Below are positions 1 through 64,000 of a stretch of DNA of 64,000 bases, in pieces. The DNA comes from Firmicutes bacterium CAG:460 (GTDB taxonomy: Bacteria > Bacteroidota > Bacteroidia > Bacteroidales > UBA932). A program made the translations under genes and the position numbers. The stretch spans positions 48,491-112,490 of the forward strand of contig CAVFNP010000001.1 of assembly GCA_963624185.1 (NCBI GenBank), read 5' to 3'. The notes beneath the pieces were generated by a model. That model had not been told where the DNA came from. It did not search any database and saw only the letters and a program-made list of their open reading frames with translations. Every line of letters begins with the position of its first letter. Position 1 is the stretch's first letter.

Positions 1-848
1 ACCAGGGATTCGATCTTATCATACGTCACCGTAACCGTGTGAACAAATTCAATTACGGTCTTACCGGTACCCTCACTTACGCTCACAACCGTATCCTCAG
101 CAAACAGCAGAGTGATAACATACTGCCTTGGCAGAGCGTGCTTGGTTGCTCGGTAGGTTCCATCTGGGGATATAAGTCAGACGGTCTTTACCAGAGTCAG
201 GATGAGATAGACAATTCTCCTAAGCCTGCAAGCGTAACGCCTCGCATAGGTGATATTAAGTATGTGGATATCAATGGTGATGGTCAGATCAATTCTGAAG
301 ATATGGTTCAGATAGCGCGCAGCAGCATGCCTGAGATGATGTTCTCATTCCAGTTCGATGCAGACTATGCAGGCTTCGACTTCTCGCTCCAGTTCCAGGG
401 CGCCGCACTTTGTGATAAGATGCTCATGGGCTCATGGTCAAATTATTCCGGCGTAGTCGATCTTACCCCTCTCACAGTTCCTTGGTATGCCAATTATGAC
501 AATGCTCCTCTCTACCTGGTAGAGGGCAGCTGGACTCCGGAAAATACCAATGCCGAGTTCCCGAGACTTTCAGTGGACAAATCTTCTTATGCCAATAACG
601 GTCTTCTTTCAGATTTCTGGAAAAGAGACGGCGCTTATCTGCGTTTGAAGAATGCTACCATCGGATATACATTCCCTGCCAAGTTGCTCAATAAGATAAA
701 TGTAGACAGACTCCGCATCTATCTTACGGGAACCAACCTTCTCACATTTACACAGTTCAAATACATCGACCCGGAAAGTACCAACGTTGTGACGGGATAT
801 TATCCTCAGCAGAGGACTGTCAGCTTCGGTGTGGATCTATCATTCTAA
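1..848 (+). CDS. SusC-like TonB-dependent outer-membrane transporter, C-terminal fragment (5' end lies upstream of the window)
   Basis: The frame is open from the window edge (in frame from nt 3: QGFDLIIRHRNRVNKFNYGLTG...). The sequence is beta-barrel-like and ends ...RTVSFGVDLSF with a terminal aromatic residue. A SusD-like lipoprotein gene follows 15 nt downstream, which is the canonical susC/susD arrangement. Confidence 0.85.
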   Translation, partial: QGFDLIIRHRNRVNKFNYGLTGTLTYAHNRILSKQQSDNILPWQSVLGCSVGSIWGYKSDGLYQSQDEIDNSPKPASVTPRIGDIKYVDINGDGQINSEDMVQIARSSMPEMMFSFQFDADYAGFDFSLQFQGAALCDKMLMGSWSNYSGVVDLTPLTVPWYANYDNAPLYLVEGSWTPENTNAEFPRLSVDKSSYANNGLLSDFWKRDGAYLRLKNATIGYTFPAKLLNKINVDRLRIYLTGTNLLTFTQFKYIDPESTNVVTGYYPQQRTVSFGVDLSF

Positions 849-863
849 AGAGAAGTAAAAGCG

Positions 864-2555
864 ATGAAAAAATTTATAAATAAAGCTATTATAGGTGTTG
901 CAGCTGGAGCTTTGATGGTTTCTTCCTGCGATGTTTTGGACCTTGATCCTACAGGATGGTATTCGGAGACGGTGCCTTATTCTTCTGTGGAGAAGCTTGA
1001 CTACTATGTCAAGGGCTTCTACTCTACGCTCTATACCAATGCGGAGATATCTATGGGATATTCTCTCACTGACGGAATGTCGGAGCTGTTGAAATATTCA
1101 TGGTATGGAGACAAGGGTGAATATAACAAAGTGTTCTATCTTGACAATTATGTTACGGTAGAAAGCAATTTCCTCTCCAATTGGTCTTCGATGTACACTT
1201 ACATACGTCGTCTTAACGAGTATTTCTACGACCTTAGCAATGGTCGCGCCGCTTCACTCGATGCCGACGAGGTGAAGATAAGAACCGCCGAGGTGCGTTT
1301 TCTCAGAGCGTTTGCTTATCAGGAGCTTGTGCTTCGTCACGGCGGAGTGATTCTCAGAGTCTCTGAAGACTATGTCGACGGTCCTAACGAGAGGGCAAAG
1401 GCCCGCTCAAGCAAGCAGGAATGCTACGATTTCATTCTCAGCGAATATCAGAAGGCTGCGGACGATCTTCCTGATACATGGGATTCATCTAATACGGGAC
1501 GTGTAACGAAGGGTTCCGCTTATGGTATGATAGCTCGTGCGGCTCTTTATAGCGGAGACTATGATAAAGCCATCGAAGCTTGTGATAAAGTATTCGAACT
1601 GGGTTATGACATGCTTCCTGTATCATCAGTTGAAGACTATAACAAGATATTCAATACCGTAGGCAACAAGGAGCTTCTTCTGGCCGTTTATTTCCAGCAG
1701 GGTACAGGCGGTGCGAATGCCAGACAGCATAATTTCAATACCTATTTCTGCGCTCCGGGAGACGACACCGTGCTTGGCGTTCCTAATGCAGGTGTAGGAT
1801 GCTGCGCTACTCCTACAGACGAGTACGCTTCTTCTTTCGATATCAAGGTGGGAGACAATTGGGAGACATTCTCTTGGGATAATATCGCCTCTTACTCAAA
1901 CAAGCCTTTCGAGAATCGTGACATACGTTTCTATGCCTCCATTCTTTATGATGGAGCTACTTGGCTTGGCAGAACCCTTAACCTTAAGAAGGACAGCGGC
2001 AATTATATGACTTTCGCTACCAGCGGCCAGGATAATGTGCATAAGACTACTACCGGATATGTAATCCGCAAGTTTTTGTCCGACAGTAAAAAGATTAATT
2101 TTACAAGTATCCTCAGCGGTCAGTATTGGGTAGAGCAGAGAGCAGCCGAGATTTACCTTATCCGCTCTGAAGCTTATGCCCGTAAGGGAGATTTCGCCGC
2201 AGCTTACGCAGACCTTAATAAAGTGCGTGCGCGTGTAGGTCTTCCTGAGAAGAGTCAGACTTCAAGCTGGGATGAGTATCTTCCTGATTTGGACAAGGAG
2301 AGAATCTGCGAGCTTGGTCTTGAAGGTCAGAGGTATTTTGACCTCATAAGATGGGGCAAGTCTGTAGAAACTCTTAATGGCAAGAGACTTCACGGTGTGG
2401 AAATCACCACCAATACTGACGGTTCTCTTAAGTATGAGAGAGTTGAGGTGGATACTCAGGACCGTAAATTCGCGTCCCGTATGAACATCTTCCCTATCCC
2501 TAAGGGAGAATTGAGAAACAACAACCTCTGCGTTCAGAACGACGAATGGTTATAG
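864..2555 (+). CDS. SusD/RagB-family nutrient-binding outer-membrane lipoprotein
   Basis: 563-aa ORF with lipoprotein signal MKKFINKAIIGVAAGALMVSSC. The size and helical, TPR-like composition fit SusD homologs, and it sits directly after the SusC-like gene. Confidence 0.85.
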   Translation: MKKFINKAIIGVAAGALMVSSCDVLDLDPTGWYSETVPYSSVEKLDYYVKGFYSTLYTNAEISMGYSLTDGMSELLKYSWYGDKGEYNKVFYLDNYVTVESNFLSNWSSMYTYIRRLNEYFYDLSNGRAASLDADEVKIRTAEVRFLRAFAYQELVLRHGGVILRVSEDYVDGPNERAKARSSKQECYDFILSEYQKAADDLPDTWDSSNTGRVTKGSAYGMIARAALYSGDYDKAIEACDKVFELGYDMLPVSSVEDYNKIFNTVGNKELLLAVYFQQGTGGANARQHNFNTYFCAPGDDTVLGVPNAGVGCCATPTDEYASSFDIKVGDNWETFSWDNIASYSNKPFENRDIRFYASILYDGATWLGRTLNLKKDSGNYMTFATSGQDNVHKTTTGYVIRKFLSDSKKINFTSILSGQYWVEQRAAEIYLIRSEAYARKGDFAAAYADLNKVRARVGLPEKSQTSSWDEYLPDLDKERICELGLEGQRYFDLIRWGKSVETLNGKRLHGVEITTNTDGSLKYERVEVDTQDRKFASRMNIFPIPKGELRNNNLCVQNDEWL

Positions 2556-2573
2556 TTCAATTGTTAAGAGATA

Positions 2574-4493
2574 ATGCATATGAAATTCAATAAATTATTT
2601 TGCTGCGCTCTCGCTCTTGCTTCTGTCTTGTCCGCTTGTCACAAGCCGGATGAGCTGGTAAGGGAGAATAATGAGAACGTGATGAATCTTAGCGTCAGAG
2701 CCACTCTCGTGCAGAACGGCGTGGATTATGACGCCACTATTGATGAAGAAAACGGAATCATCAATCTGGCTTTTCCGTACTATATAAGCGATTCTGAGGA
2801 GATTATGTCTGATCTATCCGAGGTTAAGATTCGTGCCACTATGCCTCTCGGGGCCAAGTTCGTCCCGGGCATCAGCGGAATCCATGATCTCAGTGAGGGC
2901 AAGACATTCAGAAGCACTCTCGTCCACGAGGACGGAACATCGATTGATTATATTTTCAAGGCTCAGAGAGAAAAATCCAATGCCTCTACCATAACGGGTG
3001 TTGCTCTTGCCGATGAGGATATACGTGTAGTGTTCAATGTGACTCCTCCTAGCGGAGATAACAAGAAAGGCAAGCTTACCGTTCTTAAGACCTCCGGTTC
3101 AGTGGAAGCCGCTCTTAAGGAGGTGAAACTCACCGTGTCTCCGTGGGCAAGTTTTGTAGCTTACGGCTATGATAAGAACACCGGATATATTAATCTTAAC
3201 AATACTTCGGAGATTAAGGTCATTTCCCAGAACGGCGTGGATTATACCGTTTATGAGGTATCTATTGAGACTCCTTCTCTGGTTCCTTCAGGACAGGTGG
3301 GATATGTATCCGCACTTTTCGGAATTCAGTGCACGGCTGCCAATCCTCTTGGCTTCGAGGCTGATGCCAACTGCGCAATAGCAGCAGTGGACAAGTATCT
3401 TATCGTCAGCAACAAGAACGATTTCAACAATATGGCCGTATTCAGCCGTTTCTCAGGCCGTCAGATTACGGACGTTACCATAAACACCTCCGGAATCGAT
3501 GCTACAAGACAGCTTCGTGCCATTGGCACCGATGATGACGGTAACCTCGTGGCTGCCACTTATACTTGTACCAAGGAGTCAACGGAGACCACTATTGCCA
3601 ACGGTTGGGATTATCTTCTTACAGATCCTGCCATAAAGATATATGTATGGCTCGACGGTCTTCAGGCTGCCCCTACGTGTGTTATGGATCTGGATATCAA
3701 GAGCGCTGAGATGAATGCTCTTCCTTCAAAGGCGACGGAACTGTTCAACGTTCTGGGCGTAAAGGGAAGTTTCCGTTCAGGAAGTGCGGTGGTTACTTCT
3801 ACCGATGCCGGAGTGGCACGCGTGTTCGCATTCTACTTTGAGAACGGTACGTTCACCAAGGTTAAGCAGTATTGTCCTTTCAACGACGGCAAGGCTTTCT
3901 GGCTTTCTACAAAGAACTCGTCAAAGGCCGATCCTCTCAACACCTCTGATCCTCTCACTTTCGTAATGAACGGTGATTTCCGCCCGCAGGTTGCATTCTA
4001 TGACGGAACGGCAGGCGGTTCCTGTGTATTTGATCAGCCGACATCACACTGGTGGGTTTCCAACGGCAATTATGATTATACAAGGAACCTCCGTGGTGTA
4101 GCCGGTGCTTTCTTCAATGGCACTTACATCATAGCTGTAGCAAACGGTCAGCTTTCAAACGGTATCTGGGGACACAGACTTTATTTCTCTAATATCGGCC
4201 CTGTTCCATCTGCTTCTTCATTAAAGAACGGATTCCTTTTCGATTCACGTGAAGGTGATGCGGATCACGGCGATGAAAGCAAGGGTGGTCCTACGGGTAC
4301 AGGATATTGCGCATCGGGTATGACATCCACTTATCCTTATGTATCGGCAGACGGTAAGTTCGGAGGAAATAATCTCACTAAGCGTGGAGATGTGGTCTGC
4401 GTGGAGAGTGAGGATGGCAATTCACTGCAGTTCTATATGTTCACCTGCAATGCCGGTATCCTCGCATACGAGATTACCCGCTACGACATGTAA
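2574..4493 (+). CDS. PUL-encoded surface lipoprotein of unknown function; its C-terminal domain is paralogous to the next gene (candidate glycan-binding protein)
   Basis: 639-aa ORF with lipoprotein signal ...ALASVLSAC. It occupies the position after susD that SGBPs usually hold. Its C-terminal half aligns by eye with 4521-6848 (SHWW block, and FDSREGD..GDESKGGPTGTGY). Confidence 0.6.
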   Translation: MHMKFNKLFCCALALASVLSACHKPDELVRENNENVMNLSVRATLVQNGVDYDATIDEENGIINLAFPYYISDSEEIMSDLSEVKIRATMPLGAKFVPGISGIHDLSEGKTFRSTLVHEDGTSIDYIFKAQREKSNASTITGVALADEDIRVVFNVTPPSGDNKKGKLTVLKTSGSVEAALKEVKLTVSPWASFVAYGYDKNTGYINLNNTSEIKVISQNGVDYTVYEVSIETPSLVPSGQVGYVSALFGIQCTAANPLGFEADANCAIAAVDKYLIVSNKNDFNNMAVFSRFSGRQITDVTINTSGIDATRQLRAIGTDDDGNLVAATYTCTKESTETTIANGWDYLLTDPAIKIYVWLDGLQAAPTCVMDLDIKSAEMNALPSKATELFNVLGVKGSFRSGSAVVTSTDAGVARVFAFYFENGTFTKVKQYCPFNDGKAFWLSTKNSSKADPLNTSDPLTFVMNGDFRPQVAFYDGTAGGSCVFDQPTSHWWVSNGNYDYTRNLRGVAGAFFNGTYIIAVANGQLSNGIWGHRLYFSNIGPVPSASSLKNGFLFDSREGDADHGDESKGGPTGTGYCASGMTSTYPYVSADGKFGGNNLTKRGDVVCVESEDGNSLQFYMFTCNAGILAYEITRYDM

Positions 4494-4520
4494 TTACATA
4501 AACACTAAACAATAATTAAA

Positions 4521-6848
4521 ATGAAAAAGTTATTTTATTTGGCTACGCTCGGTCTGCTCGCACTTTCGTGTCAGCAGTACGACGACACGGCCATCACTAA
4601 AAGGGTTGATGAACTCGAAGACAGGGTTACAGCCCTTGAAAAATTGCAGACCCAGGTTAATGATCTTCAGAATCTGGTAAAGGCTCTCGAAGCTAAGGAT
4701 TATGTCACGGCTGTTCAGCCTATAACGGAAGGCGGTGTCACTGTAGGTTACGCCATCATGTTCTCTCAGAGTGACCCTATCGAACTTCGTAACGGACAGA
4801 ACGGAAAAGACGGCGTTGATGGAGCTGCAGGAAAGGATGGCTCTGTGGTCAGCATCAAACAGGATACGGACGGCATTTACTATTGGACAATCGATGGAGA
4901 ATTCACAAACCCTAAACTCAGGGTTGACGGCGTAACTCCTGCATTCAAGATAGATGATGAAGGATATCTTTGCGTATCTTATGACGGAAGCACCACTTGG
5001 ACGCGTCTCGGAAAGACTGCCGCCGATGTCGTAGCTAATTACGAGGTGGAATATGACGACGATTATGTCTATATCACATTCCTGGATGACGATAACTATA
5101 AAGTTACAATCCCTCGTTATAAGGAGTTTGCGCTTTCTATCGCCAAGGCTGGTGGAATCGGTATCAAGGCTGGGGCTACATTGAGCATTCCTTACGTTGT
5201 AACTAACGGGGACGATGCTACCGTAGTGGAAACAATCAGCGAGAATGGTTTCAGCGCAGTGGTAGAGAAGACTTCCGCTACCCAGGGTAATATCAAGGTC
5301 ACCGCACCTGATCCGTTCGTGGCCGGTAAGGTCCTCGTATTCGCATCCAAGGGTGACAAGACCTGCATGAAGGCTCTTTATTTCGAAGCTGAAGAGTTTA
5401 AGATCAGCACTACCGCATATAAGGTAGGTAAGTATTCTGAAACAGTGGATGTCAAGTTCTTTGCCAATATAGAATTCAGCGTAGAGATTCCAGCTGCTGC
5501 TGCTTCTTGGATTTCTCTTGTTCAGACCAAATCCACAGAGCATACCGTAACTCTTAAGGTAGAGGACAATACGGGTGAAGCACGTAGCGCCTTGGTTGAC
5601 ATCAAGAATGCGGAAGGCGTTACTCTTCAAAGCATAACCATAGAGCAGGAGGCATATAAGGAAGAGGTTATCGAGAGCCTGTTCGGATACCAGATATATA
5701 CCGACGATACACACGGATTTACTCAGGATGCCAACTTCACCATGGCGGTGATAGGGGATTATCTTATCCTTTCTAACAGCAAGAACATTGACGAGATGCC
5801 TGTATATGACCGTTTCACCGGTGAACTTCTTTCTGATGTCAAGGTCAATACGGAAGGAATCAACTGCAAGGACCGTGAATTCCGCGCCATCGCTTCCGAT
5901 GATGCCGGGCATCTTTTCGCGGTAACTTATACATCAATAGCCGACGAAGATACTTCCAATAATACTGTTCGTGCCTATGTGTGGAAAAACGGAATAGACC
6001 AGAAGCCTACTTCATTCCTTTGGGCCGGTTTAGATGGTAGTCAATATAAGGCGCTTACTACTAAAGGAGACATCTATAATACTGTTCATGTCTATGGAGA
6101 TCTTACGGGAGACGCTGTAATCGCTACTTCTTCACGTCAAAATTATCGCCCTGTATTCGAGTTCGTAAAAGACGGTAAACTTCAGAGTCCGGCTTATGTT
6201 TATTGGCCTGGCGATAAGGCAGTCGTGTCTTTTGGACAGATGACCAATGTCATTCCTCTCGCTTTCCCTAACGATCTTACCGCTCCTACCAACATGGAGT
6301 TCTTCTACAATACCGGTAATCATAACCAGCAGATTGTTTCTGTCTCTAATTCTACTACCGCGTTCCCTTATGACAGGCCTTCATCTCACTGGTGGCCATA
6401 CCAGGAATCTATTAAATATCAGAGACCTTGTCTTGGCTTTGATGCCATAAAGATCAACGGAACCGTAATAGTGGCTGCCCATAATGCCGTTTATGCCGGT
6501 ACTACTTCTGAGGCGGGAACTTTCAGATATAACTCAAGACTTTATGTTGCCAATGTAGGTCTTAACTCTACTGCCTCTTCTCTTAAGGACGGCTTCATTT
6601 TCGATTCTCGAGAAGGAGATAAGACAGGCGATGAGAGCAAGGGTGGCCCTAAGGGAACGGGTTATGCTGTTACAGGCATGATGTCTCCATTCTCTTTCGT
6701 GACAGGCAAGACCGTGCTCGCTGAAAACGACAACGAGGCATTTTATGTGCTTCTTGCTCCGGGAAAAGACGGTCACAGCGTTCAGGCATATATGCTTGGC
6801 CAGAACAACGGATTGTTCGCATATAACATTCCTTTCAGTAAATTTTAG
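4521..6848 (+). CDS. PUL-encoded surface lipoprotein with an N-terminal coiled coil and a short collagen-like GXY run (DUF4988-like N-terminus, named from memory); C-terminal domain paralogous to the previous gene
   Basis: 775-aa ORF with lipoprotein signal MKKLFYLATLGLLALSC. A heptad-like segment RVDELEDRVTALEKLQTQVNDLQNLVKALEA is followed by GQNGKDGVDGAAGKDG (nt 4794-4841). The C-terminal blocks are shared with 2574-4493. Confidence 0.6.
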   Translation: MKKLFYLATLGLLALSCQQYDDTAITKRVDELEDRVTALEKLQTQVNDLQNLVKALEAKDYVTAVQPITEGGVTVGYAIMFSQSDPIELRNGQNGKDGVDGAAGKDGSVVSIKQDTDGIYYWTIDGEFTNPKLRVDGVTPAFKIDDEGYLCVSYDGSTTWTRLGKTAADVVANYEVEYDDDYVYITFLDDDNYKVTIPRYKEFALSIAKAGGIGIKAGATLSIPYVVTNGDDATVVETISENGFSAVVEKTSATQGNIKVTAPDPFVAGKVLVFASKGDKTCMKALYFEAEEFKISTTAYKVGKYSETVDVKFFANIEFSVEIPAAAASWISLVQTKSTEHTVTLKVEDNTGEARSALVDIKNAEGVTLQSITIEQEAYKEEVIESLFGYQIYTDDTHGFTQDANFTMAVIGDYLILSNSKNIDEMPVYDRFTGELLSDVKVNTEGINCKDREFRAIASDDAGHLFAVTYTSIADEDTSNNTVRAYVWKNGIDQKPTSFLWAGLDGSQYKALTTKGDIYNTVHVYGDLTGDAVIATSSRQNYRPVFEFVKDGKLQSPAYVYWPGDKAVVSFGQMTNVIPLAFPNDLTAPTNMEFFYNTGNHNQQIVSVSNSTTAFPYDRPSSHWWPYQESIKYQRPCLGFDAIKINGTVIVAAHNAVYAGTTSEAGTFRYNSRLYVANVGLNSTASSLKDGFIFDSREGDKTGDESKGGPKGTGYAVTGMMSPFSFVTGKTVLAENDNEAFYVLLAPGKDGHSVQAYMLGQNNGLFAYNIPFSKF

Positions 6849-6855
6849 TCATTTG

Positions 6856-6883
6856 CCGGCAGGAGGGTGATGCTTCCTGCCGG
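6856..6883 (+). terminator. Intra-operon stem-loop (weak terminator or attenuator candidate) between the surface-protein gene and the GH20 gene
   Basis: CCGGCAGGA (6856-6864) pairs with TCCTGCCGG (6875-6883), giving a 9-bp GC-rich stem. The following tract tcctatctttg is only moderately T-rich. Confidence 0.35.
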
Positions 6884-6907
6884 TCCTATCTTTGTAATTC
6901 ATTGATT

Positions 6908-8533
6908 ATGAGAAACATATTTAGAATAGTACTTACGGGCGCGGTGCTTTGCACGTCACTTCTTTCCTGCTCGAAAAAAGAAGCGCGCGTAGATGTGATA
7001 CCCTGTCCCAATAATGTGCAGGTCTGCTCTTCCACAGTGGAGCTTTCCAAGATAGAGCGCATAGTTTACTCTGAGGGCCTTTCTTCTGATGCCCTTTTTC
7101 TTCAGAACGCGCTTAGTCAGAGAGGCTTCAGCGTCCGGGTGGAAGAAGGCGTAGCGTCTAAGAAGAACGCTGTAGTTCTCGTTCTGGATGCTGCCAAGCA
7201 GAAGGAAGCTTATCTTCTCAGGAGTTCCGGAACTTGCGTGGAGATAATTGGCGGACAGGATGGAGTATTCTGGGGAATACAGACTCTTCTTCAGCAGATA
7301 GATAACGCGGGTGGCGTTAAGACTGGCGAGATAGAGGATGCTCCCCGTTATGCGTGGAGAGGCTTTATGCTCGATGAGGCCAGACATTTTTTCGGGGAGC
7401 AGACCGTGAAGGATCTTCTGGATATAATGTCTTATTATAAGATAAACAAGTTCCATTGGCATCTTACCGATGCGCAGGGCTGGAGAATTGAGATAAAGTC
7501 CTATCCTAAGCTCGCTACGGTAGGAGGTGTCGGTACGCACAGCGACCCTGATACGCCGGCTCAGTTCTATACGCAGGAGCAGATTCGCAGGATAGTCGCT
7601 TATGCCGCTGAAAGGCATATCGAAGTGATTCCGGAGATAGATATGCCCGGACACGCTTCGGCGGCCAACCGCGCATATCCTCAGTTCAACGGTGGCGGTA
7701 CTCCGCAATTTGCCGATTTTACTTTCAATGTCGGTAAGGAAGCCACTTATGCTTTTCTTACTTCCGTTCTTCGTGAAGTAGGGGACCTGTTCCCTTCGAA
7801 GTATATCCATATAGGAGGGGATGAGGTGTTCTATGGAAGTGACGCCTGGAACCGTGATCCTTATGTGCAGAAGATGATGCGCCGAGAGGGACTTGCCACC
7901 ATTCAGGATGCTGAAGGCTATTTCATCCGCCGCATGACGGATTCCCTGAAAGTGATGGGAAAGAAGGCCATAGCATGGGACGATGTACTTGATTTCGAAT
8001 TGGACAAGGAGAACAATGTAATCTGCTGGTGGCGACACGACCGTCCGCAGTCTCTTCGCAAGAGCCTGGCCAAGGGATATACCACCATCATGTGCCCGCG
8101 CAAGCCTATGTATTACGATTTCGTGCAGGACTCTACGCACACCTGCGGTCGTATATGGGACGGTTTCTGTCCTCTTGAAGACGTATATGCGTTCCCTGAC
8201 GCGTGGTATGAAGGCTGGGGCCTGACAGAGGGCGATATGGGTAAGGTCATAGGAATACAGTCCAATCTCTGGACCGAACTCGTGCATAACAAGGACCGTT
8301 TCGATTTTATGATTTTCCCTCGCATATGCGCTCTTGCAGAATCCGGATGGACCCTTGCTCAGAATAAGGATTATGCTGATTTCACGCAGAGAATGGAGTC
8401 TGCATACAAGTTGTTTGACGCTCGTGGCATATATTATTTTGATGACCGCGATCCGTCTCATCACAGTGAGCCGGAAGGACCTGTCATCAAGAAGAAAGAT
8501 GCTCCGAAGCCTAAGATGGATTACAGGGACTAA
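6908..8533 (+). CDS. beta-N-acetylhexosaminidase, glycoside hydrolase family 20
   Basis: GH20 hallmarks are present: RGFMLDEARHF, FHWHLTDAQGWRIE, IPEIDMPGHA and the HIGGDE catalytic D-E pair. Lipoprotein signal MRNIFRIVLTGAVLCTSLLSC. I prefer the ATG at 6908 over the TTG at 6902. Confidence 0.9.
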   Translation: MRNIFRIVLTGAVLCTSLLSCSKKEARVDVIPCPNNVQVCSSTVELSKIERIVYSEGLSSDALFLQNALSQRGFSVRVEEGVASKKNAVVLVLDAAKQKEAYLLRSSGTCVEIIGGQDGVFWGIQTLLQQIDNAGGVKTGEIEDAPRYAWRGFMLDEARHFFGEQTVKDLLDIMSYYKINKFHWHLTDAQGWRIEIKSYPKLATVGGVGTHSDPDTPAQFYTQEQIRRIVAYAAERHIEVIPEIDMPGHASAANRAYPQFNGGGTPQFADFTFNVGKEATYAFLTSVLREVGDLFPSKYIHIGGDEVFYGSDAWNRDPYVQKMMRREGLATIQDAEGYFIRRMTDSLKVMGKKAIAWDDVLDFELDKENNVICWWRHDRPQSLRKSLAKGYTTIMCPRKPMYYDFVQDSTHTCGRIWDGFCPLEDVYAFPDAWYEGWGLTEGDMGKVIGIQSNLWTELVHNKDRFDFMIFPRICALAESGWTLAQNKDYADFTQRMESAYKLFDARGIYYFDDRDPSHHSEPEGPVIKKKDAPKPKMDYRD

Positions 8534-10762
8534 GTGAAAGTGAGAACAGTCAGGTTCAATATAATTCTGTTTTTCGCTCTTCTCCTGAGTTGGGCTGGGG
8601 GCGCTTCTCTTATGGGAGCGGGGCTCTCCGATGATGTGGTGTTGGAGAACGCCACCATGCGTCTGTGCCTGTCTTCAGAAGGCTATGCCGTGAGCCTGAA
8701 AGATAAAGTCTCCGGACAGGAGTGCCTGGATACCGTATCTGCGCATCTTCCTTTGTGCACTCTAACGCAGAACAGACCCTACGATAACGAGAATTTCCTG
8801 ATGTTCCCGGCAAGGCCTACGGTGTTCCCTTCGAACAGGATTTCCTATGACGGGAGTTCCCTTTTAGTGGAATTTGAAAACACTGCGGACATCGCTGTCA
8901 TAGGAGTTGATATAAAAGATGATTATATAGCCTTCTCTCTGGACAGGATAGATTACCGTTTGGAGAAAATAGGCGTCAAGCGCAGAACCGAGATTGACGC
9001 CCTTACTTTTCTTCAACTCCCTGTCCTTCGTCGCGAGCACGTCGGTGAATGGCTCAACACTACATGGGATTCTAAGAGCGGAGTGTGTCTTATGGGTGTC
9101 AATCCTCAGACCAGGATAGATTCCTATACGGACAGGGCCGGCCTTGTCCTGTGGGCAGGCGCAGACGTCAATGTTTCGCTTACAGGTACGGCTGCCTCTC
9201 TTGTCGTGGCATCCGGCGACGATATGCTCTCCCGTATAGATAAAGTGGAGAAAGATTACGGCCTTCCCCGCGGAGTGCAGAGCCGTCGCAGCGAGAAGTA
9301 CCGCTGTTCATATTATGAACTTCGTGACGTTACGACCGCCAATATAGACGAGCATATCAAAAACGCTCTTGCAGGAGGATTCAAGACCATAGTCATATAT
9401 TACCCTGATTTTGCTTACACCTGCGGACAGTTCCTCTGGAACGAGAATTTCCCCGGGGAAATAGATGATCTTAAAGAGATTACATCCAAAATTAGGCGCG
9501 CAGGCCTTATCCCCGGATTCCATATCCATTACTCGAAGGTGTCCATCGATGACCCGTACATCTGTTCGGGAGTGCCGGATTCCAGAATGAACTATCCTGT
9601 GACTCTGCTCCTGGGCTCTGACATTTCAGCCGACGACACGCAGTTGGAGGTGGACGGCTTCGTTCAGGGGCTTTATACTGAAGACGAGAGACGTATTGTC
9701 CGCGTAGGCGACGAACTTATAGAGTATGGCTCATTTACCACTCAGCGCCCGTTTCTTCTCAAGGACTGCAAAAGGGCGGTGCTCGGAACCTCGGCTGCAG
9801 ACCATAAGGCAGGTTCTGTCGTAAGACTTCTTGACGTGGATACTTGGCCGAGGTTCGTAAGAATTGATCAGAATACCGGTTTGCAGGATGAAATCGCGCA
9901 GAACATAGCCGATATCTATAGCGCTGCCGGTTTTGAGTTCGTATACTTCGATGGTGCGGAGGATGTTCCTCAGCCATATTGGTATAATGTGTCGAAGGCA
10001 CAGATGAGCGTGTATGAGAAGCTCTCGCCTGCGCCGCTTTTCAGTGAAGGTGCGCTCAAATCGCATTTCGGTTGGCATATCCTTACCCGCGGCAATGCCT
10101 TTGACCTGTTCCGTCCCGAGGATATACGCACAGCCATGAAGCGATATACTCTTGCCTGTGCCGGCAGGATAGCGGACGATTTCACTTCCGTCAATTTCGG
10201 TTGGGCGGATTATCTCGCTCCAAGCGAAGGCACCATAGGCATGCAGCCTGACATGTACGAATATATATTCAGCAAGGCTCTTGCGTGGGACAGCCCTGTA
10301 TCTGTCATGGGTAAATTGGATCAGATACGCTCCCATCCGCGCACAAAAGATAATTTCGAGGTGATGAGGCGCTGGGAGGCGGCAAAGCTCACCGGCGTGT
10401 TCACTCAGCAGCAGAAGGAGATGATGAAAGACCCAGACAGAGAGTATGTCCTGCTTTATGAAAAGGGGAAGCCGTGTCTGTATGAGTATGAATTGGCCAT
10501 AGAGAGTGACTCCATCAGGGCTTTCTCATTTATAAGAAATGGCAAGAATTGTCTGGTTTATTGGGCTCCGGGCCGAGCCGACAGAAGCGAGATCCTGCTG
10601 CCTTATGAATTGGCCCGAAAGCATATACGCCTGACGGATATCAACGGGAAGACTGTAAAGATGTCAAGGAAAGGTGACAATGCTATTATTCCGCTGGGGG
10701 AGAGAAGAATCATCGAGACGGATCTCGGTAAAGAAGAATTGATTAGATTGCTTACAGAATAA
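8534..10762 (+). CDS. Exported protein of unknown function (candidate glycoside hydrolase because of its PUL context)
   Basis: 742-aa ORF with a GTG start abutting the GH20 stop. The N-terminus is hydrophobic (VRFNIILFFALLLSWAGGASLMG). I recognised no family motif. It is packed tightly between CAZyme-context genes. Confidence 0.5.
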   Translation: MKVRTVRFNIILFFALLLSWAGGASLMGAGLSDDVVLENATMRLCLSSEGYAVSLKDKVSGQECLDTVSAHLPLCTLTQNRPYDNENFLMFPARPTVFPSNRISYDGSSLLVEFENTADIAVIGVDIKDDYIAFSLDRIDYRLEKIGVKRRTEIDALTFLQLPVLRREHVGEWLNTTWDSKSGVCLMGVNPQTRIDSYTDRAGLVLWAGADVNVSLTGTAASLVVASGDDMLSRIDKVEKDYGLPRGVQSRRSEKYRCSYYELRDVTTANIDEHIKNALAGGFKTIVIYYPDFAYTCGQFLWNENFPGEIDDLKEITSKIRRAGLIPGFHIHYSKVSIDDPYICSGVPDSRMNYPVTLLLGSDISADDTQLEVDGFVQGLYTEDERRIVRVGDELIEYGSFTTQRPFLLKDCKRAVLGTSAADHKAGSVVRLLDVDTWPRFVRIDQNTGLQDEIAQNIADIYSAAGFEFVYFDGAEDVPQPYWYNVSKAQMSVYEKLSPAPLFSEGALKSHFGWHILTRGNAFDLFRPEDIRTAMKRYTLACAGRIADDFTSVNFGWADYLAPSEGTIGMQPDMYEYIFSKALAWDSPVSVMGKLDQIRSHPRTKDNFEVMRRWEAAKLTGVFTQQQKEMMKDPDREYVLLYEKGKPCLYEYELAIESDSIRAFSFIRNGKNCLVYWAPGRADRSEILLPYELARKHIRLTDINGKTVKMSRKGDNAIIPLGERRIIETDLGKEELIRLLTE

Positions 10763-10780
10763 ACAAAACTATCGACTATA

Positions 10781-12796
10781 ATGAAAAAAATCGCATCACT
10801 TGTATTAGCCATTGCGTTTTCAAGCGTGTTAGCTCTTAACGCTCAGCCGCTTGCAGACGACATAGTGATTAAGAACGATCACGTGGAGTTAAGGTGGGGA
10901 GGCTCGCCTAAGAATTATTTCTTCCGTTATTTCTATTTTGACGGGGTGAACATCCTTCCAAGTTCTGGAAGTACCGCCCATCCTTGGGAGGTCACGCTGC
11001 TTGGCCCTAAGGGCGAAACTCCTGTACTTCAGCCTAAATTCACAGATTACCTGGGCGGACATATGGAGGTAAAGGACGGAAAGCAGGTGGCTACCTTCTC
11101 TTGGAATCTCGTGCTGGAAGACAGCCGCTGGCCATTGACCATTCATATCGCGCTTGGGCCGGACGATGAGATGCCGCGCTGGACTATGGAAGCGGAACTT
11201 CCTAAGGGTTGGATTCTCACTCAGGCAGATTATCCACGCATCTCGGTAAAGCGTCTGGATGGCGAGGCTAAGGGAATACTTCCTTATGGCTATGGAGTCG
11301 AGTATGATATGCCTACATCAGATCAGCTTCGTTCCTGCTATCCTTCGGCTACAGGTATGATGCAGATGGTTATGATGCATAACGGGCAGTCTACCGTTTA
11401 TTTTGCCGCAGATGACCGCGAAGGTTGCAACAAGTATCTCGGAATGCGTGGAAGCAACGATCAGGTTACTTTCTATCAGGAAGTCACCACATCTTATGAG
11501 TGGAGCGAGGACGGACATTTCTCTATTCCATGGGGCGTCGAGATGGGATACAATCCGCAGAATTGGCAGAAAACGGTTACCAAATGGTATCGTCCGTTCT
11601 CATTTACCTGCAAATGGGGAGAAAAGACTCTCGCGCAGAGAAAGATCGCTCCTTGGATAAAGAACGCTGACCTTTGGCTTCGTCCTATTGACGTAACTCC
11701 GGATATGCTCGCATCTCTGGACAAGGCATTGGATTATTATGGCAAGGGTGTTGGCCTTCACTGGTATTTCTGGCAGCATCTGCCGTACGACACCAATTAT
11801 CCTGATTATTTCCCTGCCAAGGACGGCTTTAAAGAGGCTATAGAGAATGCTCAGAAGAAAGGAGCAAGAGTTACTCCTTATATCAACGGACGTCTGTGGG
11901 ACCCTGCAAATCATACTTATGACGAGTTGAACGGAAAAGACGCGTCTTGCCGCCAGAAGGATGGTTCGCTATATACTGAAGTGTACAGTTCCAAAGTGGC
12001 CAATACCGTGACCTGTCCTTCGTCGCCTATATGGCAGAAAATTATGTATGATACGAACGCAAGAATCCTATCAGAACTTGGCACGGACGGTGTGTATATG
12101 GACCAGATAGGATGCGCTGCCAGCCAGCCTTGCTATGCTACGAATCACCCTCACGCCCTGGGCGGCGGTTCTTGGTGGCCTGCGTCATATCGCCAGATGC
12201 TCACCGACATCCGCGAAGGCCTGTACAAGGGCAAGAACTTGTCTTTGAGCACGGAAGAGAACGTGGAATGTTATATGGATCTGTTCGATATGATGCTGGT
12301 GGTGAATTCTCCACACAATCCTAAGACTCATATGATTCCGCTTTTCCCTGTCGTTTATTCTGACAGATGCGTTTATAGTGGATTCACATACGTGCCTTGG
12401 AAGCTTAACGACGGTTCATTCAATTATATCACTATGAAGTCTCTGCTGTGGGGCTCGCAGCTCGGATGGGTAAGTCCTGAACTTCTTATGAGGGACGGCA
12501 ACAAGAACGAACAGGTGTTCCTTAAGAATCTTGCCGAATTCAGAAAGAAAAACCACGACATCTTCTTCGGCGGCAATTTTATGGATGAATTCGCTCCTCA
12601 GGGTGACAACCCGGTCGTAGATATTCCTAATTATCAGAAGACCAACGTGGTGATGGGTGCCGAGTGGAAGAGCGTGAAGGGCAAGACAGCATATGTTCTG
12701 GCCAATATGAGCACACAGGACAGGGTGGTACTTGCTCCTGACGGAAAGAGTGTAACCGTGCCGGCTCTTGGTGCAGTCCGGGTTAATGTTAAATAG
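10781..12796 (+). CDS. Exported protein of unknown function (possibly DUF6259-type; name from memory, unverified)
   Basis: 671-aa ORF with signal peptide MKKIASLVLAIAFSSVLALNAQP. It contains a conserved-looking block GVYMDQIGCAASQPCYATNHPHALGGGSWW. The 18-nt spacing to the upstream gene suggests the same operon. Confidence 0.5.
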   Translation: MKKIASLVLAIAFSSVLALNAQPLADDIVIKNDHVELRWGGSPKNYFFRYFYFDGVNILPSSGSTAHPWEVTLLGPKGETPVLQPKFTDYLGGHMEVKDGKQVATFSWNLVLEDSRWPLTIHIALGPDDEMPRWTMEAELPKGWILTQADYPRISVKRLDGEAKGILPYGYGVEYDMPTSDQLRSCYPSATGMMQMVMMHNGQSTVYFAADDREGCNKYLGMRGSNDQVTFYQEVTTSYEWSEDGHFSIPWGVEMGYNPQNWQKTVTKWYRPFSFTCKWGEKTLAQRKIAPWIKNADLWLRPIDVTPDMLASLDKALDYYGKGVGLHWYFWQHLPYDTNYPDYFPAKDGFKEAIENAQKKGARVTPYINGRLWDPANHTYDELNGKDASCRQKDGSLYTEVYSSKVANTVTCPSSPIWQKIMYDTNARILSELGTDGVYMDQIGCAASQPCYATNHPHALGGGSWWPASYRQMLTDIREGLYKGKNLSLSTEENVECYMDLFDMMLVVNSPHNPKTHMIPLFPVVYSDRCVYSGFTYVPWKLNDGSFNYITMKSLLWGSQLGWVSPELLMRDGNKNEQVFLKNLAEFRKKNHDIFFGGNFMDEFAPQGDNPVVDIPNYQKTNVVMGAEWKSVKGKTAYVLANMSTQDRVVLAPDGKSVTVPALGAVRVNVK

Positions 12797-12797
12797 A

Positions 12798-13979
12798 ATG
12801 AAAAAAATCAGACTTCTTTTTATAGTTATATTTTCTGCATTTCTGTTTGCTGGGTGTACTGAAAAGGCGCACGAGGTGCCGGATTGGAGAAAATATATAG
12901 ATGACGGCGGTAAAGTGGAACCGCCATCCGGAGAGGGCATCCCTTCGGACATGGTACTGCTTTATGGTGGCAGCCATCATCGCTCGCCATATAAATGGAG
13001 CGGAACATATCTGCAGGATTATGTTCTCTATAAGAACGCGTCGGGAGAGTATCATTATCTGTTTGACGGCTTCCTGTTCCTGGAATTCATGAATGTGGAG
13101 AACGGTACGGCGGAGAACAGGACGTATATTACAGGATATAAATATAATAACGTGGCTCTTCCATCCGCAAGAAAGGAGGATTGGCAGGCTTTGATAGATT
13201 ATTATTTTGAATCTGACGGCGGTGCTGATGCGCTCGAACAGGCTGTGGCTTGGGCTGTGAAAGAGTCCGGGCAGAGTCCTAAGACCAAAAGAAAAGTCGT
13301 AATCGGGATTCCTGAGCCTATAAAGAATGCCTCTTACAGCAACACTTCTTCGTCTACCGTTTATTGGGGTGCTTTGAATGGGGTCGATTTGGACTTTTCC
13401 AAGACTGCTGACCGTCTCAGTGCCTGCAAGTGGTATATAGACGAGATATCCAGCCGTTTCGCCGCGCGCAAATACACTTACATCGAACTTGCCGGTTTCT
13501 ATTGGGTGGCGGAAAAGGCTACCAATACCCGGGATCTGATGTCCGGAGTGGCAGAGTATCTGGATTCTAAAAACTTTAAGTTCAACTGGATACCTTACTA
13601 CACAGCGGACGGATTCTCGGAATGGAAGAGTTTCGGTTTCGACTGCGCTTATCTTCAGCCAAACTATTTCTTTAACACCTCTGTTCCCGACACGCGGCTT
13701 TCGGATGCTTGCACCCAGGCTTTGAAGTTCGGTATGGGTATGGAAATAGAATTTGACGGTAACGCTCTTGAAAAAAATGGCAGAGGTTATAAACTCCGTA
13801 ATTATATGGAGTATTTCAAGCGTTACGGCATATGGAAGTCTTCTCCGCTTGCTTACTATCAGGGCAGTTGGGCTCTCAAATGGCTTAAGGGCAGTTCTTC
13901 CGCTGCGGACCAGCAGCTTTACAACGATTTTTGCGAATTTGTAGTTACTCGCCCTTATAGAGACAGCTCCGGGAAGTAA
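12798..13979 (+). CDS. Lipoprotein of unknown function (possibly DUF4855-type; name from memory, unverified)
   Basis: ATG at 12798, 2 nt after the upstream stop. Lipoprotein signal MKKIRLLFIVIFSAFLFAGC. The longer ORF-track start at 12768 would overlap the upstream gene and lacks a signal peptide. Confidence 0.5.
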   Translation: MKKIRLLFIVIFSAFLFAGCTEKAHEVPDWRKYIDDGGKVEPPSGEGIPSDMVLLYGGSHHRSPYKWSGTYLQDYVLYKNASGEYHYLFDGFLFLEFMNVENGTAENRTYITGYKYNNVALPSARKEDWQALIDYYFESDGGADALEQAVAWAVKESGQSPKTKRKVVIGIPEPIKNASYSNTSSSTVYWGALNGVDLDFSKTADRLSACKWYIDEISSRFAARKYTYIELAGFYWVAEKATNTRDLMSGVAEYLDSKNFKFNWIPYYTADGFSEWKSFGFDCAYLQPNYFFNTSVPDTRLSDACTQALKFGMGMEIEFDGNALEKNGRGYKLRNYMEYFKRYGIWKSSPLAYYQGSWALKWLKGSSSAADQQLYNDFCEFVVTRPYRDSSGK

Positions 13980-14002
13980 GAGACATTAATAATTTAAATT
14001 AA

Positions 14003-15310
14003 ATGGCCAATAACAGTAAAAAAACTAATCTGAGTGCGATGATCATTCTCGCGGCGATGTTTTTCATCTTCGGCTTCGTGTCGTGGGTGAATTCGATTCT
14101 GATTCCGTATTTCAGAATCTCTTGCGAGCTGACTCATTTTGAATCTTATTTTGTCACATTTGCCTTTTATATAGCTTATTTCATTATGGCTATCCCGTCA
14201 AGTATCCTGCTTAAGAAGGTGGGATTCAAAAGCGGTATAATGATAGGCTTCATGATAATGGCTGCCGGTATGTTCGTGTTTGTTCCGGCAGCTATGGTAA
14301 GGGAGTTTGCGGTGTTTCTGCTTGGATTGTTCCTTATCGGGACGGGGCTGGCCATACTTCAGACTGCTGCCAATCCTTATGTCACCATCATAGGTCCTAT
14401 AGAGAGTGCCGCACAGAGGATAAGCATAATGGGAATCTGCAATAAATTGGCAGGTATAGTGTCTCCGCTGGTGTTCGCTGCGGTTATTCTCAGCCCGACG
14501 GACGGTGAACTGTTTGCGCTCATAGAGTCGGGAACGCTCTCGGATGTGGACAAGAATATTATTCTCGACGATCTTATCCGCCGTGTGATAGTGCCTTACA
14601 GTATCCTGGGTGCAGCCTTGTTGGTTTTCGGCCTGTTCATCAAGCACTCCAGCCTTCCTGAGATTGACACTGAAGAGAAGAATGCATCTGAAGATGAAGG
14701 AGAGTCCAGAAGAAGCGTGTTCTCGTATCCATATCTGGTGCTTGGCGCCATAGCTATTTTCTTTCACGTGGGAAGTCAGGTAGTGGCAATCGACACGGTA
14801 ATCAACTATGCTGATTCCATGGGTATCAATATGTTGGAAGCCAAAGTGTTCCCGTCGTATACTCTGACTTGCACCATGATAGGCTACATTCTGGGCATAT
14901 TCCTTATCCCCAAGGTCGTCTCACAGCGCCAGGCTTTGGTTTTCTGCTCTTGTCTGGGACTCATACTGTCGCTATGTGTGGTGTTTGTGGACTGTCCTGT
15001 AGTATTCTTTGGACACCATATTAATCTTTCACTGCTTTTCCTCTGTGCACTAGGATTTCCTAATGCCTTGATATACGCCTCTATCTGGCCGTTGTCAATA
15101 CATAATCTGGGTAAATTCACCAAAATAGGCTCGTCGCTTCTTATCATGGGCCTCTGCGGCAATGCCATTATGCCGCAGGTATATGGACTTATAGCTCGAG
15201 GAACGACCCTTAGAGCGGGATATTGGGTGCTGATTCCTTGCTTTTTGTATCTGATATTCTTCGCCCTCAAAGGTTACAAGATCAATTATTGGACTAAACA
15301 GAGTAAGTAA
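14003..15310 (+). CDS. MFS sugar:H+ symporter of the FucP/GluP/NagP type (likely hexosamine or hexose importer)
   Basis: 435 aa with about 12 hydrophobic segments. The N-terminal pattern FFIFGFVSWVNSILIPYF...LQTAANPYV is typical of glucose/galactose/fucose-family MFS permeases. It lies directly upstream of nagA. Confidence 0.85.
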   Translation: MANNSKKTNLSAMIILAAMFFIFGFVSWVNSILIPYFRISCELTHFESYFVTFAFYIAYFIMAIPSSILLKKVGFKSGIMIGFMIMAAGMFVFVPAAMVREFAVFLLGLFLIGTGLAILQTAANPYVTIIGPIESAAQRISIMGICNKLAGIVSPLVFAAVILSPTDGELFALIESGTLSDVDKNIILDDLIRRVIVPYSILGAALLVFGLFIKHSSLPEIDTEEKNASEDEGESRRSVFSYPYLVLGAIAIFFHVGSQVVAIDTVINYADSMGINMLEAKVFPSYTLTCTMIGYILGIFLIPKVVSQRQALVFCSCLGLILSLCVVFVDCPVVFFGHHINLSLLFLCALGFPNALIYASIWPLSIHNLGKFTKIGSSLLIMGLCGNAIMPQVYGLIARGTTLRAGYWVLIPCFLYLIFFALKGYKINYWTKQSK

Positions 15311-15312
15311 AA

Positions 15313-16512
15313 ATGGATAAACTGATAATAAAGGGGGGGAAATTGGTTTTTCCGGACAGGATAGAAAGCGGTCTTGCTCTGGTGTGCGACCGTTCCGAAG
15401 GAAAGATACTTGGTGTCGTCAGAGACTCTGATCTGAATGTCGAGAGCACAGACGAAGTCATCGATGCCGCAGGCTCTTACGTAAGTCCGGGATTTGTGGA
15501 TATTCACGTACACGGTGGCGGCGGATATGATTTTATGGACGGAACCATCGAAGCTTTTCTGGGTGCCAGCCGTATGCACGCCACGCACGGAACGACATCT
15601 ATGATTCCGACTACCGTGACCAGCACCGATGAAGATCTGTACGGGGTGTTCGATATATTCGAAAAAGCCTCTTCTCTCAATAAGGACGGCGCCGCTATGC
15701 TTGGCCTGCACCTGGAAGGACCTTATTTCAGCGCCGCGAAAAGCGGAGCGCAGGACCCCTCATATCTTAAGAATCCTACTCCAGAGCATTATATGCCAAT
15801 CCTTGAAGCCACTGACAAGATTATGCGCTGGAGTGTAGCGACTGAACTGCCTGGGGCTATGGCGTTCGGTGACGAACTCAGCAGGCGCGGTATTCTGCCG
15901 TCAATGGCGCATTCGGATGCTGTTTACGAAACGGTGGAAGAATCTGTACTCCACGGATATTCACATGTGACGCATCTGTATTGCGCGATGTCCACCATTG
16001 TTCGTAAAAATGCGTTTCGTTACGCCGGACTTCAGGAGGCGGCCTTCCTTTTGGACGACCTTACCGTGGAGATTATTGCGGACGGAGTGCATCTCCCTCG
16101 GCCACTTCTTCAATATGCTTTCAAGTTCAAGGGTGCGGATAAGACTGCGCTTTGCACTGATGCTATGCGAGCTGCCGGAATGCCGGACGGAACATATATC
16201 CTGGGCAGTCTGAAAAATGGTCAAAGCGTAATCGTGGAAGATGGGGTGGCCAAACTTCCGGACCGCAGTGCGTTTGCCGGCAGTGTCGCCACTACAGACA
16301 GGCTTGTCCGTACGATGGTGCAGGTGGCCGGCGTTTCTCTGGTGGATGCTGTGAAAATGATGACACTCACCCCGTCGCGAATAATGCGCATAGATGGTCG
16401 TAAAGGTTCGCTTCTGAGCGGAAAAGATGCTGATATAGTGATATTTGATGACAATATAGAAATCTTGGCCACCATTCGTGGCGGGAAAACCATATATAAA
16501 AAACATAATTGA
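15313..16512 (+). CDS. nagA: N-acetylglucosamine-6-phosphate deacetylase
   Basis: 399 aa. It has the amidohydrolase metal motif GFVDIHVHGGGGYDFMDG and the downstream HLEGP and ADGVH blocks typical of NagA. Confidence 0.9.
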   Translation: MDKLIIKGGKLVFPDRIESGLALVCDRSEGKILGVVRDSDLNVESTDEVIDAAGSYVSPGFVDIHVHGGGGYDFMDGTIEAFLGASRMHATHGTTSMIPTTVTSTDEDLYGVFDIFEKASSLNKDGAAMLGLHLEGPYFSAAKSGAQDPSYLKNPTPEHYMPILEATDKIMRWSVATELPGAMAFGDELSRRGILPSMAHSDAVYETVEESVLHGYSHVTHLYCAMSTIVRKNAFRYAGLQEAAFLLDDLTVEIIADGVHLPRPLLQYAFKFKGADKTALCTDAMRAAGMPDGTYILGSLKNGQSVIVEDGVAKLPDRSAFAGSVATTDRLVRTMVQVAGVSLVDAVKMMTLTPSRIMRIDGRKGSLLSGKDADIVIFDDNIEILATIRGGKTIYKKHN

Positions 16513-16522
16513 CTGATAAACA

Positions 16523-17281
16523 ATGAATGAATTTACAAAAGATCTGCTGAGGGTAAAGGTATATCCTACGACAGAGGAGATGGGCTTGGGTGCAGCAAAA
16601 GATGTGGCAGACAAAATTGTGGAGCTTCTTTCGACTAAAGAAGAAATCAATATGATATTCGCAGCTGCTCCGTCACAAAGCGCTTTTCTGGAGGCTCTTA
16701 TTGCTGACTCCAGGATTGAATGGAGCAGGATCAACGCTTTCCATATGGATGAATATATCGGTATTGATTTCTCACGCCCGCAAAGTTTTGCCAATTTCCT
16801 CTCACGAAGCATTTTCTCCAGAGTACCGTTTAAAAGCAGAAACTATATCAACGGTGCCGCAGAGAATCCGCAGGAGGAATGCAACAGATATGCACGCCTT
16901 TTGGAGGAGTTCCCTGTGGATATAGTGTGCCTTGGCATAGGGGAGAACGGTCATATAGCATTCAATGATCCGGATGTGGCGCTTTTCGATGATCCGCAGA
17001 TGGTCAAGATTGTAGCCATGGACCAGATTTGTCGTGGCCAACAGGTGAAGGAAGGATGTTTTCCGACGCTTGATGATGTCCCAAAACAGGCTATAACACT
17101 GACGGTTCCCGCTCTATGTCGAGCAGACTGGATGTTCTGCATAGTGCCGTTCATACACAAGGCTCCGGCTGTCAAGAGAATGCTGGACGGTGAAATTTCC
17201 GAGTCCTGTCCTGCATCTATTCTTCGGAAAAAAGAGAATTCTTGCTTATATTTGAATAAAGATAGTTCATCACTGCTTTAA
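16523..17281 (+). CDS. nagB: Glucosamine-6-phosphate deaminase / 6-phosphogluconolactonase-family protein
   Basis: 252 aa with the motif LGIGENGHIAFNDP and the preceding FHMDEY, as in NagB-family isomerase/deaminases. Adjacent to nagA. Confidence 0.8.
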   Translation: MNEFTKDLLRVKVYPTTEEMGLGAAKDVADKIVELLSTKEEINMIFAAAPSQSAFLEALIADSRIEWSRINAFHMDEYIGIDFSRPQSFANFLSRSIFSRVPFKSRNYINGAAENPQEECNRYARLLEEFPVDIVCLGIGENGHIAFNDPDVALFDDPQMVKIVAMDQICRGQQVKEGCFPTLDDVPKQAITLTVPALCRADWMFCIVPFIHKAPAVKRMLDGEISESCPASILRKKENSCLYLNKDSSSLL

Positions 17282-17287
17282 TCGTAT

Positions 17288-18307
17288 ATGAAACGTATTA
17301 TATTGTCATTTTTATTGTCGGGTATTCTTTCTCTCGGCACACTGCGAGCTCAGGATAATGTCATCAGGATAGGCATTATCGGACTGGACACATCGCATTC
17401 CACTGCTTTTACAGAACTTCTTAATTCGGAAGGTGATGACCCGTATGTAAAGCGTTTTGAAGTGGTAGCCGCATACCCGTATGGCTCAAAAACCATAGAG
17501 TCAAGTTATAAGAGAATCCCCGGTTATATAGAGGAAGTCAAGAAATATGGAGTGGTAATCACTGAGTCCATAGAGCAGCTGCTCGGCATGGTGGACTGTG
17601 TGCTTTTGGAAACTAATGACGGGCGTCTTCATCTGCAGCAGGCCGCTCAGGTTTTTGCGTCAGGAAAACCTGTTTATGTCGATAAACCTGCGGGAGCGAC
17701 TCTGGGTCAGGCGATAGCTCTGTATAAACTGGCAGAGCACTATGGCGTGAAGACCTTCTCCACTTCAGCTCTTCGTTTTTCTCCGCAGAACGTGAAGATA
17801 CGCGAGGGCGCTTATGGCCCTGTACTGGGTGCCGACTGTTATTCTCCGCATCACAGCGAAGCGACGCATCCGGACTTCGGATTCTATGGCATACACGGCG
17901 TGGAGACCCTTTACACGGTGATGGGTACGGGTTGTAAAGAAGTAAGCCGTGTCCATTCCGACTATGGAGACATCGTTTCCGGCGTATGGGAAGACGGAAG
18001 ACTGGGGACTTTCCGTGCGGTAAGTGTGGGACCTAACATATATGGTGGAACCATAGTGACAAAGGAAGGAACTGTTCCCTGTGGCGGTTATGAAGGCTAC
18101 AGGGTCCTGCTTAACGAGATTCTGGATTTCTTCCTTACCGGAGAACTTCCTGTTTCCGCTGAAGAGACCATAGAGATTTTCACTTTCATGAAAGCTTCGA
18201 ATATGAGTCTTGAAAGAGGCGGCAAGACCGTAAGCTTGTCCGAGGCATACAAACTGGGAGAGAAAGATGCTAAAAAACTGCTTTCCAAATATGGTGTCAA
18301 GCTTTAG
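17288..18307 (+). CDS. Exported Gfo/Idh/MocA-family oxidoreductase (Sec signal peptide)
   Basis: Signal peptide MKRIILSFLLSGILSLGTLRAQ, then a Rossmann start IRIGIIGLDTSHS. The family's EKP motif is replaced by VYVDKPAGATLGQA. Confidence 0.8.
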   Translation: MKRIILSFLLSGILSLGTLRAQDNVIRIGIIGLDTSHSTAFTELLNSEGDDPYVKRFEVVAAYPYGSKTIESSYKRIPGYIEEVKKYGVVITESIEQLLGMVDCVLLETNDGRLHLQQAAQVFASGKPVYVDKPAGATLGQAIALYKLAEHYGVKTFSTSALRFSPQNVKIREGAYGPVLGADCYSPHHSEATHPDFGFYGIHGVETLYTVMGTGCKEVSRVHSDYGDIVSGVWEDGRLGTFRAVSVGPNIYGGTIVTKEGTVPCGGYEGYRVLLNEILDFFLTGELPVSAEETIEIFTFMKASNMSLERGGKTVSLSEAYKLGEKDAKKLLSKYGVKL

Positions 18308-19565
18308 GTTCTTGTCCTTTACGATGGCTCTCCTGGCCTTCGCATCCTGCTCTCAAAGGCGGGATGTCACTTTGACGGTGATAGATCCAGGGCATTTTCA
18401 TGCCAATCTTCTTCAGAAGCATGATATGGATGGTGTCAATCGTAGCGTTAACGTATATGCACCGGAAGGGGAGGAGCTTGACGGGTATCTTGAAACTATA
18501 GAAAGCTATAATTCCAGGGATGTTGACCCGACATCTTGGAAGGAAAATGTATATACGGGTGATGATTATCTGGAGAGATTACCCGAGGCGGGAAAATATG
18601 AAGCGGTGATGCTTTCCGGCAACAATCGCAAGAAGACGAGCTACATAGCCTGTGCTGTGGACAAAGGATATAATGTTCTTTCTGACAAGCCGTTGGCTAT
18701 CAATAAGAAACAGTGGACTCTTCTTCGCGATGTCTACAAGAAGGCCGATGCCAGGCATCTTGTCATTCTTGATCTTATGACCGAAAGATACGACACTCTG
18801 AATATAATAGTTAAGAACCTGCTCTCGGACAAAGAGCTTTTCGGAGAGTTTGACTGCAGTCGCGGCCCGGCCGTCAGTATGACGAGCGTACATCATTTCT
18901 ATAAGGAGGTGTCCGGAGTGGCACTTCATCGTCCTGCCTGGTATTATGATGTAACTCAGCAGGGTGAGGGCATAGCAGATGTTACGACACATCTTATAGA
19001 TCTGGTTTTCTGGCAATGCTTCCCCGGAGTGGCAGTCGCTCTGGACGACGTCCAGGTAAACGGGGCATCGCATTTTCCTACGCGCATAAGTCTGGCTCAG
19101 TTTAAATCCAGCACCGGAGAGTCTTCTTTCCCGTCTTATCTTGATAAAGTCCGTAGCGGGGATTATATTGAAGTATTCTCCAATGGCAGTATAGATTTTA
19201 CGGTAAAGGGCATTCCGGTTCAGATGAATGTCACATGGAACTGGATGCCTCAGGAGGGTTCGTCGGACACTTTCGAGGCTATATATAAGGGTACGAAGGC
19301 CACTGTCATAGTACGGCAGGATCTTTCGACGGGATTTGTAAAACAGGTTTTCGTAAAGCCTTGCGAAGGTCGCGAATCTATGATAGAAGTGCCTATGGGC
19401 TGCAGAATAGGTCACGAGGATCATTTCAATCTGGTTGCCGGTCAATTCATGGAATATGTGAGGGGTCGTCAGAGGGTTCCTGAATGGGAGATTCAGAACA
19501 CTATCACCAAATACTATATTACAACTGCCGCTGTGGAGATGGCGTCAAAACAGGGGAGTCTTTGA
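18291..19565 (+). CDS. Lipoprotein related to Gfo/Idh/MocA enzymes (putative-oxidoreductase C-terminal-domain type)
   Basis: The start at 18291 gives the lipoprotein signal MVSSFRFLSFTMALLAFASC. It contains VIDPGHFHANLLQ and an EKP-like SDKPLAINKKQW. It overlaps the upstream gene by 17 nt, and its stop overlaps the apbE start (TGATG). Confidence 0.6.
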   Translation: MVSSFRFLSFTMALLAFASCSQRRDVTLTVIDPGHFHANLLQKHDMDGVNRSVNVYAPEGEELDGYLETIESYNSRDVDPTSWKENVYTGDDYLERLPEAGKYEAVMLSGNNRKKTSYIACAVDKGYNVLSDKPLAINKKQWTLLRDVYKKADARHLVILDLMTERYDTLNIIVKNLLSDKELFGEFDCSRGPAVSMTSVHHFYKEVSGVALHRPAWYYDVTQQGEGIADVTTHLIDLVFWQCFPGVAVALDDVQVNGASHFPTRISLAQFKSSTGESSFPSYLDKVRSGDYIEVFSNGSIDFTVKGIPVQMNVTWNWMPQEGSSDTFEAIYKGTKATVIVRQDLSTGFVKQVFVKPCEGRESMIEVPMGCRIGHEDHFNLVAGQFMEYVRGRQRVPEWEIQNTITKYYITTAAVEMASKQGSL

Positions 19566-20380
19566 TGGAGAAGATAGGGTATACATATTATGGGGAAGAG
19601 AAGTTTTTTCATTCCCATGCGGATAAGATAATGGGTACCCGTTATGATATGATTGTCTCCGGATTGGACGATACCGCATCCAGGACTTTGTGGGAGCGTG
19701 TTGTGAATCTGCTGAAAGGTGGAGACGCTGTATTTGACAGATTCTCTTCTGAGAGTGAAGTGTTTAAGGTAAATAGAAATCTTTCAGAAGGTGGATCTTC
19801 CTATTTGAGCCCTATTCTCGGCGGACAGATAAGAAAATGTCTGGAATATTCAAGAAGGACTTTAGGACTTTTCGACATAACCCGCGGACATATCGACAGT
19901 ATTCACCTTAGCGAGGACTTATTGTCCCTTGAAACTGGAGATAATGCCGTAAACCTTGATTTCGGCGGTTATGCCAAAGGATGGGCCTTGAAGGAGATAG
20001 TGGAGATTTTAAAAGCGGAGGGAGTGGAGTCGGCTTTTGTGGATTTCGGGGGCAGCTCCATTTATGCTATGGGCAGTCACCCTTCTGGAGACGGATGGCT
20101 TGTTGACCTTCCTTCTCCTTTTGACGCTCATACGGTCACTTCTTACGCACTTCACGATGAGGCGCTTTCCACTTCAGGAAACACGCCTTGGTACACGGGA
20201 CATATAGTTAATCCGTATTCTGGCGAAAAGGAGACATCACGTGCGCTGTCTACGGTCCGATGCTCCGATCCTTTGGATGCGGAGGTGTTGAGCACCGTGT
20301 ATATGATTTGCGATCAGGAGCAGAGGACTGAGATAGAAAATAATTTTCCTGAAGTTAAATTTGAAAAATTCAATCTTTAA
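19565..20380 (+). CDS. apbE: ApbE-family FAD:protein FMN transferase with no recognisable signal peptide
   Basis: ApbE-like blocks are present: KIMGTRYDMIV, FDITRG, DFGGYAKGWAL and FVDFGGS. The N-terminus MEKIGYTYYGEEKFFH is hydrophilic. The only in-frame upstream extension (from 19484) is also hydrophilic. Confidence 0.8.
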   Translation: MEKIGYTYYGEEKFFHSHADKIMGTRYDMIVSGLDDTASRTLWERVVNLLKGGDAVFDRFSSESEVFKVNRNLSEGGSSYLSPILGGQIRKCLEYSRRTLGLFDITRGHIDSIHLSEDLLSLETGDNAVNLDFGGYAKGWALKEIVEILKAEGVESAFVDFGGSSIYAMGSHPSGDGWLVDLPSPFDAHTVTSYALHDEALSTSGNTPWYTGHIVNPYSGEKETSRALSTVRCSDPLDAEVLSTVYMICDQEQRTEIENNFPEVKFEKFNL

Positions 20381-21708
20381 TGGAATATAAGGATAAATTG
20401 GCCCTGGATATGGGGCGCAGAAACTTTATTAAACAGATGGGCTTTTTGGCTGGGGGAGCTGCACTTATCTCTTCCGCTCCTTGGCTTTCTTCCTGCACTC
20501 CGGAGAAATTGGAGCTGACAGGCAAGGAAGTGGCCCGTATCGCCTTGATAGGGACTGGTTCAAGAGGCCAATATCATATTCATAATCTTTTGCTGTTTCC
20601 GCATGCCAGGATAGTGGCCCTTTGCGACATATATGATGTGAACCTGAAGGCAGCGGCAGCTTTGTGCCCGGATTCTCCACGTTTGTATAGCGATTATCGC
20701 AAGCTTTTGGAAGATAAGGATATAGATGGTGTCATAATATCCACTCCGCTTGGAGCTCATGCCCAGATAACCCTCGATGCGCTGTCGGCAGGCAAACATG
20801 TGTTCTGCGAGAAGGCCATGGCCCGTACCCTTGATGAGTGCAAAGCCATATATGATGCTTACCAGAAGACGGATCGTGCTCTTTATTTCTGTATGCAGAG
20901 AATGTACGATCCTAAATATATAAAGGGTATGCAGATGATTCGTGACGGTGTGATAGGCGAAGTGGTGGGGATGCGATGCCATTGGTTCAGAAATGCCGAC
21001 TGGAGACGTGAGGTCCCTTCGCCTGAACTGGAAAGGCAGATCAACTGGCGTCTGTATAAAGAATATTCAGGAGGTCTGATGACCGAACTTGCCTGCCATC
21101 AATTGGAAGTGTGCAACTTGGCGGCCGGGAAGATTCCTTCTTCAGTAACCGGTATGGGAGATATCATTTATTGGAAAGACGGACGTGAGGTCTATGATGC
21201 CGTGAACGTCATATATCGTTACTCCGATGGGCGAAAGATAAACTATGAATCCCTAATTTCCAACAAGTTCAATGGTATGGAGGACCAGATTCTTGGACAT
21301 CGCGGCACGATGGATCTCACCAAGGGGGTGTATTATCTTGAAGAGGACAACAGCCGCTCCGGAATAGAAACTTTGGTGGGCAATATCAAGAACAAAGTGT
21401 TCTCGTCTGTTCCGTTGGCCGGACCAAGCTGGCGTCCTGAAGTCAAAGGGGATGCCATTCCGCACTCGATAATAGAGGGAAAGGTCAGTGTGAACGGCGG
21501 ACAGAATATGATAGGAGTGGACAATGACGCATCTGATACTATTCTTTCTGCATTCTGCACATCGTGCATAAGCGGCGAAAAAGCTGAAAATGTGGTGGAA
21601 GAGGCTTATTGCTCAACCGTCCTTTGTCTTCTGGGCAACAAGGCTATGGATGAGCAGCGTACCATCATTTTCCCGGAATACTATAAAATCCCGTATATGA
21701 AGTTCTGA
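20380..21708 (+). CDS. TAT-exported Gfo/Idh/MocA-family oxidoreductase (GH109-like NAD-dependent glycosidase candidate)
   Basis: Twin-arginine signal MGRRNFIKQMGFLAGGAALISSAPWLSSC. Rossmann segment IALIGTGSRGQYH and EKP motif FCEKAMARTLDEC. The start overlaps the apbE stop (TAATG, 20378-20382). Confidence 0.8.
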   Translation: MEYKDKLALDMGRRNFIKQMGFLAGGAALISSAPWLSSCTPEKLELTGKEVARIALIGTGSRGQYHIHNLLLFPHARIVALCDIYDVNLKAAAALCPDSPRLYSDYRKLLEDKDIDGVIISTPLGAHAQITLDALSAGKHVFCEKAMARTLDECKAIYDAYQKTDRALYFCMQRMYDPKYIKGMQMIRDGVIGEVVGMRCHWFRNADWRREVPSPELERQINWRLYKEYSGGLMTELACHQLEVCNLAAGKIPSSVTGMGDIIYWKDGREVYDAVNVIYRYSDGRKINYESLISNKFNGMEDQILGHRGTMDLTKGVYYLEEDNSRSGIETLVGNIKNKVFSSVPLAGPSWRPEVKGDAIPHSIIEGKVSVNGGQNMIGVDNDASDTILSAFCTSCISGEKAENVVEEAYCSTVLCLLGNKAMDEQRTIIFPEYYKIPYMKF

Positions 21709-21709
21709 T

Positions 21710-21943
21710 ATGAAAGATATAGTAATACCTTCGAAGATAATACGTAGAGAACTTCTGGTGGTCCTCACGTGCTTTTTGACCTCGTTTCTTGTGAATGTGG
21801 GCGCTGTTATCGCTTATCACAAATCCTGGACGGAGATTTTTTCTCAGATTGGTTATGTTGTAGTGATAAGTGTATTTTTTTATGTAATATTGTGGATAAT
21901 AAGAATCCTGTTTTTAATAATAAAGAAAATAATTAACCGATAA
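21710..21943 (+). CDS. Small membrane protein (two predicted TM helices), unknown function
   Basis: 77-aa ORF starting 2 nt after the upstream stop. It has two hydrophobic stretches (LLVVLTCFLTSFLVNVGAVIAY and GYVVVISVFFYVILWIIRILFLII) and sits wedged between the two TAT oxidoreductase genes. Confidence 0.5.
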   Translation: MKDIVIPSKIIRRELLVVLTCFLTSFLVNVGAVIAYHKSWTEIFSQIGYVVVISVFFYVILWIIRILFLIIKKIINR

Positions 21944-21947
21944 TAAT

Positions 21948-23288
21948 ATGACTTCACGAAGAGAATTTATAAAAAGTGCAGCCCTTGCCACTGCAGGTCT
22001 TACGCTTTCCAATGCTGTTCCGTCGTTTGCGGTATCGAAAAAAGGCTCTATCATAGGGGCCAATGACCGTATCAGGATAGGTGTGATAGGTGTCAACTCA
22101 AGAGGAAGCGCTCTTGCGCAGAGTTTTGCGAAGATGCCTAAGTGCGAGGTTACATATATATGCGATTGTGATACCGAGGCTCTTGAGAGATGCCGTGCGC
22201 AGATCAAATCGCTCACCGGTAAACTTCCTAAAGGGGAGACGGATATTCGCCGTATGCTCTCCTCCGATGAATTTGACGCCGCTGTCATAGCTATGCCTGA
22301 CCATTGGCATGCCAAGGCCGCCATTATGGCTATGAAGGCAGGAAAGCACGTTTATCTGGAGAAGCCTACCAGCCATAACCCTGCAGAAAATGAGATGCTT
22401 ATGCGCGCTGCAGTCAAGTATGGAAAGGTTATTCAGGTCGGCAATCAGCGCCGCTCTTGGCCTAACATCATAGCGGCCATAGAAGAGATCAAGGCTGGAA
22501 ATATAGGACATGTCCATTATGCCAAGTCTTGGTATGTCAACAATCGTCCGTCAATAGGTACTGGCAGGGTGGTCAGCGTTCCTTCTCACCTCAATTGGGA
22601 TCTGTGGCAGGGGCCGGCTCCGCGCACCGAGTATAGGGACAATATCGTTCACTACAATTGGCATTGGTTCTGGCACTGGGGAACAGGTGAAGCGCTTAAT
22701 AACGGCACTCACTTCGTGGATCTTATGCGTTGGGGACTCGACGTGGACTATCCGACGCTGGTAAGTTCAGTGGGAGGCAGATACAGATTCCAGGACGATT
22801 GGCAGACTCCTGACACGCAGCTCATTACATATCAGTTCGGAGATAAGGCCGCAGGTTCCTGGGAAGGTCGTAGCTGTAATAATTCAGCGGTTGACGGGGC
22901 TGGCGTAGGCGTGGCTTTCTATGGAGAGAACGGCACCCTTTATCTGAACGGTGGTAACGAGTATAAGATTCTCGATCTGGGCGGCAATGTAGTGAAGGAC
23001 GTGAAGAGCGAGCTCAAATTCGAGACAGGCAATCTTCTTAATCCTAGCGAGCAGCTTGACGCATTCCACTTTGAGAACTGGTTCGATGCCATACGCAAGG
23101 GAGAAAAATTGCATTCAGACATTAACAGCGCTTGCATAAGCACACAGCTCGTACAGCTTGGAAATATAGCCCAGAGAGTGGGTCATTCCCTTAAGATAGA
23201 GCCTGTAAGCGGCCGTATCATAGGAGATGAAGATGCACAGAAGCTCTGGGGACGTGAATACGAACCTGGTTGGGGAATAGAAATCTAA
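21948..23288 (+). CDS. TAT-exported Gfo/Idh/MocA-family oxidoreductase
   Basis: Twin-arginine signal MTSRREFIKSAALATAGLTL. Rossmann segment IRIGVIGVNSRGS and EKP motif VYLEKPTSHNPAEN. 446 aa. Confidence 0.8.
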   Translation: MTSRREFIKSAALATAGLTLSNAVPSFAVSKKGSIIGANDRIRIGVIGVNSRGSALAQSFAKMPKCEVTYICDCDTEALERCRAQIKSLTGKLPKGETDIRRMLSSDEFDAAVIAMPDHWHAKAAIMAMKAGKHVYLEKPTSHNPAENEMLMRAAVKYGKVIQVGNQRRSWPNIIAAIEEIKAGNIGHVHYAKSWYVNNRPSIGTGRVVSVPSHLNWDLWQGPAPRTEYRDNIVHYNWHWFWHWGTGEALNNGTHFVDLMRWGLDVDYPTLVSSVGGRYRFQDDWQTPDTQLITYQFGDKAAGSWEGRSCNNSAVDGAGVGVAFYGENGTLYLNGGNEYKILDLGGNVVKDVKSELKFETGNLLNPSEQLDAFHFENWFDAIRKGEKLHSDINSACISTQLVQLGNIAQRVGHSLKIEPVSGRIIGDEDAQKLWGREYEPGWGIEI

Positions 23289-23300
23289 TACTTTAAACAT

Positions 23301-24332
23301 ATGGCAAAAATCGTTACTTTCGGAGAAATTATGCTTCGCCTGGCGACTCCCGGACATCTCCGGTTCAGTCAGGCCCACGAGTTTGAAGCAACTTTCGGTG
23401 GAGGAGAGGCCAATGTCGCCGTTTCTCTCGCCGCTTTCGGGGAAGATGCACAGTTTGTATCCGCCTTGCCTTCCAACGACATCGCCGCAGCTTGTCTGAG
23501 TGAACTTCGCGCTCTCGGCGTGGGGACTTCGCACTGCATTCAGAGCGGAGACAGAATTGGCATCTATTATATTGAAAAAGGTGCTGTATGCAGGCCGAGC
23601 AAAGTGGTGTATGACAGGGCGCATTCTTCTATTGCTGAGATTAAATCCGGTATGATTGATTGGACGAAGGTATTCGAAGGCGCCGATTGGTTTCACTGGA
23701 CGGGTATTACTCCGGCTATCAGTCAGGGCGCTGCCGATGTTCTGAAAGAGGCGCTGGAAGCAGCAGTCAAAGCAGGTGTGAAGATTTCCTGTGATTTGAA
23801 TTACCGCAAGAATCTGTGGAAATATGGCAAAACAGCTTCAGAGGTGATGCCAGAGCTGGTGTCGTTCTGTGATGTTATCATAGGCAACGAAGAGGATGCT
23901 CAGAAAGTTTTCGGCATAAGCGCCGAAGGCTGTGATACGGATAACGGCGTGATAGACAGTAGTAAATACGAAAAGGTGGGAAGTGCTTTGATGCAGAAAT
24001 TCCCGAAAGCCGGGATTGTAGCCATAACTCAGCGAAGTTCGATAAATGCCGACCATAATGTGTGGGCGGCAGTGCTTTACGACGGGAAAGAACTCAAGTA
24101 TTCTAAGCACTATGATATCACCGATATCGTGGACAGGGTAGGAGGAGGTGATTCTTTCGCTGCCGGTCTTATTTACGCTCTGATTGAGTATAAGGATACG
24201 CAGAAGGCGCTGGAGTTCGCTACGGCGGCATCGTGTCTTAAGCACACTATAGAAGGCGATTATAACCGTGTCTCCAGCTCCGAGGTGGAAGCTCTTATGA
24301 ATGGTAACGCTTCCGGAAGGGTTTCAAGATAA
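23301..24332 (+). CDS. kdgK: 2-dehydro-3-deoxygluconokinase (PfkB family)
   Basis: The N-terminus MAKIVTFGEIMLRLATPGHLRFSQAHEFEATFGGGEANVAVSLA is typical of KdgK. It has the C-terminal PfkB motif VDRVGGGDSFAAGLIY. Adjacent to eda. Confidence 0.85.
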   Translation: MAKIVTFGEIMLRLATPGHLRFSQAHEFEATFGGGEANVAVSLAAFGEDAQFVSALPSNDIAAACLSELRALGVGTSHCIQSGDRIGIYYIEKGAVCRPSKVVYDRAHSSIAEIKSGMIDWTKVFEGADWFHWTGITPAISQGAADVLKEALEAAVKAGVKISCDLNYRKNLWKYGKTASEVMPELVSFCDVIIGNEEDAQKVFGISAEGCDTDNGVIDSSKYEKVGSALMQKFPKAGIVAITQRSSINADHNVWAAVLYDGKELKYSKHYDITDIVDRVGGGDSFAAGLIYALIEYKDTQKALEFATAASCLKHTIEGDYNRVSSSEVEALMNGNASGRVSR

Positions 24333-24344
24333 ATCTAAAATATT

Positions 24345-25013
24345 ATGGCAGGAAAAAACAAAATTCAGGTCCTTTCGACCGCTTTTTCTACGGGTCTTAT
24401 ACCTGTATTTTATGATTCATCTGCAGAGCGCGCAAAAAAAGTGCTCCTGGCCTGTTACCGAGGTGGAATCAGGGTGTTTGAGTTTACAAATCGCGGAGAT
24501 TTCGCTCATGAGGTATTTGCAGAATTGTCAAAATTCGCTTCTGTAGAGACTCCGGACCTGGTTTTGGGTGCAGGCTCAATAGTTGACCCTTCCACTGCAG
24601 CTCTTTACATGCAGTTGGGGGCCAGATTCATAGTCGGGCCAATCTTCAATGCCGAGGTTGCTCAGGTATGCAACCGTCGTCTGGTGCCTTATGTTCCGGG
24701 GTGCGGCAGTGTTACTGAGGTAAGCAATGCGCAGGCAGCCGGCTGCGATCTGTGCAAGGTGTTCCCTGGAGATGTCCTGGGACCAGCTTTTGTGAAGGGC
24801 CTTAAAGCTCCGATGCCGTGGAGCCAGATACTTGTGACCGGTGGAGTAAAGCCGGAGGTGGATAATCTCCGTTCTTGGTTCAAGGCCGGCGCTTCATGTG
24901 TAGGTATGGGAAGCAATCTCTTCCCTAAGGAAGAAATCCATCTTGGCGATTGGGAATCCATTTCCCGCAGGTGTGAGACTTGTTTAAAAATTATTAATGA
25001 TGTCAGAAAGTAA
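24345..25013 (+). CDS. eda: KDPG / 4-hydroxy-2-oxoglutarate aldolase
   Basis: 222 aa with Eda-like blocks [22 protein letters not shown] and TGGVKPE. It lies between kdgK and uxuA. Confidence 0.85.
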
Positions 25014-25023
25014 AGTGTTCCGG

Positions 25024-26187
25024 ATGACGGAGAGCTGGAGATGGTACGGACCTGATGATCCGGTGCCATTGGCGTATATAAAACAGGCAGGAGTGACGGA
25101 TATCGTGCATGCGCTGCATCATATTCCCAACGGGAAAGTGTGGAGCGTAGAGGAGATACGGTCCCGTCAGAAGATGATTTCCGATGCCGGCCTTAAGTGG
25201 AGCGTGGTTGAAAGTGTTCCTGTACACGAGCATATCAAGACGCGCGAAGGTGATTATCAGCGTTATATAGACAATTACAAGCAGAGCATCCGTAATCTCT
25301 CGGAGTGCGGGATACATTGCATAACTTATAATTTTATGCCTGTTCTGGATTGGACTAGAACGGATCTGGCATACACTATGCCGGATGGAAGCAAGGCTCT
25401 GCGTTTCGAAATGGCTGCGTTTGTGGCTTTCGATCTTTATATACTTAAGCGTCCGGGAGCGGAGAATGCATATACTCTGCATCAGAAGCAGCAGGCCAAG
25501 GAGCGCTTCGCTTCGATGTCTGAACAAGAAAAGGAGCTGATAACCAGAAATATGATTGCCGGTCTTCCGGGGAGCGAGGAAAGTTTTACTCTGGATCAGT
25601 TCCGGCAGGCTCTTTCCCGTTATGATCATATATCTGCGGAGCAATTGCGAGAAAATCTCGTTTATTTCCTTTCTGAGGTATGCCCGGTAGCTGATGAGTG
25701 CGGTTCGATGATGGTCATCCATCCTGATGATCCACCGTTCTCTCTGCTTGGACTTCCGCGCATCCTTTCTACTGCGCAGGATTTCCGCGACCTCGTAAAG
25801 GCCGTTCCTAACGAGTCGAACGGATTGTGTCTGTGCACCGGCTCTATGGGCGTGCGCGCGGACAATGACTGTGTGGCTATGATGCGTGAATTCGGAGATC
25901 GTGTAGGATTTGTCCATCTCCGTACTACCAAACGTGACGAAGAAGGTAACTTCCACGAGGCCAATCTTCTGGATGGGGATGTGGATATGTATGGAATGAT
26001 GCGTGCACTTCTGGAAGTGGAGCAGCGCCGCGGAGTGAGCATCCCTGTACGTCCGGATCATGGGCATCAGATGTGCGATGATCTTTACCGCAAATCGAAT
26101 CCGGGTTATTCCTGCTATGGCAGAATGCGCAGTCTTGCAGAATTGCGCGGCCTTCAGGAGGGAATCATTAAATCGTTAGGATTATGA
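25024..26187 (+). CDS. uxuA: Mannonate dehydratase
   Basis: It starts [14 protein letters not shown], the canonical UxuA N-terminus. About 387 aa from the ATG at 25024. It contains RPDHGH near the C-terminus. Confidence 0.9.
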
Positions 26188-26999
26188 ATCTTTTTGACAT
26201 AAAAGGCAAGGTCGCTGTAATGACAGGGGCTTGTGGAGTTTTGGGCTCCACTATTGTAAAGTATTTTGCAGCACAGGGGTGCAAAGTCGTGATATTGGAT
26301 CTTGAACGTTCGCGTCAGATCGGAGAGGCTCTTGTCAAGGATATAACAGACGAGGGCGGAGAAGCCATTTTTCTTCCGACCAATGTGTTGGACAAGGCCA
26401 CACTTGAAGAAAATTACACTCAGATAATGTCCGCTTATGGTAGGATAGACATCCTTTTGAATGCTGCCGGAGGCAATATGGCATCCGCTACGGTGCCGCC
26501 GGACAAGACCATTTTTGATCTGGATGTAGAGGCCGTAAAGAAGGTTACGGAACTTAACCTATTCGGAACCATCATTCCGACTATGGTCTTTGCACGTGCG
26601 ATGGCGGAGCAGAAGAGCGGTTCCATCATTAATTTCGCGTCGGAATCAGCACTCAGACCTCTCACGAGAGTAGCAGGGTATGGAGTGGCTAAGGCAGCTG
26701 TTGCCAATTGGACCAAATATCTCTGTGCTGAACTGGCGATGAAGTTCGGCGAGGGAATAAGAGTCAATGCCATAGCTCCGGGATTTCTTCTGACCAATCA
26801 GAATCGCAGCCTGCTGACTAATGAGGACGGATCGCTCACGGAGCGTTCTCATACTATCCTTTCGCATACTCCTATCGGGCGTTTCCTTGAACCGGATGAA
26901 CTGGTGGGGACACTTCATTATCTCGCTTCGGACGCATCCAAGGCTGTTACCGGTACCGTCTGCGTAGTGGACGGCGGATTCGATGCTTTTTCGATATAG
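26184..26999 (+). CDS. SDR-family oxidoreductase, probably the SDR-type D-mannonate oxidoreductase (YjmF/UxuB-like)
   Basis: 271 aa with the TGACGVLG cofactor motif and a YGVAKAA catalytic Y-x3-K. An ATGA start/stop overlap with uxuA implies translational coupling. Confidence 0.7.
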
Positions 27000-27022
27000 C
27001 GTATAAGTTTACTGCAATAAAG

Positions 27023-27060
27023 AAAACGGGTCGTAAGATTTTTCTTGCGACCCGTTTTTT
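27023..27060. terminator. Bidirectional rho-independent terminator between convergent operons
   Basis: aaaACGGGTCGTAAGAtttttCTTGCGACCCGTtttttt. The stem is 12-13 bp with one G-U pair. An A-run on the left and a T-run on the right let it serve both strands. Confidence 0.8.
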
Positions 27061-27075
27061 GTATAGATGCTGTAA

Positions 27076-28914
27076 TTATTCAGCTTCAGTGATTTCCACT
27101 GCCATGGTGTTAAGATATTTTTCGTCTGTTCCGCTTAATCCTATGGCATAGCCTGTTACCGTGATGTTTTGCCCTTCAAGACTTATGAGCAGTGACTTAT
27201 GGTCATTTGTAGGGTATGAAACCGATCCTATAATATCTGTTCCGTCCACAGCTACATTATAGTGATACTGATAATATTGATCTCGTGTGGATGTAAGTTT
27301 ACCTGTGTATCTGACATATTTGATACTTGGATTATCTGCCCACTTGGTGAATCCGTCTCCGTCGAGAACTTCTGGCTCCGGGTAAGATACTTCTGCAGTT
27401 CCAGTCTTGGTGATTGTAGTGGATTCTCCGAATTGTTTGAACCCTCCGTAAGTGGTGGTAGTACCTTCAAGTGTAAGGACATCACCCACTTCTACACCAT
27501 GTTTTTTCTTGAATGTCAGGATAATGCCTGTGTCGTCCTTTATCAGGAATCCCTTATAGTGAATGGCAATGACCGTTCCCTGGATTTTATAGATGTTGTC
27601 AACAGGGGAGTCGAGAACTTCTGCTATAGTGGAAGTCGTCACTTCGTCTTCTTTTCCGAATTCTATGACTTGTCCGCCATCACCCGGAGTTAGCAGAACA
27701 TCGTCAAGACGGTTGACGCTGCTTAGTTTCGCCTCGAATTTAATGCATAGATTGGTGGTGCCTTCGGGAAGAGTGAAATTGGCAGTGGCAAGTCTCCAGT
27801 TACCTGCTACGTCATCTGTATCGAAGGCATAATCAAGTGCCTGTGACCAGGTTTCCCCATCTTCAGATACACGTACTACGAAATCTGATTTGATGAATGT
27901 GTTGGTCCCGCCCTGAGAGTATCGCTGTGCTCCGAAACTGAGCTTTAGATTACGCTCGTTTACCGCTATATTTTTGATCGTGAAATAACTTGGAACACTG
28001 CTGAAGAACATGTTGTTCTTTCCTGAACCGTCATATTCTGAAAGGTAACCTTTGGATGACTGGTTTGTGCGTACGGAGATGCTTTTGTAATCGTAGCTTA
28101 CGCCCTCGGCAGAGGAACCTTTTTCATTTTTCCAACCGTCGAAGTCATCGTCCAGAAAAGGCCATTGGCCACCGGTGCTTCCGTATGACTGGGTAGCGAG
28201 AGTCTTGTCGAATGTGTTGTAATAGATGGCGCCATCCGGAACTATTTCTTCATCCATGCCAAGATCTTCTACAGCCGTAGGGATGGTGTAGAAGAAAGAT
28301 TTATAGGCTCCGAAAAGCCATCCCGTGATCTTGACTCTGTGTCCGGCGTATTGGCTTTTGAATTCGTCTGTCATATAATCGAGACTTCCCTTATATGAGG
28401 ACTTGTCCAGTTCCACATTGGTATAATTGCCTGAAAGCATTATGGTTCCGCTGTATGTTACATATTTGATACTTGGGGAAGCCATATAGTTTTCTATGTC
28501 TTCATCTTTGAGTTCTACACTTTCCGGATATGTTATCTCTGTGGTCCCAGTCTGGTCGAGAGAGCATCCGCTTGCAAATTGCGGAAGGGCGTTGCGAGTG
28601 GCGGTCTCTCCGGCAACGGTTACGACATCGCCTGCGCTAAGATTGTGAGCCTGACCGTAAAAAGCGTAAATGTAGGAATCATCCTGCCCAAGGAGCACAC
28701 CGTGAGTGTTGGCCCCGACTACAACAGCACCCTTGACCTCATAGGTGGAGCCTATATCACCGGCAAGCACATCCTTAATGGTGGTGCCAATTTCTGGTTC
28801 GTCCGGATCTACCTGGTCTTTCTTGTCGTCAGGTGTAACTTGTTCTTTGTTGCAGGACACGCTGAAAAGGCAGAACGTAGCTGCCAATGCGATAAATTTT
28901 AAGGATTTTTTCAT
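27076..28914 (-). CDS. Surface lipoprotein with two copies of an OB-like module flanking a CBM-like middle domain; unknown function
   Basis: 612 aa with lipoprotein signal MKKSLKFIALAATFCLFSVSC. An internal duplication is visible: TIKDVLAG..YEVKGAVVV..GDVVTVAGE...PSIKYVTYSG versus TIAEVLDS..YKIQGTVIA..GDVLTLEGT...PSIKYVRYTG. Confidence 0.6.
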   Translation of the reverse strand: MKKSLKFIALAATFCLFSVSCNKEQVTPDDKKDQVDPDEPEIGTTIKDVLAGDIGSTYEVKGAVVVGANTHGVLLGQDDSYIYAFYGQAHNLSAGDVVTVAGETATRNALPQFASGCSLDQTGTTEITYPESVELKDEDIENYMASPSIKYVTYSGTIMLSGNYTNVELDKSSYKGSLDYMTDEFKSQYAGHRVKITGWLFGAYKSFFYTIPTAVEDLGMDEEIVPDGAIYYNTFDKTLATQSYGSTGGQWPFLDDDFDGWKNEKGSSAEGVSYDYKSISVRTNQSSKGYLSEYDGSGKNNMFFSSVPSYFTIKNIAVNERNLKLSFGAQRYSQGGTNTFIKSDFVVRVSEDGETWSQALDYAFDTDDVAGNWRLATANFTLPEGTTNLCIKFEAKLSSVNRLDDVLLTPGDGGQVIEFGKEDEVTTSTIAEVLDSPVDNIYKIQGTVIAIHYKGFLIKDDTGIILTFKKKHGVEVGDVLTLEGTTTTYGGFKQFGESTTITKTGTAEVSYPEPEVLDGDGFTKWADNPSIKYVRYTGKLTSTRDQYYQYHYNVAVDGTDIIGSVSYPTNDHKSLLISLEGQNITVTGYAIGLSGTDEKYLNTMAVEITEAE

Positions 28915-28916
28915 GT

Positions 28917-29393
28917 TTATTTTAATTTTCTATGTGCATAGCCTTCGATGCAGTCTGGCAGTACGATTTCATAGTTCTCGTCTGTCAGAAGCGGTGAAGT
29001 AAGAAGCATATCCGCTGTGGTCCTGTTCATGGCAAATGCTATATTGTATAGGGCCGCCAGACGTGAAAGTGCAGACACGTCGTTCTGATGTCCTTGGACT
29101 ATCAGGTTGTCACAGAAGAAGATGAGCATCTCTATTTTACGCTCTGCTATAAGTGAACCTATCTGTTGGTCGCCACCCAGTGGGCCGGAGAGGAGTCTGC
29201 AGACTTTTCCCTTGAACGGGAAGGTCTTTTTTCCGTTTTCGTCTGTAATTTCCAATTCCTCGATAAGACGTCCGGTAGTACCGGTAGCGTAGAGATTGTA
29301 CTTTGACAGGGTGGAAGCGTTGAATTTAATCCAAGAGAGAAGTTCGGCCTTTCGTCCGTCGTGGGCCACAAGAGCGATGTTAATCTTTTTCAT
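28917..29393 (-). CDS. mgsA: Methylglyoxal synthase
   Basis: From the ATG at 29393: MKKINIALVAHDGRKAELL...LYATGTTG...LSGPLGGDQQIG...LIFF, which are classic MgsA blocks. The longer ORF-track N-terminus is unlikely. Confidence 0.85.
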   Translation of the reverse strand: MKKINIALVAHDGRKAELLSWIKFNASTLSKYNLYATGTTGRLIEELEITDENGKKTFPFKGKVCRLLSGPLGGDQQIGSLIAERKIEMLIFFCDNLIVQGHQNDVSALSRLAALYNIAFAMNRTTADMLLTSPLLTDENYEIVLPDCIEGYAHRKLK

Positions 29394-29414
29394 TGACCTG
29401 TGTATTTTTGCATG

Positions 29415-29422
29415 CAAATATA
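29415..29422 (-). promoter_or_regulatory. Bacteroides-type -7 promoter box (TATATTTG) for mgsA
   Basis: The minus strand reads TATATTTG, matching the TAnnTTTG consensus, about 20 nt upstream of the mgsA ATG. Confidence 0.35.
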
Positions 29423-29460
29423 GCACACAGTTTATAAATAAGTAACTAAATTTGCCCATT

Positions 29461-29715
29461 ATGACAGAAAAGTATCCGAAGGAAAGTGTGGAATGGGCAT
29501 ATTGCATTTTCCATCAAAAACTTAATGTTTATCTTCATTCTAATATCCCGTCCCAAAGGGATGATATAGAATATGTCGTAGGTGATTACGCCATGAAGAT
29601 GAATCCTGAGTTATACCTTTATATCTCTGACGGGAAGCCTTCATTTTTAATGGAGCACGGCAGATTTGAAGAGGATCTTTGCCAAGCTGTCGATAAACTT
29701 GAAAAATTGATGTGA
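29461..29715 (+). CDS. Hypothetical small protein
   Basis: ORF MTEKYPKESVEWAYCIFHQKLN... preceded by TAAATTTG (29445-29452). I recognised no family. Its stop is 1 nt before the next ORF. Confidence 0.4.
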   Translation: MTEKYPKESVEWAYCIFHQKLNVYLHSNIPSQRDDIEYVVGDYAMKMNPELYLYISDGKPSFLMEHGRFEEDLCQAVDKLEKLM

Positions 29716-29716
29716 A

Positions 29717-29902
29717 ATGGACCATCTACCTAAAAATGATATGCCGATGCTTGTGTCGGCTATAAATTTTCTTCTTCGAGACGAGGAATTCGATAATCTC
29801 GATCAGATATGCTATTACTATAATGAAGACCGCACCGAGCTCGAAAAGCGGCTCTCCGACGCAGGATATACATATTCTGAAAGCTTGAAGAAGTTCTATT
29901 AG
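29717..29902 (+). CDS. Small protein resembling the DUF4250 family (from memory)
   Basis: 61 aa: MDHLPKNDMPMLVSAINFLLRDEEFDNLDQICYYYNEDRTELEKRLSDAGYTYSESLKKFY. The length and pattern resemble DUF4250 proteins. Confidence 0.5.
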   Translation: MDHLPKNDMPMLVSAINFLLRDEEFDNLDQICYYYNEDRTELEKRLSDAGYTYSESLKKFY

Positions 29903-29967
29903 GGTAGAATATTCTTTTGCGCATATCAGGATATGTCGTATATTTGCCCAAGATAAACACAGTAACT

Positions 29968-31230
29968 ATGAGAACTTCAATTGTTGTGGGATGCGTCCTG
30001 GGCGGCGTAGCCTTTTTCGGAGCAACTTCTTGCTCTACATCTTTAAAACTGAATAATATCCGCTCTAACGGGATAAATGCCTCCCTGTCACTTCCAAGTG
30101 AAAGTGAGATACGCCGTTATGGAGGGAATACGAGGAAACAGAGTGCCGACGAGGATGGTCTTTATGCTATGCGGACTTACAAGGATACTCTCAGTGGGGA
30201 GGTAATGGGATCGGAAGACCTGGATGCCGCTGTAATAGTAGCCAAGTTCAGAAATGTCGCAGAGCGTAGAGGTGAGGTTGATTTTGACTTTATGATAGTC
30301 GCCTCCGATTCACTTCAGGATCCGTCTTGGCAGTTGCGTTTTTTCCCTATGTTGTATTTCGAAGGCGGAGATTCATTGGCATTGGCCCCGGTGTATCTGA
30401 CAGGAAAGGATTTCCGTGATGCGCAGCTTCGAGGCTATAGTCTATATGAAGGGTACTTATCTTCTCTTTCACGGGACAGTACACGTTTTGTTGATAATGC
30501 TCAGGCTGATGCCTTCAGAGCGCGTTTTCCTTCATCGGGAAAGAATGCTGGAGAACATTTCAGAAGGCCGCTGGTGGAAAAATACAATGCGTATAAACTT
30601 TCGTTTAAGGATGATTTGCAGCAGCGTCTCATTAGGGTGCCTCGTTCGGATGCTTCCGTTCGGCGCGACAGTACGGCCCAGGGCGGAAGATTCATTTATC
30701 TGTATCATCAGAGGATAGAGTCCGGTCGGAGCATGTCGAGATTTTATCTTAATGTTTCTACGCAGATTCATAACGGACGCGATATCATCTGGTATTCGCG
30801 TCCTTCAGAGAGCATAACGTACTATGTCAGTTCTCTTAGTTCGCTTGTTGATAATGAATTGGCGCTTCTTCACGAAGGAGATTCCACCTATCGAGAAGGC
30901 GTGCTTCATCTTCGGAGCCGCGAGTGGGAGCCGGCTCTGGAACAGCTGGCGCCATATGAGGATTATAATGCTGCATTGGCATATCTGGCACTGGAATATA
31001 ATGCCACGGCAAGTCTTATTCTTGAGAATTTGCCTGTCAAAACGGCGGCGTGCCATTATCTGATGGCTATAGCATATTCCAGACGCGGGATGGAGGCCGA
31101 GTGCGTAGAAGAACTCAAACAGGCAGTGTCGGCAGAATATTCATACAAATACAGGGGCAATCTCGATCCCGAAATCGCCCCTGTAATAAGGAAGTATGAT
31201 CTGTTCAGCGAAGATGAATTGTATAATTAG
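29968..31230 (+). CDS. Hypothetical lipoprotein; its last ~29 codons contain the 69-bp repeat
   Basis: The ATG at 29968 gives MRTSIVVGCVLGGVAFFGATSC, a lipoprotein signal. About 420 aa. The C-terminus is ...YSYKYRGNLDPEIAPVIRKYDLFSEDELYN. Confidence 0.6.
   Translation: MRTSIVVGCVLGGVAFFGATSCSTSLKLNNIRSNGINASLSLPSESEIRRYGGNTRKQSADEDGLYAMRTYKDTLSGEVMGSEDLDAAVIVAKFRNVAERRGEVDFDFMIVASDSLQDPSWQLRFFPMLYFEGGDSLALAPVYLTGKDFRDAQLRGYSLYEGYLSSLSRDSTRFVDNAQADAFRARFPSSGKNAGEHFRRPLVEKYNAYKLSFKDDLQQRLIRVPRSDASVRRDSTAQGGRFIYLYHQRIESGRSMSRFYLNVSTQIHNGRDIIWYSRPSESITYYVSSLSSLVDNELALLHEGDSTYREGVLHLRSREWEPALEQLAPYEDYNAALAYLALEYNATASLILENLPVKTAACHYLMAIAYSRRGMEAECVEELKQAVSAEYSYKYRGNLDPEIAPVIRKYDLFSEDELYN
31143..31211 (+). 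repeat. Direct repeat copy A (69 bp, identical to 33280-33348), inside the 3' end of CDS 29968-31230
   Basis: I compared atacaaatacaggggcaatctcgatcccgaaatcgcccctgtaataaggaagtatgatctgttcagcga base by base with the second copy and found them identical. It contains the 8-bp inverted repeat ACAGGGGC/GCCCCTGT (31151-31184). Confidence 0.95.
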
Positions 31231-31252
31231 CCGTATGGGATAGAGTATAAGT

Positions 31253-31591
31253 CTAGTGAGCTATTTTCAGAATTAGTTCCTTGAGTTGAGGAACATCTTG
31301 TGTTGCGGTTTCCCAAAGAATTTCCGGAAGAATATTTGAATACCCGTGAACAAGAACGTGACGCATTTTGATAACTTGTTTCCACGGAATCTCAGAATGT
31401 GAATTTTTGAACCCTTCCGTGAGCATATTTGCTGCTTCACCTATAATTTCAATATTTTTCATCACGGCAAAATATCGGATCTTATCAGCCAAAAACTGCT
31501 CGTATGTTAATCCTTTAACAAACGAAATGATGTAGTCTGCCGCTTCAAGTATATCTTGAATACGCCCTGGATCGCGTTCAACTTCTCTCAT
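31253..31591 (-). CDS. hepT: HepT-like (DUF86) toxin of a type VII toxin-antitoxin pair
   Basis: 112 aa with the Rx4HxY motif as RHVLVHGY. Its start overlaps the upstream nucleotidyltransferase gene by 14 nt. Confidence 0.85.
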   Translation of the reverse strand: MREVERDPGRIQDILEAADYIISFVKGLTYEQFLADKIRYFAVMKNIEIIGEAANMLTEGFKNSHSEIPWKQVIKMRHVLVHGYSNILPEILWETATQDVPQLKELILKIAH

Positions 31592-31871
31592 AAATCAGAA
31601 TTTTATCGTGATTGACTGATGCCTCTGCGTATGGGCGAAGGGAACCTTCTGGGATGATATCAACGCTTCTCCCCAACAGTTCCTCCAGATCAAGTGACAT
31701 TCCAGATAACTTCATAAGAGAAATCTTGGCGGTATTGTCGAATGCTATAAGCAAATCAATATCGCTGTCAGATGTTTCTTCTCCTCTCGAATAAGAACCG
31801 AAAAGCCAAGCTTTTGAGATTGGCTGAGAAGAAAAATACTCCTTTAGTGTATTTATAATGGTACTACTCAT
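31578..31871 (-). CDS. mntA: MntA-like minimal nucleotidyltransferase antitoxin
   Basis: It contains LFGSYSRGEETSDSDIDLL, the GSx10DxD nucleotidyltransferase signature. I prefer the ATG at 31871 over the TTG at 31889. Confidence 0.85.
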   Translation of the reverse strand: MSSTIINTLKEYFSSQPISKAWLFGSYSRGEETSDSDIDLLIAFDNTAKISLMKLSGMSLDLEELLGRSVDIIPEGSLRPYAEASVNHDKILIYERS

Positions 31872-31886
31872 ATAGTTCAGTCTGCC

Positions 31887-31894
31887 CAAATATA
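31887..31894 (-). promoter_or_regulatory. -7 promoter box (TATATTTG) for the mntA-hepT operon
   Basis: The minus strand reads TATATTTG (TAnnTTTG consensus) 16 nt upstream of the mntA ATG. Confidence 0.35.
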
Positions 31895-31935
31895 TTGAGT
31901 TTTATTCAAATTACCAAACCCTTTCATTCAAGGAA

Positions 31936-31958
31936 ACAGGGGCAATCTCGATCTCGAA
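31936..31958 (+). repeat. Partial (left-arm) copy of the 69-bp repeat
   Basis: acaggggcaatctcgatcTcgaa matches repeat positions 9-31 with one mismatch. The right arm of the inverted repeat is absent. Confidence 0.8.
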
Positions 31959-31990
31959 GTTGTTTTTGCATGGGCTTTTTGATAAACCGA

Positions 31991-32533
31991 TTATTGCTTG
32001 GAGTCAATTTTTTTCAGTGTTATTGAGATATTGGCAAGTACTTTCATTATTGCCCAGGTTGCAATGCTTGTCAATAAAACAGTAATTGCAATAACTAACC
32101 CTGAAGGATTGAATACAGTGTCTTCTGTAAAGCTATAATGCTCTCGAGGAAGTTTTTGAAAAGATAGTGTGAAGAAACATAATATAGACGAGATTATTCC
32201 GAAAATAAGGATTATGGTAGCCACTGTTTTTATGGTAGATTCCGCTGTGTTATTCTCGTGGGGTTCACTATTTTCTTTGCATGTTATATACTCTAAAATT
32301 TCGTTATATTCTTCATCGGATACCTCTACTGGTGTTTTTTTATAACCATAGTATTGTTTCTTTTCATTATCCCAGTATGGATAGTCATTAGTTATATGGC
32401 GGGAATCCTCGCTGTATACTTTTTCTTTTTCACAAAGGCCTATAGAGACAAGTATTTGATCTTTTTCATTTCTTAGGTTTTCTAATTTCTTGGCTCGAGC
32501 CTCATTTAAGAATTTTTCAACTTTAGTGTTCAT
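31991..32533 (-). CDS. Hypothetical membrane protein (soluble N-terminal domain plus two C-terminal TM helices)
   Basis: 180-aa ORF in the AT-rich segment. TM-like stretches are TVATIILIFGIISSILCFFTL and GLVIAITVLLTSIATWAIMKVL. I recognised no family. Confidence 0.55.
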   Translation of the reverse strand: MNTKVEKFLNEARAKKLENLRNEKDQILVSIGLCEKEKVYSEDSRHITNDYPYWDNEKKQYYGYKKTPVEVSDEEYNEILEYITCKENSEPHENNTAESTIKTVATIILIFGIISSILCFFTLSFQKLPREHYSFTEDTVFNPSGLVIAITVLLTSIATWAIMKVLANISITLKKIDSKQ

Positions 32534-32544
32534 GTCGGTATGGT

Positions 32545-33060
32545 TTATTTATAATTATTTAATGTTTCGATATAGTAGTAGATTGTCTGAATGGATTCAT
32601 TTATGGAATTGTCGACAAGAGCAATGCTGGCGTCGTATTTTTTTACAGATTTAAACCTGTCCCTATTTGCCTGTAGTTCCTCTTTTATTTCAATTTTTGC
32701 CTTTAACTGTTTAAAACTATTTATCAAAAGATCGTGTAAAGCAGCAAGTTTTGCAATGTCCCTCATGGTATCAGTACGAAGCATAAAATAGTTGTGAGGG
32801 TAGCAAGGAATATCATGTGGTTCATAATAGGAGATCTTAAAAAAATCGATAGGATCTTCAGATATAATGCTTAAAGCTTTATCGAAGTCATTATATATAT
32901 GGTATTTCCATTTGTTGAAAGAGAGATAGTTGCTTTCTTGACGTGAAACCAACTCGTCCATTTCATCGATGGCAACAAGTGCATCAAATAGAGCTTTATT
33001 CGGTGAATTACATGCTCCGAAAATGATAATTGCCAAAATAAAGTAAATATGTTTTTTCAT
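32545..33060 (-). CDS. Hypothetical small lipoprotein
   Basis: 171-aa ORF with lipoprotein signal MKKHIYFILAIIIFGAC. It is AT-rich, lies 11 nt upstream of the membrane-protein gene, and matches no family I recognise. Confidence 0.55.
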   Translation of the reverse strand: MKKHIYFILAIIIFGACNSPNKALFDALVAIDEMDELVSRQESNYLSFNKWKYHIYNDFDKALSIISEDPIDFFKISYYEPHDIPCYPHNYFMLRTDTMRDIAKLAALHDLLINSFKQLKAKIEIKEELQANRDRFKSVKKYDASIALVDNSINESIQTIYYYIETLNNYK

Positions 33061-33279
33061 GGTCTTTTTTGAAACTGTTATTTTTTTGTTGCTTTTGCAA
33101 GATAGTAATTATTATTGATATTGTTGGTGTAAGTAGGATATAATGGATAGTAAATTATGTGATTGAGTGAGCCTGTCCAGCCATTGACTGAGATGGAGGA
33201 AGGGGGCCACTAGTAACAAATCCGCTTGGCGGACAAAGATAAGAGAGGGGAGACTGGAGCTGAGTTTCCAAGACAGCAT

Positions 33280-33348
33280 ATACAAATACAGGGGCAATCT
33301 CGATCCCGAAATCGCCCCTGTAATAAGGAAGTATGATCTGTTCAGCGA
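33280..33348 (+). repeat. Direct repeat copy C (69 bp, identical to 31143-31211), abutting the nifJ stop
   Basis: Base-for-base identical to copy A. It ends 6 nt before the minus-strand stop codon of nifJ (33355). Confidence 0.95.
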
Positions 33349-33354
33349 GCAGGA

Positions 33355-36300
33355 TTACTCGACAGACAGTTTCTTGTAGTTGTTGTAACGGATCTTGGCA
33401 AATTCCTCTGTCTTCTCGAGCAGCTCCTGAGCCCTTTCAGGGTAGAGCTTGGTGAGAGAAGAGAAACGAACCTCGCCTTTGAGGAAGTCCTGGAACTTGG
33501 TCCAGTCAGGCTCCTTGCTGTCGAGGCTGAACGCCTTCTTGCCTTGCTCTTCGAGAGCAGGGTTGTAGCGGTACAGATGCCAATAGCCACACTCCACAGC
33601 GAGTTTCTCCTCTTTCTGGCTGAGTCCCATGCCGGCCTTGAGTCCGTGGTTGATACAAGGAGCATAAGCGATGATGAGCGATGGTCCGTCATATGCTTCA
33701 GCCTCCTTGATGGCGTTCATATACTGAACAGGGCTTGCACCCATAGCCACCTGTGCGACATAAACATATCCGTAGCTCATAGCCATCATTCCAAGGTCTT
33801 TCTTGCGGATCTTCTTGCCGCTTGCCGCGAATTTGGCGATAGCTCCCGCCGGTGTAGCCTTGGATGACTGTCCTCCGGTGTTTGAGTAAACCTCCGTGTC
33901 AAGTACGAGGATATTGACGTTCTCGCCTGATGCCAGAACGTGATCAAGTCCACCATAACCTATATCGTAAGAAGCACCGTCTCCACCGATAATCCACTGG
34001 CTGCGAGCCGGGATATACTGCTTGAGCGCGAGTATGCTCTTGCAGATGTCACATCCGCACTCCTCCATAAGAGGGACGAGCTTGTCTGAAATCTCACGTG
34101 TTGCAGTGTAATTTGACTTGTGGTCAAGCCATTTCTGGAAGAGAGTCTTGATTTCAGCTGAGCAGCACTCGCACTCCAGTCCCTGCTTCATAAGTGAAGC
34201 GATGGTTTCGCGCTTACGCTCTGATCCGAGTCTCATACCGAGACCGAATTCGCAGAAGTCTTCGAACAGAGAGTTCTGCCAAGCAGGACCGTGTCCCTTT
34301 TCGTTGGTGCAGTAAGGGCTTGCAGGGAACGATGCTCCGTAGATTGAAGAACATCCGGTAGCATTGGCTATCATCATATGGTCACCATAAAGCTGGGTGA
34401 TGTTCTTGATGTAAGGTGTCTCACCGCATCCGGCGCAAGCGCCACTGAATTCGAAGAGCGGCTGAGCGAATTGAGCGCTCTTCATATTGGCCTTAGGGTC
34501 AAGCACTTTTTTGTAGCCAACTTTAGTGTTGAGGTAATCGTAATTGGCCTGCTCTGCGGTGTTGTCTATGTAAGGTTCCATTACGAGAGCCTTCTCTTTG
34601 GCCATACATACGTCTACGCAGTTACCGCAACCGGTACAGTCAGCAACTGACACTGAGAGGGCGTATTTGTAATCTTTCAGATTAGCCTTGCCGTCTGCAT
34701 ATTTGAGTCCGGCAGGAACGTTGGCTGCCTCTTCTTCGGTAAGAAGGAAAGGACGGATGGCAGCGTGAGGGCAGACAAATACACAGCTGTTGCACTGGAT
34801 ACACTTGTCAGCCTCCCATACAGGCACGTTCACGGCCACTCCACGTTTTTCATAAGCGGCTGTTCCGTTAGGCATGGTACCGTCCATATATGGAACGAAA
34901 GCGCTTACCGGAAGTGAATCGCCCTCCTGAGAGTTGACTTTATCCGCGATCTCCTTGACGAATGCCGGAGCCAGACGCTCTGCGTTGTGGTTGACGAATT
35001 TAGCTGAGATATCAGCCCATTCGGCAGGTACTTCCACAGTATGGAATTCACCGCCGCGGTCGATGGCAGCATAGTTCATGTTAACCACGTTCTCGCCCTT
35101 TTTACCGTAGCTCTTCAGTGCTGCAGCTTTCATATAAGAAACTGCGTCAGCGACAGGGATTATGCCTGTGATTCTAAAGAATGCACTCTGAAGGATGGTG
35201 TTGGTTCTTCCTCCAAGTCCTATCTCCGCGGCAATCTTGGTGGCGTTGATGATATAGAACTTGATATGTTTGCGTCCGATGACGGCCTTTACGTGATCAG
35301 GAAGTCTTTCGATGGTCTCTTTCTCGTCCCAGAGAGAGTTGAGAAGGAATGAGCCGCCGTCCTTGATGCCTTTGAGTACGTCGTATTTTTCCAGGTATGA
35401 AGGAACGTGGCAAGCTACGAAGTCAGGGGTGTTGACCAGATAAGGTGCGTGTATAGGCTTCTCACCGAAACGAAGGTGTGAGCAAGTGTATCCGCCGGAT
35501 TTCTTGGAATCGTAGTCGAAGTAAGCCTGGCTGTAGAGGTCGGTGTGTGAACCGATGATCTTGATGGTGTTCTTGTTTGCACCTACGGTACCGTCGGATC
35601 CGAGTCCGTAGAATTTGCATTCGGTGGTGCCGGGTTTGACGATACTTACCTCACTCTTTATAGGAAGACTCTTGAATGTTACGTCATCCACTATGCCTAT
35701 GGTGAAGTCGTTTTTCGGCTCTTTCTGCTCGAGGTTGTCGAATACTGCTATGATCTGTGCAGGTGTAGTGTCCTTGCTTGAAAGACCATAACGTCCGCCT
35801 ATGATAAGAGGAGCATTGGCCTCACCCTGGAATACGGTCTTAATATCGAGGTAAAGAGGTTCTCCAAGTGAGCCAGGCTCTTTTGTGCGGTCGAGCACAG
35901 CGATCTTCTTGACGCTCTTAGGAAGAACTTTGAGGAGGTATTTCGTGCTGAAAGGACGATAGAGGTGAACAGAGATGACGCCGTATTTGCGTCCGCGTTC
36001 GCGGAGGTAGTCGATAGTCTCGCAGATGGTCTCGGTAACTGAGCCCATGGCGATGATGATATTCTCTGCGTCCGGAGCACCGTAATAGTCGAACGGACGG
36101 TATTGTCTTCCGGAGATTTCTCCGATCTCGCCCATATAGCGTGCCACTATGTCTGGAACGGCTTCATAAGCCTGATTTCTGGACTCTACGGCCTGGAAAT
36201 AAACATCTCCGTTCTGAGCTGTACCGCGTGTTACGGGAGCCTCCGGATTGAGGGCGCGGTCGCGGAAATTCTGAAGCGCCTTTTCGCTTACAAGTCCCTT

Positions 36301-36879
36301 GAGGTCTTCCTCATCGAGCAGTTCGATTTTCTGAATCTCGTGCGATGTCCTGAATCCGTCGAAGAAGTGAAGGAAAGGAATGCTGCTCTTGATGGTCGAG
36401 AGGTGTGCTACGGCAGCCATGTCCTGTGCTTCCTGAACTGATCCGGAAGCCAGAAGCGCGAATCCCGTCTGACGGCATGCCATAACGTCCTGATGATCTC
36501 CGAAGATGGAGAGGGCGTGGCTGGCAAGTGCACGTGCGGATACGTGGAATACTGTAGGAAGCATCTCACCTGCAATCTTGTACATATTTGGAATCATCAG
36601 AAGCAGACCCTGGGAAGCGGTGAAAGTGCTGGTAAGAGCACCTGCCTGAAGAGATCCGTGAACGGCACCGGCGGCACCTGCTTCACTCTGCATCTCGGTA
36701 ACCTTTACGGTCTCGCCCCAAAGGTTCTTCTTTCCTGCAGCTGACCACTCGTCCACGTTTTCTGCCATCGTGGATGATGGTGTGATAGGGTAGATGGCTG
36801 CATTCTCGCTGAAAAGGTAGGCGATGTTGCTGGCAGCCTGATTACCATCACAGGTAATGAATTTCTTTTCTTTTGACAT
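33355..36879 (-). CDS. nifJ: Pyruvate:ferredoxin (flavodoxin) oxidoreductase
   Basis: 1174 aa starting MSKEKKFITCDGNQAASNIAY. It has two ferredoxin-type clusters (CIQCNSCVFVCPHAAIRP and CTGCGNCVDVCMAKE) and the TPP-binding block GGDGASYDIGYGGLDHV. Confidence 0.95.
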   Translation of the reverse strand: MSKEKKFITCDGNQAASNIAYLFSENAAIYPITPSSTMAENVDEWSAAGKKNLWGETVKVTEMQSEAGAAGAVHGSLQAGALTSTFTASQGLLLMIPNMYKIAGEMLPTVFHVSARALASHALSIFGDHQDVMACRQTGFALLASGSVQEAQDMAAVAHLSTIKSSIPFLHFFDGFRTSHEIQKIELLDEEDLKGLVSEKALQNFRDRALNPEAPVTRGTAQNGDVYFQAVESRNQAYEAVPDIVARYMGEIGEISGRQYRPFDYYGAPDAENIIIAMGSVTETICETIDYLRERGRKYGVISVHLYRPFSTKYLLKVLPKSVKKIAVLDRTKEPGSLGEPLYLDIKTVFQGEANAPLIIGGRYGLSSKDTTPAQIIAVFDNLEQKEPKNDFTIGIVDDVTFKSLPIKSEVSIVKPGTTECKFYGLGSDGTVGANKNTIKIIGSHTDLYSQAYFDYDSKKSGGYTCSHLRFGEKPIHAPYLVNTPDFVACHVPSYLEKYDVLKGIKDGGSFLLNSLWDEKETIERLPDHVKAVIGRKHIKFYIINATKIAAEIGLGGRTNTILQSAFFRITGIIPVADAVSYMKAAALKSYGKKGENVVNMNYAAIDRGGEFHTVEVPAEWADISAKFVNHNAERLAPAFVKEIADKVNSQEGDSLPVSAFVPYMDGTMPNGTAAYEKRGVAVNVPVWEADKCIQCNSCVFVCPHAAIRPFLLTEEEAANVPAGLKYADGKANLKDYKYALSVSVADCTGCGNCVDVCMAKEKALVMEPYIDNTAEQANYDYLNTKVGYKKVLDPKANMKSAQFAQPLFEFSGACAGCGETPYIKNITQLYGDHMMIANATGCSSIYGASFPASPYCTNEKGHGPAWQNSLFEDFCEFGLGMRLGSERKRETIASLMKQGLECECCSAEIKTLFQKWLDHKSNYTATREISDKLVPLMEECGCDICKSILALKQYIPARSQWIIGGDGASYDIGYGGLDHVLASGENVNILVLDTEVYSNTGGQSSKATPAGAIAKFAASGKKIRKKDLGMMAMSYGYVYVAQVAMGASPVQYMNAIKEAEAYDGPSLIIAYAPCINHGLKAGMGLSQKEEKLAVECGYWHLYRYNPALEEQGKKAFSLDSKEPDWTKFQDFLKGEVRFSSLTKLYPERAQELLEKTEEFAKIRYNNYKKLSVE

Positions 36880-36901
36880 AGTGTTGTGTTATGTATTAAA
36901 T

Positions 36902-37798
36902 TTATTGAATTCCGTTTATTATAAGGTCTGCTCCGCCTGTTCTGGAGACAAGTCCCTGAAGAACCTTGCCCGGCCCGAACTCGGTAAACTCGAGCGCTCC
37001 GTCCTTGATCATGTTCTGCACGCTTTCTGTCCATCTTACAGGGCTGGTGAGCTGACAGAGAAGATTCTCCTTGATTCTTTCCGGTTCCGTTTCCGCCTTC
37101 GCGCTTACATTCTGATAGATAGGGCATTGCGGTTTATGGAATGTGCATTGCTCTATGGCCTTGGCCAATTCTTCCCTCGCATCTGTCATGAGAGGGGAGT
37201 GGAAAGCTCCGCTTACAGGCAGGGGAAGCGCTCTTTTTGCGCCGCGCTCCTTAAGGACATCGCAGGCTTTCAATATAGCTTCCTGTCCTCCGGAAATCAC
37301 GATCTGCCCCGGGCAGTTATAATTGGCAGCGACCAGCGGCGTATGTGCTTCGTCGCTTATCTCTTTGCATACTTGTTCTATGACATCGCTCTCAAGGCCA
37401 ATTATGGCGGCCATACCTCCCGGGTGACTTTCGCAGCATTTCTGCATGGCCTCTGCGCGTGCGGCGACGAGCCTTATTCCGTCTTCAAGGCTGAGGGCGT
37501 GACAGGCCACCAGCGCGGAAAGCTCTCCAAGAGAGTGTCCTGCCACCATATTCGGAGCCGGAGCGTCAAAACTGAGCTCTGCGGCGAGTGAGTGTATGAA
37601 CACTGCGCTCTGCGTCACTTTTGTCTGTTTGAGTTGCTCGGCAGTACCCTCGAACATAATGTCCGTGAGGCGGAATCCGAGGATTTCGTCTGATTTTTCC
37701 ATTACGGAGCGGGCTATGGGATTGTTCTCGTAGAGAGCTTTGCCCATCCCTGTGAACTGTGAGCCTTGGCCCGGAAAAACGTATGCTTTTTTGCTCAT
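36902..37798 (-). CDS. fabD: Malonyl-CoA:ACP transacylase
   Basis: From the ATG at 37798: MSKKAYVFPGQGSQFTGMG. It has the active-site GHSLGE and the downstream SGAFHSPLM. Confidence 0.9.
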   Translation of the reverse strand: MSKKAYVFPGQGSQFTGMGKALYENNPIARSVMEKSDEILGFRLTDIMFEGTAEQLKQTKVTQSAVFIHSLAAELSFDAPAPNMVAGHSLGELSALVACHALSLEDGIRLVAARAEAMQKCCESHPGGMAAIIGLESDVIEQVCKEISDEAHTPLVAANYNCPGQIVISGGQEAILKACDVLKERGAKRALPLPVSGAFHSPLMTDAREELAKAIEQCTFHKPQCPIYQNVSAKAETEPERIKENLLCQLTSPVRWTESVQNMIKDGALEFTEFGPGKVLQGLVSRTGGADLIINGIQ

Positions 37799-37816
37799 TG
37801 GTGTATAGTGGATAAA

Positions 37817-37844
37817 ACCGAGCAAATTTACTAAATTTCTCGGT
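37817..37844 (-). terminator. Rho-independent terminator after the lipoprotein gene, overlapping the fabD -7 box (TAAATTTG, 37823-37830)
   Basis: The minus strand reads ACCGAGAAATTTagtAAATTTGCTCGGTtttat: a ~12-bp stem with one mismatch and a short T tract. TAAATTTG within the 3' arm matches TAnnTTTG about 25 nt upstream of the fabD ATG. Confidence 0.5.
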
Positions 37845-37869
37845 CTAATCCTATATTATTTCTTAGCGC

Positions 37870-39129
37870 TTACTGAAAAACGACATTGTCCACGATGAAA
37901 TCGTAGTGCCCCTTGCTCGGGTAGCCGCTCGCCGGGTCAAGTTCTATTTTAATCTTGGCATTGTGAGGCGTGCCGGCGTCGAGGATGTAGCGGAAATCCT
38001 GTGTGGTTTCCCTCTGTGAGTATTGTGAAAGCGCTATCTGCTGCGGATTTTTCCATTCGTTGGAGCCGAACTCGCAATATGAGACTGTCGCTTTTACCCA
38101 GAACTCGCTTATCCAATATTGGAAATCCACCTCAGAGAGATTCTCTATGAAGTATTCCATCTTCAGATGTCCGAACTGCTCCTGATAGTAATCCTCCTCT
38201 TCCTGATAGATGCGTAGTTGTGCGCTTTGGCTGCCTTCTATAGGGTTCTGCCACGAGAATGAACCATACCATGTACTCCACTGAAGGTTATCTCTTCCTG
38301 CCGTAATGCCGTACTTGTAATAAGACGGCTTGTCCGTGGTGGGGAATCCCTTTTCAAAATTTTCCGTAAATGGAAGGCTGACCCGGACAAGCGGACCGTA
38401 TTCCTCTGGCGCCGAATAAAAGTCTTCTTCGACGAAGCCCCCTTTGTAAGTGACTTTTATGCTGTTAAGTTCCCATCTGAGATCTGCGGACGTGGCCATG
38501 CAGTAGATCTTTACTTCGCTATATTCGCCCTCCACTGTAAATGTGCCTCCGGCCTGAACTTCCTGTGCCTCGCTTTTGGCGGCTTTGCCGTTAACGGAAT
38601 ATGCCAATAAGGTCTTCCCCGCGCTGCCTGCTTCCACTTTCTGCAGGCTCGCTCCGTTGAATGCCCGGATACGGATATATGAGCCGCCTTTTTTCTCACT
38701 TGACCCTTGATAGAAGCGTATGTGATAGTCCGATGTTATCATAGGCCAGGAGGTGCCTTCGCCTTGGGAGCAGACGTAATCGATATTGCCGAATTCGTCG
38801 AGATAGTCTTGAAGGTTGCTGTAGAATTCGGTGCAGCTGACTTCGTGTATGGCGTCCGGCTGACTTGGCGTGGGTTTATTTTCCGAAGGCTGCCTGCCGG
38901 GGTCCAGGACTTCTACCGTTATCGTATCATCGCCTTTGTCCGGATCATCAGGGTCCGGAGTGTCGGGGTCATCAGGGTCAGGTTTGTCCGGTTCGTCCGG
39001 GTCCGGTGTGTCCGGATCAATCGGGGCCTCCTTGTCAGGGTTTTTCGGATCTTCCGGCGTGCCTGTGGATTCGGGTGTGCAGGCCCAGATGGAAAGAATG
39101 CAGAGGATGAAATATAAGCTTCTTTTCAT
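37870..39129 (-). CDS. Lipoprotein with a Pro/Asp-rich linker and a CBM-like C-terminal region; unknown function
   Basis: 419 aa with lipoprotein signal MKRSLYFILCILSIWAC. This is followed by PEDPKNPDKEAPIDPDTPDPDEPDKPDPDDPDTPDPDDPDKGDD. Its start overlaps the upstream gene stop by 4 nt. Confidence 0.6.
   Translation of the reverse strand: MKRSLYFILCILSIWACTPESTGTPEDPKNPDKEAPIDPDTPDPDEPDKPDPDDPDTPDPDDPDKGDDTITVEVLDPGRQPSENKPTPSQPDAIHEVSCTEFYSNLQDYLDEFGNIDYVCSQGEGTSWPMITSDYHIRFYQGSSEKKGGSYIRIRAFNGASLQKVEAGSAGKTLLAYSVNGKAAKSEAQEVQAGGTFTVEGEYSEVKIYCMATSADLRWELNSIKVTYKGGFVEEDFYSAPEEYGPLVRVSLPFTENFEKGFPTTDKPSYYKYGITAGRDNLQWSTWYGSFSWQNPIEGSQSAQLRIYQEEEDYYQEQFGHLKMEYFIENLSEVDFQYWISEFWVKATVSYCEFGSNEWKNPQQIALSQYSQRETTQDFRYILDAGTPHNAKIKIELDPASGYPSKGHYDFIVDNVVFQ
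38926..39057 (-). repeat. Low-complexity coding repeat (PD/PDP units) forming a Pro/Asp-rich linker
   Basis: Reiterated ccggatc/ccgggtc-type units encode residues 25-68 of the lipoprotein. The opposite strand yields spurious Gly/Ser/Arg-rich ORFs. Confidence 0.7.
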
Positions 39130-39536
39130 TTCAATATGTCGTCAATCAATGAGAATAGTTCTTCTTTTGAACTGTATGTGTGTATGCTGAAATATTTGTC
39201 CCCGGAAAGCATAGCGGAAAGATGGGCGCGCGACGGGTCGTAGAAGATGTGGCAAGGTTTGCCCAAAGCCTCGGCGTATGCCAGTTCATATCCCACTCCA
39301 AGGGATGGCGTGGAGCATTCCGCTATCACCAGGTCGCATTCCTTAAGAAAGCCTGTGTCTTGAAGGTAGATGTCCTCGTCGCTTTGATCTTTCTCGAGTA
39401 TGTCCAGCTGGGCGCTGCCTATGTGCTCTGTAAGCACTGTGTTCGTTTTTTGAATGTGTCTGATAAGCTCTTCATAAAGGGCGGCATCGTTTCGTCCGCC
39501 GCGGATGGAGCCTGAAAAGTATATTTTTCTGTTCAT
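39126..39536 (-). CDS. Nucleoside 2-deoxyribosyltransferase-like protein (DNPH1/Rcl-type 2'-deoxynucleoside 5'-phosphate N-hydrolase candidate)
   Basis: 136 aa with KIYFSGSIRGGRNDAALYEELI...TEHIG...ECSTPSLGVGYELAYAE, the pattern of DNPH1-like enzymes. Confidence 0.7.
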   Translation of the reverse strand: MNRKIYFSGSIRGGRNDAALYEELIRHIQKTNTVLTEHIGSAQLDILEKDQSDEDIYLQDTGFLKECDLVIAECSTPSLGVGYELAYAEALGKPCHIFYDPSRAHLSAMLSGDKYFSIHTYSSKEELFSLIDDILK

Positions 39537-39557
39537 TGTGTGAAATGTTATTACGTT

Positions 39558-40316
39558 TTATGCGAAGTCGATTAGAATCATAGTCAGGAAACCGAGCAGA
39601 AGTGCGTAGGTCGCCTGTTTTTCATAGCCGTGGGCGTGCGTCTCGGGAATCATCTCGTCCGATGTGACATAAAGCATGGCTCCTCCGGCAAATGCGAGCA
39701 TAGGCGGAAGCAGCGTCTGCGAGATGGAGCCCATGGCATATCCGAGCCATACTCCGGCTATCTCCAGAAGGCCAATGGCAAGGGAAATCACCAGAGTGCG
39801 CATTTTGGACACTCCGGCGAGAAGAAGCGGAGCGATTATCACCATACCCTCCGGGATATTCTGTATGGCTATGCCAATTGAGACGCCAAAATCGGCCGCA
39901 GCCTGCGCAGTCGTATTCATACTGACACCGGCAGCCACGCCTTCAGGCAATTTATGAATGGCTATGGCCATTACGAAAAGCAGAACATGGTTCAGATGGC
40001 TGTTGTTCCTGTGCTGTTCGGCATCGAGTCCGGTTATTTTGTGAAGATGCGGAGTAAGCAGGTCCAGCACGTTCAGAAACAGGGCGCCGACCATTACGGC
40101 CACGCACACGGCCGCTTTCATCCATCCTCCGTCGCACAGTTCGAAGGCCGGAACTATAAGTCCGAGCGCCGAAGCCGAAAGCATCACGCCGGCGCAATAG
40201 CCCAGGATGATGTCATTCCATTTGTGAGGAAGACCTTTGAAGAAAAAGCCTATGAGTGATCCTATCAGTGTCGCGCCGCACAGTCCGAGCGCGCTTATCC
40301 ATACTTGTGAAAACAT
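39558..40316 (-). CDS. ZIP-family divalent metal transporter (ZupT-like)
   Basis: Multi-TM protein with HKLPEGVAAGV and IAIQNIPEGM motifs. I prefer the ATG at 40316 over the TTG at 40325. Confidence 0.85.
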   Translation of the reverse strand: MFSQVWISALGLCGATLIGSLIGFFFKGLPHKWNDIILGYCAGVMLSASALGLIVPAFELCDGGWMKAAVCVAVMVGALFLNVLDLLTPHLHKITGLDAEQHRNNSHLNHVLLFVMAIAIHKLPEGVAAGVSMNTTAQAAADFGVSIGIAIQNIPEGMVIIAPLLLAGVSKMRTLVISLAIGLLEIAGVWLGYAMGSISQTLLPPMLAFAGGAMLYVTSDEMIPETHAHGYEKQATYALLLGFLTMILIDFA

Positions 40317-40593
40317 ACGATGCAAAGATAAGTAATCGTTAAAAAAATAACTTGGTGATCTTTGATTGTTTTTTTTGGTCTATATTACTTTTTTCATCAG
40401 TCGTGTACATCCAGTACACTCCATCTTTAAAAATCAATCTATACTCAAAAATCCTTCGCAAATCTTTACCAACTTATTCTTTACCGCTTACTAAAAACTT
40501 TCACTCCCGATTTTACTTTTGCCTTTTTGCCGGGTATATATAGTTGAAATAAGCCATATATTTATAGACTTGTTTTAGACGTTTAGCGGACAG

Positions 40594-41124
40594 ATGAATG
40601 AGAAGAACATATTAAGACAGCTTGACCGGAACATTCAGCGGGGATTTCGTTCGCTCGTGAAAGAGTACGGGAAGCCCCTCTATTGGCATATACGAAGAAT
40701 TACCGTGAATGCCGAAGATGCCCGCGATGCCACTCAGGAGACATTCATCAGGGTCTTTCGCTCGCTGGGGCAGTTTGATCGCAGCCTTTCGTTTACGGCC
40801 TGGCTTTATCGGATAGCGACCAACGAGGCTCTCCGAATTGTGGAAAAGCGGCACCCGAGCGTAGATGTTGACGGCAATGCCGAGGCCCTTTCAATGCTTG
40901 CCGATGAATATGTCGATCTCTCGGACAGTGCGGCTGTCAATCTTCAGAAGGCTATACTTTCGCTACCTCGAAAACAGAGGATGACGTTCACTTTACGTTA
41001 TTATGATTCGTTGAGTTTCAGTGAAATAGCTGAGATAACCGACACGACTGCCGATGGGGCGAAAGCCAATTGGCATAATGCAAAGATAAAGGTTACAAAT
41101 TATCTGAAAGAAAATGTTGGATAA
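40594..41124 (+). CDS. ECF-type RNA polymerase sigma-70 factor
   Basis: 176 aa. Region 2 reads DARDATQETFIRVFRSL...WLYRIATNEAL. Region 4 reads LPRKQRMTFTLRYYDSLSFSEIAEITDTT. Confidence 0.85.
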   Translation: MNEKNILRQLDRNIQRGFRSLVKEYGKPLYWHIRRITVNAEDARDATQETFIRVFRSLGQFDRSLSFTAWLYRIATNEALRIVEKRHPSVDVDGNAEALSMLADEYVDLSDSAAVNLQKAILSLPRKQRMTFTLRYYDSLSFSEIAEITDTTADGAKANWHNAKIKVTNYLKENVG

Positions 41125-41440
41125 GGATTTTAATGTTCCGGGCATAGGAAAGAGAATGCCCTACAGGACTCCGGATGGAATGTTCGACGCTATGGAAAGA
41201 AATGTTCTTTCCGCTGTGGGATGTAAGAAAGGCACGCACAGAGGGTGGCGTACGTTCGGCTTCACACTTGCCGCCGTGGCTTCATTGGCCATTATAGTGA
41301 TATTCGCATGGGACAGAGGACCGTCGCAGACGGATTCGTTTGCCAGTGTGAGGAAGGCTTATGAAATGTTGGATGATGCTGACAGGGCGTTTCTTTCGGA
41401 GATATATGATGAGGATATGTATATCAATATAAATTATTAA
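41114..41440 (+). CDS. Single-pass membrane protein, candidate anti-sigma factor
   Basis: 108 aa, overlapping the sigma gene end by 11 nt. It has one TM segment (FGFTLAAVASLAIIVIFAW). The call rests on position only. Confidence 0.45.
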   Translation: MLDKDFNVPGIGKRMPYRTPDGMFDAMERNVLSAVGCKKGTHRGWRTFGFTLAAVASLAIIVIFAWDRGPSQTDSFASVRKAYEMLDDADRAFLSEIYDEDMYININY

Positions 41441-41443
41441 GTT

Positions 41444-41908
41444 ATGGAAGCGATATTTAAAAAGGCCGTATTGGCGGCAGCGACCATCCTGATGTCTGTG
41501 ACGCTTTCCGCACAGGGACGTGCTGAACGGATCAGCCGTGAGGAATTGGCCGTTAAACAGGCGGAGCATATCTGCCGTTCTCTTGCTTTTGACGAGGCGA
41601 CCGCAGAGAAATTCAAACAGACGTATTGTCTTTATCAGGAGGAACTTTGGGCGCTTGGCCCGCGTCCGGAGAAACCGAAGCCCGGTCAACAGGACAAACC
41701 TGACGAGGAGAAGATACAGCAGCGTTTCGAGCGCAGTCAGAAGGTTCTTGACCTTCGTAAAAAATACTATGACATCTACGGTTCATTTCTTACGCAGGAA
41801 CAGATATCCCGCGTATATGAGATCGAGCGTGATATGATGCACCATCTTTCTAAGGATAAACGTCACGGACACGGTCCGGCCAAACCAAATCGTAATGCGC
41901 ATAAGTAA
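41444..41908 (+). CDS. Hypothetical periplasmic helical protein (ECF operon member)
   Basis: 154 aa with signal peptide MEAIFKKAVLAAATILMSVTLSAQG. The sequence is charged and helical with a His/Lys-rich tail. Confidence 0.45.
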   Translation: MEAIFKKAVLAAATILMSVTLSAQGRAERISREELAVKQAEHICRSLAFDEATAEKFKQTYCLYQEELWALGPRPEKPKPGQQDKPDEEKIQQRFERSQKVLDLRKKYYDIYGSFLTQEQISRVYEIERDMMHHLSKDKRHGHGPAKPNRNAHK

Positions 41909-42644
41909 ATTTTGCCTGACGCTTGTCGCTCTGTTTGTGGCGGCAGCGGGATGTTCGTCTGAAAAGGCCGGGAGCGAGCCTGATCCTGAACCGGTGCCGA
42001 GTTCGCCTCTCGACGGATTCGAAAAATATGTCTGCGGGACGCTGCAGTACAGGAAAAAAGAGATCGCAACCGGCTCTGAGTCAAAGCCAATACTTATCGT
42101 GTATCTTCACGGAGGCACATCGAAAGGGGAGGACAATGAGGCGCAACTGAAAGAGGCCGCCGTAAGCGTTATTTCGACCTATCTTTCGGACAACGTGATA
42201 CCGAGCGTGTTCGTTGTCCCTCAATGTCCCTCTTCAGACAGCTGGGGAGCGAAGATGAACGCGCCACTTGCGGAACTGATCGGAGAGTATGAGTCTTCCT
42301 GCGGGGGAGTATACGTTCTCGGCGGCTCCATGGGCGGAACGGGAACTTGGTCATTGGCCAATGCCTACCCTGAGAAATTCAGCGGAATAATGCCTGTCGC
42401 AGGGAAGCCGGGGACCGCTGTAGCGGCCAAGTTCAAGGCGATGCGCGTGTGCACGGTGATGAGCGAGTCTGACGAGGTCATGAAGACGGCTTATAATGAC
42501 GTCAAGCTCTTTTGCGATAAGATTACAGCCGCAGGCGGCACGGCATCATATACGGTGATTCCGGCATCTGAAGGATGGTCCCACGCGATGACCTGCGAGC
42601 AGTCCTACACGACGGAGCGCCTTGACTGGCTGCTGGAAAGGTGA
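41895..42644 (+). CDS. Alpha/beta-hydrolase-fold esterase lipoprotein
   Basis: Lipoprotein signal MRISKFCLTLVALFVAAAGC. It has LHGG and the nucleophile-elbow-like GGSMGG. 249 aa. Confidence 0.65.
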   Translation: MRISKFCLTLVALFVAAAGCSSEKAGSEPDPEPVPSSPLDGFEKYVCGTLQYRKKEIATGSESKPILIVYLHGGTSKGEDNEAQLKEAAVSVISTYLSDNVIPSVFVVPQCPSSDSWGAKMNAPLAELIGEYESSCGGVYVLGGSMGGTGTWSLANAYPEKFSGIMPVAGKPGTAVAAKFKAMRVCTVMSESDEVMKTAYNDVKLFCDKITAAGGTASYTVIPASEGWSHAMTCEQSYTTERLDWLLER

Positions 42645-45214
42645 AAGACTGACCGCAGCAGTTTCCCGAGTTCGATGATCACGGCGGGGAAAATGGACAG
42701 TGCGGCTATCCAGCCCCATTGGCCTTTATTGAGAGGCTCAAGATGGAATATCTGCTGAGCTCCCGGAACAAGCATCACGCCAAGCATCAGGGTTAGCACG
42801 AAAGCTACCGCCATCCAGAGGTATTTGTTCGTGAAGAGGTGGTGGACTATGGCGTTATGCCCCGCACGCACGCAGAAAAGGATGCTTATCTGGGAGAGCG
42901 CCACGACGGCGAATGACATGGTGGTTCCGGTCTGCGGGGAAGTCTCGGCTCCTATGAACCATGCGATCAGCGAAAGCGCGGCTATGAGAAATCCTCTGAA
43001 AAGTGAATTCAGTGCGAATGAACGCGTCATTATGCCTTCTTTCGGATCGATGGGCCTGCGCGTCATTATCCCTTCTTCAGCCATATCGAACCCTAATGCC
43101 AATGCCGGCAGACTGTCGGTCACCAGGTTTATCCAAAGGATATGTATTGGCAGAAGGGGAGATGGGAGATTAAGCAGTACAGCGGTGAAGAGAAGCATCA
43201 GTTCTCCGAAGTTGGTCGAGAGCATGAACCTGATGGTCTTCAGAACGTTATCATAGATGCGACGTCCCTCTTCGACGGCAGATACGATGGTGGCGAAATT
43301 GTCGTCAGTCAATACCACGTCGGCAGCCTCCTTGGCTACGTCGGTGCCGGTGATGCCCATCGCCACGCCTATGTCGGCGAGTCTGAGTGCCGGGGCGTCG
43401 TTCACCCCGTCTCCTGTCATGGCCACCACCTCACCCTTGCTTTTGAAAGCCTTGACTATACGCAGCTTGTCTTCGGGAGACACTCTTGCGAAAACGGACG
43501 CTCCATTTACGGCTTCGCGAAGTTGAGCCTCGGACATCGTCTTCACATCGGCACCGGTATAAGCGCTGTCCGCATCGTGCATTATGCCAAGGTTGCGCGC
43601 TATGGCCACAGCGGTAATCTTGTGGTCTCCGGTTATCATCACTGGCCGAATTCCCGCCTCCTGACATTTTCTGACGGCATCGCGCACTTCCTCCCGCGGA
43701 GGGTCTATCATCCCGGTCATTCCCGCAAAGATCAGTTCCTGTTCGCACTTATCATCCGGAGTGGCTTGACCGGAGTGTTTATATGCCATGCACAATACTC
43801 TGAGGGCCTCGTTTGCCATCTGTCCGTTTTCAGCGGCGAGTCTCTTTTTGTCTTCTTGTGTGAGCGGTCTTGCCGATCCCTTGTCAAGAATAGCGGTGCA
43901 GCGCGAGAGTATTTCGTCAAATCCGCCCTTTACCGCCACATAGTAGCCGCCCTGGGGGTCGGAATGTATGGTGGTCATAAGTTTTCTCTCCGAATCGAAC
44001 GGTATTTCCGCCACGCGTGGATATTCGCGCTGCAGGTCGGATTTCAGAACTTTTTGTCGCTCTCCCAGGGCGATAAGTGCGGTTTCGGTAGGATCGCCTA
44101 TAGGCTGATCGTCTGCGTTTATGGAGGCGTCGTTACATAGAACGGCGATTTTGACAAGTTCCGTTCCGCTTTCAGGAAGACATTTGACAACCGTCATTTT
44201 ATTTTGGGTAAGTGTGCCCGTCTTGTCCGAGCAGATGACTGTAGTGCTGCCGAGAGTTTCGACCGAAGGCATATTGCGTACGATGGCGTTGCGCTTGGCC
44301 AATCTCTGAACCCCCACGGCGAGCACTATGGTAGATACTGCAGGAAGGCCTTCCGGTATGGCGGCCGCGGCCAGACTTACGGCGGTCATGAACATGGACA
44401 GCAGTTCGTGACCATATATCATACCCACAATGAATATTATGACGCAGGCCGCAAGCGAAGCCCAAGCGAGGGCTTTTCCGAGCTTGTCCAAGCGGATCTG
44501 GAGCGGAGTCTTGAAGTCCGGCACGGCCTGTATCATCGAGGCTATCTTGCCTACTTCGGTGTTGACTCCGGTGCTGACCACGATTCCTCTTCCGTGTCCG
44601 TAGGTTACGGCGCAGCTTTGAAAAGCCATGTTCGTCCGGTCGCCAAGACTTGCATCTCCTTCTATTATGGACGTGTTTTTCTCTACCGGAAGAGACTCTC
44701 CCGTAAGGGCCGCCTCCTGAATTTTCAGATTGGACGTTTCCATCAGACGTATATCAGCGGGGACTGAGTCTCCGGTCTCTATCTCAACTACGTCTCCCGG
44801 AACCAGTGTGCGCGATTCTATGATCTGCAGTTTCCCGTCCCGGAGGACCTTGCAGTGCGGCGCGGACATTTTCTTCAGCGCATCAAGCGATTTCTCGGCC
44901 TTGGATTCCTGGATAACCCCTATCACGGCATTCAGGATGACTATGGCCAATATGATTATGGTATCAGTGAACCCTTCTCCGTTGATGCTCCCGACCACGC
45001 CAGATATGATTCCGGCCAATATGAGCACCAGTATCATGAAGCTTTTGAACTGGCTCAAGAATTTGATCCAAATGCTTGTGTGCTTTTTGGAGGAAATCTC
45101 ATTGGGTCCGTACTTAGCGAGTCTTTCCGATACCTGCGAACCGGTCAGTCCGTTTTTAGGATCGCTGTGCAGCTTTTCTGCCGTCTGCTTTTCGGATAAA
45201 TTGTAAAAATTCAT
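42605..45214 (-). CDS. P-type cation-transporting ATPase (Ca2+/PMCA-SERCA-like, P2 type)
   Basis: 869 aa with the phosphorylation motif CSDKTGTLTQNKM, plus TGES, MITGDH and the hinge MTGDGVNDAPAL. Its 3' end overlaps the convergent esterase gene by 40 nt. Confidence 0.9.
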   Translation of the reverse strand: MNFYNLSEKQTAEKLHSDPKNGLTGSQVSERLAKYGPNEISSKKHTSIWIKFLSQFKSFMILVLILAGIISGVVGSINGEGFTDTIIILAIVILNAVIGVIQESKAEKSLDALKKMSAPHCKVLRDGKLQIIESRTLVPGDVVEIETGDSVPADIRLMETSNLKIQEAALTGESLPVEKNTSIIEGDASLGDRTNMAFQSCAVTYGHGRGIVVSTGVNTEVGKIASMIQAVPDFKTPLQIRLDKLGKALAWASLAACVIIFIVGMIYGHELLSMFMTAVSLAAAAIPEGLPAVSTIVLAVGVQRLAKRNAIVRNMPSVETLGSTTVICSDKTGTLTQNKMTVVKCLPESGTELVKIAVLCNDASINADDQPIGDPTETALIALGERQKVLKSDLQREYPRVAEIPFDSERKLMTTIHSDPQGGYYVAVKGGFDEILSRCTAILDKGSARPLTQEDKKRLAAENGQMANEALRVLCMAYKHSGQATPDDKCEQELIFAGMTGMIDPPREEVRDAVRKCQEAGIRPVMITGDHKITAVAIARNLGIMHDADSAYTGADVKTMSEAQLREAVNGASVFARVSPEDKLRIVKAFKSKGEVVAMTGDGVNDAPALRLADIGVAMGITGTDVAKEAADVVLTDDNFATIVSAVEEGRRIYDNVLKTIRFMLSTNFGELMLLFTAVLLNLPSPLLPIHILWINLVTDSLPALALGFDMAEEGIMTRRPIDPKEGIMTRSFALNSLFRGFLIAALSLIAWFIGAETSPQTGTTMSFAVVALSQISILFCVRAGHNAIVHHLFTNKYLWMAVAFVLTLMLGVMLVPGAQQIFHLEPLNKGQWGWIAALSIFPAVIIELGKLLRSVFHLSSSQSRRSVV

Positions 45215-45221
45215 GGATTAA

Positions 45222-45229
45222 TATTTTTG
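45222..45229 (+). promoter_or_regulatory. -7 promoter box (TATTTTTG) upstream of the AraC-family gene
   Basis: It matches TAnnTTTG and lies in the short divergent region between the ATPase and AraC genes. Confidence 0.3.
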
Positions 45230-45295
45230 CAAATATCGAGGAATGTTGGTGGTAATTCATTACATTTATCTGCCAAAATATTTATCAAAAGTCGG

Positions 45296-46165
45296 ATGAT
45301 AGCAAAAGAATTCCAAAATATGGAAAGCCTTACCGTTGAAAGATTCAACCAAGCGGGCTCTGAAGACGAATTCTATCTCAGTTATGACAGGGCTGGGGAT
45401 TTGCCTGTGGCAGGGGATTCGCCGTTCTCGATAGAGGGCATAATGATAGTTCTGTGTCATCGTGGACATTCAAGGGTGACGATAGACGGGAAGAGCCATC
45501 TTCTGAGTGAGGGGAATGTGGTTATCCTGCCGGAAAAACACATAATCAGCATAGAGCGGAATACGGAGCCTATGACGGAGTCCATACTTTTCGTCTCGAC
45601 TGATTTCATTCTCGACATGCCGTCCCCCATAGACACCGATATTTTTGTCTATTCCCGCTTCGCGCCCGTAATAAGCGTGAGTAGGGAGAGAATGGAAGAT
45701 TACAGGAGTTATTTCCGTTTCATAGAGAAGGAGCGCAGGGAGAACGGAAAATATCGAAAACATATAATACGCTCACTTATCTACGCGCTTTTTCTGGAAC
45801 TAACTGCCGAGTTCGAACAACATTATGATGTAGGGTCTGACTGCAAGATAAAAGATGAAAGCCTTTCGGATGCCTTTTTCAGGCTGTTGGCTGCCAATTT
45901 CAGGGAACATCGCAGAGTAAGCTGGTACGCGGAAAGGCTCAATCTTACGCCCAAGTATCTGTCCGAGGTGATTAAGGAGCATACGGGGCGCACCATCCTT
46001 GATTGGGTACATACGTCAGTGATGATAGAGGCCAAGATGCTCCTGAAGACAAGCGGTATGACAGTGCAGCAGGTGGCGGACCATCTTAACTTTTCAAGTT
46101 CTTCCGCTTTTGTGCAGTTTTACCTCAAGCACAGCGGAGTTACGCCCGGCAGCGAGAAAAGGTGA
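45296..46165 (+). CDS. AraC-family transcriptional regulator
   Basis: The C-terminal HTH pair includes YAERLNLTPKYLSEVIKEHTGRTILDWV and VADHLNFSSSSAFVQFYLKHSGVTP. The start is ambiguous (45296 or 45320). Confidence 0.8.
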   Translation: MIAKEFQNMESLTVERFNQAGSEDEFYLSYDRAGDLPVAGDSPFSIEGIMIVLCHRGHSRVTIDGKSHLLSEGNVVILPEKHIISIERNTEPMTESILFVSTDFILDMPSPIDTDIFVYSRFAPVISVSRERMEDYRSYFRFIEKERRENGKYRKHIIRSLIYALFLELTAEFEQHYDVGSDCKIKDESLSDAFFRLLAANFREHRRVSWYAERLNLTPKYLSEVIKEHTGRTILDWVHTSVMIEAKMLLKTSGMTVQQVADHLNFSSSSAFVQFYLKHSGVTPGSEKR

Positions 46166-46242
46166 GAGAGGGACTTGCAGGCCTTTGAGCTTGTAAATTC
46201 AAAGATAAATATTTAACTTTGAAGTCCACTAATTATCAGACG

Positions 46243-46716
46243 ATGACCGAAAGGAGTTTTAATGTCTCGTATATCGAGTATGATTCTATCGAAGAACTTT
46301 GCGAAGCTGACGCTTTGCTTGTAAAAGAGGCAATTGATGCCATGAAAGGCTCCTTTGCTCCATATTCTAATTTTAACGTGGGCGCGGCCCTGAGGCTTGA
46401 CAGCGGACGCATAGTCCTAGGGGCCAATCAGGAGAACGCCGCTTTCCCTTCGGGAATGTGCGCCGAGAGAAGCGCCATGTTTGCGGCTTCGTCACAGTTC
46501 CCCGGCGATCATATCAATTGTATAGCCATAGCGGGAGGTCAGGGGGGCGTGCAGGCAGACGAGCCTGTCTCTCCTTGTGGGGCTTGCCGTCAGGTAATGG
46601 CTCAATATCAGCGTAATGCCGGACATCCTATAGAGGTCATATGGGTCGGAGCCAAGAGAATATGGAAGTTCCCTAATGTGGAGTCGATACTTCCGTTCAT
46701 TTTCGACAATATCTGA
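46243..46716 (+). CDS. cdd: Cytidine deaminase
   Basis: It has the zinc motifs CAERSA and PCGACRQV with correct spacing. About 157 aa from the ATG at 46243. Confidence 0.85.
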   Translation: MTERSFNVSYIEYDSIEELCEADALLVKEAIDAMKGSFAPYSNFNVGAALRLDSGRIVLGANQENAAFPSGMCAERSAMFAASSQFPGDHINCIAIAGGQGGVQADEPVSPCGACRQVMAQYQRNAGHPIEVIWVGAKRIWKFPNVESILPFIFDNI

Positions 46717-46726
46717 AAGAATCTTG

Positions 46727-46798
46727 TACCCCCTAGGCGAATCGAACGCCTATCACAGGAACCGGAATCCTGAATTTTATCCATTAAACTAAGGGGGC
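46727..46798 (-). tRNA. tRNA-Arg (anticodon CCG)
   Basis: I folded the minus strand manually as a cloverleaf. Acceptor GCCCCCT/AGGGGGT; D stem GTTT/AAAT; anticodon stem CAGGA/TCCTG with loop TTCCGGT; T arm AGGCG-TTCGATT-CGCCT. No encoded CCA. Confidence 0.9.
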
Positions 46799-46996
46799 TC
46801 TTTTTTTAGGAAAATTCACGGGAAGCTTGCATCACTGCGAGCTTCCCGCTACTTAACCTAAACTTAAACTATGAAAAACTTCGATACAAAAGTAAAATTT
46901 TTTCTAATAAAATGCAAACTTTAAAAAGAAATAATAATTTTTTCGCTATCATTGCGTCCAAGCTGTGATGTTGCAGTGACACTAAACTTATTGATT

Positions 46997-48148
46997 ATGT
47001 TAAATTTTAGACGCAGAGCCGTATTGGCTCTTGGTTTGGCGGTTTTTATCCTGCCTTCGTGTGATCTCAATTTGTCAGATGAACTTTCTCAAGGTACCCT
47101 GACTTTTCACTTTCCAGAAAATATCGATCTCCCGCGGGTGCCTTTGGTCAGTTTGCTCACGGAAGATGAAAGAAAAAGCGCATCGATAGCGGAGAGCAGC
47201 GTGGAAGTTCAACTTGACACTAATGATTTTATAATCTCGGTGACCAATTCTGCAGGAGCTTCACTTTATTACGGGACATTCGGGGCCGCACCGGAAAAGA
47301 TAATAACCTCGGCCGGGACATATACTGTAAGCGCGAAATCCTGTGAATTTTATACTCCGGTATTCTCTTCTCCTCAATTCGGCGACAGTAAGGTGGTTGT
47401 GGTGAGCGCGGGAAAAGAATGCAACGTCACTCTTGACTGCGTGCAGCTTAACAGCGGTGTTCGTATAAAAATGGACCCTCTCTTTCTAACGGAATACCCG
47501 AACGGAGTGATTTTTCTCAAATCTTCTGAAGGAAAACTGATGTACGGATATTCCGAGAAGCGTATAGCGTATTTCCGTCCGGGTAAGGTGTCTCTGGTGC
47601 TGAGTGATTCAGGAAATGAAACGACGTTGGCTACGTATACCCTCAATGCAAGAGAGATATTGGATCTTAAACTTGAAATATCTGCTTCTTCGCAGACGCC
47701 CCTGGAGTCAGGTCTGCATGTGAAAGTTGATACCTCCAGAGTCTGGATAGATGACAAGATAGCGATAGGCTCTCCAGACGGAGATTCTGGATCGGATAAG
47801 GGTTCAGAAAAGGACAACGCTCTCAGTGTCAGCCAGGCAAAGGAGATGGTCGGGGCATCTGACGTGTGGGTATACGGATATGTGGTAGGAGGAGACTTGT
47901 CTTCGAGCAAATGCAGCTTTACTCCGCCGTTCTCTTCCAGAACCAACATAGTCCTGGCTGCCAAGAGCTCCTGTACGGATAAGGAGGATTGTCTGTCTGT
48001 ACAGCTTTCTACCGGAAGTATCCGTGATGCCATCAATCTCGTGGATAATCCCGGTATTCTAGGTAAGAAAATATATCTTAAAGGTGATATTGTGGAGGCC
48101 TACTATGGTATTCCTGGATTGCAGAGCGTGAGTGAATACGGACTCTAG
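46997..48148 (+). CDS. Hypothetical lipoprotein with a C-terminal OB-like domain (DUF6359-like, from memory)
   Basis: The ATG at 46997 gives MLNFRRRAVLALGLAVFILPSC. The C-terminal VWVYGYVVGG...IYLKGDIVEAYYGIPGLQ resembles the OB-like modules of 27076-28914. Confidence 0.55.
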   Translation: MLNFRRRAVLALGLAVFILPSCDLNLSDELSQGTLTFHFPENIDLPRVPLVSLLTEDERKSASIAESSVEVQLDTNDFIISVTNSAGASLYYGTFGAAPEKIITSAGTYTVSAKSCEFYTPVFSSPQFGDSKVVVVSAGKECNVTLDCVQLNSGVRIKMDPLFLTEYPNGVIFLKSSEGKLMYGYSEKRIAYFRPGKVSLVLSDSGNETTLATYTLNAREILDLKLEISASSQTPLESGLHVKVDTSRVWIDDKIAIGSPDGDSGSDKGSEKDNALSVSQAKEMVGASDVWVYGYVVGGDLSSSKCSFTPPFSSRTNIVLAAKSSCTDKEDCLSVQLSTGSIRDAINLVDNPGILGKKIYLKGDIVEAYYGIPGLQSVSEYGL

Positions 48149-48218
48149 AGAGTAATGTCAATTAAGAAAAAGTCATTATCTTAGCGGGCCGAAGAGGCGA
48201 AGGTGGATAAAAAAAGAG

Positions 48219-48289
48219 AGCGGGATAGGGGAGTCGAACCCCCCTCCTCAGCTTGGGAAGCTGATGCACTACCGATGTGCTAATCCCGC
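48219..48289 (-). tRNA. tRNA-Gly (anticodon CCC)
   Basis: Minus-strand cloverleaf: acceptor GCGGGAT/ATCCCGC; D stem GCAC/GTGC; anticodon stem TCAGC/GCTGA with loop TTCCCAA; T arm GGGGG-TTCGACT-CCCCT. Confidence 0.92.
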
Positions 48290-48320
48290 GTGGAGTGCAA
48301 ATATAGAAAAAAACGCGATA

Positions 48321-50795
48321 ATGAAGAAATTTTTGAAGAATTATGGAGCATATGTAGTGGCCGCCGTGGTGTTTGTAGCCATAACGCTGGTTTATTGTGC
48401 GCCTGCTTTCGAAGGTAAAGTGCTGAGCCAGAGCGACACCATGCAGTGGAAAGGTATGGCTCATGAACTCAAGGAGTATAACGCCACTGCCGATACCCCT
48501 GCCAATTGGACAAATTCCATGTTCGGAGGCATGCCATCGTATCAGATAACGGTAAAACATCCCGGAGACGCTTTTTCCGCTCCGATCTGGTATGTTGATC
48601 AATTCTTCAGAAAGCTTGTTACCCTGTTCTTTGATTCCATTTTCGCTCTGCTTCTGGGGTATTTCCTGGGATTTTTCATAATGCTCCGTTGTTTCGGCGT
48701 GGACAAGTGGCTCAGTATCGTAGGGTCCATAGCCATTTCGATGTCTTCATATTTCTTCCTTATCATTCCCGCCGGGCACGAGGCCAAGGCACTTACGCTG
48801 GGTATGATGGCTCCTGTCATAGGCGGATTCTTTTTGATATTCAGGAAGCGCAAATATCTTCCCGGAGCGGCTCTTGTGATGCTTTACAGCTCGATTGGCC
48901 TGATGAAACATCCGCAGATGTCATATTATATGATTATGATGCTGGGATTGTTCTCCATAGCTGAGATTTATCTACACTTCCGTGAAAGGAAAGGGAAGAA
49001 GCTGTTGGTATCGCTGGCGGTCTTTGCACTCTCCATAGGCGTAGGGGTCGGTACGGGATACAGTCTTTTGAAGGCCAATTCGGAGTATGTCAAGGAGACC
49101 ATCCGAGGTGGTCATTCGGAGCTTAAAGCCGAAGGTGGCGAGCAGCAGAAGGGACTTGATATAGATTATGCGACTGCCTGGAGTTATGGGGTAGACGAGA
49201 CCCTGACTCTCTTGATTCCGAATTACAAGGGAGGAGCCAGCAGTACGGATGTGGGAACGAATTCTGTCATATATAAAGAGGTCATTTCGCAAGGATATGG
49301 GGCTTCTACCGCGCGGGCTTTGAGTGCGCAGTGCCCTACGTATTGGGGAGAACAGCCTTTTACGGCAGGACCTGTTTATGTCGGAGCGATAGTGTGCTTT
49401 TTGTTCCTGCTTGGAGCCATATTGGTTAAGGGAGCTTATAAATGGGCTCTGATAGCTTCTGTGCTCTTTTCTGTGCTTCTTAGCTGGGGGCATAATTTTA
49501 TGGGGCTTACTGAACTGTTTTATAATTATTTCCCGTTCTACAACAAATTCCGCACAGTGTCATCTATCCTGGTAGTGGCGCAGGTTGCGATGCCGCTCCT
49601 CGGATTTCTGGCTTTGAATGATATAATCAGAGGTAAGACAGATAGGCAGAAAACTCTTAAAGCCATATATATAAGTGCCGCAGTAACCGGAGGTTTATGC
49701 CTTTTTATCGCATTGTTTGCCGGTTCTTTATTCTCTTTTACTTCATCTTCCGACGCTACAACTCTTTCCGGAATGCCTGCGTGGTTCCTTCAGGGACTTT
49801 GCGCGCAGCGGGAAAATATGCTCCGAAGTGACGCGCTTCGTTCGGCCGTTTTTATCGCCCTGTCTTCAGGAGTGTTGTATCTGTTCGTAGAGGAGAAGAT
49901 CAGGCTCGTCCACTTGATCCCGGCGCTTGGAGTTTTGATATTGGCAGATATGTGGGGAGTGGACAAACGTTATTTCGGTGAGGCGAACTGGGTAAGGCAG
50001 AAGGAAAACTCTTCGTATTTTGCCATGCAGCCATATGAAAAGCAGATACTTCAGGACGATTCTTATTTTCGTGTGATGAATCTGACCACCAATACGTTCA
50101 ACGAAAGCCGCACCTCGTATTATCTGCATTCCGTAGGAGGTTATCATGCCGCTAAATTGCGTCGTTATCAGGACCTTATAGATGCTCATCTGAGCCGGGG
50201 CAATATGGCTGTGGCCAATATCCTCAACACTAAGTATTTCATAGTTGAGGGAGAGGACAAAAAGCCCGAGGTGATGCTGAACCCGGATCATATGGGCAAC
50301 GCCTGGTTTGTGGACGAACTCTCTGTGGTCGGAACTGCAGTGGAGGAAAGTGATGCTCTGCGTACGCTGGACCTGTCCCGGCAGGCAGTGACAGGAGATA
50401 AATTCTCGTCCTTTAATCTTGGCAACACGTCTTCCGCGGACGGTACCATCAGTCTGACATCGTATGCTCCTGACCGTCTGACTTATGATGCGGAGCTGGA
50501 CGGAGAGAAAACGGCAGTCTTTTCTGAAATATATTATCCGTATGGCTGGAATGCTTACATAGACGGACAGAAAGTGGAGCACTTCAGGGCCGATTATGCG
50601 TTACGTGCTCTCAATATTCCTGCAGGACATCACGAAGTGGTATTTGAATTCCGTCCGGACAGCATATATAAAGGATATAAAGTCAACGCCTTGATGCGTT
50701 ATGTGATGTATCTGTTTATATTTGCTTGTATAGCAGTTCTTTGCTTACGTGGAAGCGGAAAAGGACCAAAGTGGTTGCAGAAGATGGACGTATAG
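48321..50795 (+). CDS. YfhO-family polytopic membrane protein (glycopolymer glycosyltransferase-like)
   Basis: The ATG at 48321 gives MKKFLKNYGAYVVAAVVFVAITLVY...WTNSMFGGMPSYQI, typical of Bacteroidetes YfhO homologs. It has many TM segments. The ORF-track start at 48264 would overlap tRNA-Gly. Confidence 0.75.
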   Translation: MKKFLKNYGAYVVAAVVFVAITLVYCAPAFEGKVLSQSDTMQWKGMAHELKEYNATADTPANWTNSMFGGMPSYQITVKHPGDAFSAPIWYVDQFFRKLVTLFFDSIFALLLGYFLGFFIMLRCFGVDKWLSIVGSIAISMSSYFFLIIPAGHEAKALTLGMMAPVIGGFFLIFRKRKYLPGAALVMLYSSIGLMKHPQMSYYMIMMLGLFSIAEIYLHFRERKGKKLLVSLAVFALSIGVGVGTGYSLLKANSEYVKETIRGGHSELKAEGGEQQKGLDIDYATAWSYGVDETLTLLIPNYKGGASSTDVGTNSVIYKEVISQGYGASTARALSAQCPTYWGEQPFTAGPVYVGAIVCFLFLLGAILVKGAYKWALIASVLFSVLLSWGHNFMGLTELFYNYFPFYNKFRTVSSILVVAQVAMPLLGFLALNDIIRGKTDRQKTLKAIYISAAVTGGLCLFIALFAGSLFSFTSSSDATTLSGMPAWFLQGLCAQRENMLRSDALRSAVFIALSSGVLYLFVEEKIRLVHLIPALGVLILADMWGVDKRYFGEANWVRQKENSSYFAMQPYEKQILQDDSYFRVMNLTTNTFNESRTSYYLHSVGGYHAAKLRRYQDLIDAHLSRGNMAVANILNTKYFIVEGEDKKPEVMLNPDHMGNAWFVDELSVVGTAVEESDALRTLDLSRQAVTGDKFSSFNLGNTSSADGTISLTSYAPDRLTYDAELDGEKTAVFSEIYYPYGWNAYIDGQKVEHFRADYALRALNIPAGHHEVVFEFRPDSIYKGYKVNALMRYVMYLFIFACIAVLCLRGSGKGPKWLQKMDV

Positions 50796-51612
50796 TCAGA
50801 AGATAGAACAGTGACAGGACCAATGTCCCTGCCCATTTGACGATTTCTGAAAGAAGCCTCCGAGGGTATGTGCCTTCATCGAGGCTTCTTCTTTTTTCAC
50901 TGCGTCCCACTCCTTTGGCAAGTTCGATTACATACCTGGTTGTGGTGCGTTTTTGCGGGATCACGTGGTCTACTATGACACTGTGCAGATAGATGATCTT
51001 TCCTCCGTGAGACTTGACTCTTCGGAAGAGGTCTTTTTCTTCTCCTCCCATAAGGTTTCCGCCGCTTCTTCCGAGGGCGGTGTTGAAATCTCCGCACTCC
51101 GCTATGACGCTGCGGCGCAGTCCCATATTGGCCCCTATAGGGAACTCCTTGCCTTTGAAATAGCAGTCCATCTGACCTTTGTCGAGCCCTGACACCCAGC
51201 TTAAAGTCCATCGGCAAAGCCATTTTGGTGCGGGACATTCATCGAATAGAGGAATTATCTTTCCTCCGAATCCGCAAGCTTGCGGATGAGCTTTCATTCC
51301 TCTTTCCAGCTCCGTCAAATATCCTTTACGTGGGATGGCATCGTCGTCAAGAAAGGCCAGAATATTTCCGGCAGATTCTTTTATTCCGGTATTGCGCGCC
51401 CAAGAAAGACCCTGGCGGCTCTCGATGATCAACCGCAGAGGAAAATCCGTGTGGGCGTCCGCGTAGTTCCGGACTTTCTGCAAAGTGCCGTCCGTAGAGT
51501 TGTTGTCTACGACTATCACTTCATAGTCCTTGAAGTCTTCCTTATGCAGCGCATCGAGGACTTTTTCTATGTAGTGCACTCTATTGTAGGTGCAGATAAT
51601 CACTGAAATCAT
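50716..51612 (-). CDS. Family 2 glycosyltransferase
   Basis: MISVIICTYNRVHYIEKVL...VIVVDNNSTDGT...FLDDDA is the GT-A/GT2 signature. Its 3' end overlaps the convergent yfhO-like gene by 80 nt. Confidence 0.85.
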   Translation of the reverse strand: MISVIICTYNRVHYIEKVLDALHKEDFKDYEVIVVDNNSTDGTLQKVRNYADAHTDFPLRLIIESRQGLSWARNTGIKESAGNILAFLDDDAIPRKGYLTELERGMKAHPQACGFGGKIIPLFDECPAPKWLCRWTLSWVSGLDKGQMDCYFKGKEFPIGANMGLRRSVIAECGDFNTALGRSGGNLMGGEEKDLFRRVKSHGGKIIYLHSVIVDHVIPQKRTTTRYVIELAKGVGRSEKRRSLDEGTYPRRLLSEIVKWAGTLVLSLFYLLTIRPSSATTLVLFRFHVSKELLYKQI

Positions 51613-52747
51613 AATATGTCTGTTTGCCGTCCCAGAATTTCTCTATCAGTTCTCTTCTTTTCTTTTCATCCGGGCTCTGCGGCCCTTGTTTAAGGATACG
51701 CAGCAGTTCATCGAATGTGAATGCCTTTTGTCCTATGACATTCTCTTCGAAAGGGTAGAAGAAGTCCCGCTGCTCGGTGTAGTTGTCGTAGTCGAATATA
51801 TAGAGTATCACGTTCTTGCCTTCCATCAGGATATAGTCATAAAGGACAGACGAATAGTCCGTGATAAGCGTGTCCGTGTATGGAAGAATGGGGTAAATGT
51901 CAGCAGAAGGTTGCAGGAAGAAGATATTCCCTTCCCTGAATGTCCTTTTGCCGGGATTGTTGAAGTGATCCTTTACGACAAGAGCGTCTCCGTTATTATT
52001 GAGGATTGGCATTATCTTCTGATAATCAAAATCATGCAGGGCTGATGACCCGCTGTCGCGCCAAGTCGGCATATAGACATATACTTTATTGAATTCTGAC
52101 AGGTCTTTTATCAGTTGAGCGGTACTGTCTTCCTCAAATGTGGATATAAAGGATGCCCGTTCATTTTCGGAGCAGAGCAGTATCTGATTGCGGGGATATC
52201 CTTCTTCTATGCATCTGTCTGCGGAAATTCTGAATGCAGGACTGAACATTGCAGTCTGGAAGGCGGAGGCGGACAGGAATAGGTCCGGCCGCCGGTAAAC
52301 TTCCGGATGATAGAATCTTTCTTTAAGAGTCTTTTTATAATATCTGTCTGATAGCGGACCGCTTTTTATGTTGAATTCGCAGAGCTTGAGCCCCACTCCG
52401 TGCCAAAGGTTAAGCACTTTGACTCCGCCGCTGAGGAAAAACATTATGTCCGAAGTGTATGCTCCTATTACCCACCACGATGAAGTCAAGGCGCGGTGAA
52501 ATCCCTTTGCGGAAAAAAGATAGCAGGCTTGAAGTCCTTTGGCTTTAATCTCTTCCACGACGGTTTTATCTCCGCTTATCCAGCATACGTCATAGCCTTT
52601 TCGGCTGTATTCTATGAAAAGGTATTTGGGATTCCCTTCAAAGCGGTTACGCGGGCAGCCGAACGCAAGGCGCCCTTTCCTTCTTATGAACAGAAAAGAA
52701 AGCGGGTAGAGGGGATAGCAGAGAAGATATTTGATGAATTTGGTCAT
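51581..52747 (-). CDS. CDP-glycerol (or CDP-alditol) glycerophosphotransferase, TagB/TagF family
   Basis: 388 aa. It has the C-terminal block YMPTWRD...LITDYSSVLYDY, characteristic of TagF-like enzymes. It overlaps both neighbouring genes (32 nt and an ATGA overlap). Confidence 0.75.
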   Translation of the reverse strand: MTKFIKYLLCYPLYPLSFLFIRRKGRLAFGCPRNRFEGNPKYLFIEYSRKGYDVCWISGDKTVVEEIKAKGLQACYLFSAKGFHRALTSSWWVIGAYTSDIMFFLSGGVKVLNLWHGVGLKLCEFNIKSGPLSDRYYKKTLKERFYHPEVYRRPDLFLSASAFQTAMFSPAFRISADRCIEEGYPRNQILLCSENERASFISTFEEDSTAQLIKDLSEFNKVYVYMPTWRDSGSSALHDFDYQKIMPILNNNGDALVVKDHFNNPGKRTFREGNIFFLQPSADIYPILPYTDTLITDYSSVLYDYILMEGKNVILYIFDYDNYTEQRDFFYPFEENVIGQKAFTFDELLRILKQGPQSPDEKKRRELIEKFWDGKQTYYDFSDYLHLQ

Positions 52748-53481
52748 AAAAGGATATCGTGTGCCGTTTTGTCCTCGGGGACGATGGTATAGTCTCCGTA
52801 TATGAGTCTCAGATAGCGGTCAGGGTTTGACGGTGCAGGAAACATTGTGTCTTCGAACTGAATCGTGCCAAGCGGGAAGATATCCTGGGCTTTTCTCACG
52901 CTGTAGAAAGGCACGCCGTAATCGTGCAGGAGATTGCCTTTGTGAAAGATTTTACCGGTTAGCAGTGCCAATCGTACAGCCATCCACAGTACGGGAAATG
53001 CAACATGGGCAAGCAGTCGTTTGATTGCTCCGTCTTCTATTCCTTTATATATTCGCCTCAGGCATTTGCCGTAAAGAGGATCGATAGCTTTTTTCATGCG
53101 AAGATTGCCTTCTCTAAGAACGAATGTATCTATCCAGAGCGGTTCTTCTTTTATTTCCCCCGTTCTGGGGTCTGTCCTTCTGACGATTTGGCTTCTGTCT
53201 TCGAAGCGTGGAGACAGTCTGGTCTTGCCTTGGCGCGAGCAGTCATAGAAAAACGGCTCCGGACATTTCTCTTTAAGAATCTTGCGTATTTTAGGATAGT
53301 CTTTCCCTAAGATGCACACGTCCAGGTCGTCATCCCAAGGGATAAAACCGTGATGGCGCACGGCTCCGAGCAGTGTCCCCGAATCCAGCCACCACGTGAT
53401 GCCGTTATCTTTGCAGATGCGGTCAAATTCTTTAAGCAGTGCCAAAAGGCGGAGTTGATGCTGTCTAAGAGTAGTTGGCAT
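52744..53481 (-). CDS. LicD-family phosphotransferase (phosphocholine / phospho-alditol transfer)
   Basis: It contains WWLDSGTLLGAVRHHGFIPWDDDLDV, the LicD nucleotidyltransferase-fold motif. The ATG at 53481 limits the overlap with the flippase gene to 17 nt. Confidence 0.8.
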   Translation of the reverse strand: MPTTLRQHQLRLLALLKEFDRICKDNGITWWLDSGTLLGAVRHHGFIPWDDDLDVCILGKDYPKIRKILKEKCPEPFFYDCSRQGKTRLSPRFEDRSQIVRRTDPRTGEIKEEPLWIDTFVLREGNLRMKKAIDPLYGKCLRRIYKGIEDGAIKRLLAHVAFPVLWMAVRLALLTGKIFHKGNLLHDYGVPFYSVRKAQDIFPLGTIQFEDTMFPAPSNPDRYLRLIYGDYTIVPEDKTAHDILL

Positions 53482-54955
53482 ATGATTTACGTTTTTCTGT
53501 GAGGAAGGCGGCTCCGCAGATGAGAATGCTGAACACAATGCTAAGAAGCAGTCTCAATATTCCCTCTTCCAATATGTTGGTCAAAATCAGCATGGCAATT
53601 GTCCCCGTTATGGCCGTGACGGTTACCGGCAGTATTACGCTTTTAAGGTATTCCGCAAGCGGAAGAGAGATGTATCTTATTGAAAGTAGTATTCTTAGGA
53701 TCTGCGACAGGATGCTTCCCGCCAGGATGAACCAGAAAACGCTCAGGGCAGGTGCACAGGTGAGTTTCAGTACGATATAGGATACCAGAATAATCGCAAT
53801 CTGGCAGCCTCCGACCAGGATGTTCAGCCATTTGACCTGCCCGCTCGCCTGGATGCCATAGAACAGGGAAGGATAGAGCGAGTCTACGAGTGCGGCGAGC
53901 ATCATCAGACGTGCAAATGCGACACTGTGTTCAGGTACATCCACAAGCCACAGCTTCATTACTATGTCCATCTCGGTTATCAGCGGAAGGGCTATGACAA
54001 AGAGCAGCAGAAACGACAGTCTGGATGTTTTGAATATCAGATTCAGGCACTCTTTCTTCTCTCCTGTTGAATATGATTTCACTATTTGGGGGGCAAAGGC
54101 GAGCGCGTAGTTGCCCACAAATTGATTTACGTTGACATAGACTTGATTTGCCACGCCCCTGGCCGCATTGACTACCGGACCATAGAACAGATTAAGCAGT
54201 ATATTCACGCCTTGACTTCGGGCTACGGTGGCAAGCGAGCCTATCATACCCCATCCGTTGAAGGACAGTATCTCGCGGGCCAATTTTTTATCGCAGCCTT
54301 TTGAAAAACGGCATTCTCTATAGAACCTCCTGCAATAAAGGACATAAAACAAATTTGTTATTATGGAAATCAGCATCATAAGAAAGCCGTAGAAGACCAA
54401 TTTGTCAGTTTCGGCTTTACTTAGAAGCAGTGCGGCCGTAAATTTGGCTACGGCTTCTATTACGCTGCAATAGGCATAGACTTTCATCTTTTCCTTGGCT
54501 ATGATGGCAGATTTGAAGGGTATGGCCAGAAGAGAAGACAGAAATGTCACTATGCTGAATTGGTACACCCATCCGGCTGCATTCATCCTTTCCTGAGGGA
54601 TGATTAGTTTATTTTCCAGCAGCCAGAGGCCGGCAGTTTCGCAGACCAGAAGGATAATCAGACTGAAAATAGCAAAAATAAGGATGTTGGCCTTGAATAC
54701 TTCGTGCAGGCGCTCAAAATCACCTCTGCCAAGTTCGACGGAGTAAAATCTGTTGCAGGATGCGCTCATGGCTCCGCTCATGAAGGAAAAGGCTACGACT
54801 ATTCCTCCTATTACATTATAAAGCCCGAAATCAGTAGCGCCGAGAGCGCTAAGAACCACACGCGATGTCCATAGGCTGATAATCATAATCAGCCCCATTC
54901 TCGCGTAAAGCAAGAGGGTGTTGCGGGCTATCCTTTTGTGGTCTACTGCAGACAT
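53465..54955 (-). CDS. Wzx-like polysaccharide flippase (MOP superfamily)
   Basis: 496 aa with about 12-14 TM segments. The N-terminus KRIARNTLLLYARMGLIMIISLWTSRVVL is typical of oligosaccharide flippases. It is the first gene of the minus-strand operon. Confidence 0.75.
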   Translation of the reverse strand: MSAVDHKRIARNTLLLYARMGLIMIISLWTSRVVLSALGATDFGLYNVIGGIVVAFSFMSGAMSASCNRFYSVELGRGDFERLHEVFKANILIFAIFSLIILLVCETAGLWLLENKLIIPQERMNAAGWVYQFSIVTFLSSLLAIPFKSAIIAKEKMKVYAYCSVIEAVAKFTAALLLSKAETDKLVFYGFLMMLISIITNLFYVLYCRRFYRECRFSKGCDKKLAREILSFNGWGMIGSLATVARSQGVNILLNLFYGPVVNAARGVANQVYVNVNQFVGNYALAFAPQIVKSYSTGEKKECLNLIFKTSRLSFLLLFVIALPLITEMDIVMKLWLVDVPEHSVAFARLMMLAALVDSLYPSLFYGIQASGQVKWLNILVGGCQIAIILVSYIVLKLTCAPALSVFWFILAGSILSQILRILLSIRYISLPLAEYLKSVILPVTVTAITGTIAMLILTNILEEGILRLLLSIVFSILICGAAFLTEKRKSYANYS

Positions 54956-54976
54956 ATAGTGACAAAGTTATTGTTT

Positions 54977-55008
54977 TTTGGTGAAGTTCCCAATATTCGT
55001 TATCTTTG
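54977..55008 (+). promoter_or_regulatory. Bacteroides-type promoter for secA (-33 TTTG at 54977-54980; -7 TATCTTTG at 55001-55008)
   Basis: Both consensus elements are present with 20-nt spacing, and the -7 box lies 26 nt upstream of the secA ATG. The opposite strand carries TAACTTTG (54963-54970) for the divergent wzx operon. Confidence 0.4.
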
Positions 55009-55033
55009 AAGGATTTTAAATATTATCATTAAT

Positions 55034-58000
55034 ATGGCATTGGCAGGTATCATTAAAACGATTTTCGGATCGAAGGCCGACAGGGACTATAAGGCTATAA
55101 AGCCTATTTTGGATAAGGTCCTGGAGGCGTATAAAGATATAGACAAACTTTCAGACGATGAACTGCGTTCCCGTTCGGCCGCTCTCCGACAGCATATGAT
55201 TGAGGTTGAGTCACCTTTCGAGAACAGAATCGCTGAGATAAAACTTAAATTGGAGGAGAATCTTCCCATATCGGAGAAGGTTAAATTGGCAGATGAAAGC
55301 GACCATCTTCTGAAGGAGGAGGATGAAGCCATAGAAAAGGCTTTGAATGAAATCCTTCCGGAGGCATTCGCTATCGTCAAGAGTACGGCACGACGCTTTA
55401 CCGAGAATGATACCATAACCGTGACTGCTACGGATTTTGACAGGGCTCTGAGTGTCGATAAGGATTTTGTGCGTATAGAAGGCGACAAGGCCATTTATCA
55501 GAACCATTGGATGGCAGGAGGCAATGACCTCAAATGGAGTATGGTTCATTACGACGTGCAGATAGTCGGAGGTATCGCTCTCCATCAGGGTAAGATTGCG
55601 GAGATGGCTACCGGTGAGGGAAAGACCCTCGTGGCGACTCTTCCTGTGTTCCTTAATGCATTGGCCGGAAAAGGCGTGCATATGGTTACCGTGAACGATT
55701 ATCTGTCAAAGCGTGACTCCGAATGGATGGGGCCGCTTTATATGTTCCACGGACTTAGCGTAGACTGTATAGACAAGCACCAGCCTAATTCTCTGGATAG
55801 AAAGAAGGCTTATGACTGTGATATCACGTTCGGAACGAACAATGAATTCGGTTTCGATTATCTGCGTGACAATATGGCGGTCAGCGAGGCTGATCTGGTT
55901 CAGAGAAAGCACCATTATGCCATAGTCGATGAGGTCGATTCCGTGCTTATCGACGATGCCCGTACACCTTTGATTATTTCCGGACCTGTCTCTCGCGCGC
56001 AGAATGACGACCAGTATATGGAGTTTCGTCCTTTTGTCGAGAAACTGTATCAGGCGCAGAGAGCTCTTGTGAACCAGACGCTCAACGAGGCTAAGAAGAA
56101 ATTGGCGGAAGGTGACGAGGCGGAAGGGGGCAAACTGCTTTTCCGCGCGTACAAGGGTCTGCCAAAGTATCAGCCGCTCATCAAGTTCCTAAGTGAGCCG
56201 GGAATGAAGGTCATAATGCAGAAGACAGAAAATTACTACATTCAGGATAATGAGAAGGAGATGCCTGTCATTACTGATCCGCTTTACTTCGTTATCAGTG
56301 AGATGCAGCATTCCATAAATCTTACGGATAAGGGTCAGGATCTGCTTGCCCAGAGCGTGGGGAATGACGATTTCTTCGTGCTTCCTGACGTGGGCAGCAA
56401 AACGGCCGAGATAGAGCATACTGACCTCAGCCCTGCTGAGAAGCAGGAGAAAAAGGATGCGCTGATGGAAGATTTCGCCTTGAAGAGCGAGCGTGTCCAT
56501 ACGGTGAACCAGCTGTTGAAGGCATATGCCATGTTCGAAAAGGATGTGGATTATGTCGTCATGGTGGATGCCAACGGCTCCGAGAAGGTAAAGATTGTCG
56601 ATGAGAGTACCGGACGTATTATGGAGGGCCGCCGTTGGAGTGACGGTCTTCACCAGGCCGTGGAAGCAAAGGAGAATGTAAAGGTGGAGGCTGCGACGCA
56701 GACCTTTGCAACCATTACACTCCAGAATTATTTCCGTATGTATCACAAGCTTGCCGGTATGACAGGTACAGCCGAGACGGAAGCTGGTGAGTTCTGGAGC
56801 ATATACAAGCTCGACGTTATGGTGATTCCGACTAACCGCCCTGTTCTTCGTGAGGATCTTCCGGACGTGGTGTATAAGACCAAGAAGGCCAAGTATGCCG
56901 CGGTGATAGATAAGATCTGCGAACTTTCTCAGGCCGGCAGACCTGTTCTTGTCGGTACTACAGACGTGGAGACATCTGAACTCCTCAGCCGTATGCTCAA
57001 GATGCGCGGTATCAAACATAATGTATTGAATGCCAAAGAGCATGCTCGCGAGGCGGAGATTGTGGCACAGGCCGGTATGCGTTCCACTGTCACTATCGCT
57101 ACGAATATGGCCGGTCGTGGTACTGATATCAAGCTTTCCGATGAGGTGAAAAATGCTGGAGGATTGGCCATCATAGGTACGGAGCGTCACGATTCCAGGC
57201 GAGTTGACCGCCAGTTGCGAGGCCGTGCGGGACGTCAGGGAGATCCCGGTTCGTCCATTTTCTACATATCTTTGGAAGATAAGCTGATGCGTATTTTCGG
57301 AAGTGAGAGAATCGCTTCAGTGGTTGATAAGCTTGGCATGGGGGAGAACGAAGCGCTTGAAGGCAATATGCTTTCTAAAGCGATTGAGACTGCCCAGAAG
57401 AAGGTCGAGGAGAATAACTTCGGTATCCGTAAGAATCTTATCGAATATGATGATGTGATGAACTATCAGAGAGAGGCCATCTATTCGAGAAGACGTAACG
57501 CCATCAACGGAGACAAGATAGAGATCGATCTTCAGAATATGATGATTGATTCCGCGTCGCTTTTTGTCGATTCTAGCAACGGAATGTCTTACGAAGATTT
57601 CTGTGAATCTCTGATGGCAAGATTCTCCATAGATCCCGGTTTTGATGCCAAGTTCTACGAACATTCAAAGAAGGACGATATCGTATCCGCTCTGTGTAAG
57701 CATATGCAGGAATGTTATCAGCGCAGAATGGAGGGCCTCGTGGACAGATTGAGTCCTATCATTAAGCAGGTATACGAGAAACAGGGTAATATGTATAAGA
57801 ACATCGCTATTCCTGTTTCTGACGGACGGAAGGTTATAACTCTTTCTGTCAATCTTGAAAAAGCTTACAAGTCAGAGGGTAGGGAAGTAGCGAAGACTTT
57901 GAGTAAGAATATTATTCTCTATCAGATAGATGAACATTGGAAAGAGCATCTTCGTGAGATGGATGATCTTAAGCAAAGCGTTCAGAATGCGGTTCATGAG

Positions 58001-58315
58001 CAGAAAGACCCTAAGGTGGTGTACAAGCTGGAGAGCTATAATTTGTTCGCACAGATGCTTGAATCTCTTAACCAGGATGTGCTTTCGTTCTTGCTTCGCG
58101 CCTTCATTCCTATTCAGGAAGAACAGCCGCGTCGTGCCGTTCAGTCTCGTCCTGATGCCTCACGTATGCAGGCGCATCGTAATGATTTGGTGACAAACGG
58201 AGAGCAGAAGGCCAAGGCTCCGGTAATCGCAGACAAGAGGGTAGGCCGAAATGACCCTTGCCCATGTGGAAGCGGTCTGAAATACAAGAATTGCCACGGT
58301 AAAGGATTAGTTTAA
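55034..58315 (+). CDS. secA: Preprotein translocase ATPase subunit SecA
   Basis: 1093 aa with the Walker A motif [14 protein letters not shown], the DEAD-like [31 protein letters not shown], and the C-terminal zinc finger [14 protein letters not shown]. Confidence 0.97.
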
Positions 58316-58463
58316 AAATTTAAATATTTGTGTTATGAATATGCCTACTCCTTATTGCATATTGTAAGTTATTCTGAAGGCATGTTGATAATTGAAGTGA
58401 TACATTAAATATTTAATATAAAGTCTTGTGGCTTAATTGTTTTGGTTTGATAATTGGCTTAAA

Positions 58464-58491
58464 AGCATCTCGGTTCCCGAGGTGCTTTTTT
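58464..58491 (+). terminator. Rho-independent terminator downstream of secA
   Basis: AGCATCTCGG-ttc-CCGAGGTGCT: a 10-bp stem with one G-U pair, followed by TTTTTT. Confidence 0.8.
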
Positions 58492-58546
58492 GTTTTATTC
58501 AGGTCCTCATACCTTCGTTAAAACACAAATTATAAAACAATTTATC

Positions 58547-58554
58547 TATATTTG
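58547..58554 (+). promoter_or_regulatory. -7 promoter box (TATATTTG) for the integrase gene
   Basis: It matches TAnnTTTG 70 nt upstream of the integrase ATG. The predicted leader contains an 8-bp hairpin (58583-58607) flanked by TGTTTTACAAA direct repeats. Confidence 0.3.
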
Positions 58555-58623
58555 CTCTACTATTGTTTTACAAACGCTCAATTTTCGGAGTAAAATTCGC
58601 TCCGAAATGTTTTACAAAAAAAT

Positions 58624-59856
58624 ATGCCGACATTCAAAGCCCAAGTGTTTGCTCATCAGAAGAAAAGAGACGGCACTTACAACATCAAGATAAGAGTAAC
58701 CCATAACCGCAAGAGCCGGTATGTCGCCACGCCATGGTTCGTCACAAAGGATGATGTGACGAAGTCCATGCGCATCAAGAATCAGAAGTATGTTGATCTG
58801 ACTGATGACCTGATAAAGAAGTATCGGGACATCAGTGACAGGATGGGAATGCCGATAATGGACTTGACCGTTGACCAGGTGGTGGACATCCTTCTCCATT
58901 TTCGGAACGAGGATAAGTTCGACTTGAACTTCGTGGCATATACGCGGGAGTATGCCGACAAAATAGAAGCTTCCGGACATGGCGGAACGGCCAAGAGATA
59001 CAGAACGGCCATAAATAGTCTTATCCGTTTTACCGGAAGAGAGCAGGTGTCGATATTCGAGATAACGGTGTCTTTCCTGAAGGCATGGTGCGAATGGATG
59101 AAGACGAACGTCAGTCGAGGAAACGGGGAGTCCGCGTCATATATGTATACGACCACGCTTAAGACCATGTACAGACGCGCGAAAAGGGAATTCAACGATG
59201 AGGATGCGGGCATCATACGCATTCCGAATTCTCCTTTCGAACACTTCGTTATTCCTAATGCTCCCATTCCGGACAAGCGCTCACTTTCTATAGAGGAGTT
59301 GCGCAGTATATTTGATTATGTCCCGAAGAAGAATGTTCGCACGGTTACTCTCGCCCAGGATGTGTTCAAGCTAAGCTTCTGTCTCATCGGGATGAATCCA
59401 GTGGACATATACACCTGTACAGACGGCAAGGGCGGGCGTATCACCTATCAGAGGACGAAGACGCGCACCAGACGTAAGGACAAGGCGGAGATAAGCGTCA
59501 GGATAGAGCCGGAGATAGAACTTCTGATGAAGAAGTACCGCGACCCTATGGGAGAGCGGGTGTTCAATTTCTATCTGCATTACAGCTCGCCTGCCGCCTT
59601 TGACGCATGCGTCAACAGAGGGCTTCATCTGATGGAAGAAGCCCTGGGCATAAAGAAGATTCAGCTATATTCCGCGCGCCATACATGGGCCACGTTGGCC
59701 GTCAATGATGTCGAGGTGGACAAGTATGTCGTGCATGAGGCGTTGAACCATATAGATGCGTCCATGAAAGTTACGGACGTCTATATCCGTAAGAATTGGA
59801 AGAATATAGACAAGGCCAACAGGGCGGTGCTCGACTATGTGTTTAGCGGTAACTAA
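58624..59856 (+). CDS. Tyrosine-type site-specific integrase with a Bacteroides-style N-terminal arm-binding domain
   Basis: 410 aa. The N-terminus MPTFKAQVFAHQKKRDGTYNIKIRVTHNRKSRY fits an arm DNA-binding domain. The C-terminal catalytic region SARHTWATLA...VHEALNHIDASMKVTDVYI carries the R..HxxR..H..Y pattern. Confidence 0.9.
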   Translation: MPTFKAQVFAHQKKRDGTYNIKIRVTHNRKSRYVATPWFVTKDDVTKSMRIKNQKYVDLTDDLIKKYRDISDRMGMPIMDLTVDQVVDILLHFRNEDKFDLNFVAYTREYADKIEASGHGGTAKRYRTAINSLIRFTGREQVSIFEITVSFLKAWCEWMKTNVSRGNGESASYMYTTTLKTMYRRAKREFNDEDAGIIRIPNSPFEHFVIPNAPIPDKRSLSIEELRSIFDYVPKKNVRTVTLAQDVFKLSFCLIGMNPVDIYTCTDGKGGRITYQRTKTRTRRKDKAEISVRIEPEIELLMKKYRDPMGERVFNFYLHYSSPAAFDACVNRGLHLMEEALGIKKIQLYSARHTWATLAVNDVEVDKYVVHEALNHIDASMKVTDVYIRKNWKNIDKANRAVLDYVFSGN

Positions 59857-59872
59857 ACATTGTTGTCCAATT

Positions 59873-60295
59873 CTATAGGGATATCTTGACATTGGATGAC
59901 GCGGTGCCACATTTGTTTTCGCTCAGTAGCCGTTCCACCAGGTGCCTGTATTCGTGATAGAGGGATTGGAGTTCCCGACGCAACTCTTGAATCTCTTTCT
60001 CAAAAATGTTGGTGATGGATTGATTGGCTTTGGATAATTCTATGTTGGCTTTGATGAGATAATCGCTCATGGCGATATTCTGTGCGCTGGACAATGTCAT
60101 GTTGTTGGCTGCCTTGGCGAATTCTTCCGCCCCTTTGGTGAGGTTGGATATCATCTGAGCAATGCTTCCTATCCGCATATCGGAAGCTCGGATCATCTCT
60201 ACGAATTGGGGCACCACTTGTTCGGCCACGACCTGTTCGGTGACTTGTTTGTGGACTTTCAGCAAGTCTTCGCGGTTGGTATATATTTCAGTCAT
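59873..60295 (-). CDS. Hypothetical helical (coiled-coil-like) protein
   Basis: 140-aa ORF, convergent with the integrase gene. The sequence is all-helical in appearance (…ELSKANQSITNIFEKEIQELRRELQSLYHEY…). No family recognised. Confidence 0.45.
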   Translation of the reverse strand: MTEIYTNREDLLKVHKQVTEQVVAEQVVPQFVEMIRASDMRIGSIAQMISNLTKGAEEFAKAANNMTLSSAQNIAMSDYLIKANIELSKANQSITNIFEKEIQELRRELQSLYHEYRHLVERLLSENKCGTASSNVKISL

Positions 60296-60306
60296 GTGGC
60301 TTTAGA

Positions 60307-60645
60307 TTACGGAGTGGTTGTTTCCAAAATGGAAAATGGGATATATTCCAGGGGGATGTAGGTGGTGTCGTTCGTATCGTCTTCCCACTGAATGGTCCCG
60401 TAAATCTTCATGGCATCTTTCATATAATGGCGGATGTCCGCGTGATATTGACTGTCTCCCTTGCATCGTAGCGCACGTATGCCCGTGGAGATGACTTTAT
60501 CCGCATTGCCCCTATTATGGTAGGTTCGGCACGCCACGTCATAGACCACCAATGAATCAGGATATTTATTCAGCGCATACTCGATATCCCAATCGCTCAG
60601 GTCGTTTTTGAAAGCTTTCCAATTGTAGTTGTAGTTGGTGACCAA
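60307..60645 (-). CDS. Hypothetical protein
   Basis: 112-aa ORF from a TTG start. The frame stays open about 100 nt further upstream without an ATG, GTG or TTG, so the true start is uncertain or the N-terminus has decayed. Confidence 0.4.
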   Translation of the reverse strand: MVTNYNYNWKAFKNDLSDWDIEYALNKYPDSLVVYDVACRTYHNRGNADKVISTGIRALRCKGDSQYHADIRHYMKDAMKIYGTIQWEDDTNDTTYIPLEYIPFSILETTTP

Positions 60646-60750
60646 TTCCGTTATGCAGTATTCCGGTACGCGGTAGCGGGTGGTCCGGCAGAGCTCGCGT
60701 GCTATGCCGTATAAAGGCTCGACCAGGAAATGCAGGAAATCTGAATTGTT

Positions 60751-61047
60751 TTATATGCGTGGATTGTTGGACAGGTCTCTGACATAGTCGCTCGTCTTGT
60801 CGAGCAGACTTCTTTTGAGAAACAGATGCTGGTCGTAATACTCTCCCATGTTATACTCCACGTCCCTTACCGCATTGATGAGTTTCCGGTCATCTCCCTC
60901 CCGGATAGCTTCGTGGCTTGCTTTGATACCGTTTTCTATTCCATTGCGGAACATCCAATCTCTGTAGAATGCCGTAGATACAGCCGCTATGGAGAAAAGA
61001 CCAATAATGACGAGCAGAATGTCGCCAATTAGCGATTTTAGTTTCAT
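60751..61047 (-). CDS. Hypothetical small membrane-anchored protein
   Basis: 98 aa with an N-terminal TM helix (IGDILLVIIGLFSIAAVSTAFY) followed by a charged soluble domain. Confidence 0.45.
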   Translation of the reverse strand: MKLKSLIGDILLVIIGLFSIAAVSTAFYRDWMFRNGIENGIKASHEAIREGDDRKLINAVRDVEYNMGEYYDQHLFLKRSLLDKTSDYVRDLSNNPRI

Positions 61048-61130
61048 AAGGCTAAAATTGTGTTAGTGCTTGTTGTTGTAATGGTTTCTGTACTATAGCA
61101 TGTAGTACAGAAATGGATTATATTATGGCG

Positions 61131-61984
61131 TTATGATATCTCATCGACATCATCGCTCTTGCTCTGAAGCTGTTTGGCGTTCTCGCTCGTTACTATGCTT
61201 CTGCCAAGTTTCTGCTCTATATTGATGCGCGTCTTTTTGGCTACACTTCCTCCGGTTTTTGCGACCTTTTGACTTTCGGAAAAAGTTTTCGGATTGTTCT
61301 TTTTTGACAATTCTGTCGTTACGGCTTCGGCCAAGGTGTTGATAGCGGTCTCCAGATTGGTCATATGGTCGCGCAGATTCTCTTTCTGAAGCCCCTTGTG
61401 CTCCTTGTATTCACGCGTGGTGAACCCAGACCATTCTTTTGTCAGGATATCCGTCAGGCTGGCGTACTGCTTGTCCTTGACACCGCACCTCTCTTCCATT
61501 CATCAGTCAGCTCTTTCCTGGTGCTGATGCCTTGTTGGCGTTGCTTGATCCATTCATCACTATAGCCTTTCTTACGGTAATAATCGATACCACGGTTGAT
61601 AGCCTGCTCCGGATCCTGGATTTCGTCTATGCGCTCAGACGCCACACGTGCAATCCATTGTTTGATAGGCTCGGCTTTTGGAGACGGAATCGATTGTATC
61701 AGTCGGAACATCTGTTCTTGTTCTGCGACATCGGCAAGACGCATCTTGCCGTCAGCGGCCCGCAGTTTCAAAGCGTGACAGTTTGTCACGGTTTCGTTCC
61801 CCTCATCTTTCAGCCTCTGCTTTAGCTTTCGCCAATATGCTTGTGGGTCGATACTGTCCGTCAACACCGCCACAATGTCCACTATCGAGAAGTACCACTT
61901 CTCCGCGTCCGCGTCCCACTTGGTGCGTATGCTCTTGTTCTCAAAAAGCTGTATCGACGTATTATCCATAGCATTTTTCTTCAT
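61131..61984 (-). pseudogene. Bro-N/KilA-N-type (phage antirepressor-like) gene split by a frameshift
   Basis: Two overlapping ORFs (61454-62038 and 61131-61499) read ...RKELTDEWKRGAVSRTSSTPA* and MEERCGVKDKQYASLTDILTKEWSG.... From memory, full-length homologs are one polypeptide running ...ELTDEWK-x-RGVK...TDI...W.G.... The shift must lie in the 46-nt overlap. Confidence 0.6.
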
Positions 61985-62187
61985 TCTGTTCTTGGAGTCC
62001 AGTTGGAGTCCAAGAAGGTTTATCGCATGAAACGGCAACTCTACTCATATCGGAATTACCGGTTATGTTGCAAATATAAGTCAATGCAACTACTTTTGCA
62101 AAGGTTGCACCTCTATCTTCTTGCCATCTAATGGCAATTCCAATCTCATGCAATAGTCAAAAATAATGATAATATTGCGTTATCAAT

Positions 62188-62218
62188 TTTGATAATATAA
62201 ATATTGATATTAATTTTG
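62188..62218 (+). promoter_or_regulatory. higB promoter (-33 TTTG at 62188-62191; -7 TAATTTTG at 62211-62218) overlapped by the 16-bp palindrome TTATCAATTTTGATAA (62180-62195)
   Basis: The consensus elements are 19 nt apart, and the -7 box lies 23 nt upstream of the ATG. A perfect inverted repeat TTATCAA-TT-TTGATAA covers the -33 element, which is the typical geometry for an antitoxin operator. Confidence 0.45.
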
Positions 62219-62240
62219 CGCCATTAATTATGGCTGATAT

Positions 62241-62561
62241 ATGAATGTGACATCGGAAGACGAAGCTCTACTCGAATTATATGTAAATGGGAAAACGTCA
62301 GATAAAAGATACAAAAAAATGCCAATCCAAGTGATAAAGGGATATAAGAAGGCTGTGGATTATATGAAGGCGGCACAGCGAATTGAAGACCTTTTTCGTT
62401 TGAAAGGACTTAACTATGAAGCATTGCATGGAAATAGAAAAGGGCAGGAGTCAGTCCGTTGCAATGACACATGGCGATTGATTTTTCGGAGTTCACCTCT
62501 TGATGGAAGTATTATTATTACAGAAATAGAATTACTAGAAATAACACATCATTATGACTAA
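62241..62561 (+). CDS. higB: HigB-like (RelE/ParE superfamily) toxin
   Basis: 106 aa. The pattern ...IQVIKGYKKAVDYMKAA...LKGLNYEALHGNRKGQESVRCNDTWRLIF...IELLEITHHY is typical of plasmid-maintenance killer / HigB proteins. It overlaps the HTH gene by 8 nt. Confidence 0.75.
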   Translation: MNVTSEDEALLELYVNGKTSDKRYKKMPIQVIKGYKKAVDYMKAAQRIEDLFRLKGLNYEALHGNRKGQESVRCNDTWRLIFRSSPLDGSIIITEIELLEITHHYD

Positions 62562-63669
62562 ATATAGTTTTAATCAAGCAGTTCCATATGAAGCGACCCA
62601 TGTTGGCGAGGTGATCAAGGATGAACTCTCTGCTCGTAATATGAAGCAGAGCGAATTGTCAGAACTCACGGGTATTCAAAAATCAATTCTCAATGATGTC
62701 ATAAAAGGTAAACGTGCTCTTACACCAGAAATGGCATTATTGATAGAAAATGCACTCAACGTTTCTGCGTCATTCCTTATGAATATCCAAACACAATACG
62801 AACTTGACTGCGCAAAACAGAGTGAAAGAGTCGTATTGCAGTTCAAAATGTTGGAGATTTGGAATATTCTCAAGGAACAAGTGAGTGTCCCGTTCTTTAG
62901 AAAGGTAGGTATAATTAAGGGGAACATTATTGAAGATGTAAAACGAGTCTTCGAGGTGTTTGACGTAGATAATTTGGATGATTTCTTTGGATTGAAAGCT
63001 AAGGAAATGGAGTTGCCATATTATTACCGCAAATCTGAGAAGGTTACTACCGATCCAGTTGATATTTTATCGTGGAAATATTATTGCTATTATCTTTCTA
63101 GACAAGATAATTCTTCCATAGTTACCTTTAAAAATGATAATGCAGAAGCGTTAATCAAAGAATTAAATACGGTTTTCAAGGAAAACTCTGGGACAGTCAA
63201 AAAAACTGGAGATGTGCTAAATAAATATGGCATACGGTTTATGGTTGTCAACAAAGTTGGACAAGTCCCTGTAGATGGCATGTCATTTTGGATTGGCGAC
63301 AATCCTACTATTGTCGTCACAGAGCGCATTGCATCCATCGACAATTTTGCCTTTACAATATTACACGAGGTTGGGCATGTCTACAATCATCTAGTGAAAA
63401 ATGGGAAGGCAATGATTAACCTTCTTGATGAGAAAAAAGATTCTGAGGAATCCGAGGCCGATACTTTTGCCCTAAATGCCGTAGTCCCAAATGTGGATTG
63501 GAAGAAGTTCTTGGCAAAGACCCGTAATGTCGTTCCTTACAGAATTGCTCCATACATCAAAGAGGAAGCGGATAAGTTTGGAGTTAATCCCCAGGTCCTC
63601 TTTGGTAGATATAAACACGACATCGGCATATACAAAATCAAGAACTACTTCGAAACTAAAATTATGTAG
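62554..63669 (+). CDS. HigA-type XRE HTH antitoxin fused to an ImmA/IrrE-family zinc metallopeptidase domain
   Basis: The N-terminus HVGEVIKDELSARNMKQSELSELTGIQKSILNDVIKGKRALTPEMALLIENAL fits a HigA HTH. The C-terminal HExxH appears as FTILHEVGHVYNH, followed by ESEADTFALN as in ImmA/IrrE (COG2856). Confidence 0.75.
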   Translation: MTKYSFNQAVPYEATHVGEVIKDELSARNMKQSELSELTGIQKSILNDVIKGKRALTPEMALLIENALNVSASFLMNIQTQYELDCAKQSERVVLQFKMLEIWNILKEQVSVPFFRKVGIIKGNIIEDVKRVFEVFDVDNLDDFFGLKAKEMELPYYYRKSEKVTTDPVDILSWKYYCYYLSRQDNSSIVTFKNDNAEALIKELNTVFKENSGTVKKTGDVLNKYGIRFMVVNKVGQVPVDGMSFWIGDNPTIVVTERIASIDNFAFTILHEVGHVYNHLVKNGKAMINLLDEKKDSEESEADTFALNAVVPNVDWKKFLAKTRNVVPYRIAPYIKEEADKFGVNPQVLFGRYKHDIGIYKIKNYFETKIM

Positions 63670-63753
63670 CCGACTTAATGAACAGCCCACTATTTACATC
63701 ACTAATTGGCGGTCTGTTTCAGAAAGTACAGATAGGTTTCTTCCGTGTCTTCT

Positions 63754-63908
63754 TCTCAAAAGTTCCCAAAACCATTTTTAGATTCTTTTAGATTTTATCC
63801 TTGTAAGTTATTTTATTTCAGTAAGTTACAAGAAGCCTTCCCAAAAGTTCCCAAAATGTCGGACTTAGATTTTCTTAGATTCGTCCTGTAGTACAGTCTG
63901 TAGTATAG
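63754..63908. repeat. Repeat-dense non-coding segment: 2x 15-mer CAAAAGTTCCCAAAA, 4x TTAGATT, 2x GTAAGTTA, tandem TGTAGTA(C/T)AG
   Basis: 15-mers at 63757-63771 and 63842-63856. TTAGATT at 63778, 63788, 63865 and 63875, in pairs phased 10 bp apart. GTAAGTTA at 63803 and 63821. TGTAGTACAG at 63887 and TGTAGTATAG at 63899. Confidence 0.85.
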
Positions 63909-63925
63909 AATAAAATCCGGAAATC

Positions 63926-64000
63926 CTACCAGAGCGTAACACCGAGCACCTGCGAGATGCGCTTTAGAGAGAAGAGAGTGGTGGGCTTTCCTTTCTCTAT
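63926..64000 (-). CDS. 3' end of a minus-strand gene, possibly an XRE-type HTH protein (partial, continues beyond the window)
   Basis: The minus-strand frame reads ...IEKGKPTTLFSLKRISQVLGVTLW* with the stop at 63926-63928. This resembles the second half of an XRE HTH. Only 24 codons are visible. Confidence 0.3.
   Translation of the reverse strand: MEKGKPTTLFSLKRISQVLGVTLW

Follow-up and report, generated by a model that had tools for sequence, protein, structure and literature searches.

A signal-less ApbE-like protein is linked to an exported Gfo/Idh/MocA dehydrogenase and a membrane miniprotein across Bacteroidales

Across hundreds of Bacteroidales species, a gene for a signal-less ApbE sits next to genes for an exported sugar dehydrogenase and a very small membrane protein. 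The three genes (g3, g4, and g5) were examined in a 64,000-nucleotide stretch of DNA (contig CAVFNP010000001.1; hereafter, the window), where they lie inside a block of six genes that the initial annotation had described as one exported redox module. Judged from gene order, the conserved unit is the trio, which has fewer genes and an older origin than the block of six. The initial annotation knew of no described system of this kind, and our literature search likewise found no published description of the module. If the mechanism proposed below is true, the trio would be an undescribed way to give periplasmic sugar-oxidizing enzymes an electron outlet.

All six forward-strand open reading frames (ORFs) were present with the families as described (Table 1), and the suggested HMM searches assigned PF01408, PF16490, PF02424, and the Gfo/Idh/MocA domains. 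The stop/start overlaps on either side of g3 are genuine (TGATG at 19563-19567 and TAATG at 20378-20382).

Table 1. Features of the six-gene block and its surroundings, in window coordinates
Feature	Position	Strand	Evidence
SusC-type TonB-dependent receptor, C-terminal part, cut by window edge	3..848	+	context
SusD-family glycan-binding lipoprotein, PUL marker	864..2555	+	PF07980 174 bits and PF14322
NagP-like MFS sugar transporter, extended conserved block	14003..15310	+	NCBIfam NagP_SO3503 387 bits, below its cut-off of 625; gluP subfamily model passes
NagA, GlcNAc-6-phosphate deacetylase	15313..16512	+	TIGR00221 262 bits, cut-off 226
Divergent cytoplasmic NagB/6-phosphogluconolactonase family member	16523..17281	+	PF01182 E 1e-19
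g1, Sec-exported Gfo/Idh/MocA-fold protein, GLDTSH in place of GxGxxG	17288..18307	+	PF01408 32 bits, cut-off 24
g2, lipoprotein, PF16490 (Oxidoreduct_C), DPGHFHA in place of GxGxxG	18291..19565	+	PF16490 272 bits
g3, ApbE-fold FAD:protein FMN transferase-like protein, 271 aa	19565..20380	+	PF02424 115 bits
g4, Gfo/Idh/MocA dehydrogenase, 442 aa, Tat-type signal and lipobox	20380..21708	+	PF01408, PF22725, PF02894
g5, 77-aa membrane miniprotein, two transmembrane helices	21710..21943	+	conserved orthologs after g4
g6, Tat-exported Gfo/Idh/MocA dehydrogenase	21948..23288	+	Tat motif SRREFIK; Tat-signal models
KdgK, Eda, UxuA, UxuB (D-mannonate oxidoreductase); cytoplasmic sugar-acid catabolic set	23301..26999	+	NCBIfam and Pfam

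The PUL setting described for the six genes is correct for this window. The gene order runs SusC(cut)-SusD-DUF5018-DUF4988/BACON-GH20-unknown-DUF6259-DUF4855 and continues with NagP-like MFS-NagA-NagB-like, the six genes, and KdgK-Eda-UxuA-UxuB. The SusC translation is open from the window start and has a typical SusC C terminus (...RIYLTGTNLLTFT...VSFGVDLSF*), with SusD directly downstream. About 45 loci keep the NagP-like transporter upstream of the block, NagA is syntenic within the extended block, and the KdgK/Eda/UxuA/UxuB set also flanks the block in Alistipes and Rikenellaceae loci. The NagB-like protein scored 118 bits with the TIGR00502 nagB model, below its cut-off of 237.

Four of the products had been called Gfo/Idh/MocA-type proteins. 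This holds for fold or family, but g1 and g2 have probably lost NAD binding, because GLDTSH and DPGHFH stand where the GxGxxG dinucleotide loop would be. GIIGLDTSH is invariant across 54 g1 orthologs, and g1 showed only remote similarity to PDB entries. g2, which starts at 18267 or 18291 and ends at 19565 with its stop overlapping the g3 start, has the lipobox FASC, scored 18 bits with PF01408 (below the cut-off), and matched PDB 4oo3, a “hypothetical protein” (E 3e-96). It precedes g3 in 53 of 76 loci. The N terminus of g1 is strongly hydrophobic (median, 2.7); by N-terminal hydropathy, g1 and g2 are Sec-like, while the h-regions of g4 and g6 are weakly hydrophobic and Tat-like.

The Tat-type signals reported for g4 and g6 are both present in this window. 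In g6, the twin arginine is kept in 42 of 45 orthologs, and the PF10518 and TIGR01409 Tat-signal models match. Like g4, this protein has full Gfo/Idh/MocA N- and C-terminal domains, with NF058561 (BT_2158_fam) as its best NCBIfam match (160 bits; cut-off, 750) and 8tdf and 8tdh as its best PDB matches (E 1e-26). By these matches, g6 is distantly related to the glycoside 3-dehydrogenases of the BT2158 type, in line with the kinship to 3-keto-glycoside enzymes proposed earlier. Similarity to GH109, which the initial annotation had named, does not exceed that to many other Gfo enzymes. g6 is missing from many loci (it sits after g5 in 38 of 65) and is not a likely ApbE client.

The initial annotation considered the missing signal of the ApbE unusual. 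The absence itself is real: no signal peptide was predicted at either possible start (the alternative ATG is at 19484), and a hydrophobic N terminus was found in none of 100 homologs, whose median maximum 10-residue hydropathy over the first 45 amino acids was 1.1 versus 2.7 for g1 and g2. The homologs share a conserved common start, M-x(5-7)-YY...FHG...MGT. However, absence of a signal alone is not novel, as signal-less cytoplasmic ApbEs are already known, e.g., in the Klebsiella fumarate reductase system (review PMC12052999). The main genomic survey of ApbEs filtered such proteins out (PMC8238504) and thus does not cover this class.

The AF2 model of g3 (pLDDT 94) matched Ftp/ApbE structures in Foldseek with a TM of ~0.8 and 16-22% identity. 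Conserved residues are M23-G-T, F60, D132-F-G-G-x-A-K138-G, S-x-S-G-N, H213, and E240-x-x-S-T244; K138 and H213 are invariant, and E240 and T244 lie at the metal site. They correspond to Y60, E169, D280, D283, and T284 of E. coli Ftp and H257 of V. cholerae; the E169 equivalent is Lys in T. pallidum Ftp. F60 (F/Y) occupies the isoalloxazine-stacking position of E. coli Y60. An aromatic residue here marks the FAD-binding transferase class and a polar one the pyrophosphatase class; on its residue pattern, g3 fits the former and does not match the latter. Consistent with the functional flavin transferase proposed earlier, the active-site residues look competent from sequence and fold, and g3 looks competent as an FAD-binding FMN transferase. 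Its activity could differ, because Glu stands where the metal-binding Asp is expected and because ~30 residues after FDIT and ~8 of the flexible loop carrying E. coli R240 are missing. g3 scored 31 bits with the NCBIfam ApbE equivalog model (cut-off, 498). We regard g3 as a dedicated signal-less paralog.

Surveyed over species-level genome loci, the arrangement recurs in 80 and is therefore far beyond chance. g4 comes directly after g3 in 69 of the 74 loci with room (median gap of 3 nt, with frequent overlaps), and g5 follows g4 in 63 of 69 (median gap, 3 nt). The linkage is kept in Bacteroides, Alistipes, Proteiniphilum, Tidjanibacter, Cryptobacteroides, and others, so the recurrence in Bacteroidales that the initial annotation had raised extends over many genera for the ApbE. 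That annotation had allowed that g3 might be the housekeeping Nqr/Rnf factor with no conserved linkage; because linkage is conserved over these genera, g3 is not a chance-linked factor of that sort. Six distant relatives of g3 (290 to 316 aa; representatives with sufficient contig) are likewise signal-less, and 6/6 have the same order of ApbE, Gfo (421 to 440 aa), and miniprotein (76 to 84 aa), with a true RR Tat motif on the Gfo protein in 5/5 loci with readable DNA. Adjacency to g4 and g5 persists in distant relatives at roughly 20-30% lower similarity.

The trio stands alone, away from any PUL, in ~14 loci, several of them in Bacteroides beside tRNA-synthetase and FKBP genes, and so is not intrinsically a PUL module as had been implied. 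In four loci (L040, L069, L073, and L087), it adjoins a PF06439 3-keto-disaccharide hydrolase and a BT2158-type Gfo gene. In three others (L081, L083, and L045), the ApbE leads an operon of cytoplasmic enzymes (PfkB, 6PGD, and SDR) and not g4. Of the claim that six genes form one unit, the g3-g4-g5 part is conserved, but the whole block is not.

In the window, g4 (motifs IGTGSRG and CEK) carries the signal GRRNFIK...LSSC, in agreement with the Tat route assigned to it. However, 51 of 74 orthologs read L-R in place of the twin arginine; in those species, Tat export, and with it export of pre-loaded g4, is uncertain. The earlier suggestion that a neighbor is flavinylated agrees with the conserved linkage, but no neighbor has the canonical motif, so that a covalent flavin there would be deduced from linkage only. 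D-x-x-[ST]-G-A-[ST] was in no linked protein across 93 loci. The relaxed form D-x-x-[ST]-G-[AS]-[ST] was absent from the linked families and found in one unrelated ORF among ~3,700 ORFs in 86 loci, and no linked protein had an FMN_bind-type domain. The canonical motif is known to accept single substitutions (PMC12052999).

The only candidate site is an invariant motif specific to g4, P345-x-x-G348-x-S350-W351-x-P353. G-x-S-W-x-[PS] was found in 78 of 82 g4 ORFs and was absent from 58/58 g6 ORFs and from the 3 unlinked Gfo proteins checked in distant loci; the stretch around it is specific to g4 and has no aligned counterpart in solved Gfo structures. Distant members read G-G-A-S and thereby resemble the canonical G-A-[S/T] core. 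Ser350 is a speculative candidate acceptor, a guess at the motif level; the AF2 model of g4 has a pLDDT of 44.

g5 is a real gene, as first described, with 66 distinct orthologs in the fetched loci. Its 509 database clusters all span 76 to 94 aa, include no fusions, and belong to no Pfam family. Conserved features are MKDIxI, E14, N29, the loop RPWxELFxQxG, Y58, and R65. The orthologs have no conserved Ser or Thr and no conserved cofactor-binding residues; a route from g5 to quinone is thus conjecture.

We tentatively propose, as the best reading, possible though short of probable, that g3 flavinylates g4 before or during Tat export and so provides a membrane-proximal electron outlet for tightly bound NAD(H). 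From its conserved residues and missing signal, g3 would be an active, FAD-binding, Mg-dependent FMN transferase on the cytoplasmic side, and the invariant linkage points to the translationally coupled g4 as its client. The acceptor would be a noncanonical serine, with Ser350 in P-x-x-G-[P/A/S/K]-S-W-x-P the best, if speculative, candidate. Once folded and carrying both NAD(P) and FMN, g4 would be exported by Tat and kept at the membrane via its own lipid anchor and g5, whose conserved periplasmic loop could touch g4 and whose conserved cytoplasmic N terminus could touch g3. In a compartment without free NAD, the tethered flavin could serve the non-exchangeable nicotinamide as electron outlet or inlet, so that sugars or 3-keto-sugars could undergo net oxidation or reduction. 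In this window, the trio is part of an extended block with the BT2158-like Tat dehydrogenase g6 and the NAD-loop-less g1 and g2, Sec-exported Gfo-fold proteins that might play roles analogous to the lyase and hydratase steps. Products would pass to the NagP-like transporter, to NagA and the NagB-like protein, and into sugar-acid catabolism by KdgK/Eda/UxuAB.

The lack of the canonical acceptor motif in linked genes suits another reading, which we consider unlikely: g3 would not flavinylate proteins but would help to assemble g4 or handle its cofactor (for example, as a chaperone that binds FAD/FMN or dinucleotides, as a pyrophosphatase, or as a noncovalent flavin-binding subunit), with the periplasmic enzymes redox neutral as in the BT2156-2160/AL pathway. 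In that known 3-keto pathway, the 3-keto-sugar product serves to recycle the bound NAD, and no outlet is required; FAD pyrophosphatases occur among Ftp proteins; and g3 is very divergent in identity, model score, loops, and the Asp-to-Glu change. The aromatic residue at the Y60 position argues instead for the transferase class, and the catalytic His and metal ligands are strongly conserved. We also know of no ApbE family function beyond transferase and pyrophosphatase, which counts against this reading.

It is less likely still that g3 binds g4 in the cytoplasm, crosses Tat with it as a folded, FAD-loaded complex, and then acts in the periplasm on g4 or another periplasmic or membrane protein. 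Canonical ApbEs do work outside the cytoplasm, translational coupling of g3 and g4 suits a stoichiometric complex, and the ApbE-family proteins NosX and NirX of Paracoccus cross Tat folded (PMC7660919). No linked periplasmic client has the canonical motif, though; the degenerate RR in most g4 orthologs and the three loci where the ApbE heads a cytoplasmic-enzyme operon also weigh against it. Finally, the client of g3 might be a cytoplasmic flavoprotein encoded elsewhere, for instance an FMN_bind-domain enzyme resembling fumarate or urocanate reductase, or g3 might be a housekeeping Nqr/Rnf factor, its position beside g4 being functionally meaningless. Cytoplasmic ApbEs with cytoplasmic clients are known, and no local client motif was found, but adjacency to g4 and g5 across Bacteroidales families and distant relatives, often with overlapping stop/start codons, makes this very improbable. 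Nqr/Rnf clients receive their flavin on the periplasmic face, out of reach for a signal-less enzyme, and Bacteroides have a separate lipoprotein ApbE, which also counts against a housekeeping role.

Compared with ApbE/Ftp and its clients (NqrB/C, RnfD/G, NosR, PceC, and PplA), g3 shares the fold (TM ~0.8), the PF02424 family, MGT, AKG, SxSG, the catalytic His, the metal-site Thr, the isoalloxazine-stacking aromatic, and a gene beside its presumed client, the arrangement of apbE in nqr, nos, and rnf clusters. It differs in lacking both a signal peptide and a lipobox, in being only 16-22% identical to solved ApbEs, in carrying Glu where Asp would bind the metal, and in ~30- and ~8-residue deletions around the active site; neither a client of the FMN_bind, DUF2271, or DUF3570 type nor D-x-x-[ST]-G-A-[ST] occurs nearby. 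The cytoplasmic ApbE of Klebsiella pneumoniae is likewise a second, signal-less paralog with a dedicated client in the cytoplasm (PMC12052999). That client is a cytoplasmic soluble FMN-containing fumarate reductase with an FMN_bind domain and the canonical motif, whereas the linked protein here is a Tat-type exported Gfo/Idh/MocA dehydrogenase with a membrane miniprotein. The Tat substrates NosX and NirX demonstrate that a folded, FAD-loaded ApbE can cross Tat and that paralogs act as system-specific maturation factors; NosX has its own Tat signal and serves NosR, unlike g3, which has no signal.

GH109 NAD-dependent alpha-N-acetylgalactosaminidases are also Tat-exported Gfo-fold proteins of Bacteroidota acting on HexNAc glycosides, but the match (2ixa and 6t2b, E 1e-11 to 1e-21) is confined to the Rossmann domain, and many dehydrogenases match at least as well. 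GH109 also works without an external redox partner. Zymomonas glucose-fructose oxidoreductase and Caulobacter aldose-aldose oxidoreductase, which g4 matched at E 1e-16 to 1e-21, are periplasmic Tat-exported Gfo/Idh/MocA enzymes with tightly bound NADP. They are self-contained ping-pong enzymes with no flavin, ApbE, or membrane partner, and g4 has a specific insertion of ~40 residues carrying G-x-S-W-x-P. Neither an ApbE nor a miniprotein belongs to the BT2156-BT2160/AL1-AL5 3-keto-glycoside (oxidation-elimination) pathway of gut Bacteroidales, in which the 3-keto product itself serves to recycle NAD; the window is without DUF1080/PF06439 and a xylose-isomerase-like lyase, and g6 reaches 160 bits against the family cut-off of 750. 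Common to both systems are a Tat-exported Gfo dehydrogenase whose NAD is non-exchangeable, partners that are Sec-exported or lipoproteins, and a transporter of the MFS type; g6 is distantly related to BT2158, and in some genomes, the trio adjoins PF06439 and a BT2158-type gene.

An ORF read-out of the window bore out the six plus-strand genes g1 to g6 and the two stop/start overlaps proposed in the initial annotation; the spacers flanking the 77-aa miniprotein g5 are 1 to 4 nt long. The PUL setting also held, with a SusC C-terminus, SusD, and a GH20 glycosidase upstream. The upstream order is SusC, SusD, DUF5018, DUF4988/BACON, GH20, a 742-aa protein without a family match, DUF6259, and DUF4855. 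A NagP-like MFS transporter, a bona fide NagA, and a divergent NagB-family protein lie between these PUL genes and the block, and KdgK, Eda, UxuA, and UxuB lie downstream of it. Almost all of the glycan-facing half of the PUL belongs to uncharacterized families (DUF5018, DUF4988/BACON, DUF6259, and DUF4855, with the 742-aa protein counted among them), and the GH20 is its sole recognizable glycosidase. In other species, the redox block is joined to GH26/GH2 or GH43/GH20 sets. Elsewhere in the window, we observed a 612-aa predicted lipoprotein without a Pfam match, in which two similar OB-like segments can be seen by eye near the N terminus and near the C terminus, and a DUF6359/DUF4493 protein. 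Two genes close to the window's 3′ end suggest that a mobile element has its edge there.

Features of the window and of compared loci (L numbers), with coordinates in each sequence
Sequence	Coordinates	Strand	Feature
Window	3-848		SusC C-terminus, cut by window edge
Window	864-2555		SusD
Window	2574-13979		Glycan-facing half of PUL
Window	6902-8533		GH20
Window	8534-10762		742-aa protein
Window	17288-18307	+	g1
Window	18267 or 18291-19565	+	g2
Window	19484		Alternative upstream ATG of g3
Window	19563-19567		TGATG overlap, g2/g3
Window	19565-20380	+	g3 (ApbE)
Window	20378-20382		TAATG overlap, g3/g4
Window	20380-21708	+	g4
Window	~21556-21627		CxxC region of g4 (residues 393-416)
Window	21710-21943	+	g5 (miniprotein)
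Window	21948-23288	+	g6
Window	27076-28914	−	612-aa predicted lipoprotein
Window	46952-48148		DUF6359/DUF4493 protein
Window	58624-59856		Phage-integrase SAM-like domain protein
Window	62554-63669		HTH plus IrrE/M78 peptidase protein
L081	9950-15627		ApbE-PfkB operon
L087	1460-5267		PF06439, BT2158-type Tat Gfo, and DUF6807 (PF14100) genes upstream of g3-g4-g5
L040, L069, L073	~7700-9900		PF06439 3-keto-disaccharide hydrolase and BT2158-type Tat Gfo genes adjoining g3-g4-g5

Four of the six products had been described as Gfo/Idh/MocA type. This is fully true of g4 and g6, which are complete, with GxGxxG, an EKP-type lysine, and a C-terminal domain (g4, PF01408 at 78 bits plus C-terminal domains, with IGTGSRG and CEK motifs; g6, PF01408 at 65 bits plus C-terminal domains, with GVNSRG and EKP motifs). 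It is not true of g1 and g2 to the same extent, as their GxGxxG dinucleotide loop is swapped for GLDTSH and DPGHFH, respectively. The g1 protein is a weak match to the Gfo/Idh/MocA N-domain (32 bits; cut-off, 24), and g2 falls in PF16490 Oxidoreduct_C (272 bits) and matches PDB 4oo3, a “hypothetical protein” (E value of 3e-96). Strongly hydrophobic Sec or lipoprotein signals precede g1 and g2, and weakly hydrophobic Tat-like signals precede g4 and g6. Of the four, only the Tat-like pair retains GxGxxG, in line with Tat being needed solely by proteins loaded with a cofactor.

To define the conserved unit, we scanned one genome per species, and relatives turned up in 424 genomes. The top 80 loci were all from Bacteroidales, among them a MAG labeled B. 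thetaiotaomicron, B. xylanisolvens XB1A, B. faecalis, B. caecimuris, Alistipes, Tidjanibacter, Proteiniphilum, Dysgonomonadaceae, Muribaculaceae, and Cryptobacteroides. When the ORFs of all loci were sorted by comparison to the window proteins, ApbE was followed directly by g4 in 69 of 74 loci with room (median gap of 3 nt, with many overlaps) and g4 directly by g5 in 63 of 69, while g2 lay upstream of ApbE in 53 of 76 and g6 came after the g3-g4-g5 trio in 38 of 65. An extended block, MFS-NagA-NagB-g1-g2-ApbE-g4-g5-g6, is present in ~45 loci, and ~14 loci carry ApbE-g4-g5 only. The lone trio in several Bacteroides is flanked by an HU-like gene and, at its opposite end, by FKBP and a class II aminoacyl-tRNA synthetase, and so it lies outside any PUL. 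In Cryptobacteroides, a PF06439 3-keto-disaccharide hydrolase and a Gfo gene with a Tat signal are oriented divergently from the trio. At three loci (L081, L083, and L045), ApbE heads an operon adjoining the block and is followed by a PfkB kinase, not g4; the one annotated, in L081, encodes ApbE, the PfkB kinase, a LarA_N-like protein, 6-phosphogluconate dehydrogenase, and an SDR. Conservation is far stronger in g4 and g6 (64 to 99% identity) than in ApbE and g2 (37 to 56%).

The same arrangement was found far beyond these loci. A search of 1.8 billion representative proteins with an ApbE profile HMM gave 1,155 matches at E ≤ 1e-30, of which roughly the top 57 make up the short ApbE clade, with proteins of 270 to 320 aa next. 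Genomic context was looked up for seven distant ApbE proteins, and on all six contigs of sufficient length, a signal-less ApbE was followed by a Gfo/Idh/MocA protein (421 to 440 aa) and then an ORF of 76 to 84 aa. In the five distant loci with readable DNA, these small ORFs are clear g5 homologs (MKD-x-I/V...E...N...W-x-EL...Y...R). A g5 profile search returned 509 clusters, all of 76 to 94 aa and without a Pfam family, and a Rosetta-stone search among them found no fusion to ApbE, g4, or another domain. Since the order is the same in distant relatives and the 509 g5 clusters are unfused, the trio is an old, self-contained module, and the six-gene block of the window is one elaboration of it. 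We are highly confident that this module is real and dedicated.

Several observations on the compared loci stand apart from this. The nearest relatives of the window region as a whole (L007, L008, L010, and L011; ApbE identity of 65 to 93%, full PUL synteny) are MAGs labeled Lachnospiraceae, Treponemataceae, Firmicutes, and Oscillibacter, and all come from the series H07xxx-L1_cleanbin; these non-Bacteroidales labels look wrong because the gene content is that of Bacteroidales. PF06439 and BT2158-type genes lie beside the trio in unrelated lineages (see the table). The L081 ApbE-PfkB operon adjoins an AraC/LacI-type hybrid regulator and is divergent from the rest of the block. Protein clusters at 90% identity mix adjacent genes (ApbE with g4, g2 with ApbE, and NagA with NagB), probably from read-through or fused gene calls in some assemblies, and no genuine fusion protein was seen in these clusters.

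The first trio member, g3, is 271 aa long. Its initial description as an ApbE without a signal withstood each comparison: a hydrophobic N terminus is absent in 100 + 86 homologs, and neither possible start yields one (starting at the upstream ATG would extend the protein by 27 non-hydrophobic residues, which overlap g2). A database search with g3 returned 557 relatives, the best 120 of which are almost all 260 to 280 aa, and alignments of 20 and 100 homologs share the start M-x(5-7)-YY-x5-FHG-x3-R-x-MGT. The protein is without its own means of leaving the cytoplasm. Family assignment was confirmed by HMM (PF02424, 115 bits; cut-off, 25.6); the score against the NCBIfam equivalog “FAD:protein FMN transferase ApbE” (NF007774) was 31 bits, below the cut-off of 498. 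An AlphaFold model from a 100-sequence alignment (pLDDT 94, pTM 0.92) matched every solved ApbE/Ftp structure in Foldseek (4ifw, 6nxi, 7esa, 2o18, and others) with TM scores of 0.72 to 0.81 at 16 to 22% identity.

We mapped g3 residues by profile alignment to E. coli Ftp, taking residue roles from PMC4767422. In E. coli Ftp, Y60 stacks the isoalloxazine, and this position tells two classes apart: tyrosine in FAD-binding transferases and a polar residue in pyrophosphatases (PMC4767422). The position aligns without gaps to F60 of g3, and every member, however distant, has either F or Y there. The active-site residue E169 (Lys in T. pallidum Ftp) corresponds to K138, which is invariant; the metal-site residues D280, D283, and T284 correspond to E240, S243, and T244; and the catalytic H257 of V. 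cholerae corresponds to H213. Within the short g3 clade, H213 and T244 are invariant, and the metal-site Asp is replaced by an invariant Glu (E240); in one distant member (L087), the catalytic His is shifted. Compared to canonical ApbEs, g3 lacks ~30 residues after the FDIT motif and ~8 residues of the flexible loop bearing E. coli R240. Judging from these features, g3 is a genuine, divergent, and probably active flavin-binding member of the ApbE family.

The Tat motif of g6, SRREFIK, keeps RR in 42 of 45 orthologs and matched Tat-signal models. That of g4 is GRRNFIK in the window; RR is present in all five distant relatives, and 51 of 74 orthologs have L-R with the rest of the Tat consensus kept. 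The degenerate form reads D-L-x-L-R-x-F-I-K, and R-R is kept in the window, its close relatives, and the five distant homologs (orthologs L003 to L086). We also observed that the lipobox Cys of g4 is changed to F or Q in the Proteiniphilum and Alistipes lineages, with the following TPEK still conserved. Against the BT2158-type glycoside 3-dehydrogenase model (NF058561; cut-off, 750), g6 scored 160 bits and g4 scored 79 bits, and on these profile scores, both are related to the family but not members. Membership in GH109, which had also been raised, was not supported by sequence comparisons. A lead from BT4448/BT4449 was dropped, as those genes lie in the BT2158 paralog cluster and not in the six-gene block. 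The C-terminal region of g4 holds a CxxC (FCTSCISGEK) and a further Cys conserved in Bacteroidales orthologs; CxxC was rejected as a core redox motif because it is absent from distant trio members, and this Bacteroidales-only feature may be a lineage-specific disulfide or redox feature.

Which protein would carry the flavin? The canonical ApbE acceptor motif is D-x-x-[S/T]-G-A-[S/T], in which single substitutions are tolerated (PMC12052999). The pattern [ST]-G-[AGS]-[ST] was not found in any of the six window proteins, and D-x-x-[ST]-G-[AS]-[ST] identified no linked family among ~3,700 ORFs of 86 loci, matching one unrelated ORF. By its alignment, g5 cannot be the acceptor, as it has no conserved Ser or Thr. 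Once the five distant homologs are added to the g4 comparison, few hydroxyl residues stay invariant, and most are in motifs common to all Gfo enzymes. The exception is Ser350, in the invariant P345-x-x-G348-x-S350-W351-x-P353. In most Bacteroidales this motif takes the form A-G-P-S-W, and in distant members G-G-A-S-W (degenerate form, G-[PASK]-S-W). It is present in 78 of 82 g4 ORFs, in 0 of 58 g6 ORFs, and in none of the three unlinked Gfo proteins compared from the distant loci. The stretch has no counterpart in solved Gfo structures. Because it resembles the G-A-[S/T] core and the canonical motif tolerates single substitutions, Ser350 is a candidate acceptor, nothing more. A g4 homolog search returned near-identical sequences only, with no outgroup. 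The AF2 model of g4, built from a shallow alignment (homologs at ≥79% identity), had a pLDDT of 44, unusable for placing Ser350 relative to the NAD site.

We believe that g4 is the most likely client of g3, given their linkage, their translational coupling, and the precedent of apbE paralogs beside their clients. In our model, g3 would flavinylate g4 in the cytoplasm, and the folded holoprotein would then be exported, which is the simplest order since, of the two proteins, only g4 carries a signal, and that signal is of the Tat type. A tethered flavin would suit g4 as a periplasmic enzyme with non-exchangeable NAD(H); work on the BT2156-2160 (AL) pathway showed that an enzyme of this kind becomes stuck in its reduced form in vitro. 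With its conserved cytoplasmic N terminus and conserved periplasmic loop, g5 could hold the system at the membrane. The export signals of the extended block (g1 Sec, g2 lipoprotein, g4 and g6 Tat) mirror those of the AL pathway (AL1 Sec, AL2 lipoprotein, AL3 Tat), and this analogy would suggest, purely as inference, that g1 and g2 are non-redox partners. The recurrent neighbors (NagP-like MFS, NagA, NagB-like, and either KdgK/Eda/UxuAB or PfkB/6PGD) point to putative HexNAc-containing substrates and sugar-acid or keto-sugar products.

Flavinylation of g4 is a possibility that we advance tentatively. The complete scheme, in which a signal-less ApbE attaches FMN covalently to the non-canonical G-x-S-W serine of g4 in the cytoplasm, Tat exports the doubly loaded product, and g4 and g5 together form a membrane-linked electron outlet or inlet for periplasmic sugar dehydrogenases, is doubtful. 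The rivals are substantial because a canonical motif is missing, most g4 orthologs have L-R, the lipobox Cys is lost in some lineages, and g3 has odd substitutions and deletions. A non-transferase accessory role for g3 is one that we regard as unlikely. Alternatively, g3 could be co-exported on the g4 signal; NosX and NirX are ApbE proteins that cross by Tat, and the g4 signal that would carry g3 is the one with L-R in most orthologs. We consider such hitch-hiking quite unlikely. An unlinked client or a housekeeping role for g3 is very improbable; the initial annotation had named a housekeeping ApbE without conserved linkage as a refuting outcome, and we reject that reading on the conserved synteny across loci. 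Cytoplasmic flavinylation of g4 is the reading that we carry forward.

In gut Bacteroidales, NAD-dependent enzymes that process glycans in the periplasm have recently been recognized as a broad-specificity alternative to glycoside hydrolases, and the pathway authors explicitly leave open how their non-exchangeable NADH is re-oxidized. A conserved flavin-transferase/dehydrogenase/membrane-miniprotein module, found in Bacteroides thetaiotaomicron-group species, B. xylanisolvens, Alistipes, Proteiniphilum, and several hundred other species, would be a concrete and testable candidate answer. If the model is true, g4 would be the first known Gfo/Idh/MocA enzyme with covalent FMN, and the in vivo re-oxidation of locked-NAD(H) sugar dehydrogenases, including 3-keto-glycoside pathway enzymes, would be answered. 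ApbE biology would gain a client class without the canonical motif and flavinylation that precedes export. Even without flavinylation, the trio is an uncharacterized, widespread gene family set that includes a 77-aa membrane protein without a Pfam family, and its conservation would surprise specialists in flavinylation or Bacteroidales glycan metabolism.

We found no description of an ApbE, Gfo/Idh/MocA, and miniprotein module in the literature searched. The largest comparative study of ApbE-associated systems dropped genes without a signal peptide or lipidation site (PMC8238504), so the signal-less class was never covered. We class the trio as an ApbE-associated redox module; a signal-less ApbE alone and a Tat-exported, locked-NAD(P) Gfo enzyme alone are already known. 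The known signal-less cytoplasmic ApbEs differ in having cytoplasmic clients with an FMN_bind domain, and GFOR, AAOR, BT2158, and GH109 are Gfo enzymes that leave by Tat with NAD(P) locked in place, none of them with a flavin, an ApbE, or a miniprotein.

Follow-up and report, generated by a model that had tools for sequence, protein, structure and literature searches.

Here, we show that a foreign insert of 2.07 kb, composed of two cassettes and flanked by a duplicated segment (S), separates a lipoprotein gene from nifJ in the strain whose 64-kb stretch of DNA was analysed (the window). Segment S is 69 bp long and comprises the whole nifJ 3'UTR with its predicted intrinsic terminator as well as the last ~23 codons of the convergent lipoprotein gene. 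The locus is real and it is a variant of known mobile-element behaviour of the CIME, SCC or integron kind. In the reading that explains the data best, S would be an att-like site at which a trans-acting or host enzyme recombines cassettes, with the crossover in the hairpin; we put its probability at roughly 45%.

A preliminary description of this DNA had reported the 69-mer in two copies, and both are found without mismatch (Table 1), where 100 shuffles gave an expectation of 0. No other direct repeat in the window reaches 28 nt; a further repeat of 25 nt lies within another gene. As described, the first copy lies within the 3' end of the lipoprotein ORF, the second ends 6 nt from the nifJ stop codon (complement at 33355-33357), and four minus-strand ORFs are found in between. 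The insert is indeed AT-rich, with a GC content of 0.357 compared to 0.509 in nifJ, 0.478 in the lipoprotein gene and 0.471 in the window; the individual cassettes have values of 0.381 (C1) and 0.341 (C2).

Table 1. Features of the insertion locus, with positions in the window
Feature	Position	Strand	Description
Host lipoprotein gene	29968-31230	+	420 aa; signal and lipobox, TPR-like C-terminal part
Repeat copy S1	31143-31211	.	69 bp; encodes YKYRGNLDPEIAPVIRKYDLFSE of the lipoprotein
Hairpin in S1	31150-31185	-	16-bp stem, 4-nt loop; UUUGUAU next on the minus strand
Cassette C1	31212-31935	-	41-nt junction, hepT, mntA, mntA promoter region
HepT-like ORF	31253-31591	-	Pfam E=3e-26
MntA-type nucleotidyltransferase ORF	31578-31871	-	Pfam E=4.5e-17 (NTP_transf_2)
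Half-site ACAGGGGCAATCTCGATCTCGAA	31936-31958	.	hairpin left arm and loop, right arm replaced
Cassette C2	31959-33279	-	2-TM protein, small lipoprotein, 219-nt upstream region; GC 0.34
2-TM protein	31991-32533	-	180 aa, two hydrophobic segments
Small lipoprotein	32545-33060	-	171 aa, N-terminal signal, lipobox FGAC
Repeat copy S2	33280-33348	.	69 bp; nifJ 3'UTR, begins 6 nt past the stop and ends with the terminator U-tract
Predicted nifJ intrinsic terminator hairpin	33287-33322	-	16 pairs on nifJ-sense RNA
nifJ	33355-36879	-	pyruvate:ferredoxin/flavodoxin oxidoreductase, 1174 aa; Pfam; convergent with the lipoprotein gene

The features expected of a Rho-independent terminator for nifJ, namely a stem-loop, a U-tract, the sense strand and covariation, are all found in the repeat. 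The hairpin and its UUUGUAU tract begin 32 nt past the nifJ stop, and the copy in S1 is the top terminator-like match with an RNA fold z of -6.5. On the nifJ-sense RNA the 16 pairs include 8 GC and 2 G-U pairs; the latter are workable only on this strand, since the opposite strand has two A-C mismatches in their place. Across 16 lineages pairing amounts to 95.7%, and three pairs show compensatory double changes. Pairing is seen only in orthologues adjacent to nifJ and is missing from paralogues away from it, and the hairpin has decayed in a lineage where nifJ stands apart from it (L007). S2 preserves this predicted terminator for nifJ. The preliminary description had missed that the repeat is the nifJ 3'UTR with this predicted terminator.

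The YRGNLDPEIA motif is conserved among the ~2,900 homologues of the lipoprotein, and the convergent adjacency of its gene and nifJ is conserved down to ~39% identity. Of the end of this gene, 23 codons lie in S1, and the final six codons and the stop (EDELYN*) are derived from the insert. The preliminary description had proposed that the insertion replaced the native gene end, and the comparison bears this out: the predicted native end ...DLFSEQDYSTDSFL is present in the homologues P0002-P0004 and is encoded at the empty site of the conspecific genome L086, and it is the read-through tail QDYSTDSFL that has been exchanged for the short tail and stop of the insert. The conserved YRGNLDPEIA...LFSE end is retained. 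S1 keeps the C-terminus of the lipoprotein intact, and it is also predicted to terminate the cassette transcripts.

That the insertion is accessory follows from L086, which carries a single repeat and no insert; the site is empty in the sister species L001 and L008 as well. The window equals L086 plus 2,137 bp, one extra repeat copy included, with flanks that are 99.4% and 98.8% identical and an identical NifJ. In this comparison no divergent imported tract adjoins the junctions. Presence and absence of the insert are polymorphic within one species of uncultured gut Bacteroidales. One might suspect that a small circle sharing the 69 bp was threaded into the chromosomal path during assembly, or that the repeat was mis-joined. 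The data come entirely from short-read MAG or unitig assemblies; with k<69, a de Bruijn graph does not distinguish integration from a circle that coexists with an empty site, and the Logan unitigs end precisely 30 nt inside each repeat. However, the same architecture recurs in four lineages from independent assemblies and pipelines as well as on contigs of up to 153 kb, and a circle of 0.8-2 kb whose sole content is a TA pair or envelope genes would lack any function for replication. Since 69 bp is shorter than the read length, assemblers can resolve the repeat, and we consider such an artefact highly improbable.

The make-up of the insert from two cassettes with a half-site between them had been overlooked so far. 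The half-site is a third, partial copy of the repeat that the preliminary description did not list; it matches over 23 nt with one mismatch, does not fold (z=0.2) and occupies a position at which L005 has a full repeat. As judged by this correspondence, it appears to be the remnant of the original nifJ-side repeat of C1 and to mark the boundary between C1 and C2. C1 carries an adjacent pair of genes overlapping by 14 nt, as expected for a predicted type VII toxin-antitoxin system in which a HEPN RNase (HepT) is paired with a small nucleotidyltransferase (MntA), with matches to the NCBIfam models HepT_toxin and MntA_antitoxin that lie under the equivalog cut-offs. Its 41-nt junction supplies the new tail and stop of the lipoprotein. 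C1 is found alone at the same site in a sister species (L002/L005), with 84% nucleotide identity to the window. C2 has been seen only behind C1 and does not restore the lipoprotein end. Its two envelope proteins gave no match in family searches (Pfam, NCBIfam), and homologues of the 2-TM protein form only three clusters among 5.8 billion proteins. The proteins of C1 and C2 were located on 13-17 contigs, the longest of 153 kb.

Three states of the site can be distinguished: empty (L001, L008, L086), C1 only (L002/L005, with a 58-nt repeat) and C1 with C2 (the window and the Logan unitigs L003/L004), where the empty L001 and the C1-bearing L005 are 95.3% identical. Sister and distant lineages carry other cargo. 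In L009 hepT/mntA is inverted and has different flanks within a 68-nt perfect repeat; L089 combines an inverted hepT/mntA with a gene for a 177-aa protein, and its S1 and S2 differ by 1 nt; L022, L090 and L091 carry genes for a 916-aa OMP and a 110-aa protein between 62-64-nt perfect repeats of an S that is ~30% diverged. Cassette sizes range from 0.7 to 3.2 kb, and the GC content of all cargo is below that of the flanks. Different cargo at the same spot in related species marks this as a recurrent insertion site for recombinase-less DNA. The cargo in these other lineages is flanked by 58-71-bp repeats of the host's own version of S, and repeats of this kind do not accompany close relatives of the TA pair at other genomic positions. 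The stretch common to every junction pair is the left arm with the loop, GGGGCAATCTCGATCYCGAA. The preliminary description had missed that the repeat copies match their host in every case.

The spread of states also bears on the idea that the S1...S2 arrangement is ancient and predates the split of the lineages, with gene conversion keeping the copies uniform, the cargo turning over and empty sites being secondary deletions. Similar junction tails in the window, L005, L009, L089, L007 and even L022 (GAAGAGGATG...CTATTGA) would fit this idea, as would a divergence of C1 between the window and L005 (84%) that is like that of the flanks (85-93%). However, the site is empty in the majority of lineages, among them every deep-branching one, and these have a single hairpin with strong covariation; in addition, the cargo-side sequences flanking S2 are unrelated between lineages, the cargo is compositionally foreign, and polymorphism exists within a species. 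We therefore regard a fixed ancestral duplication as quite unlikely. Host-matching could alternatively arise if staggered breaks at the ends of S, at the hairpin base or U-tract and near the nifJ stop, were made by the inserting enzyme or repair process and then filled in, so that the 58-71 bp of the host were duplicated, which would resemble target-site duplication or the duplication of CRISPR repeats. The copies are indeed identical per genome and host-specific for at least three cassette families and for versions of S up to ~30% apart, and the boundaries fall on structural landmarks that delimit the nifJ 3'UTR as a discrete unit between the stop and the terminator end. Against this stand the variable repeat length (58, 62-64, 68 and 69 nt), a duplication of only 23 nt flanking C2, the single difference between the copies of L089, and first codons of the insert that look like a genuine lipoprotein tail and not like random cargo. 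To our knowledge, no transposase or integrase makes duplications this long, and we give this mechanism little credence.

No recombinase gene is present inside the insert or within ~25 kb of it, as the preliminary description had stated for the insert and its immediate surroundings. The only integrase-like ORF in the 64 kb (58624-59856; Phage_int_SAM_5 and Arm-DNA-bind_5, a type known from Bacteroidetes MGEs) lies 25 kb from the site, on the margin of a separate element. Among the ~20 species with the locus none carries a larger integrase-bearing or autonomous element at the site. Likewise, no circular or attP-only contig was detected, and a search with a 24-mer returned 0 viral matches and one metagenome match. 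The earlier designation as a non-autonomous, trans-mobilised cassette site therefore stands in part: different cargo in other lineages fits a cassette site, but movement in trans and site-specificity gained no support from the searches for a recombinase, a circle or a free attP.

Several known classes of elements were considered and rejected. Insertion sequences, MITEs and transposons are recognised by terminal inverted repeats, a target-site duplication of 2-15 bp and, for autonomous copies, a transposase; here, the cassette ends have no inverted repeats, the duplication is 58-71 bp and there is no transposase. A remnant of a prophage, satellite or plasmid was dismissed as blastn gave no match in 50,697 phage and 72,556 plasmid records, with 0 viral contig hits. 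In an integron, each attC site consists of two imperfect inverted repeats, one nested in the other (R''-L''...L'-R'), with RYYYAAC...GTTRRRY as cores, and at least two such sites form an array. As read from the sequence, the repeat forms a single stem of 16 bp closed by a loop of 4 nt, and its ends lack AAC/GTT cores. No IntI was found beside the array within the 64 kb, though a CALIN by definition needs no adjacent IntI. A search of Rfam gave no relevant match.

How could such cassettes move? In the att-like reading, S would serve circular, recombinase-less cassettes that carry S or a half of the hairpin and that enter and leave the site by conservative recombination. The crossover would take place in or next to the hairpin, whose 13-bp inverted arms surround an 8-bp centre (CGATCCCG), and the gene for the enzyme would lie at another locus of the genome or on a different element. 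C1 may have arrived first, carrying the full gene-end replacement. C2 would have entered the nifJ-side copy later and brought only the left arm and the U-tract, an event that would have restored the nifJ terminator, with the half-site as its trace. Cycling via the empty state in the pool of the species might keep the copies identical and host-specific. The repeat extends from the hairpin to the gene end, and this layout is classical for gene-end-restoring att sites of tRNA- and icd-targeting integrases. The exact indel relative to L086, the three states, the different cargo in other lineages, the stretch shared by all junction pairs and the occurrence of C2 only behind C1 likewise favour the att-like reading. 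Besides the searches that found no recombinase, no larger integrase-bearing element and no circle, and the lack of such repeats around close relatives of the TA pair at other positions, two further observations speak against it: the cassette-side part of S1 is always host-matched where S differs by 3-30%, and a repeat of 58-71 bp is long enough for RecA-dependent recombination. An attP borne by the element does not predict host-matching unless species-confined pools or gene conversion are assumed.

Gain and loss driven by RecA is a serious rival, even if we consider it less likely than the att-like reading. The locus would then be an ordinary variable islet between conserved genes with no dedicated recombinase; the insert would be lost between the 58-71-bp repeats and spread among conspecifics by recombination in the flanking lipoprotein gene and nifJ, and the duplication would go back to rare events in which a circularised fragment with a stop-bearing lipoprotein 3' end integrated by a Campbell-type single crossover. 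Homologous recombination between the repeats and through conserved flanks yields the same presence/absence pattern. The repeats are perfect, nifJ with 85-99% nucleotide conservation is an excellent anchor, host-matched repeats are natural if donors are conspecific, and the searches for recombinases and circles were empty. Moreover, the junction tails EDELYN*, EEEMY*, EEDGY* and, in L007, EEDEALY* resemble the acidic-Tyr-stop end of the lipoprotein family (EEEEY*, EEDY*) rather than cargo, and they are found at the left junction irrespective of cargo orientation. The GC content of the TA cassette tracks that of the host (0.38 vs 0.45), which suggests long residence. However, RecA does not account for the shared duplication boundaries in distant lineages (from the base of the hairpin to within 0-6 nt of the nifJ stop), nor for a C2 junction inside the hairpin with just 23-31 nt shared. 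The lack of a divergent flanking tract relative to L086 also counts against it, though a conspecific donor would leave none.

A more far-reaching reading, which we can only put forward as a speculation of rather low probability, is that the nifJ terminator hairpin is the recombination site of an undescribed integron-like cassette platform in uncultured Bacteroidales. Cassettes would be captured just downstream of one of the most highly expressed genes of the cell, and each insertion would regenerate a host-matched terminator and 3'UTR via a trans recombinase or a duplicative mechanism. Such a platform would account for the perfect local copies that invariably flank unrelated cargo in lineages whose sites have diverged by ~30%.

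If the attachment site is truly served in trans, abundant but uncultured gut Bacteroidales would possess a compact natural landing pad, and an intrinsic terminator within coding sequence could then also act as a target of recombination. The three occupancy states, found in near-identical genomes, would also make the site a tractable case for the spread of tiny recombinase-less cassettes such as TA modules. The host-matched perfect repeats bear on the species-specificity of cassette repeats, as in the attC sites of chromosomal integrons. If only RecA-driven turnover is at work, the islet is an ordinary variable region between conserved genes.

CIMEs and tandem accretion at the att sites of ICEs and IMEs have been described in Streptococcus (PMC5704250, section 2.3). 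The cassettes resemble CIMEs in that they have attL- and attR-like direct repeats at a gene 3' end without integration or transfer genes, in the tandem addition of a second element at one repeat and in precise loss to a single site. A CIME is expected to carry direct repeats that are the att sites of a known ICE or IME family; the direct repeats present here are putative att sites, and recombinase and transfer genes are absent. In contrast to CIMEs, no integrase-bearing ICE or IME related to the cassettes was found for the site, the cassettes are tiny and have no decayed backbone, and the repeat is long, host-matched and doubles as a predicted transcription terminator. The SCC and pseudo-SCC elements of staphylococci likewise use a conserved gene end, the 3' end of rlmH/orfX, as landing site and form arrays split by direct repeats, some without recombinase genes and relying on ccr in trans. 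However, SCC repeats are only ~15-18 bp long and the Ccr serine recombinases are known, whereas here no recombinase was found, the phylum is another one and the target is a terminator hairpin.

Clusters of attC sites without an integrase are known as CALINs (PMC4889954). Their likeness to the present locus lies in small, often TA-carrying cassettes without recombinase genes that are bounded by imperfect palindromes, in repeats that are uniform and particular to the host, like those of sedentary chromosomal integrons, and in the position downstream of a strong transcription unit. The differences are the missing IntI, a palindrome without R''/L''/L'/R' architecture or GTTRRRY core, an array of just one or two cassettes and a site inside a protein-coding gene. 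The pdif modules (IMEX, host XerC/D), which are plasmid-borne in Acinetobacter, are also recombinase-less, often carry TA modules and are moved in trans by a host recombinase at short palindromic sites in either orientation, but the hairpin, as judged by eye, is unlike the dif consensus. Gene ends are restored as well by phage 21 and e14 in icd and by tRNA/tmRNA-targeting integrases with a stem-loop as core. Such prophages and islands encode their own integrase, measure tens of kb and bring gene ends that usually differ from the host copy. What they share with the present locus is that the element gives the target gene an alternative functional 3' end, and that the native end is left as a remnant on the far side.

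The 69-bp segment S, which serves both as the 3' end of a lipoprotein gene and as the nifJ 3'UTR and terminator, is the sole long direct repeat of the window. It occurs exactly twice and with zero mismatches, where none is expected by chance. The lipoprotein-side copy (S1) falls within the final 88 nt of its gene, and the nifJ-side copy (S2) ends 6 nt short of the complement of the nifJ stop codon. Between them lie two cassettes, C1 with the HepT/MntA toxin-antitoxin pair and, on the nifJ side, C2 with a 2-TM protein and a small lipoprotein. The insert has a GC content of 35.7%, against 47-51% in its neighbours. Checked on the sequence, the repeat copies, the four minus-strand ORFs and the low GC of the preliminary description were all present, and the feature is confirmed as real. 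Pfam, NCBIfam and PADLOC gave no assignment for the C2 proteins, the host lipoprotein or a 177-aa gene at a related locus (L089). A second small terminator-like hairpin sits just inside C2, with the nifJ terminator copy on one side and the small lipoprotein gene's promoter region on the other. The 25-nt repeat in the 612-aa lipoprotein gene is probably an internal domain duplication.

Features of the window and of loci in other genomes and metagenomes (L-numbers)
Locus	Coordinates	Strand	Feature	Remarks
Window	27076-28914		612-aa lipoprotein gene	
Window	27306-27330, 28452-28476		25-nt direct repeat in this gene	92% identity, 1,146 bp apart
Window	29968-31230	plus	host lipoprotein ORF	converges with nifJ
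Window	31143-31211		S1	
Window	31253-31591	minus	hepT (C1)	Pfam HepT-like, 3e-26
Window	31578-31871	minus	mntA (C1)	NTP_transf_2, 4.5e-17
Window	31936-31958		partial S copy, ACAGGGGCAATCTCGATCTCGAA	1 mismatch; between mntA and 2-TM gene
Window	between S1 and S2	minus	180-aa protein, two hydrophobic helices (C2)	ORF
Window	between S1 and S2	minus	171-aa protein with lipobox (C2)	ORF
Window	33220-33234	minus	small hairpin, GTCCGCCAAGCGGAT	followed by TTGTT
Window	33280-33348		S2	
Window	58316-64000		separate AT-rich mobile element	starts past secA and its terminator, continues beyond window
Window	58624-59856		tyrosine-integrase-like ORF, 410 aa	Phage_int_SAM_5, Arm-DNA-bind_5
Window	61454-62038		Bro-N protein	
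Window	62554-63669		HTH/ImmA-IrrE protein	
L009			hepT/mntA, opposite orientation, different cassette flanks	68-nt perfect repeat
L089			L009 cargo plus convergent 177-aa gene	repeat copies differ at one base
L022, L090, L091			916-aa OMP_b-brl_3 protein, 110-119-aa CarboxypepD_reg protein	62-64-nt perfect repeats of own S
L007	5060-6535	plus	CHASE2 membrane protein, own bidirectional terminator	no flanking repeat
L092	4695-5426		HepT/MntA relatives	
L100-L102	~4700-5600		HepT/MntA relatives	
L034/L035	14032-14062, 16022-16052		31-nt terminator-like hairpin with T-tract, CTGTCCGGCTGAGAAGTCCGACAGCCTTTTT	duplicated, 1,990 bp apart
L006	11240-21248		lipoprotein gene without nifJ as neighbour	
L067	12793-15757		array of 47-nt repeat, GTTGTGAATTGCTTACGTTTTTGTATCTTTGAAGCAGCAGTTACAGC	regular short spacing
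L088	227-943		homologue of C2 2-TM protein	43% identity, 1.2-kb contig

The site is empty in a conspecific strain. Assembly GCA_963610325.1 (L086), retrieved via an exact NifJ protein look-up, shares 99.4% of its DNA sequence with the window across the lipoprotein flank and 98.8% across the nifJ flank, and the alignment blocks overlap by precisely the 69-mer. Thus, the window equals this strain plus 2,137 bp, one extra copy of S included. The empty site that the preliminary description had proposed to seek in close relatives therefore exists, with a single S, and the native lipoprotein end that it had predicted is encoded there in a 424-aa protein ending ...DLFSEQDYSTDSFL, as in the lipoprotein homologues P0002-P0004. 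An ancient duplication that became fixed has little probability. At neither junction do the SNPs that separate the two strains cluster into a divergent tract, which rules against recombinational import from a diverged donor. Two further runs yielded Logan unitigs that match window positions 31182-33309 exactly and stop 30 nt into each repeat, as k=31 predicts, and 13-17 contigs, the longest of 153 kb, encode near-identical cassette proteins. The arrangement is hence not a one-off, and an assembly artefact is very improbable.

The window also carries a SusD-type polysaccharide utilisation locus. The titles of the closest MAG records (L005-L010, H07xxx 'cleanbin' series) name Lachnospiraceae, Treponemataceae, Firmicutes, Anaerovoracaceae and Coprococcus, yet the locus in these records is syntenic and of Bacteroidales type, so that the titles look wrong. 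Relatives further off bear the labels Candidatus Cryptobacteroides or Bacteroidales. The window probably stems from an uncultured member of the gut Bacteroidales.

S contains an imperfect palindrome of 36 nt. In nifJ-sense (minus-strand) RNA this gives a perfect 16-bp stem, including two G-U pairs, with the loop CGATCCCG and then UUUGUAU, while the plus strand has A-C mismatches at the two G-U positions. Both S copies are the top terminator-like sites of the region, and the 69-mer covers the entire nifJ 3'UTR, from 6 nt past the stop through the end of the U-tract. Across 16 lineages with nifJ as convergent neighbour 95.7% of cells pair, with compensatory double changes at three stem pairs (e.g. 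CG/GC/AU at one position), one of which also alters the encoded residue (Pro/Ser/Ala). Some 60 paralogues and orthologues encode YRGNLDPEIA but do not adjoin nifJ; in these, just 5-12 of the 16 positions pair. In the related species L007, where the repeat-less insertion parts hairpin and nifJ, the decayed stem retains 10 Watson-Crick pairs. Strand-specific pairing, covariation and loss away from nifJ argue that the hairpin is the intrinsic terminator of nifJ, lying within lipoprotein coding sequence, at which transcription would end.

A partial copy of S lies between the cassettes. One sister species (L002/L005), with an ANI of about 90% to the window, carries hepT/mntA alone, flanked by a perfect 58-nt repeat, with a full nifJ-side copy where the window has the half copy; L001 is 95.3% identical to L005 and is empty. 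Together with the window, these loci represent three states, empty, C1 and C1 plus C2, and C2 has been inserted in tandem, at the hairpin, into the C1 repeat on the nifJ side. The left C2 junction falls inside the hairpin, and at the right one the left arm and a further 8 nt (ATACAAAT) are identical to the lipoprotein gene. C2 was observed solely behind C1; at a naive site its entry would have put other sequence in place of the conserved lipoprotein end ...RGNLDLEVVFAWAF before the stop. Tracing the origin of C2 by its 2-TM protein gave just two distant relatives, whose contigs are short and whose contexts are unrelated. Directly downstream of the homologue in L088 lies a 41-aa C-terminal tyrosine recombinase fragment (Phage_integrase).

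Unrelated cargo has occupied the site recurrently. The convergent lipoprotein/nifJ adjacency is kept down to about 39% lipoprotein identity, the site being empty in most lineages. Where the cargo encodes the OMP_b-brl_3 protein (L022, L090, L091), the host lipoprotein has 601 aa and its own S differs from that of the window at about 30% of positions. The GC of all cargo lies 5-16 points under the flanks. In every repeat-flanked case the repeat begins at the hairpin base (0 to 7 nt outside) and stops 0-6 nt from the nifJ stop, and the lipoprotein gains a short acidic-x-Tyr-stop tail, regardless of cargo orientation. The acquired tails (EDELYN, EDEMYN, EEEMY, EEEGY, EEDGY and EENDY, each before the stop) resemble the usual C-terminus of the lipoprotein family, e.g. 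EEEEY or EEDY. Host-matched perfect repeats would follow directly from duplicative insertion, an improbable process here in view of its poor fit to the variable repeat length and to the tails. A search of JGI metagenomes with the 24-mer GGCAATCTCGATCCCGAAATCGCC for free attP forms or further occupied sites returned one locus only, which is empty.

HepT/MntA relatives with 82-85% amino acid identity to the pair of the window follow an alpha-2-macroglobulin gene or fimbrial genes in other metagenomes (L092, L100-L102), and no long flanking repeats were found at these two other loci; in L092 a 14-nt promoter-like motif, TCATATATTTG(C/A)GC, flanks the pair on either side. We considered and rejected a general insertion process that duplicates terminators, as 1.5 Mb of related loci held one other possible case. 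There (L034/L035) the duplicated hairpins enclose a single 631-aa lipoprotein gene, possibly a second instance of terminator copies around a gene. In L006, another relative, there has been either a rearrangement or an insertion of very large size: the lipoprotein gene ends in SEDYSTE and what follows it is not nifJ but a GH3 glycosidase, a hybrid two-component regulator and an esterase, with the breakpoint just within a remnant of the nifJ end (gattactcgac). The array in L067, about 3 kb from a lipoprotein paralogue, looks like a CRISPR array.

The preliminary interpretation, a site for cassettes mobilised in trans, thus stands in part and is extended: presence and absence are precise, occupancy is recurrent, and neither the cassettes nor the surrounding DNA up to about 25 kb away yielded a recombinase, precomputed Pfam included. 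We infer that S behaves like an attachment site. The order of symmetric stem-loop, identity to the gene end and element-supplied tail is that of gene-end-restoring att sites. The left arm and loop are the stretch common to all junction pairs, and, like lox or FRT, the palindrome may be divided into an 8-bp centre and flanking arms of 13 bp. On these features we favour, with a probability of roughly 0.45, conservative recombination of S with the crossover in the hairpin, by an enzyme that would be encoded elsewhere. Cycling via the empty state in the species pool would account for S1 and S2 staying identical to each other and specific to the host. The main rival, in our view a rather unlikely one, needs no special enzyme and invokes RecA-dependent deletion between the repeats, spread via the highly conserved flanks, after a rare Campbell-type duplication. 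It accounts well for repeats that match the host and for lipoprotein tails that look genuine, but less well for the common boundaries and the 23-nt junction of C2. As for the enzyme that conservative recombination would call for, the tyrosine-integrase-like ORF past secA is an improbable candidate: it is part of a separate AT-rich element (GC 36-38% at 62-64 kb), no sequence resembling the 69-mer lies nearby and nothing supports the assignment.

Several known classes were rejected. There is neither IntI nor attC architecture nor an Rfam match for an integron, terminal inverted repeats of an IS or MITE are absent, and neither a DNA match to a phage or plasmid nor a match among viral contigs was obtained. 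An autonomous element using the lipoprotein/nifJ site, which assignment to the CIMEs would call for, was looked for in about 20 species with the locus and none was found. The closest systems in working are CIME/accretion structures (PMC5704250), recombinase-less SCC cassettes at rlmH, integron cassettes and CALINs (PMC4889954), and pdif modules. Distinctive here are the site, an intrinsic terminator embedded in coding sequence, the long and host-matched repeats, and the minimal cassettes.
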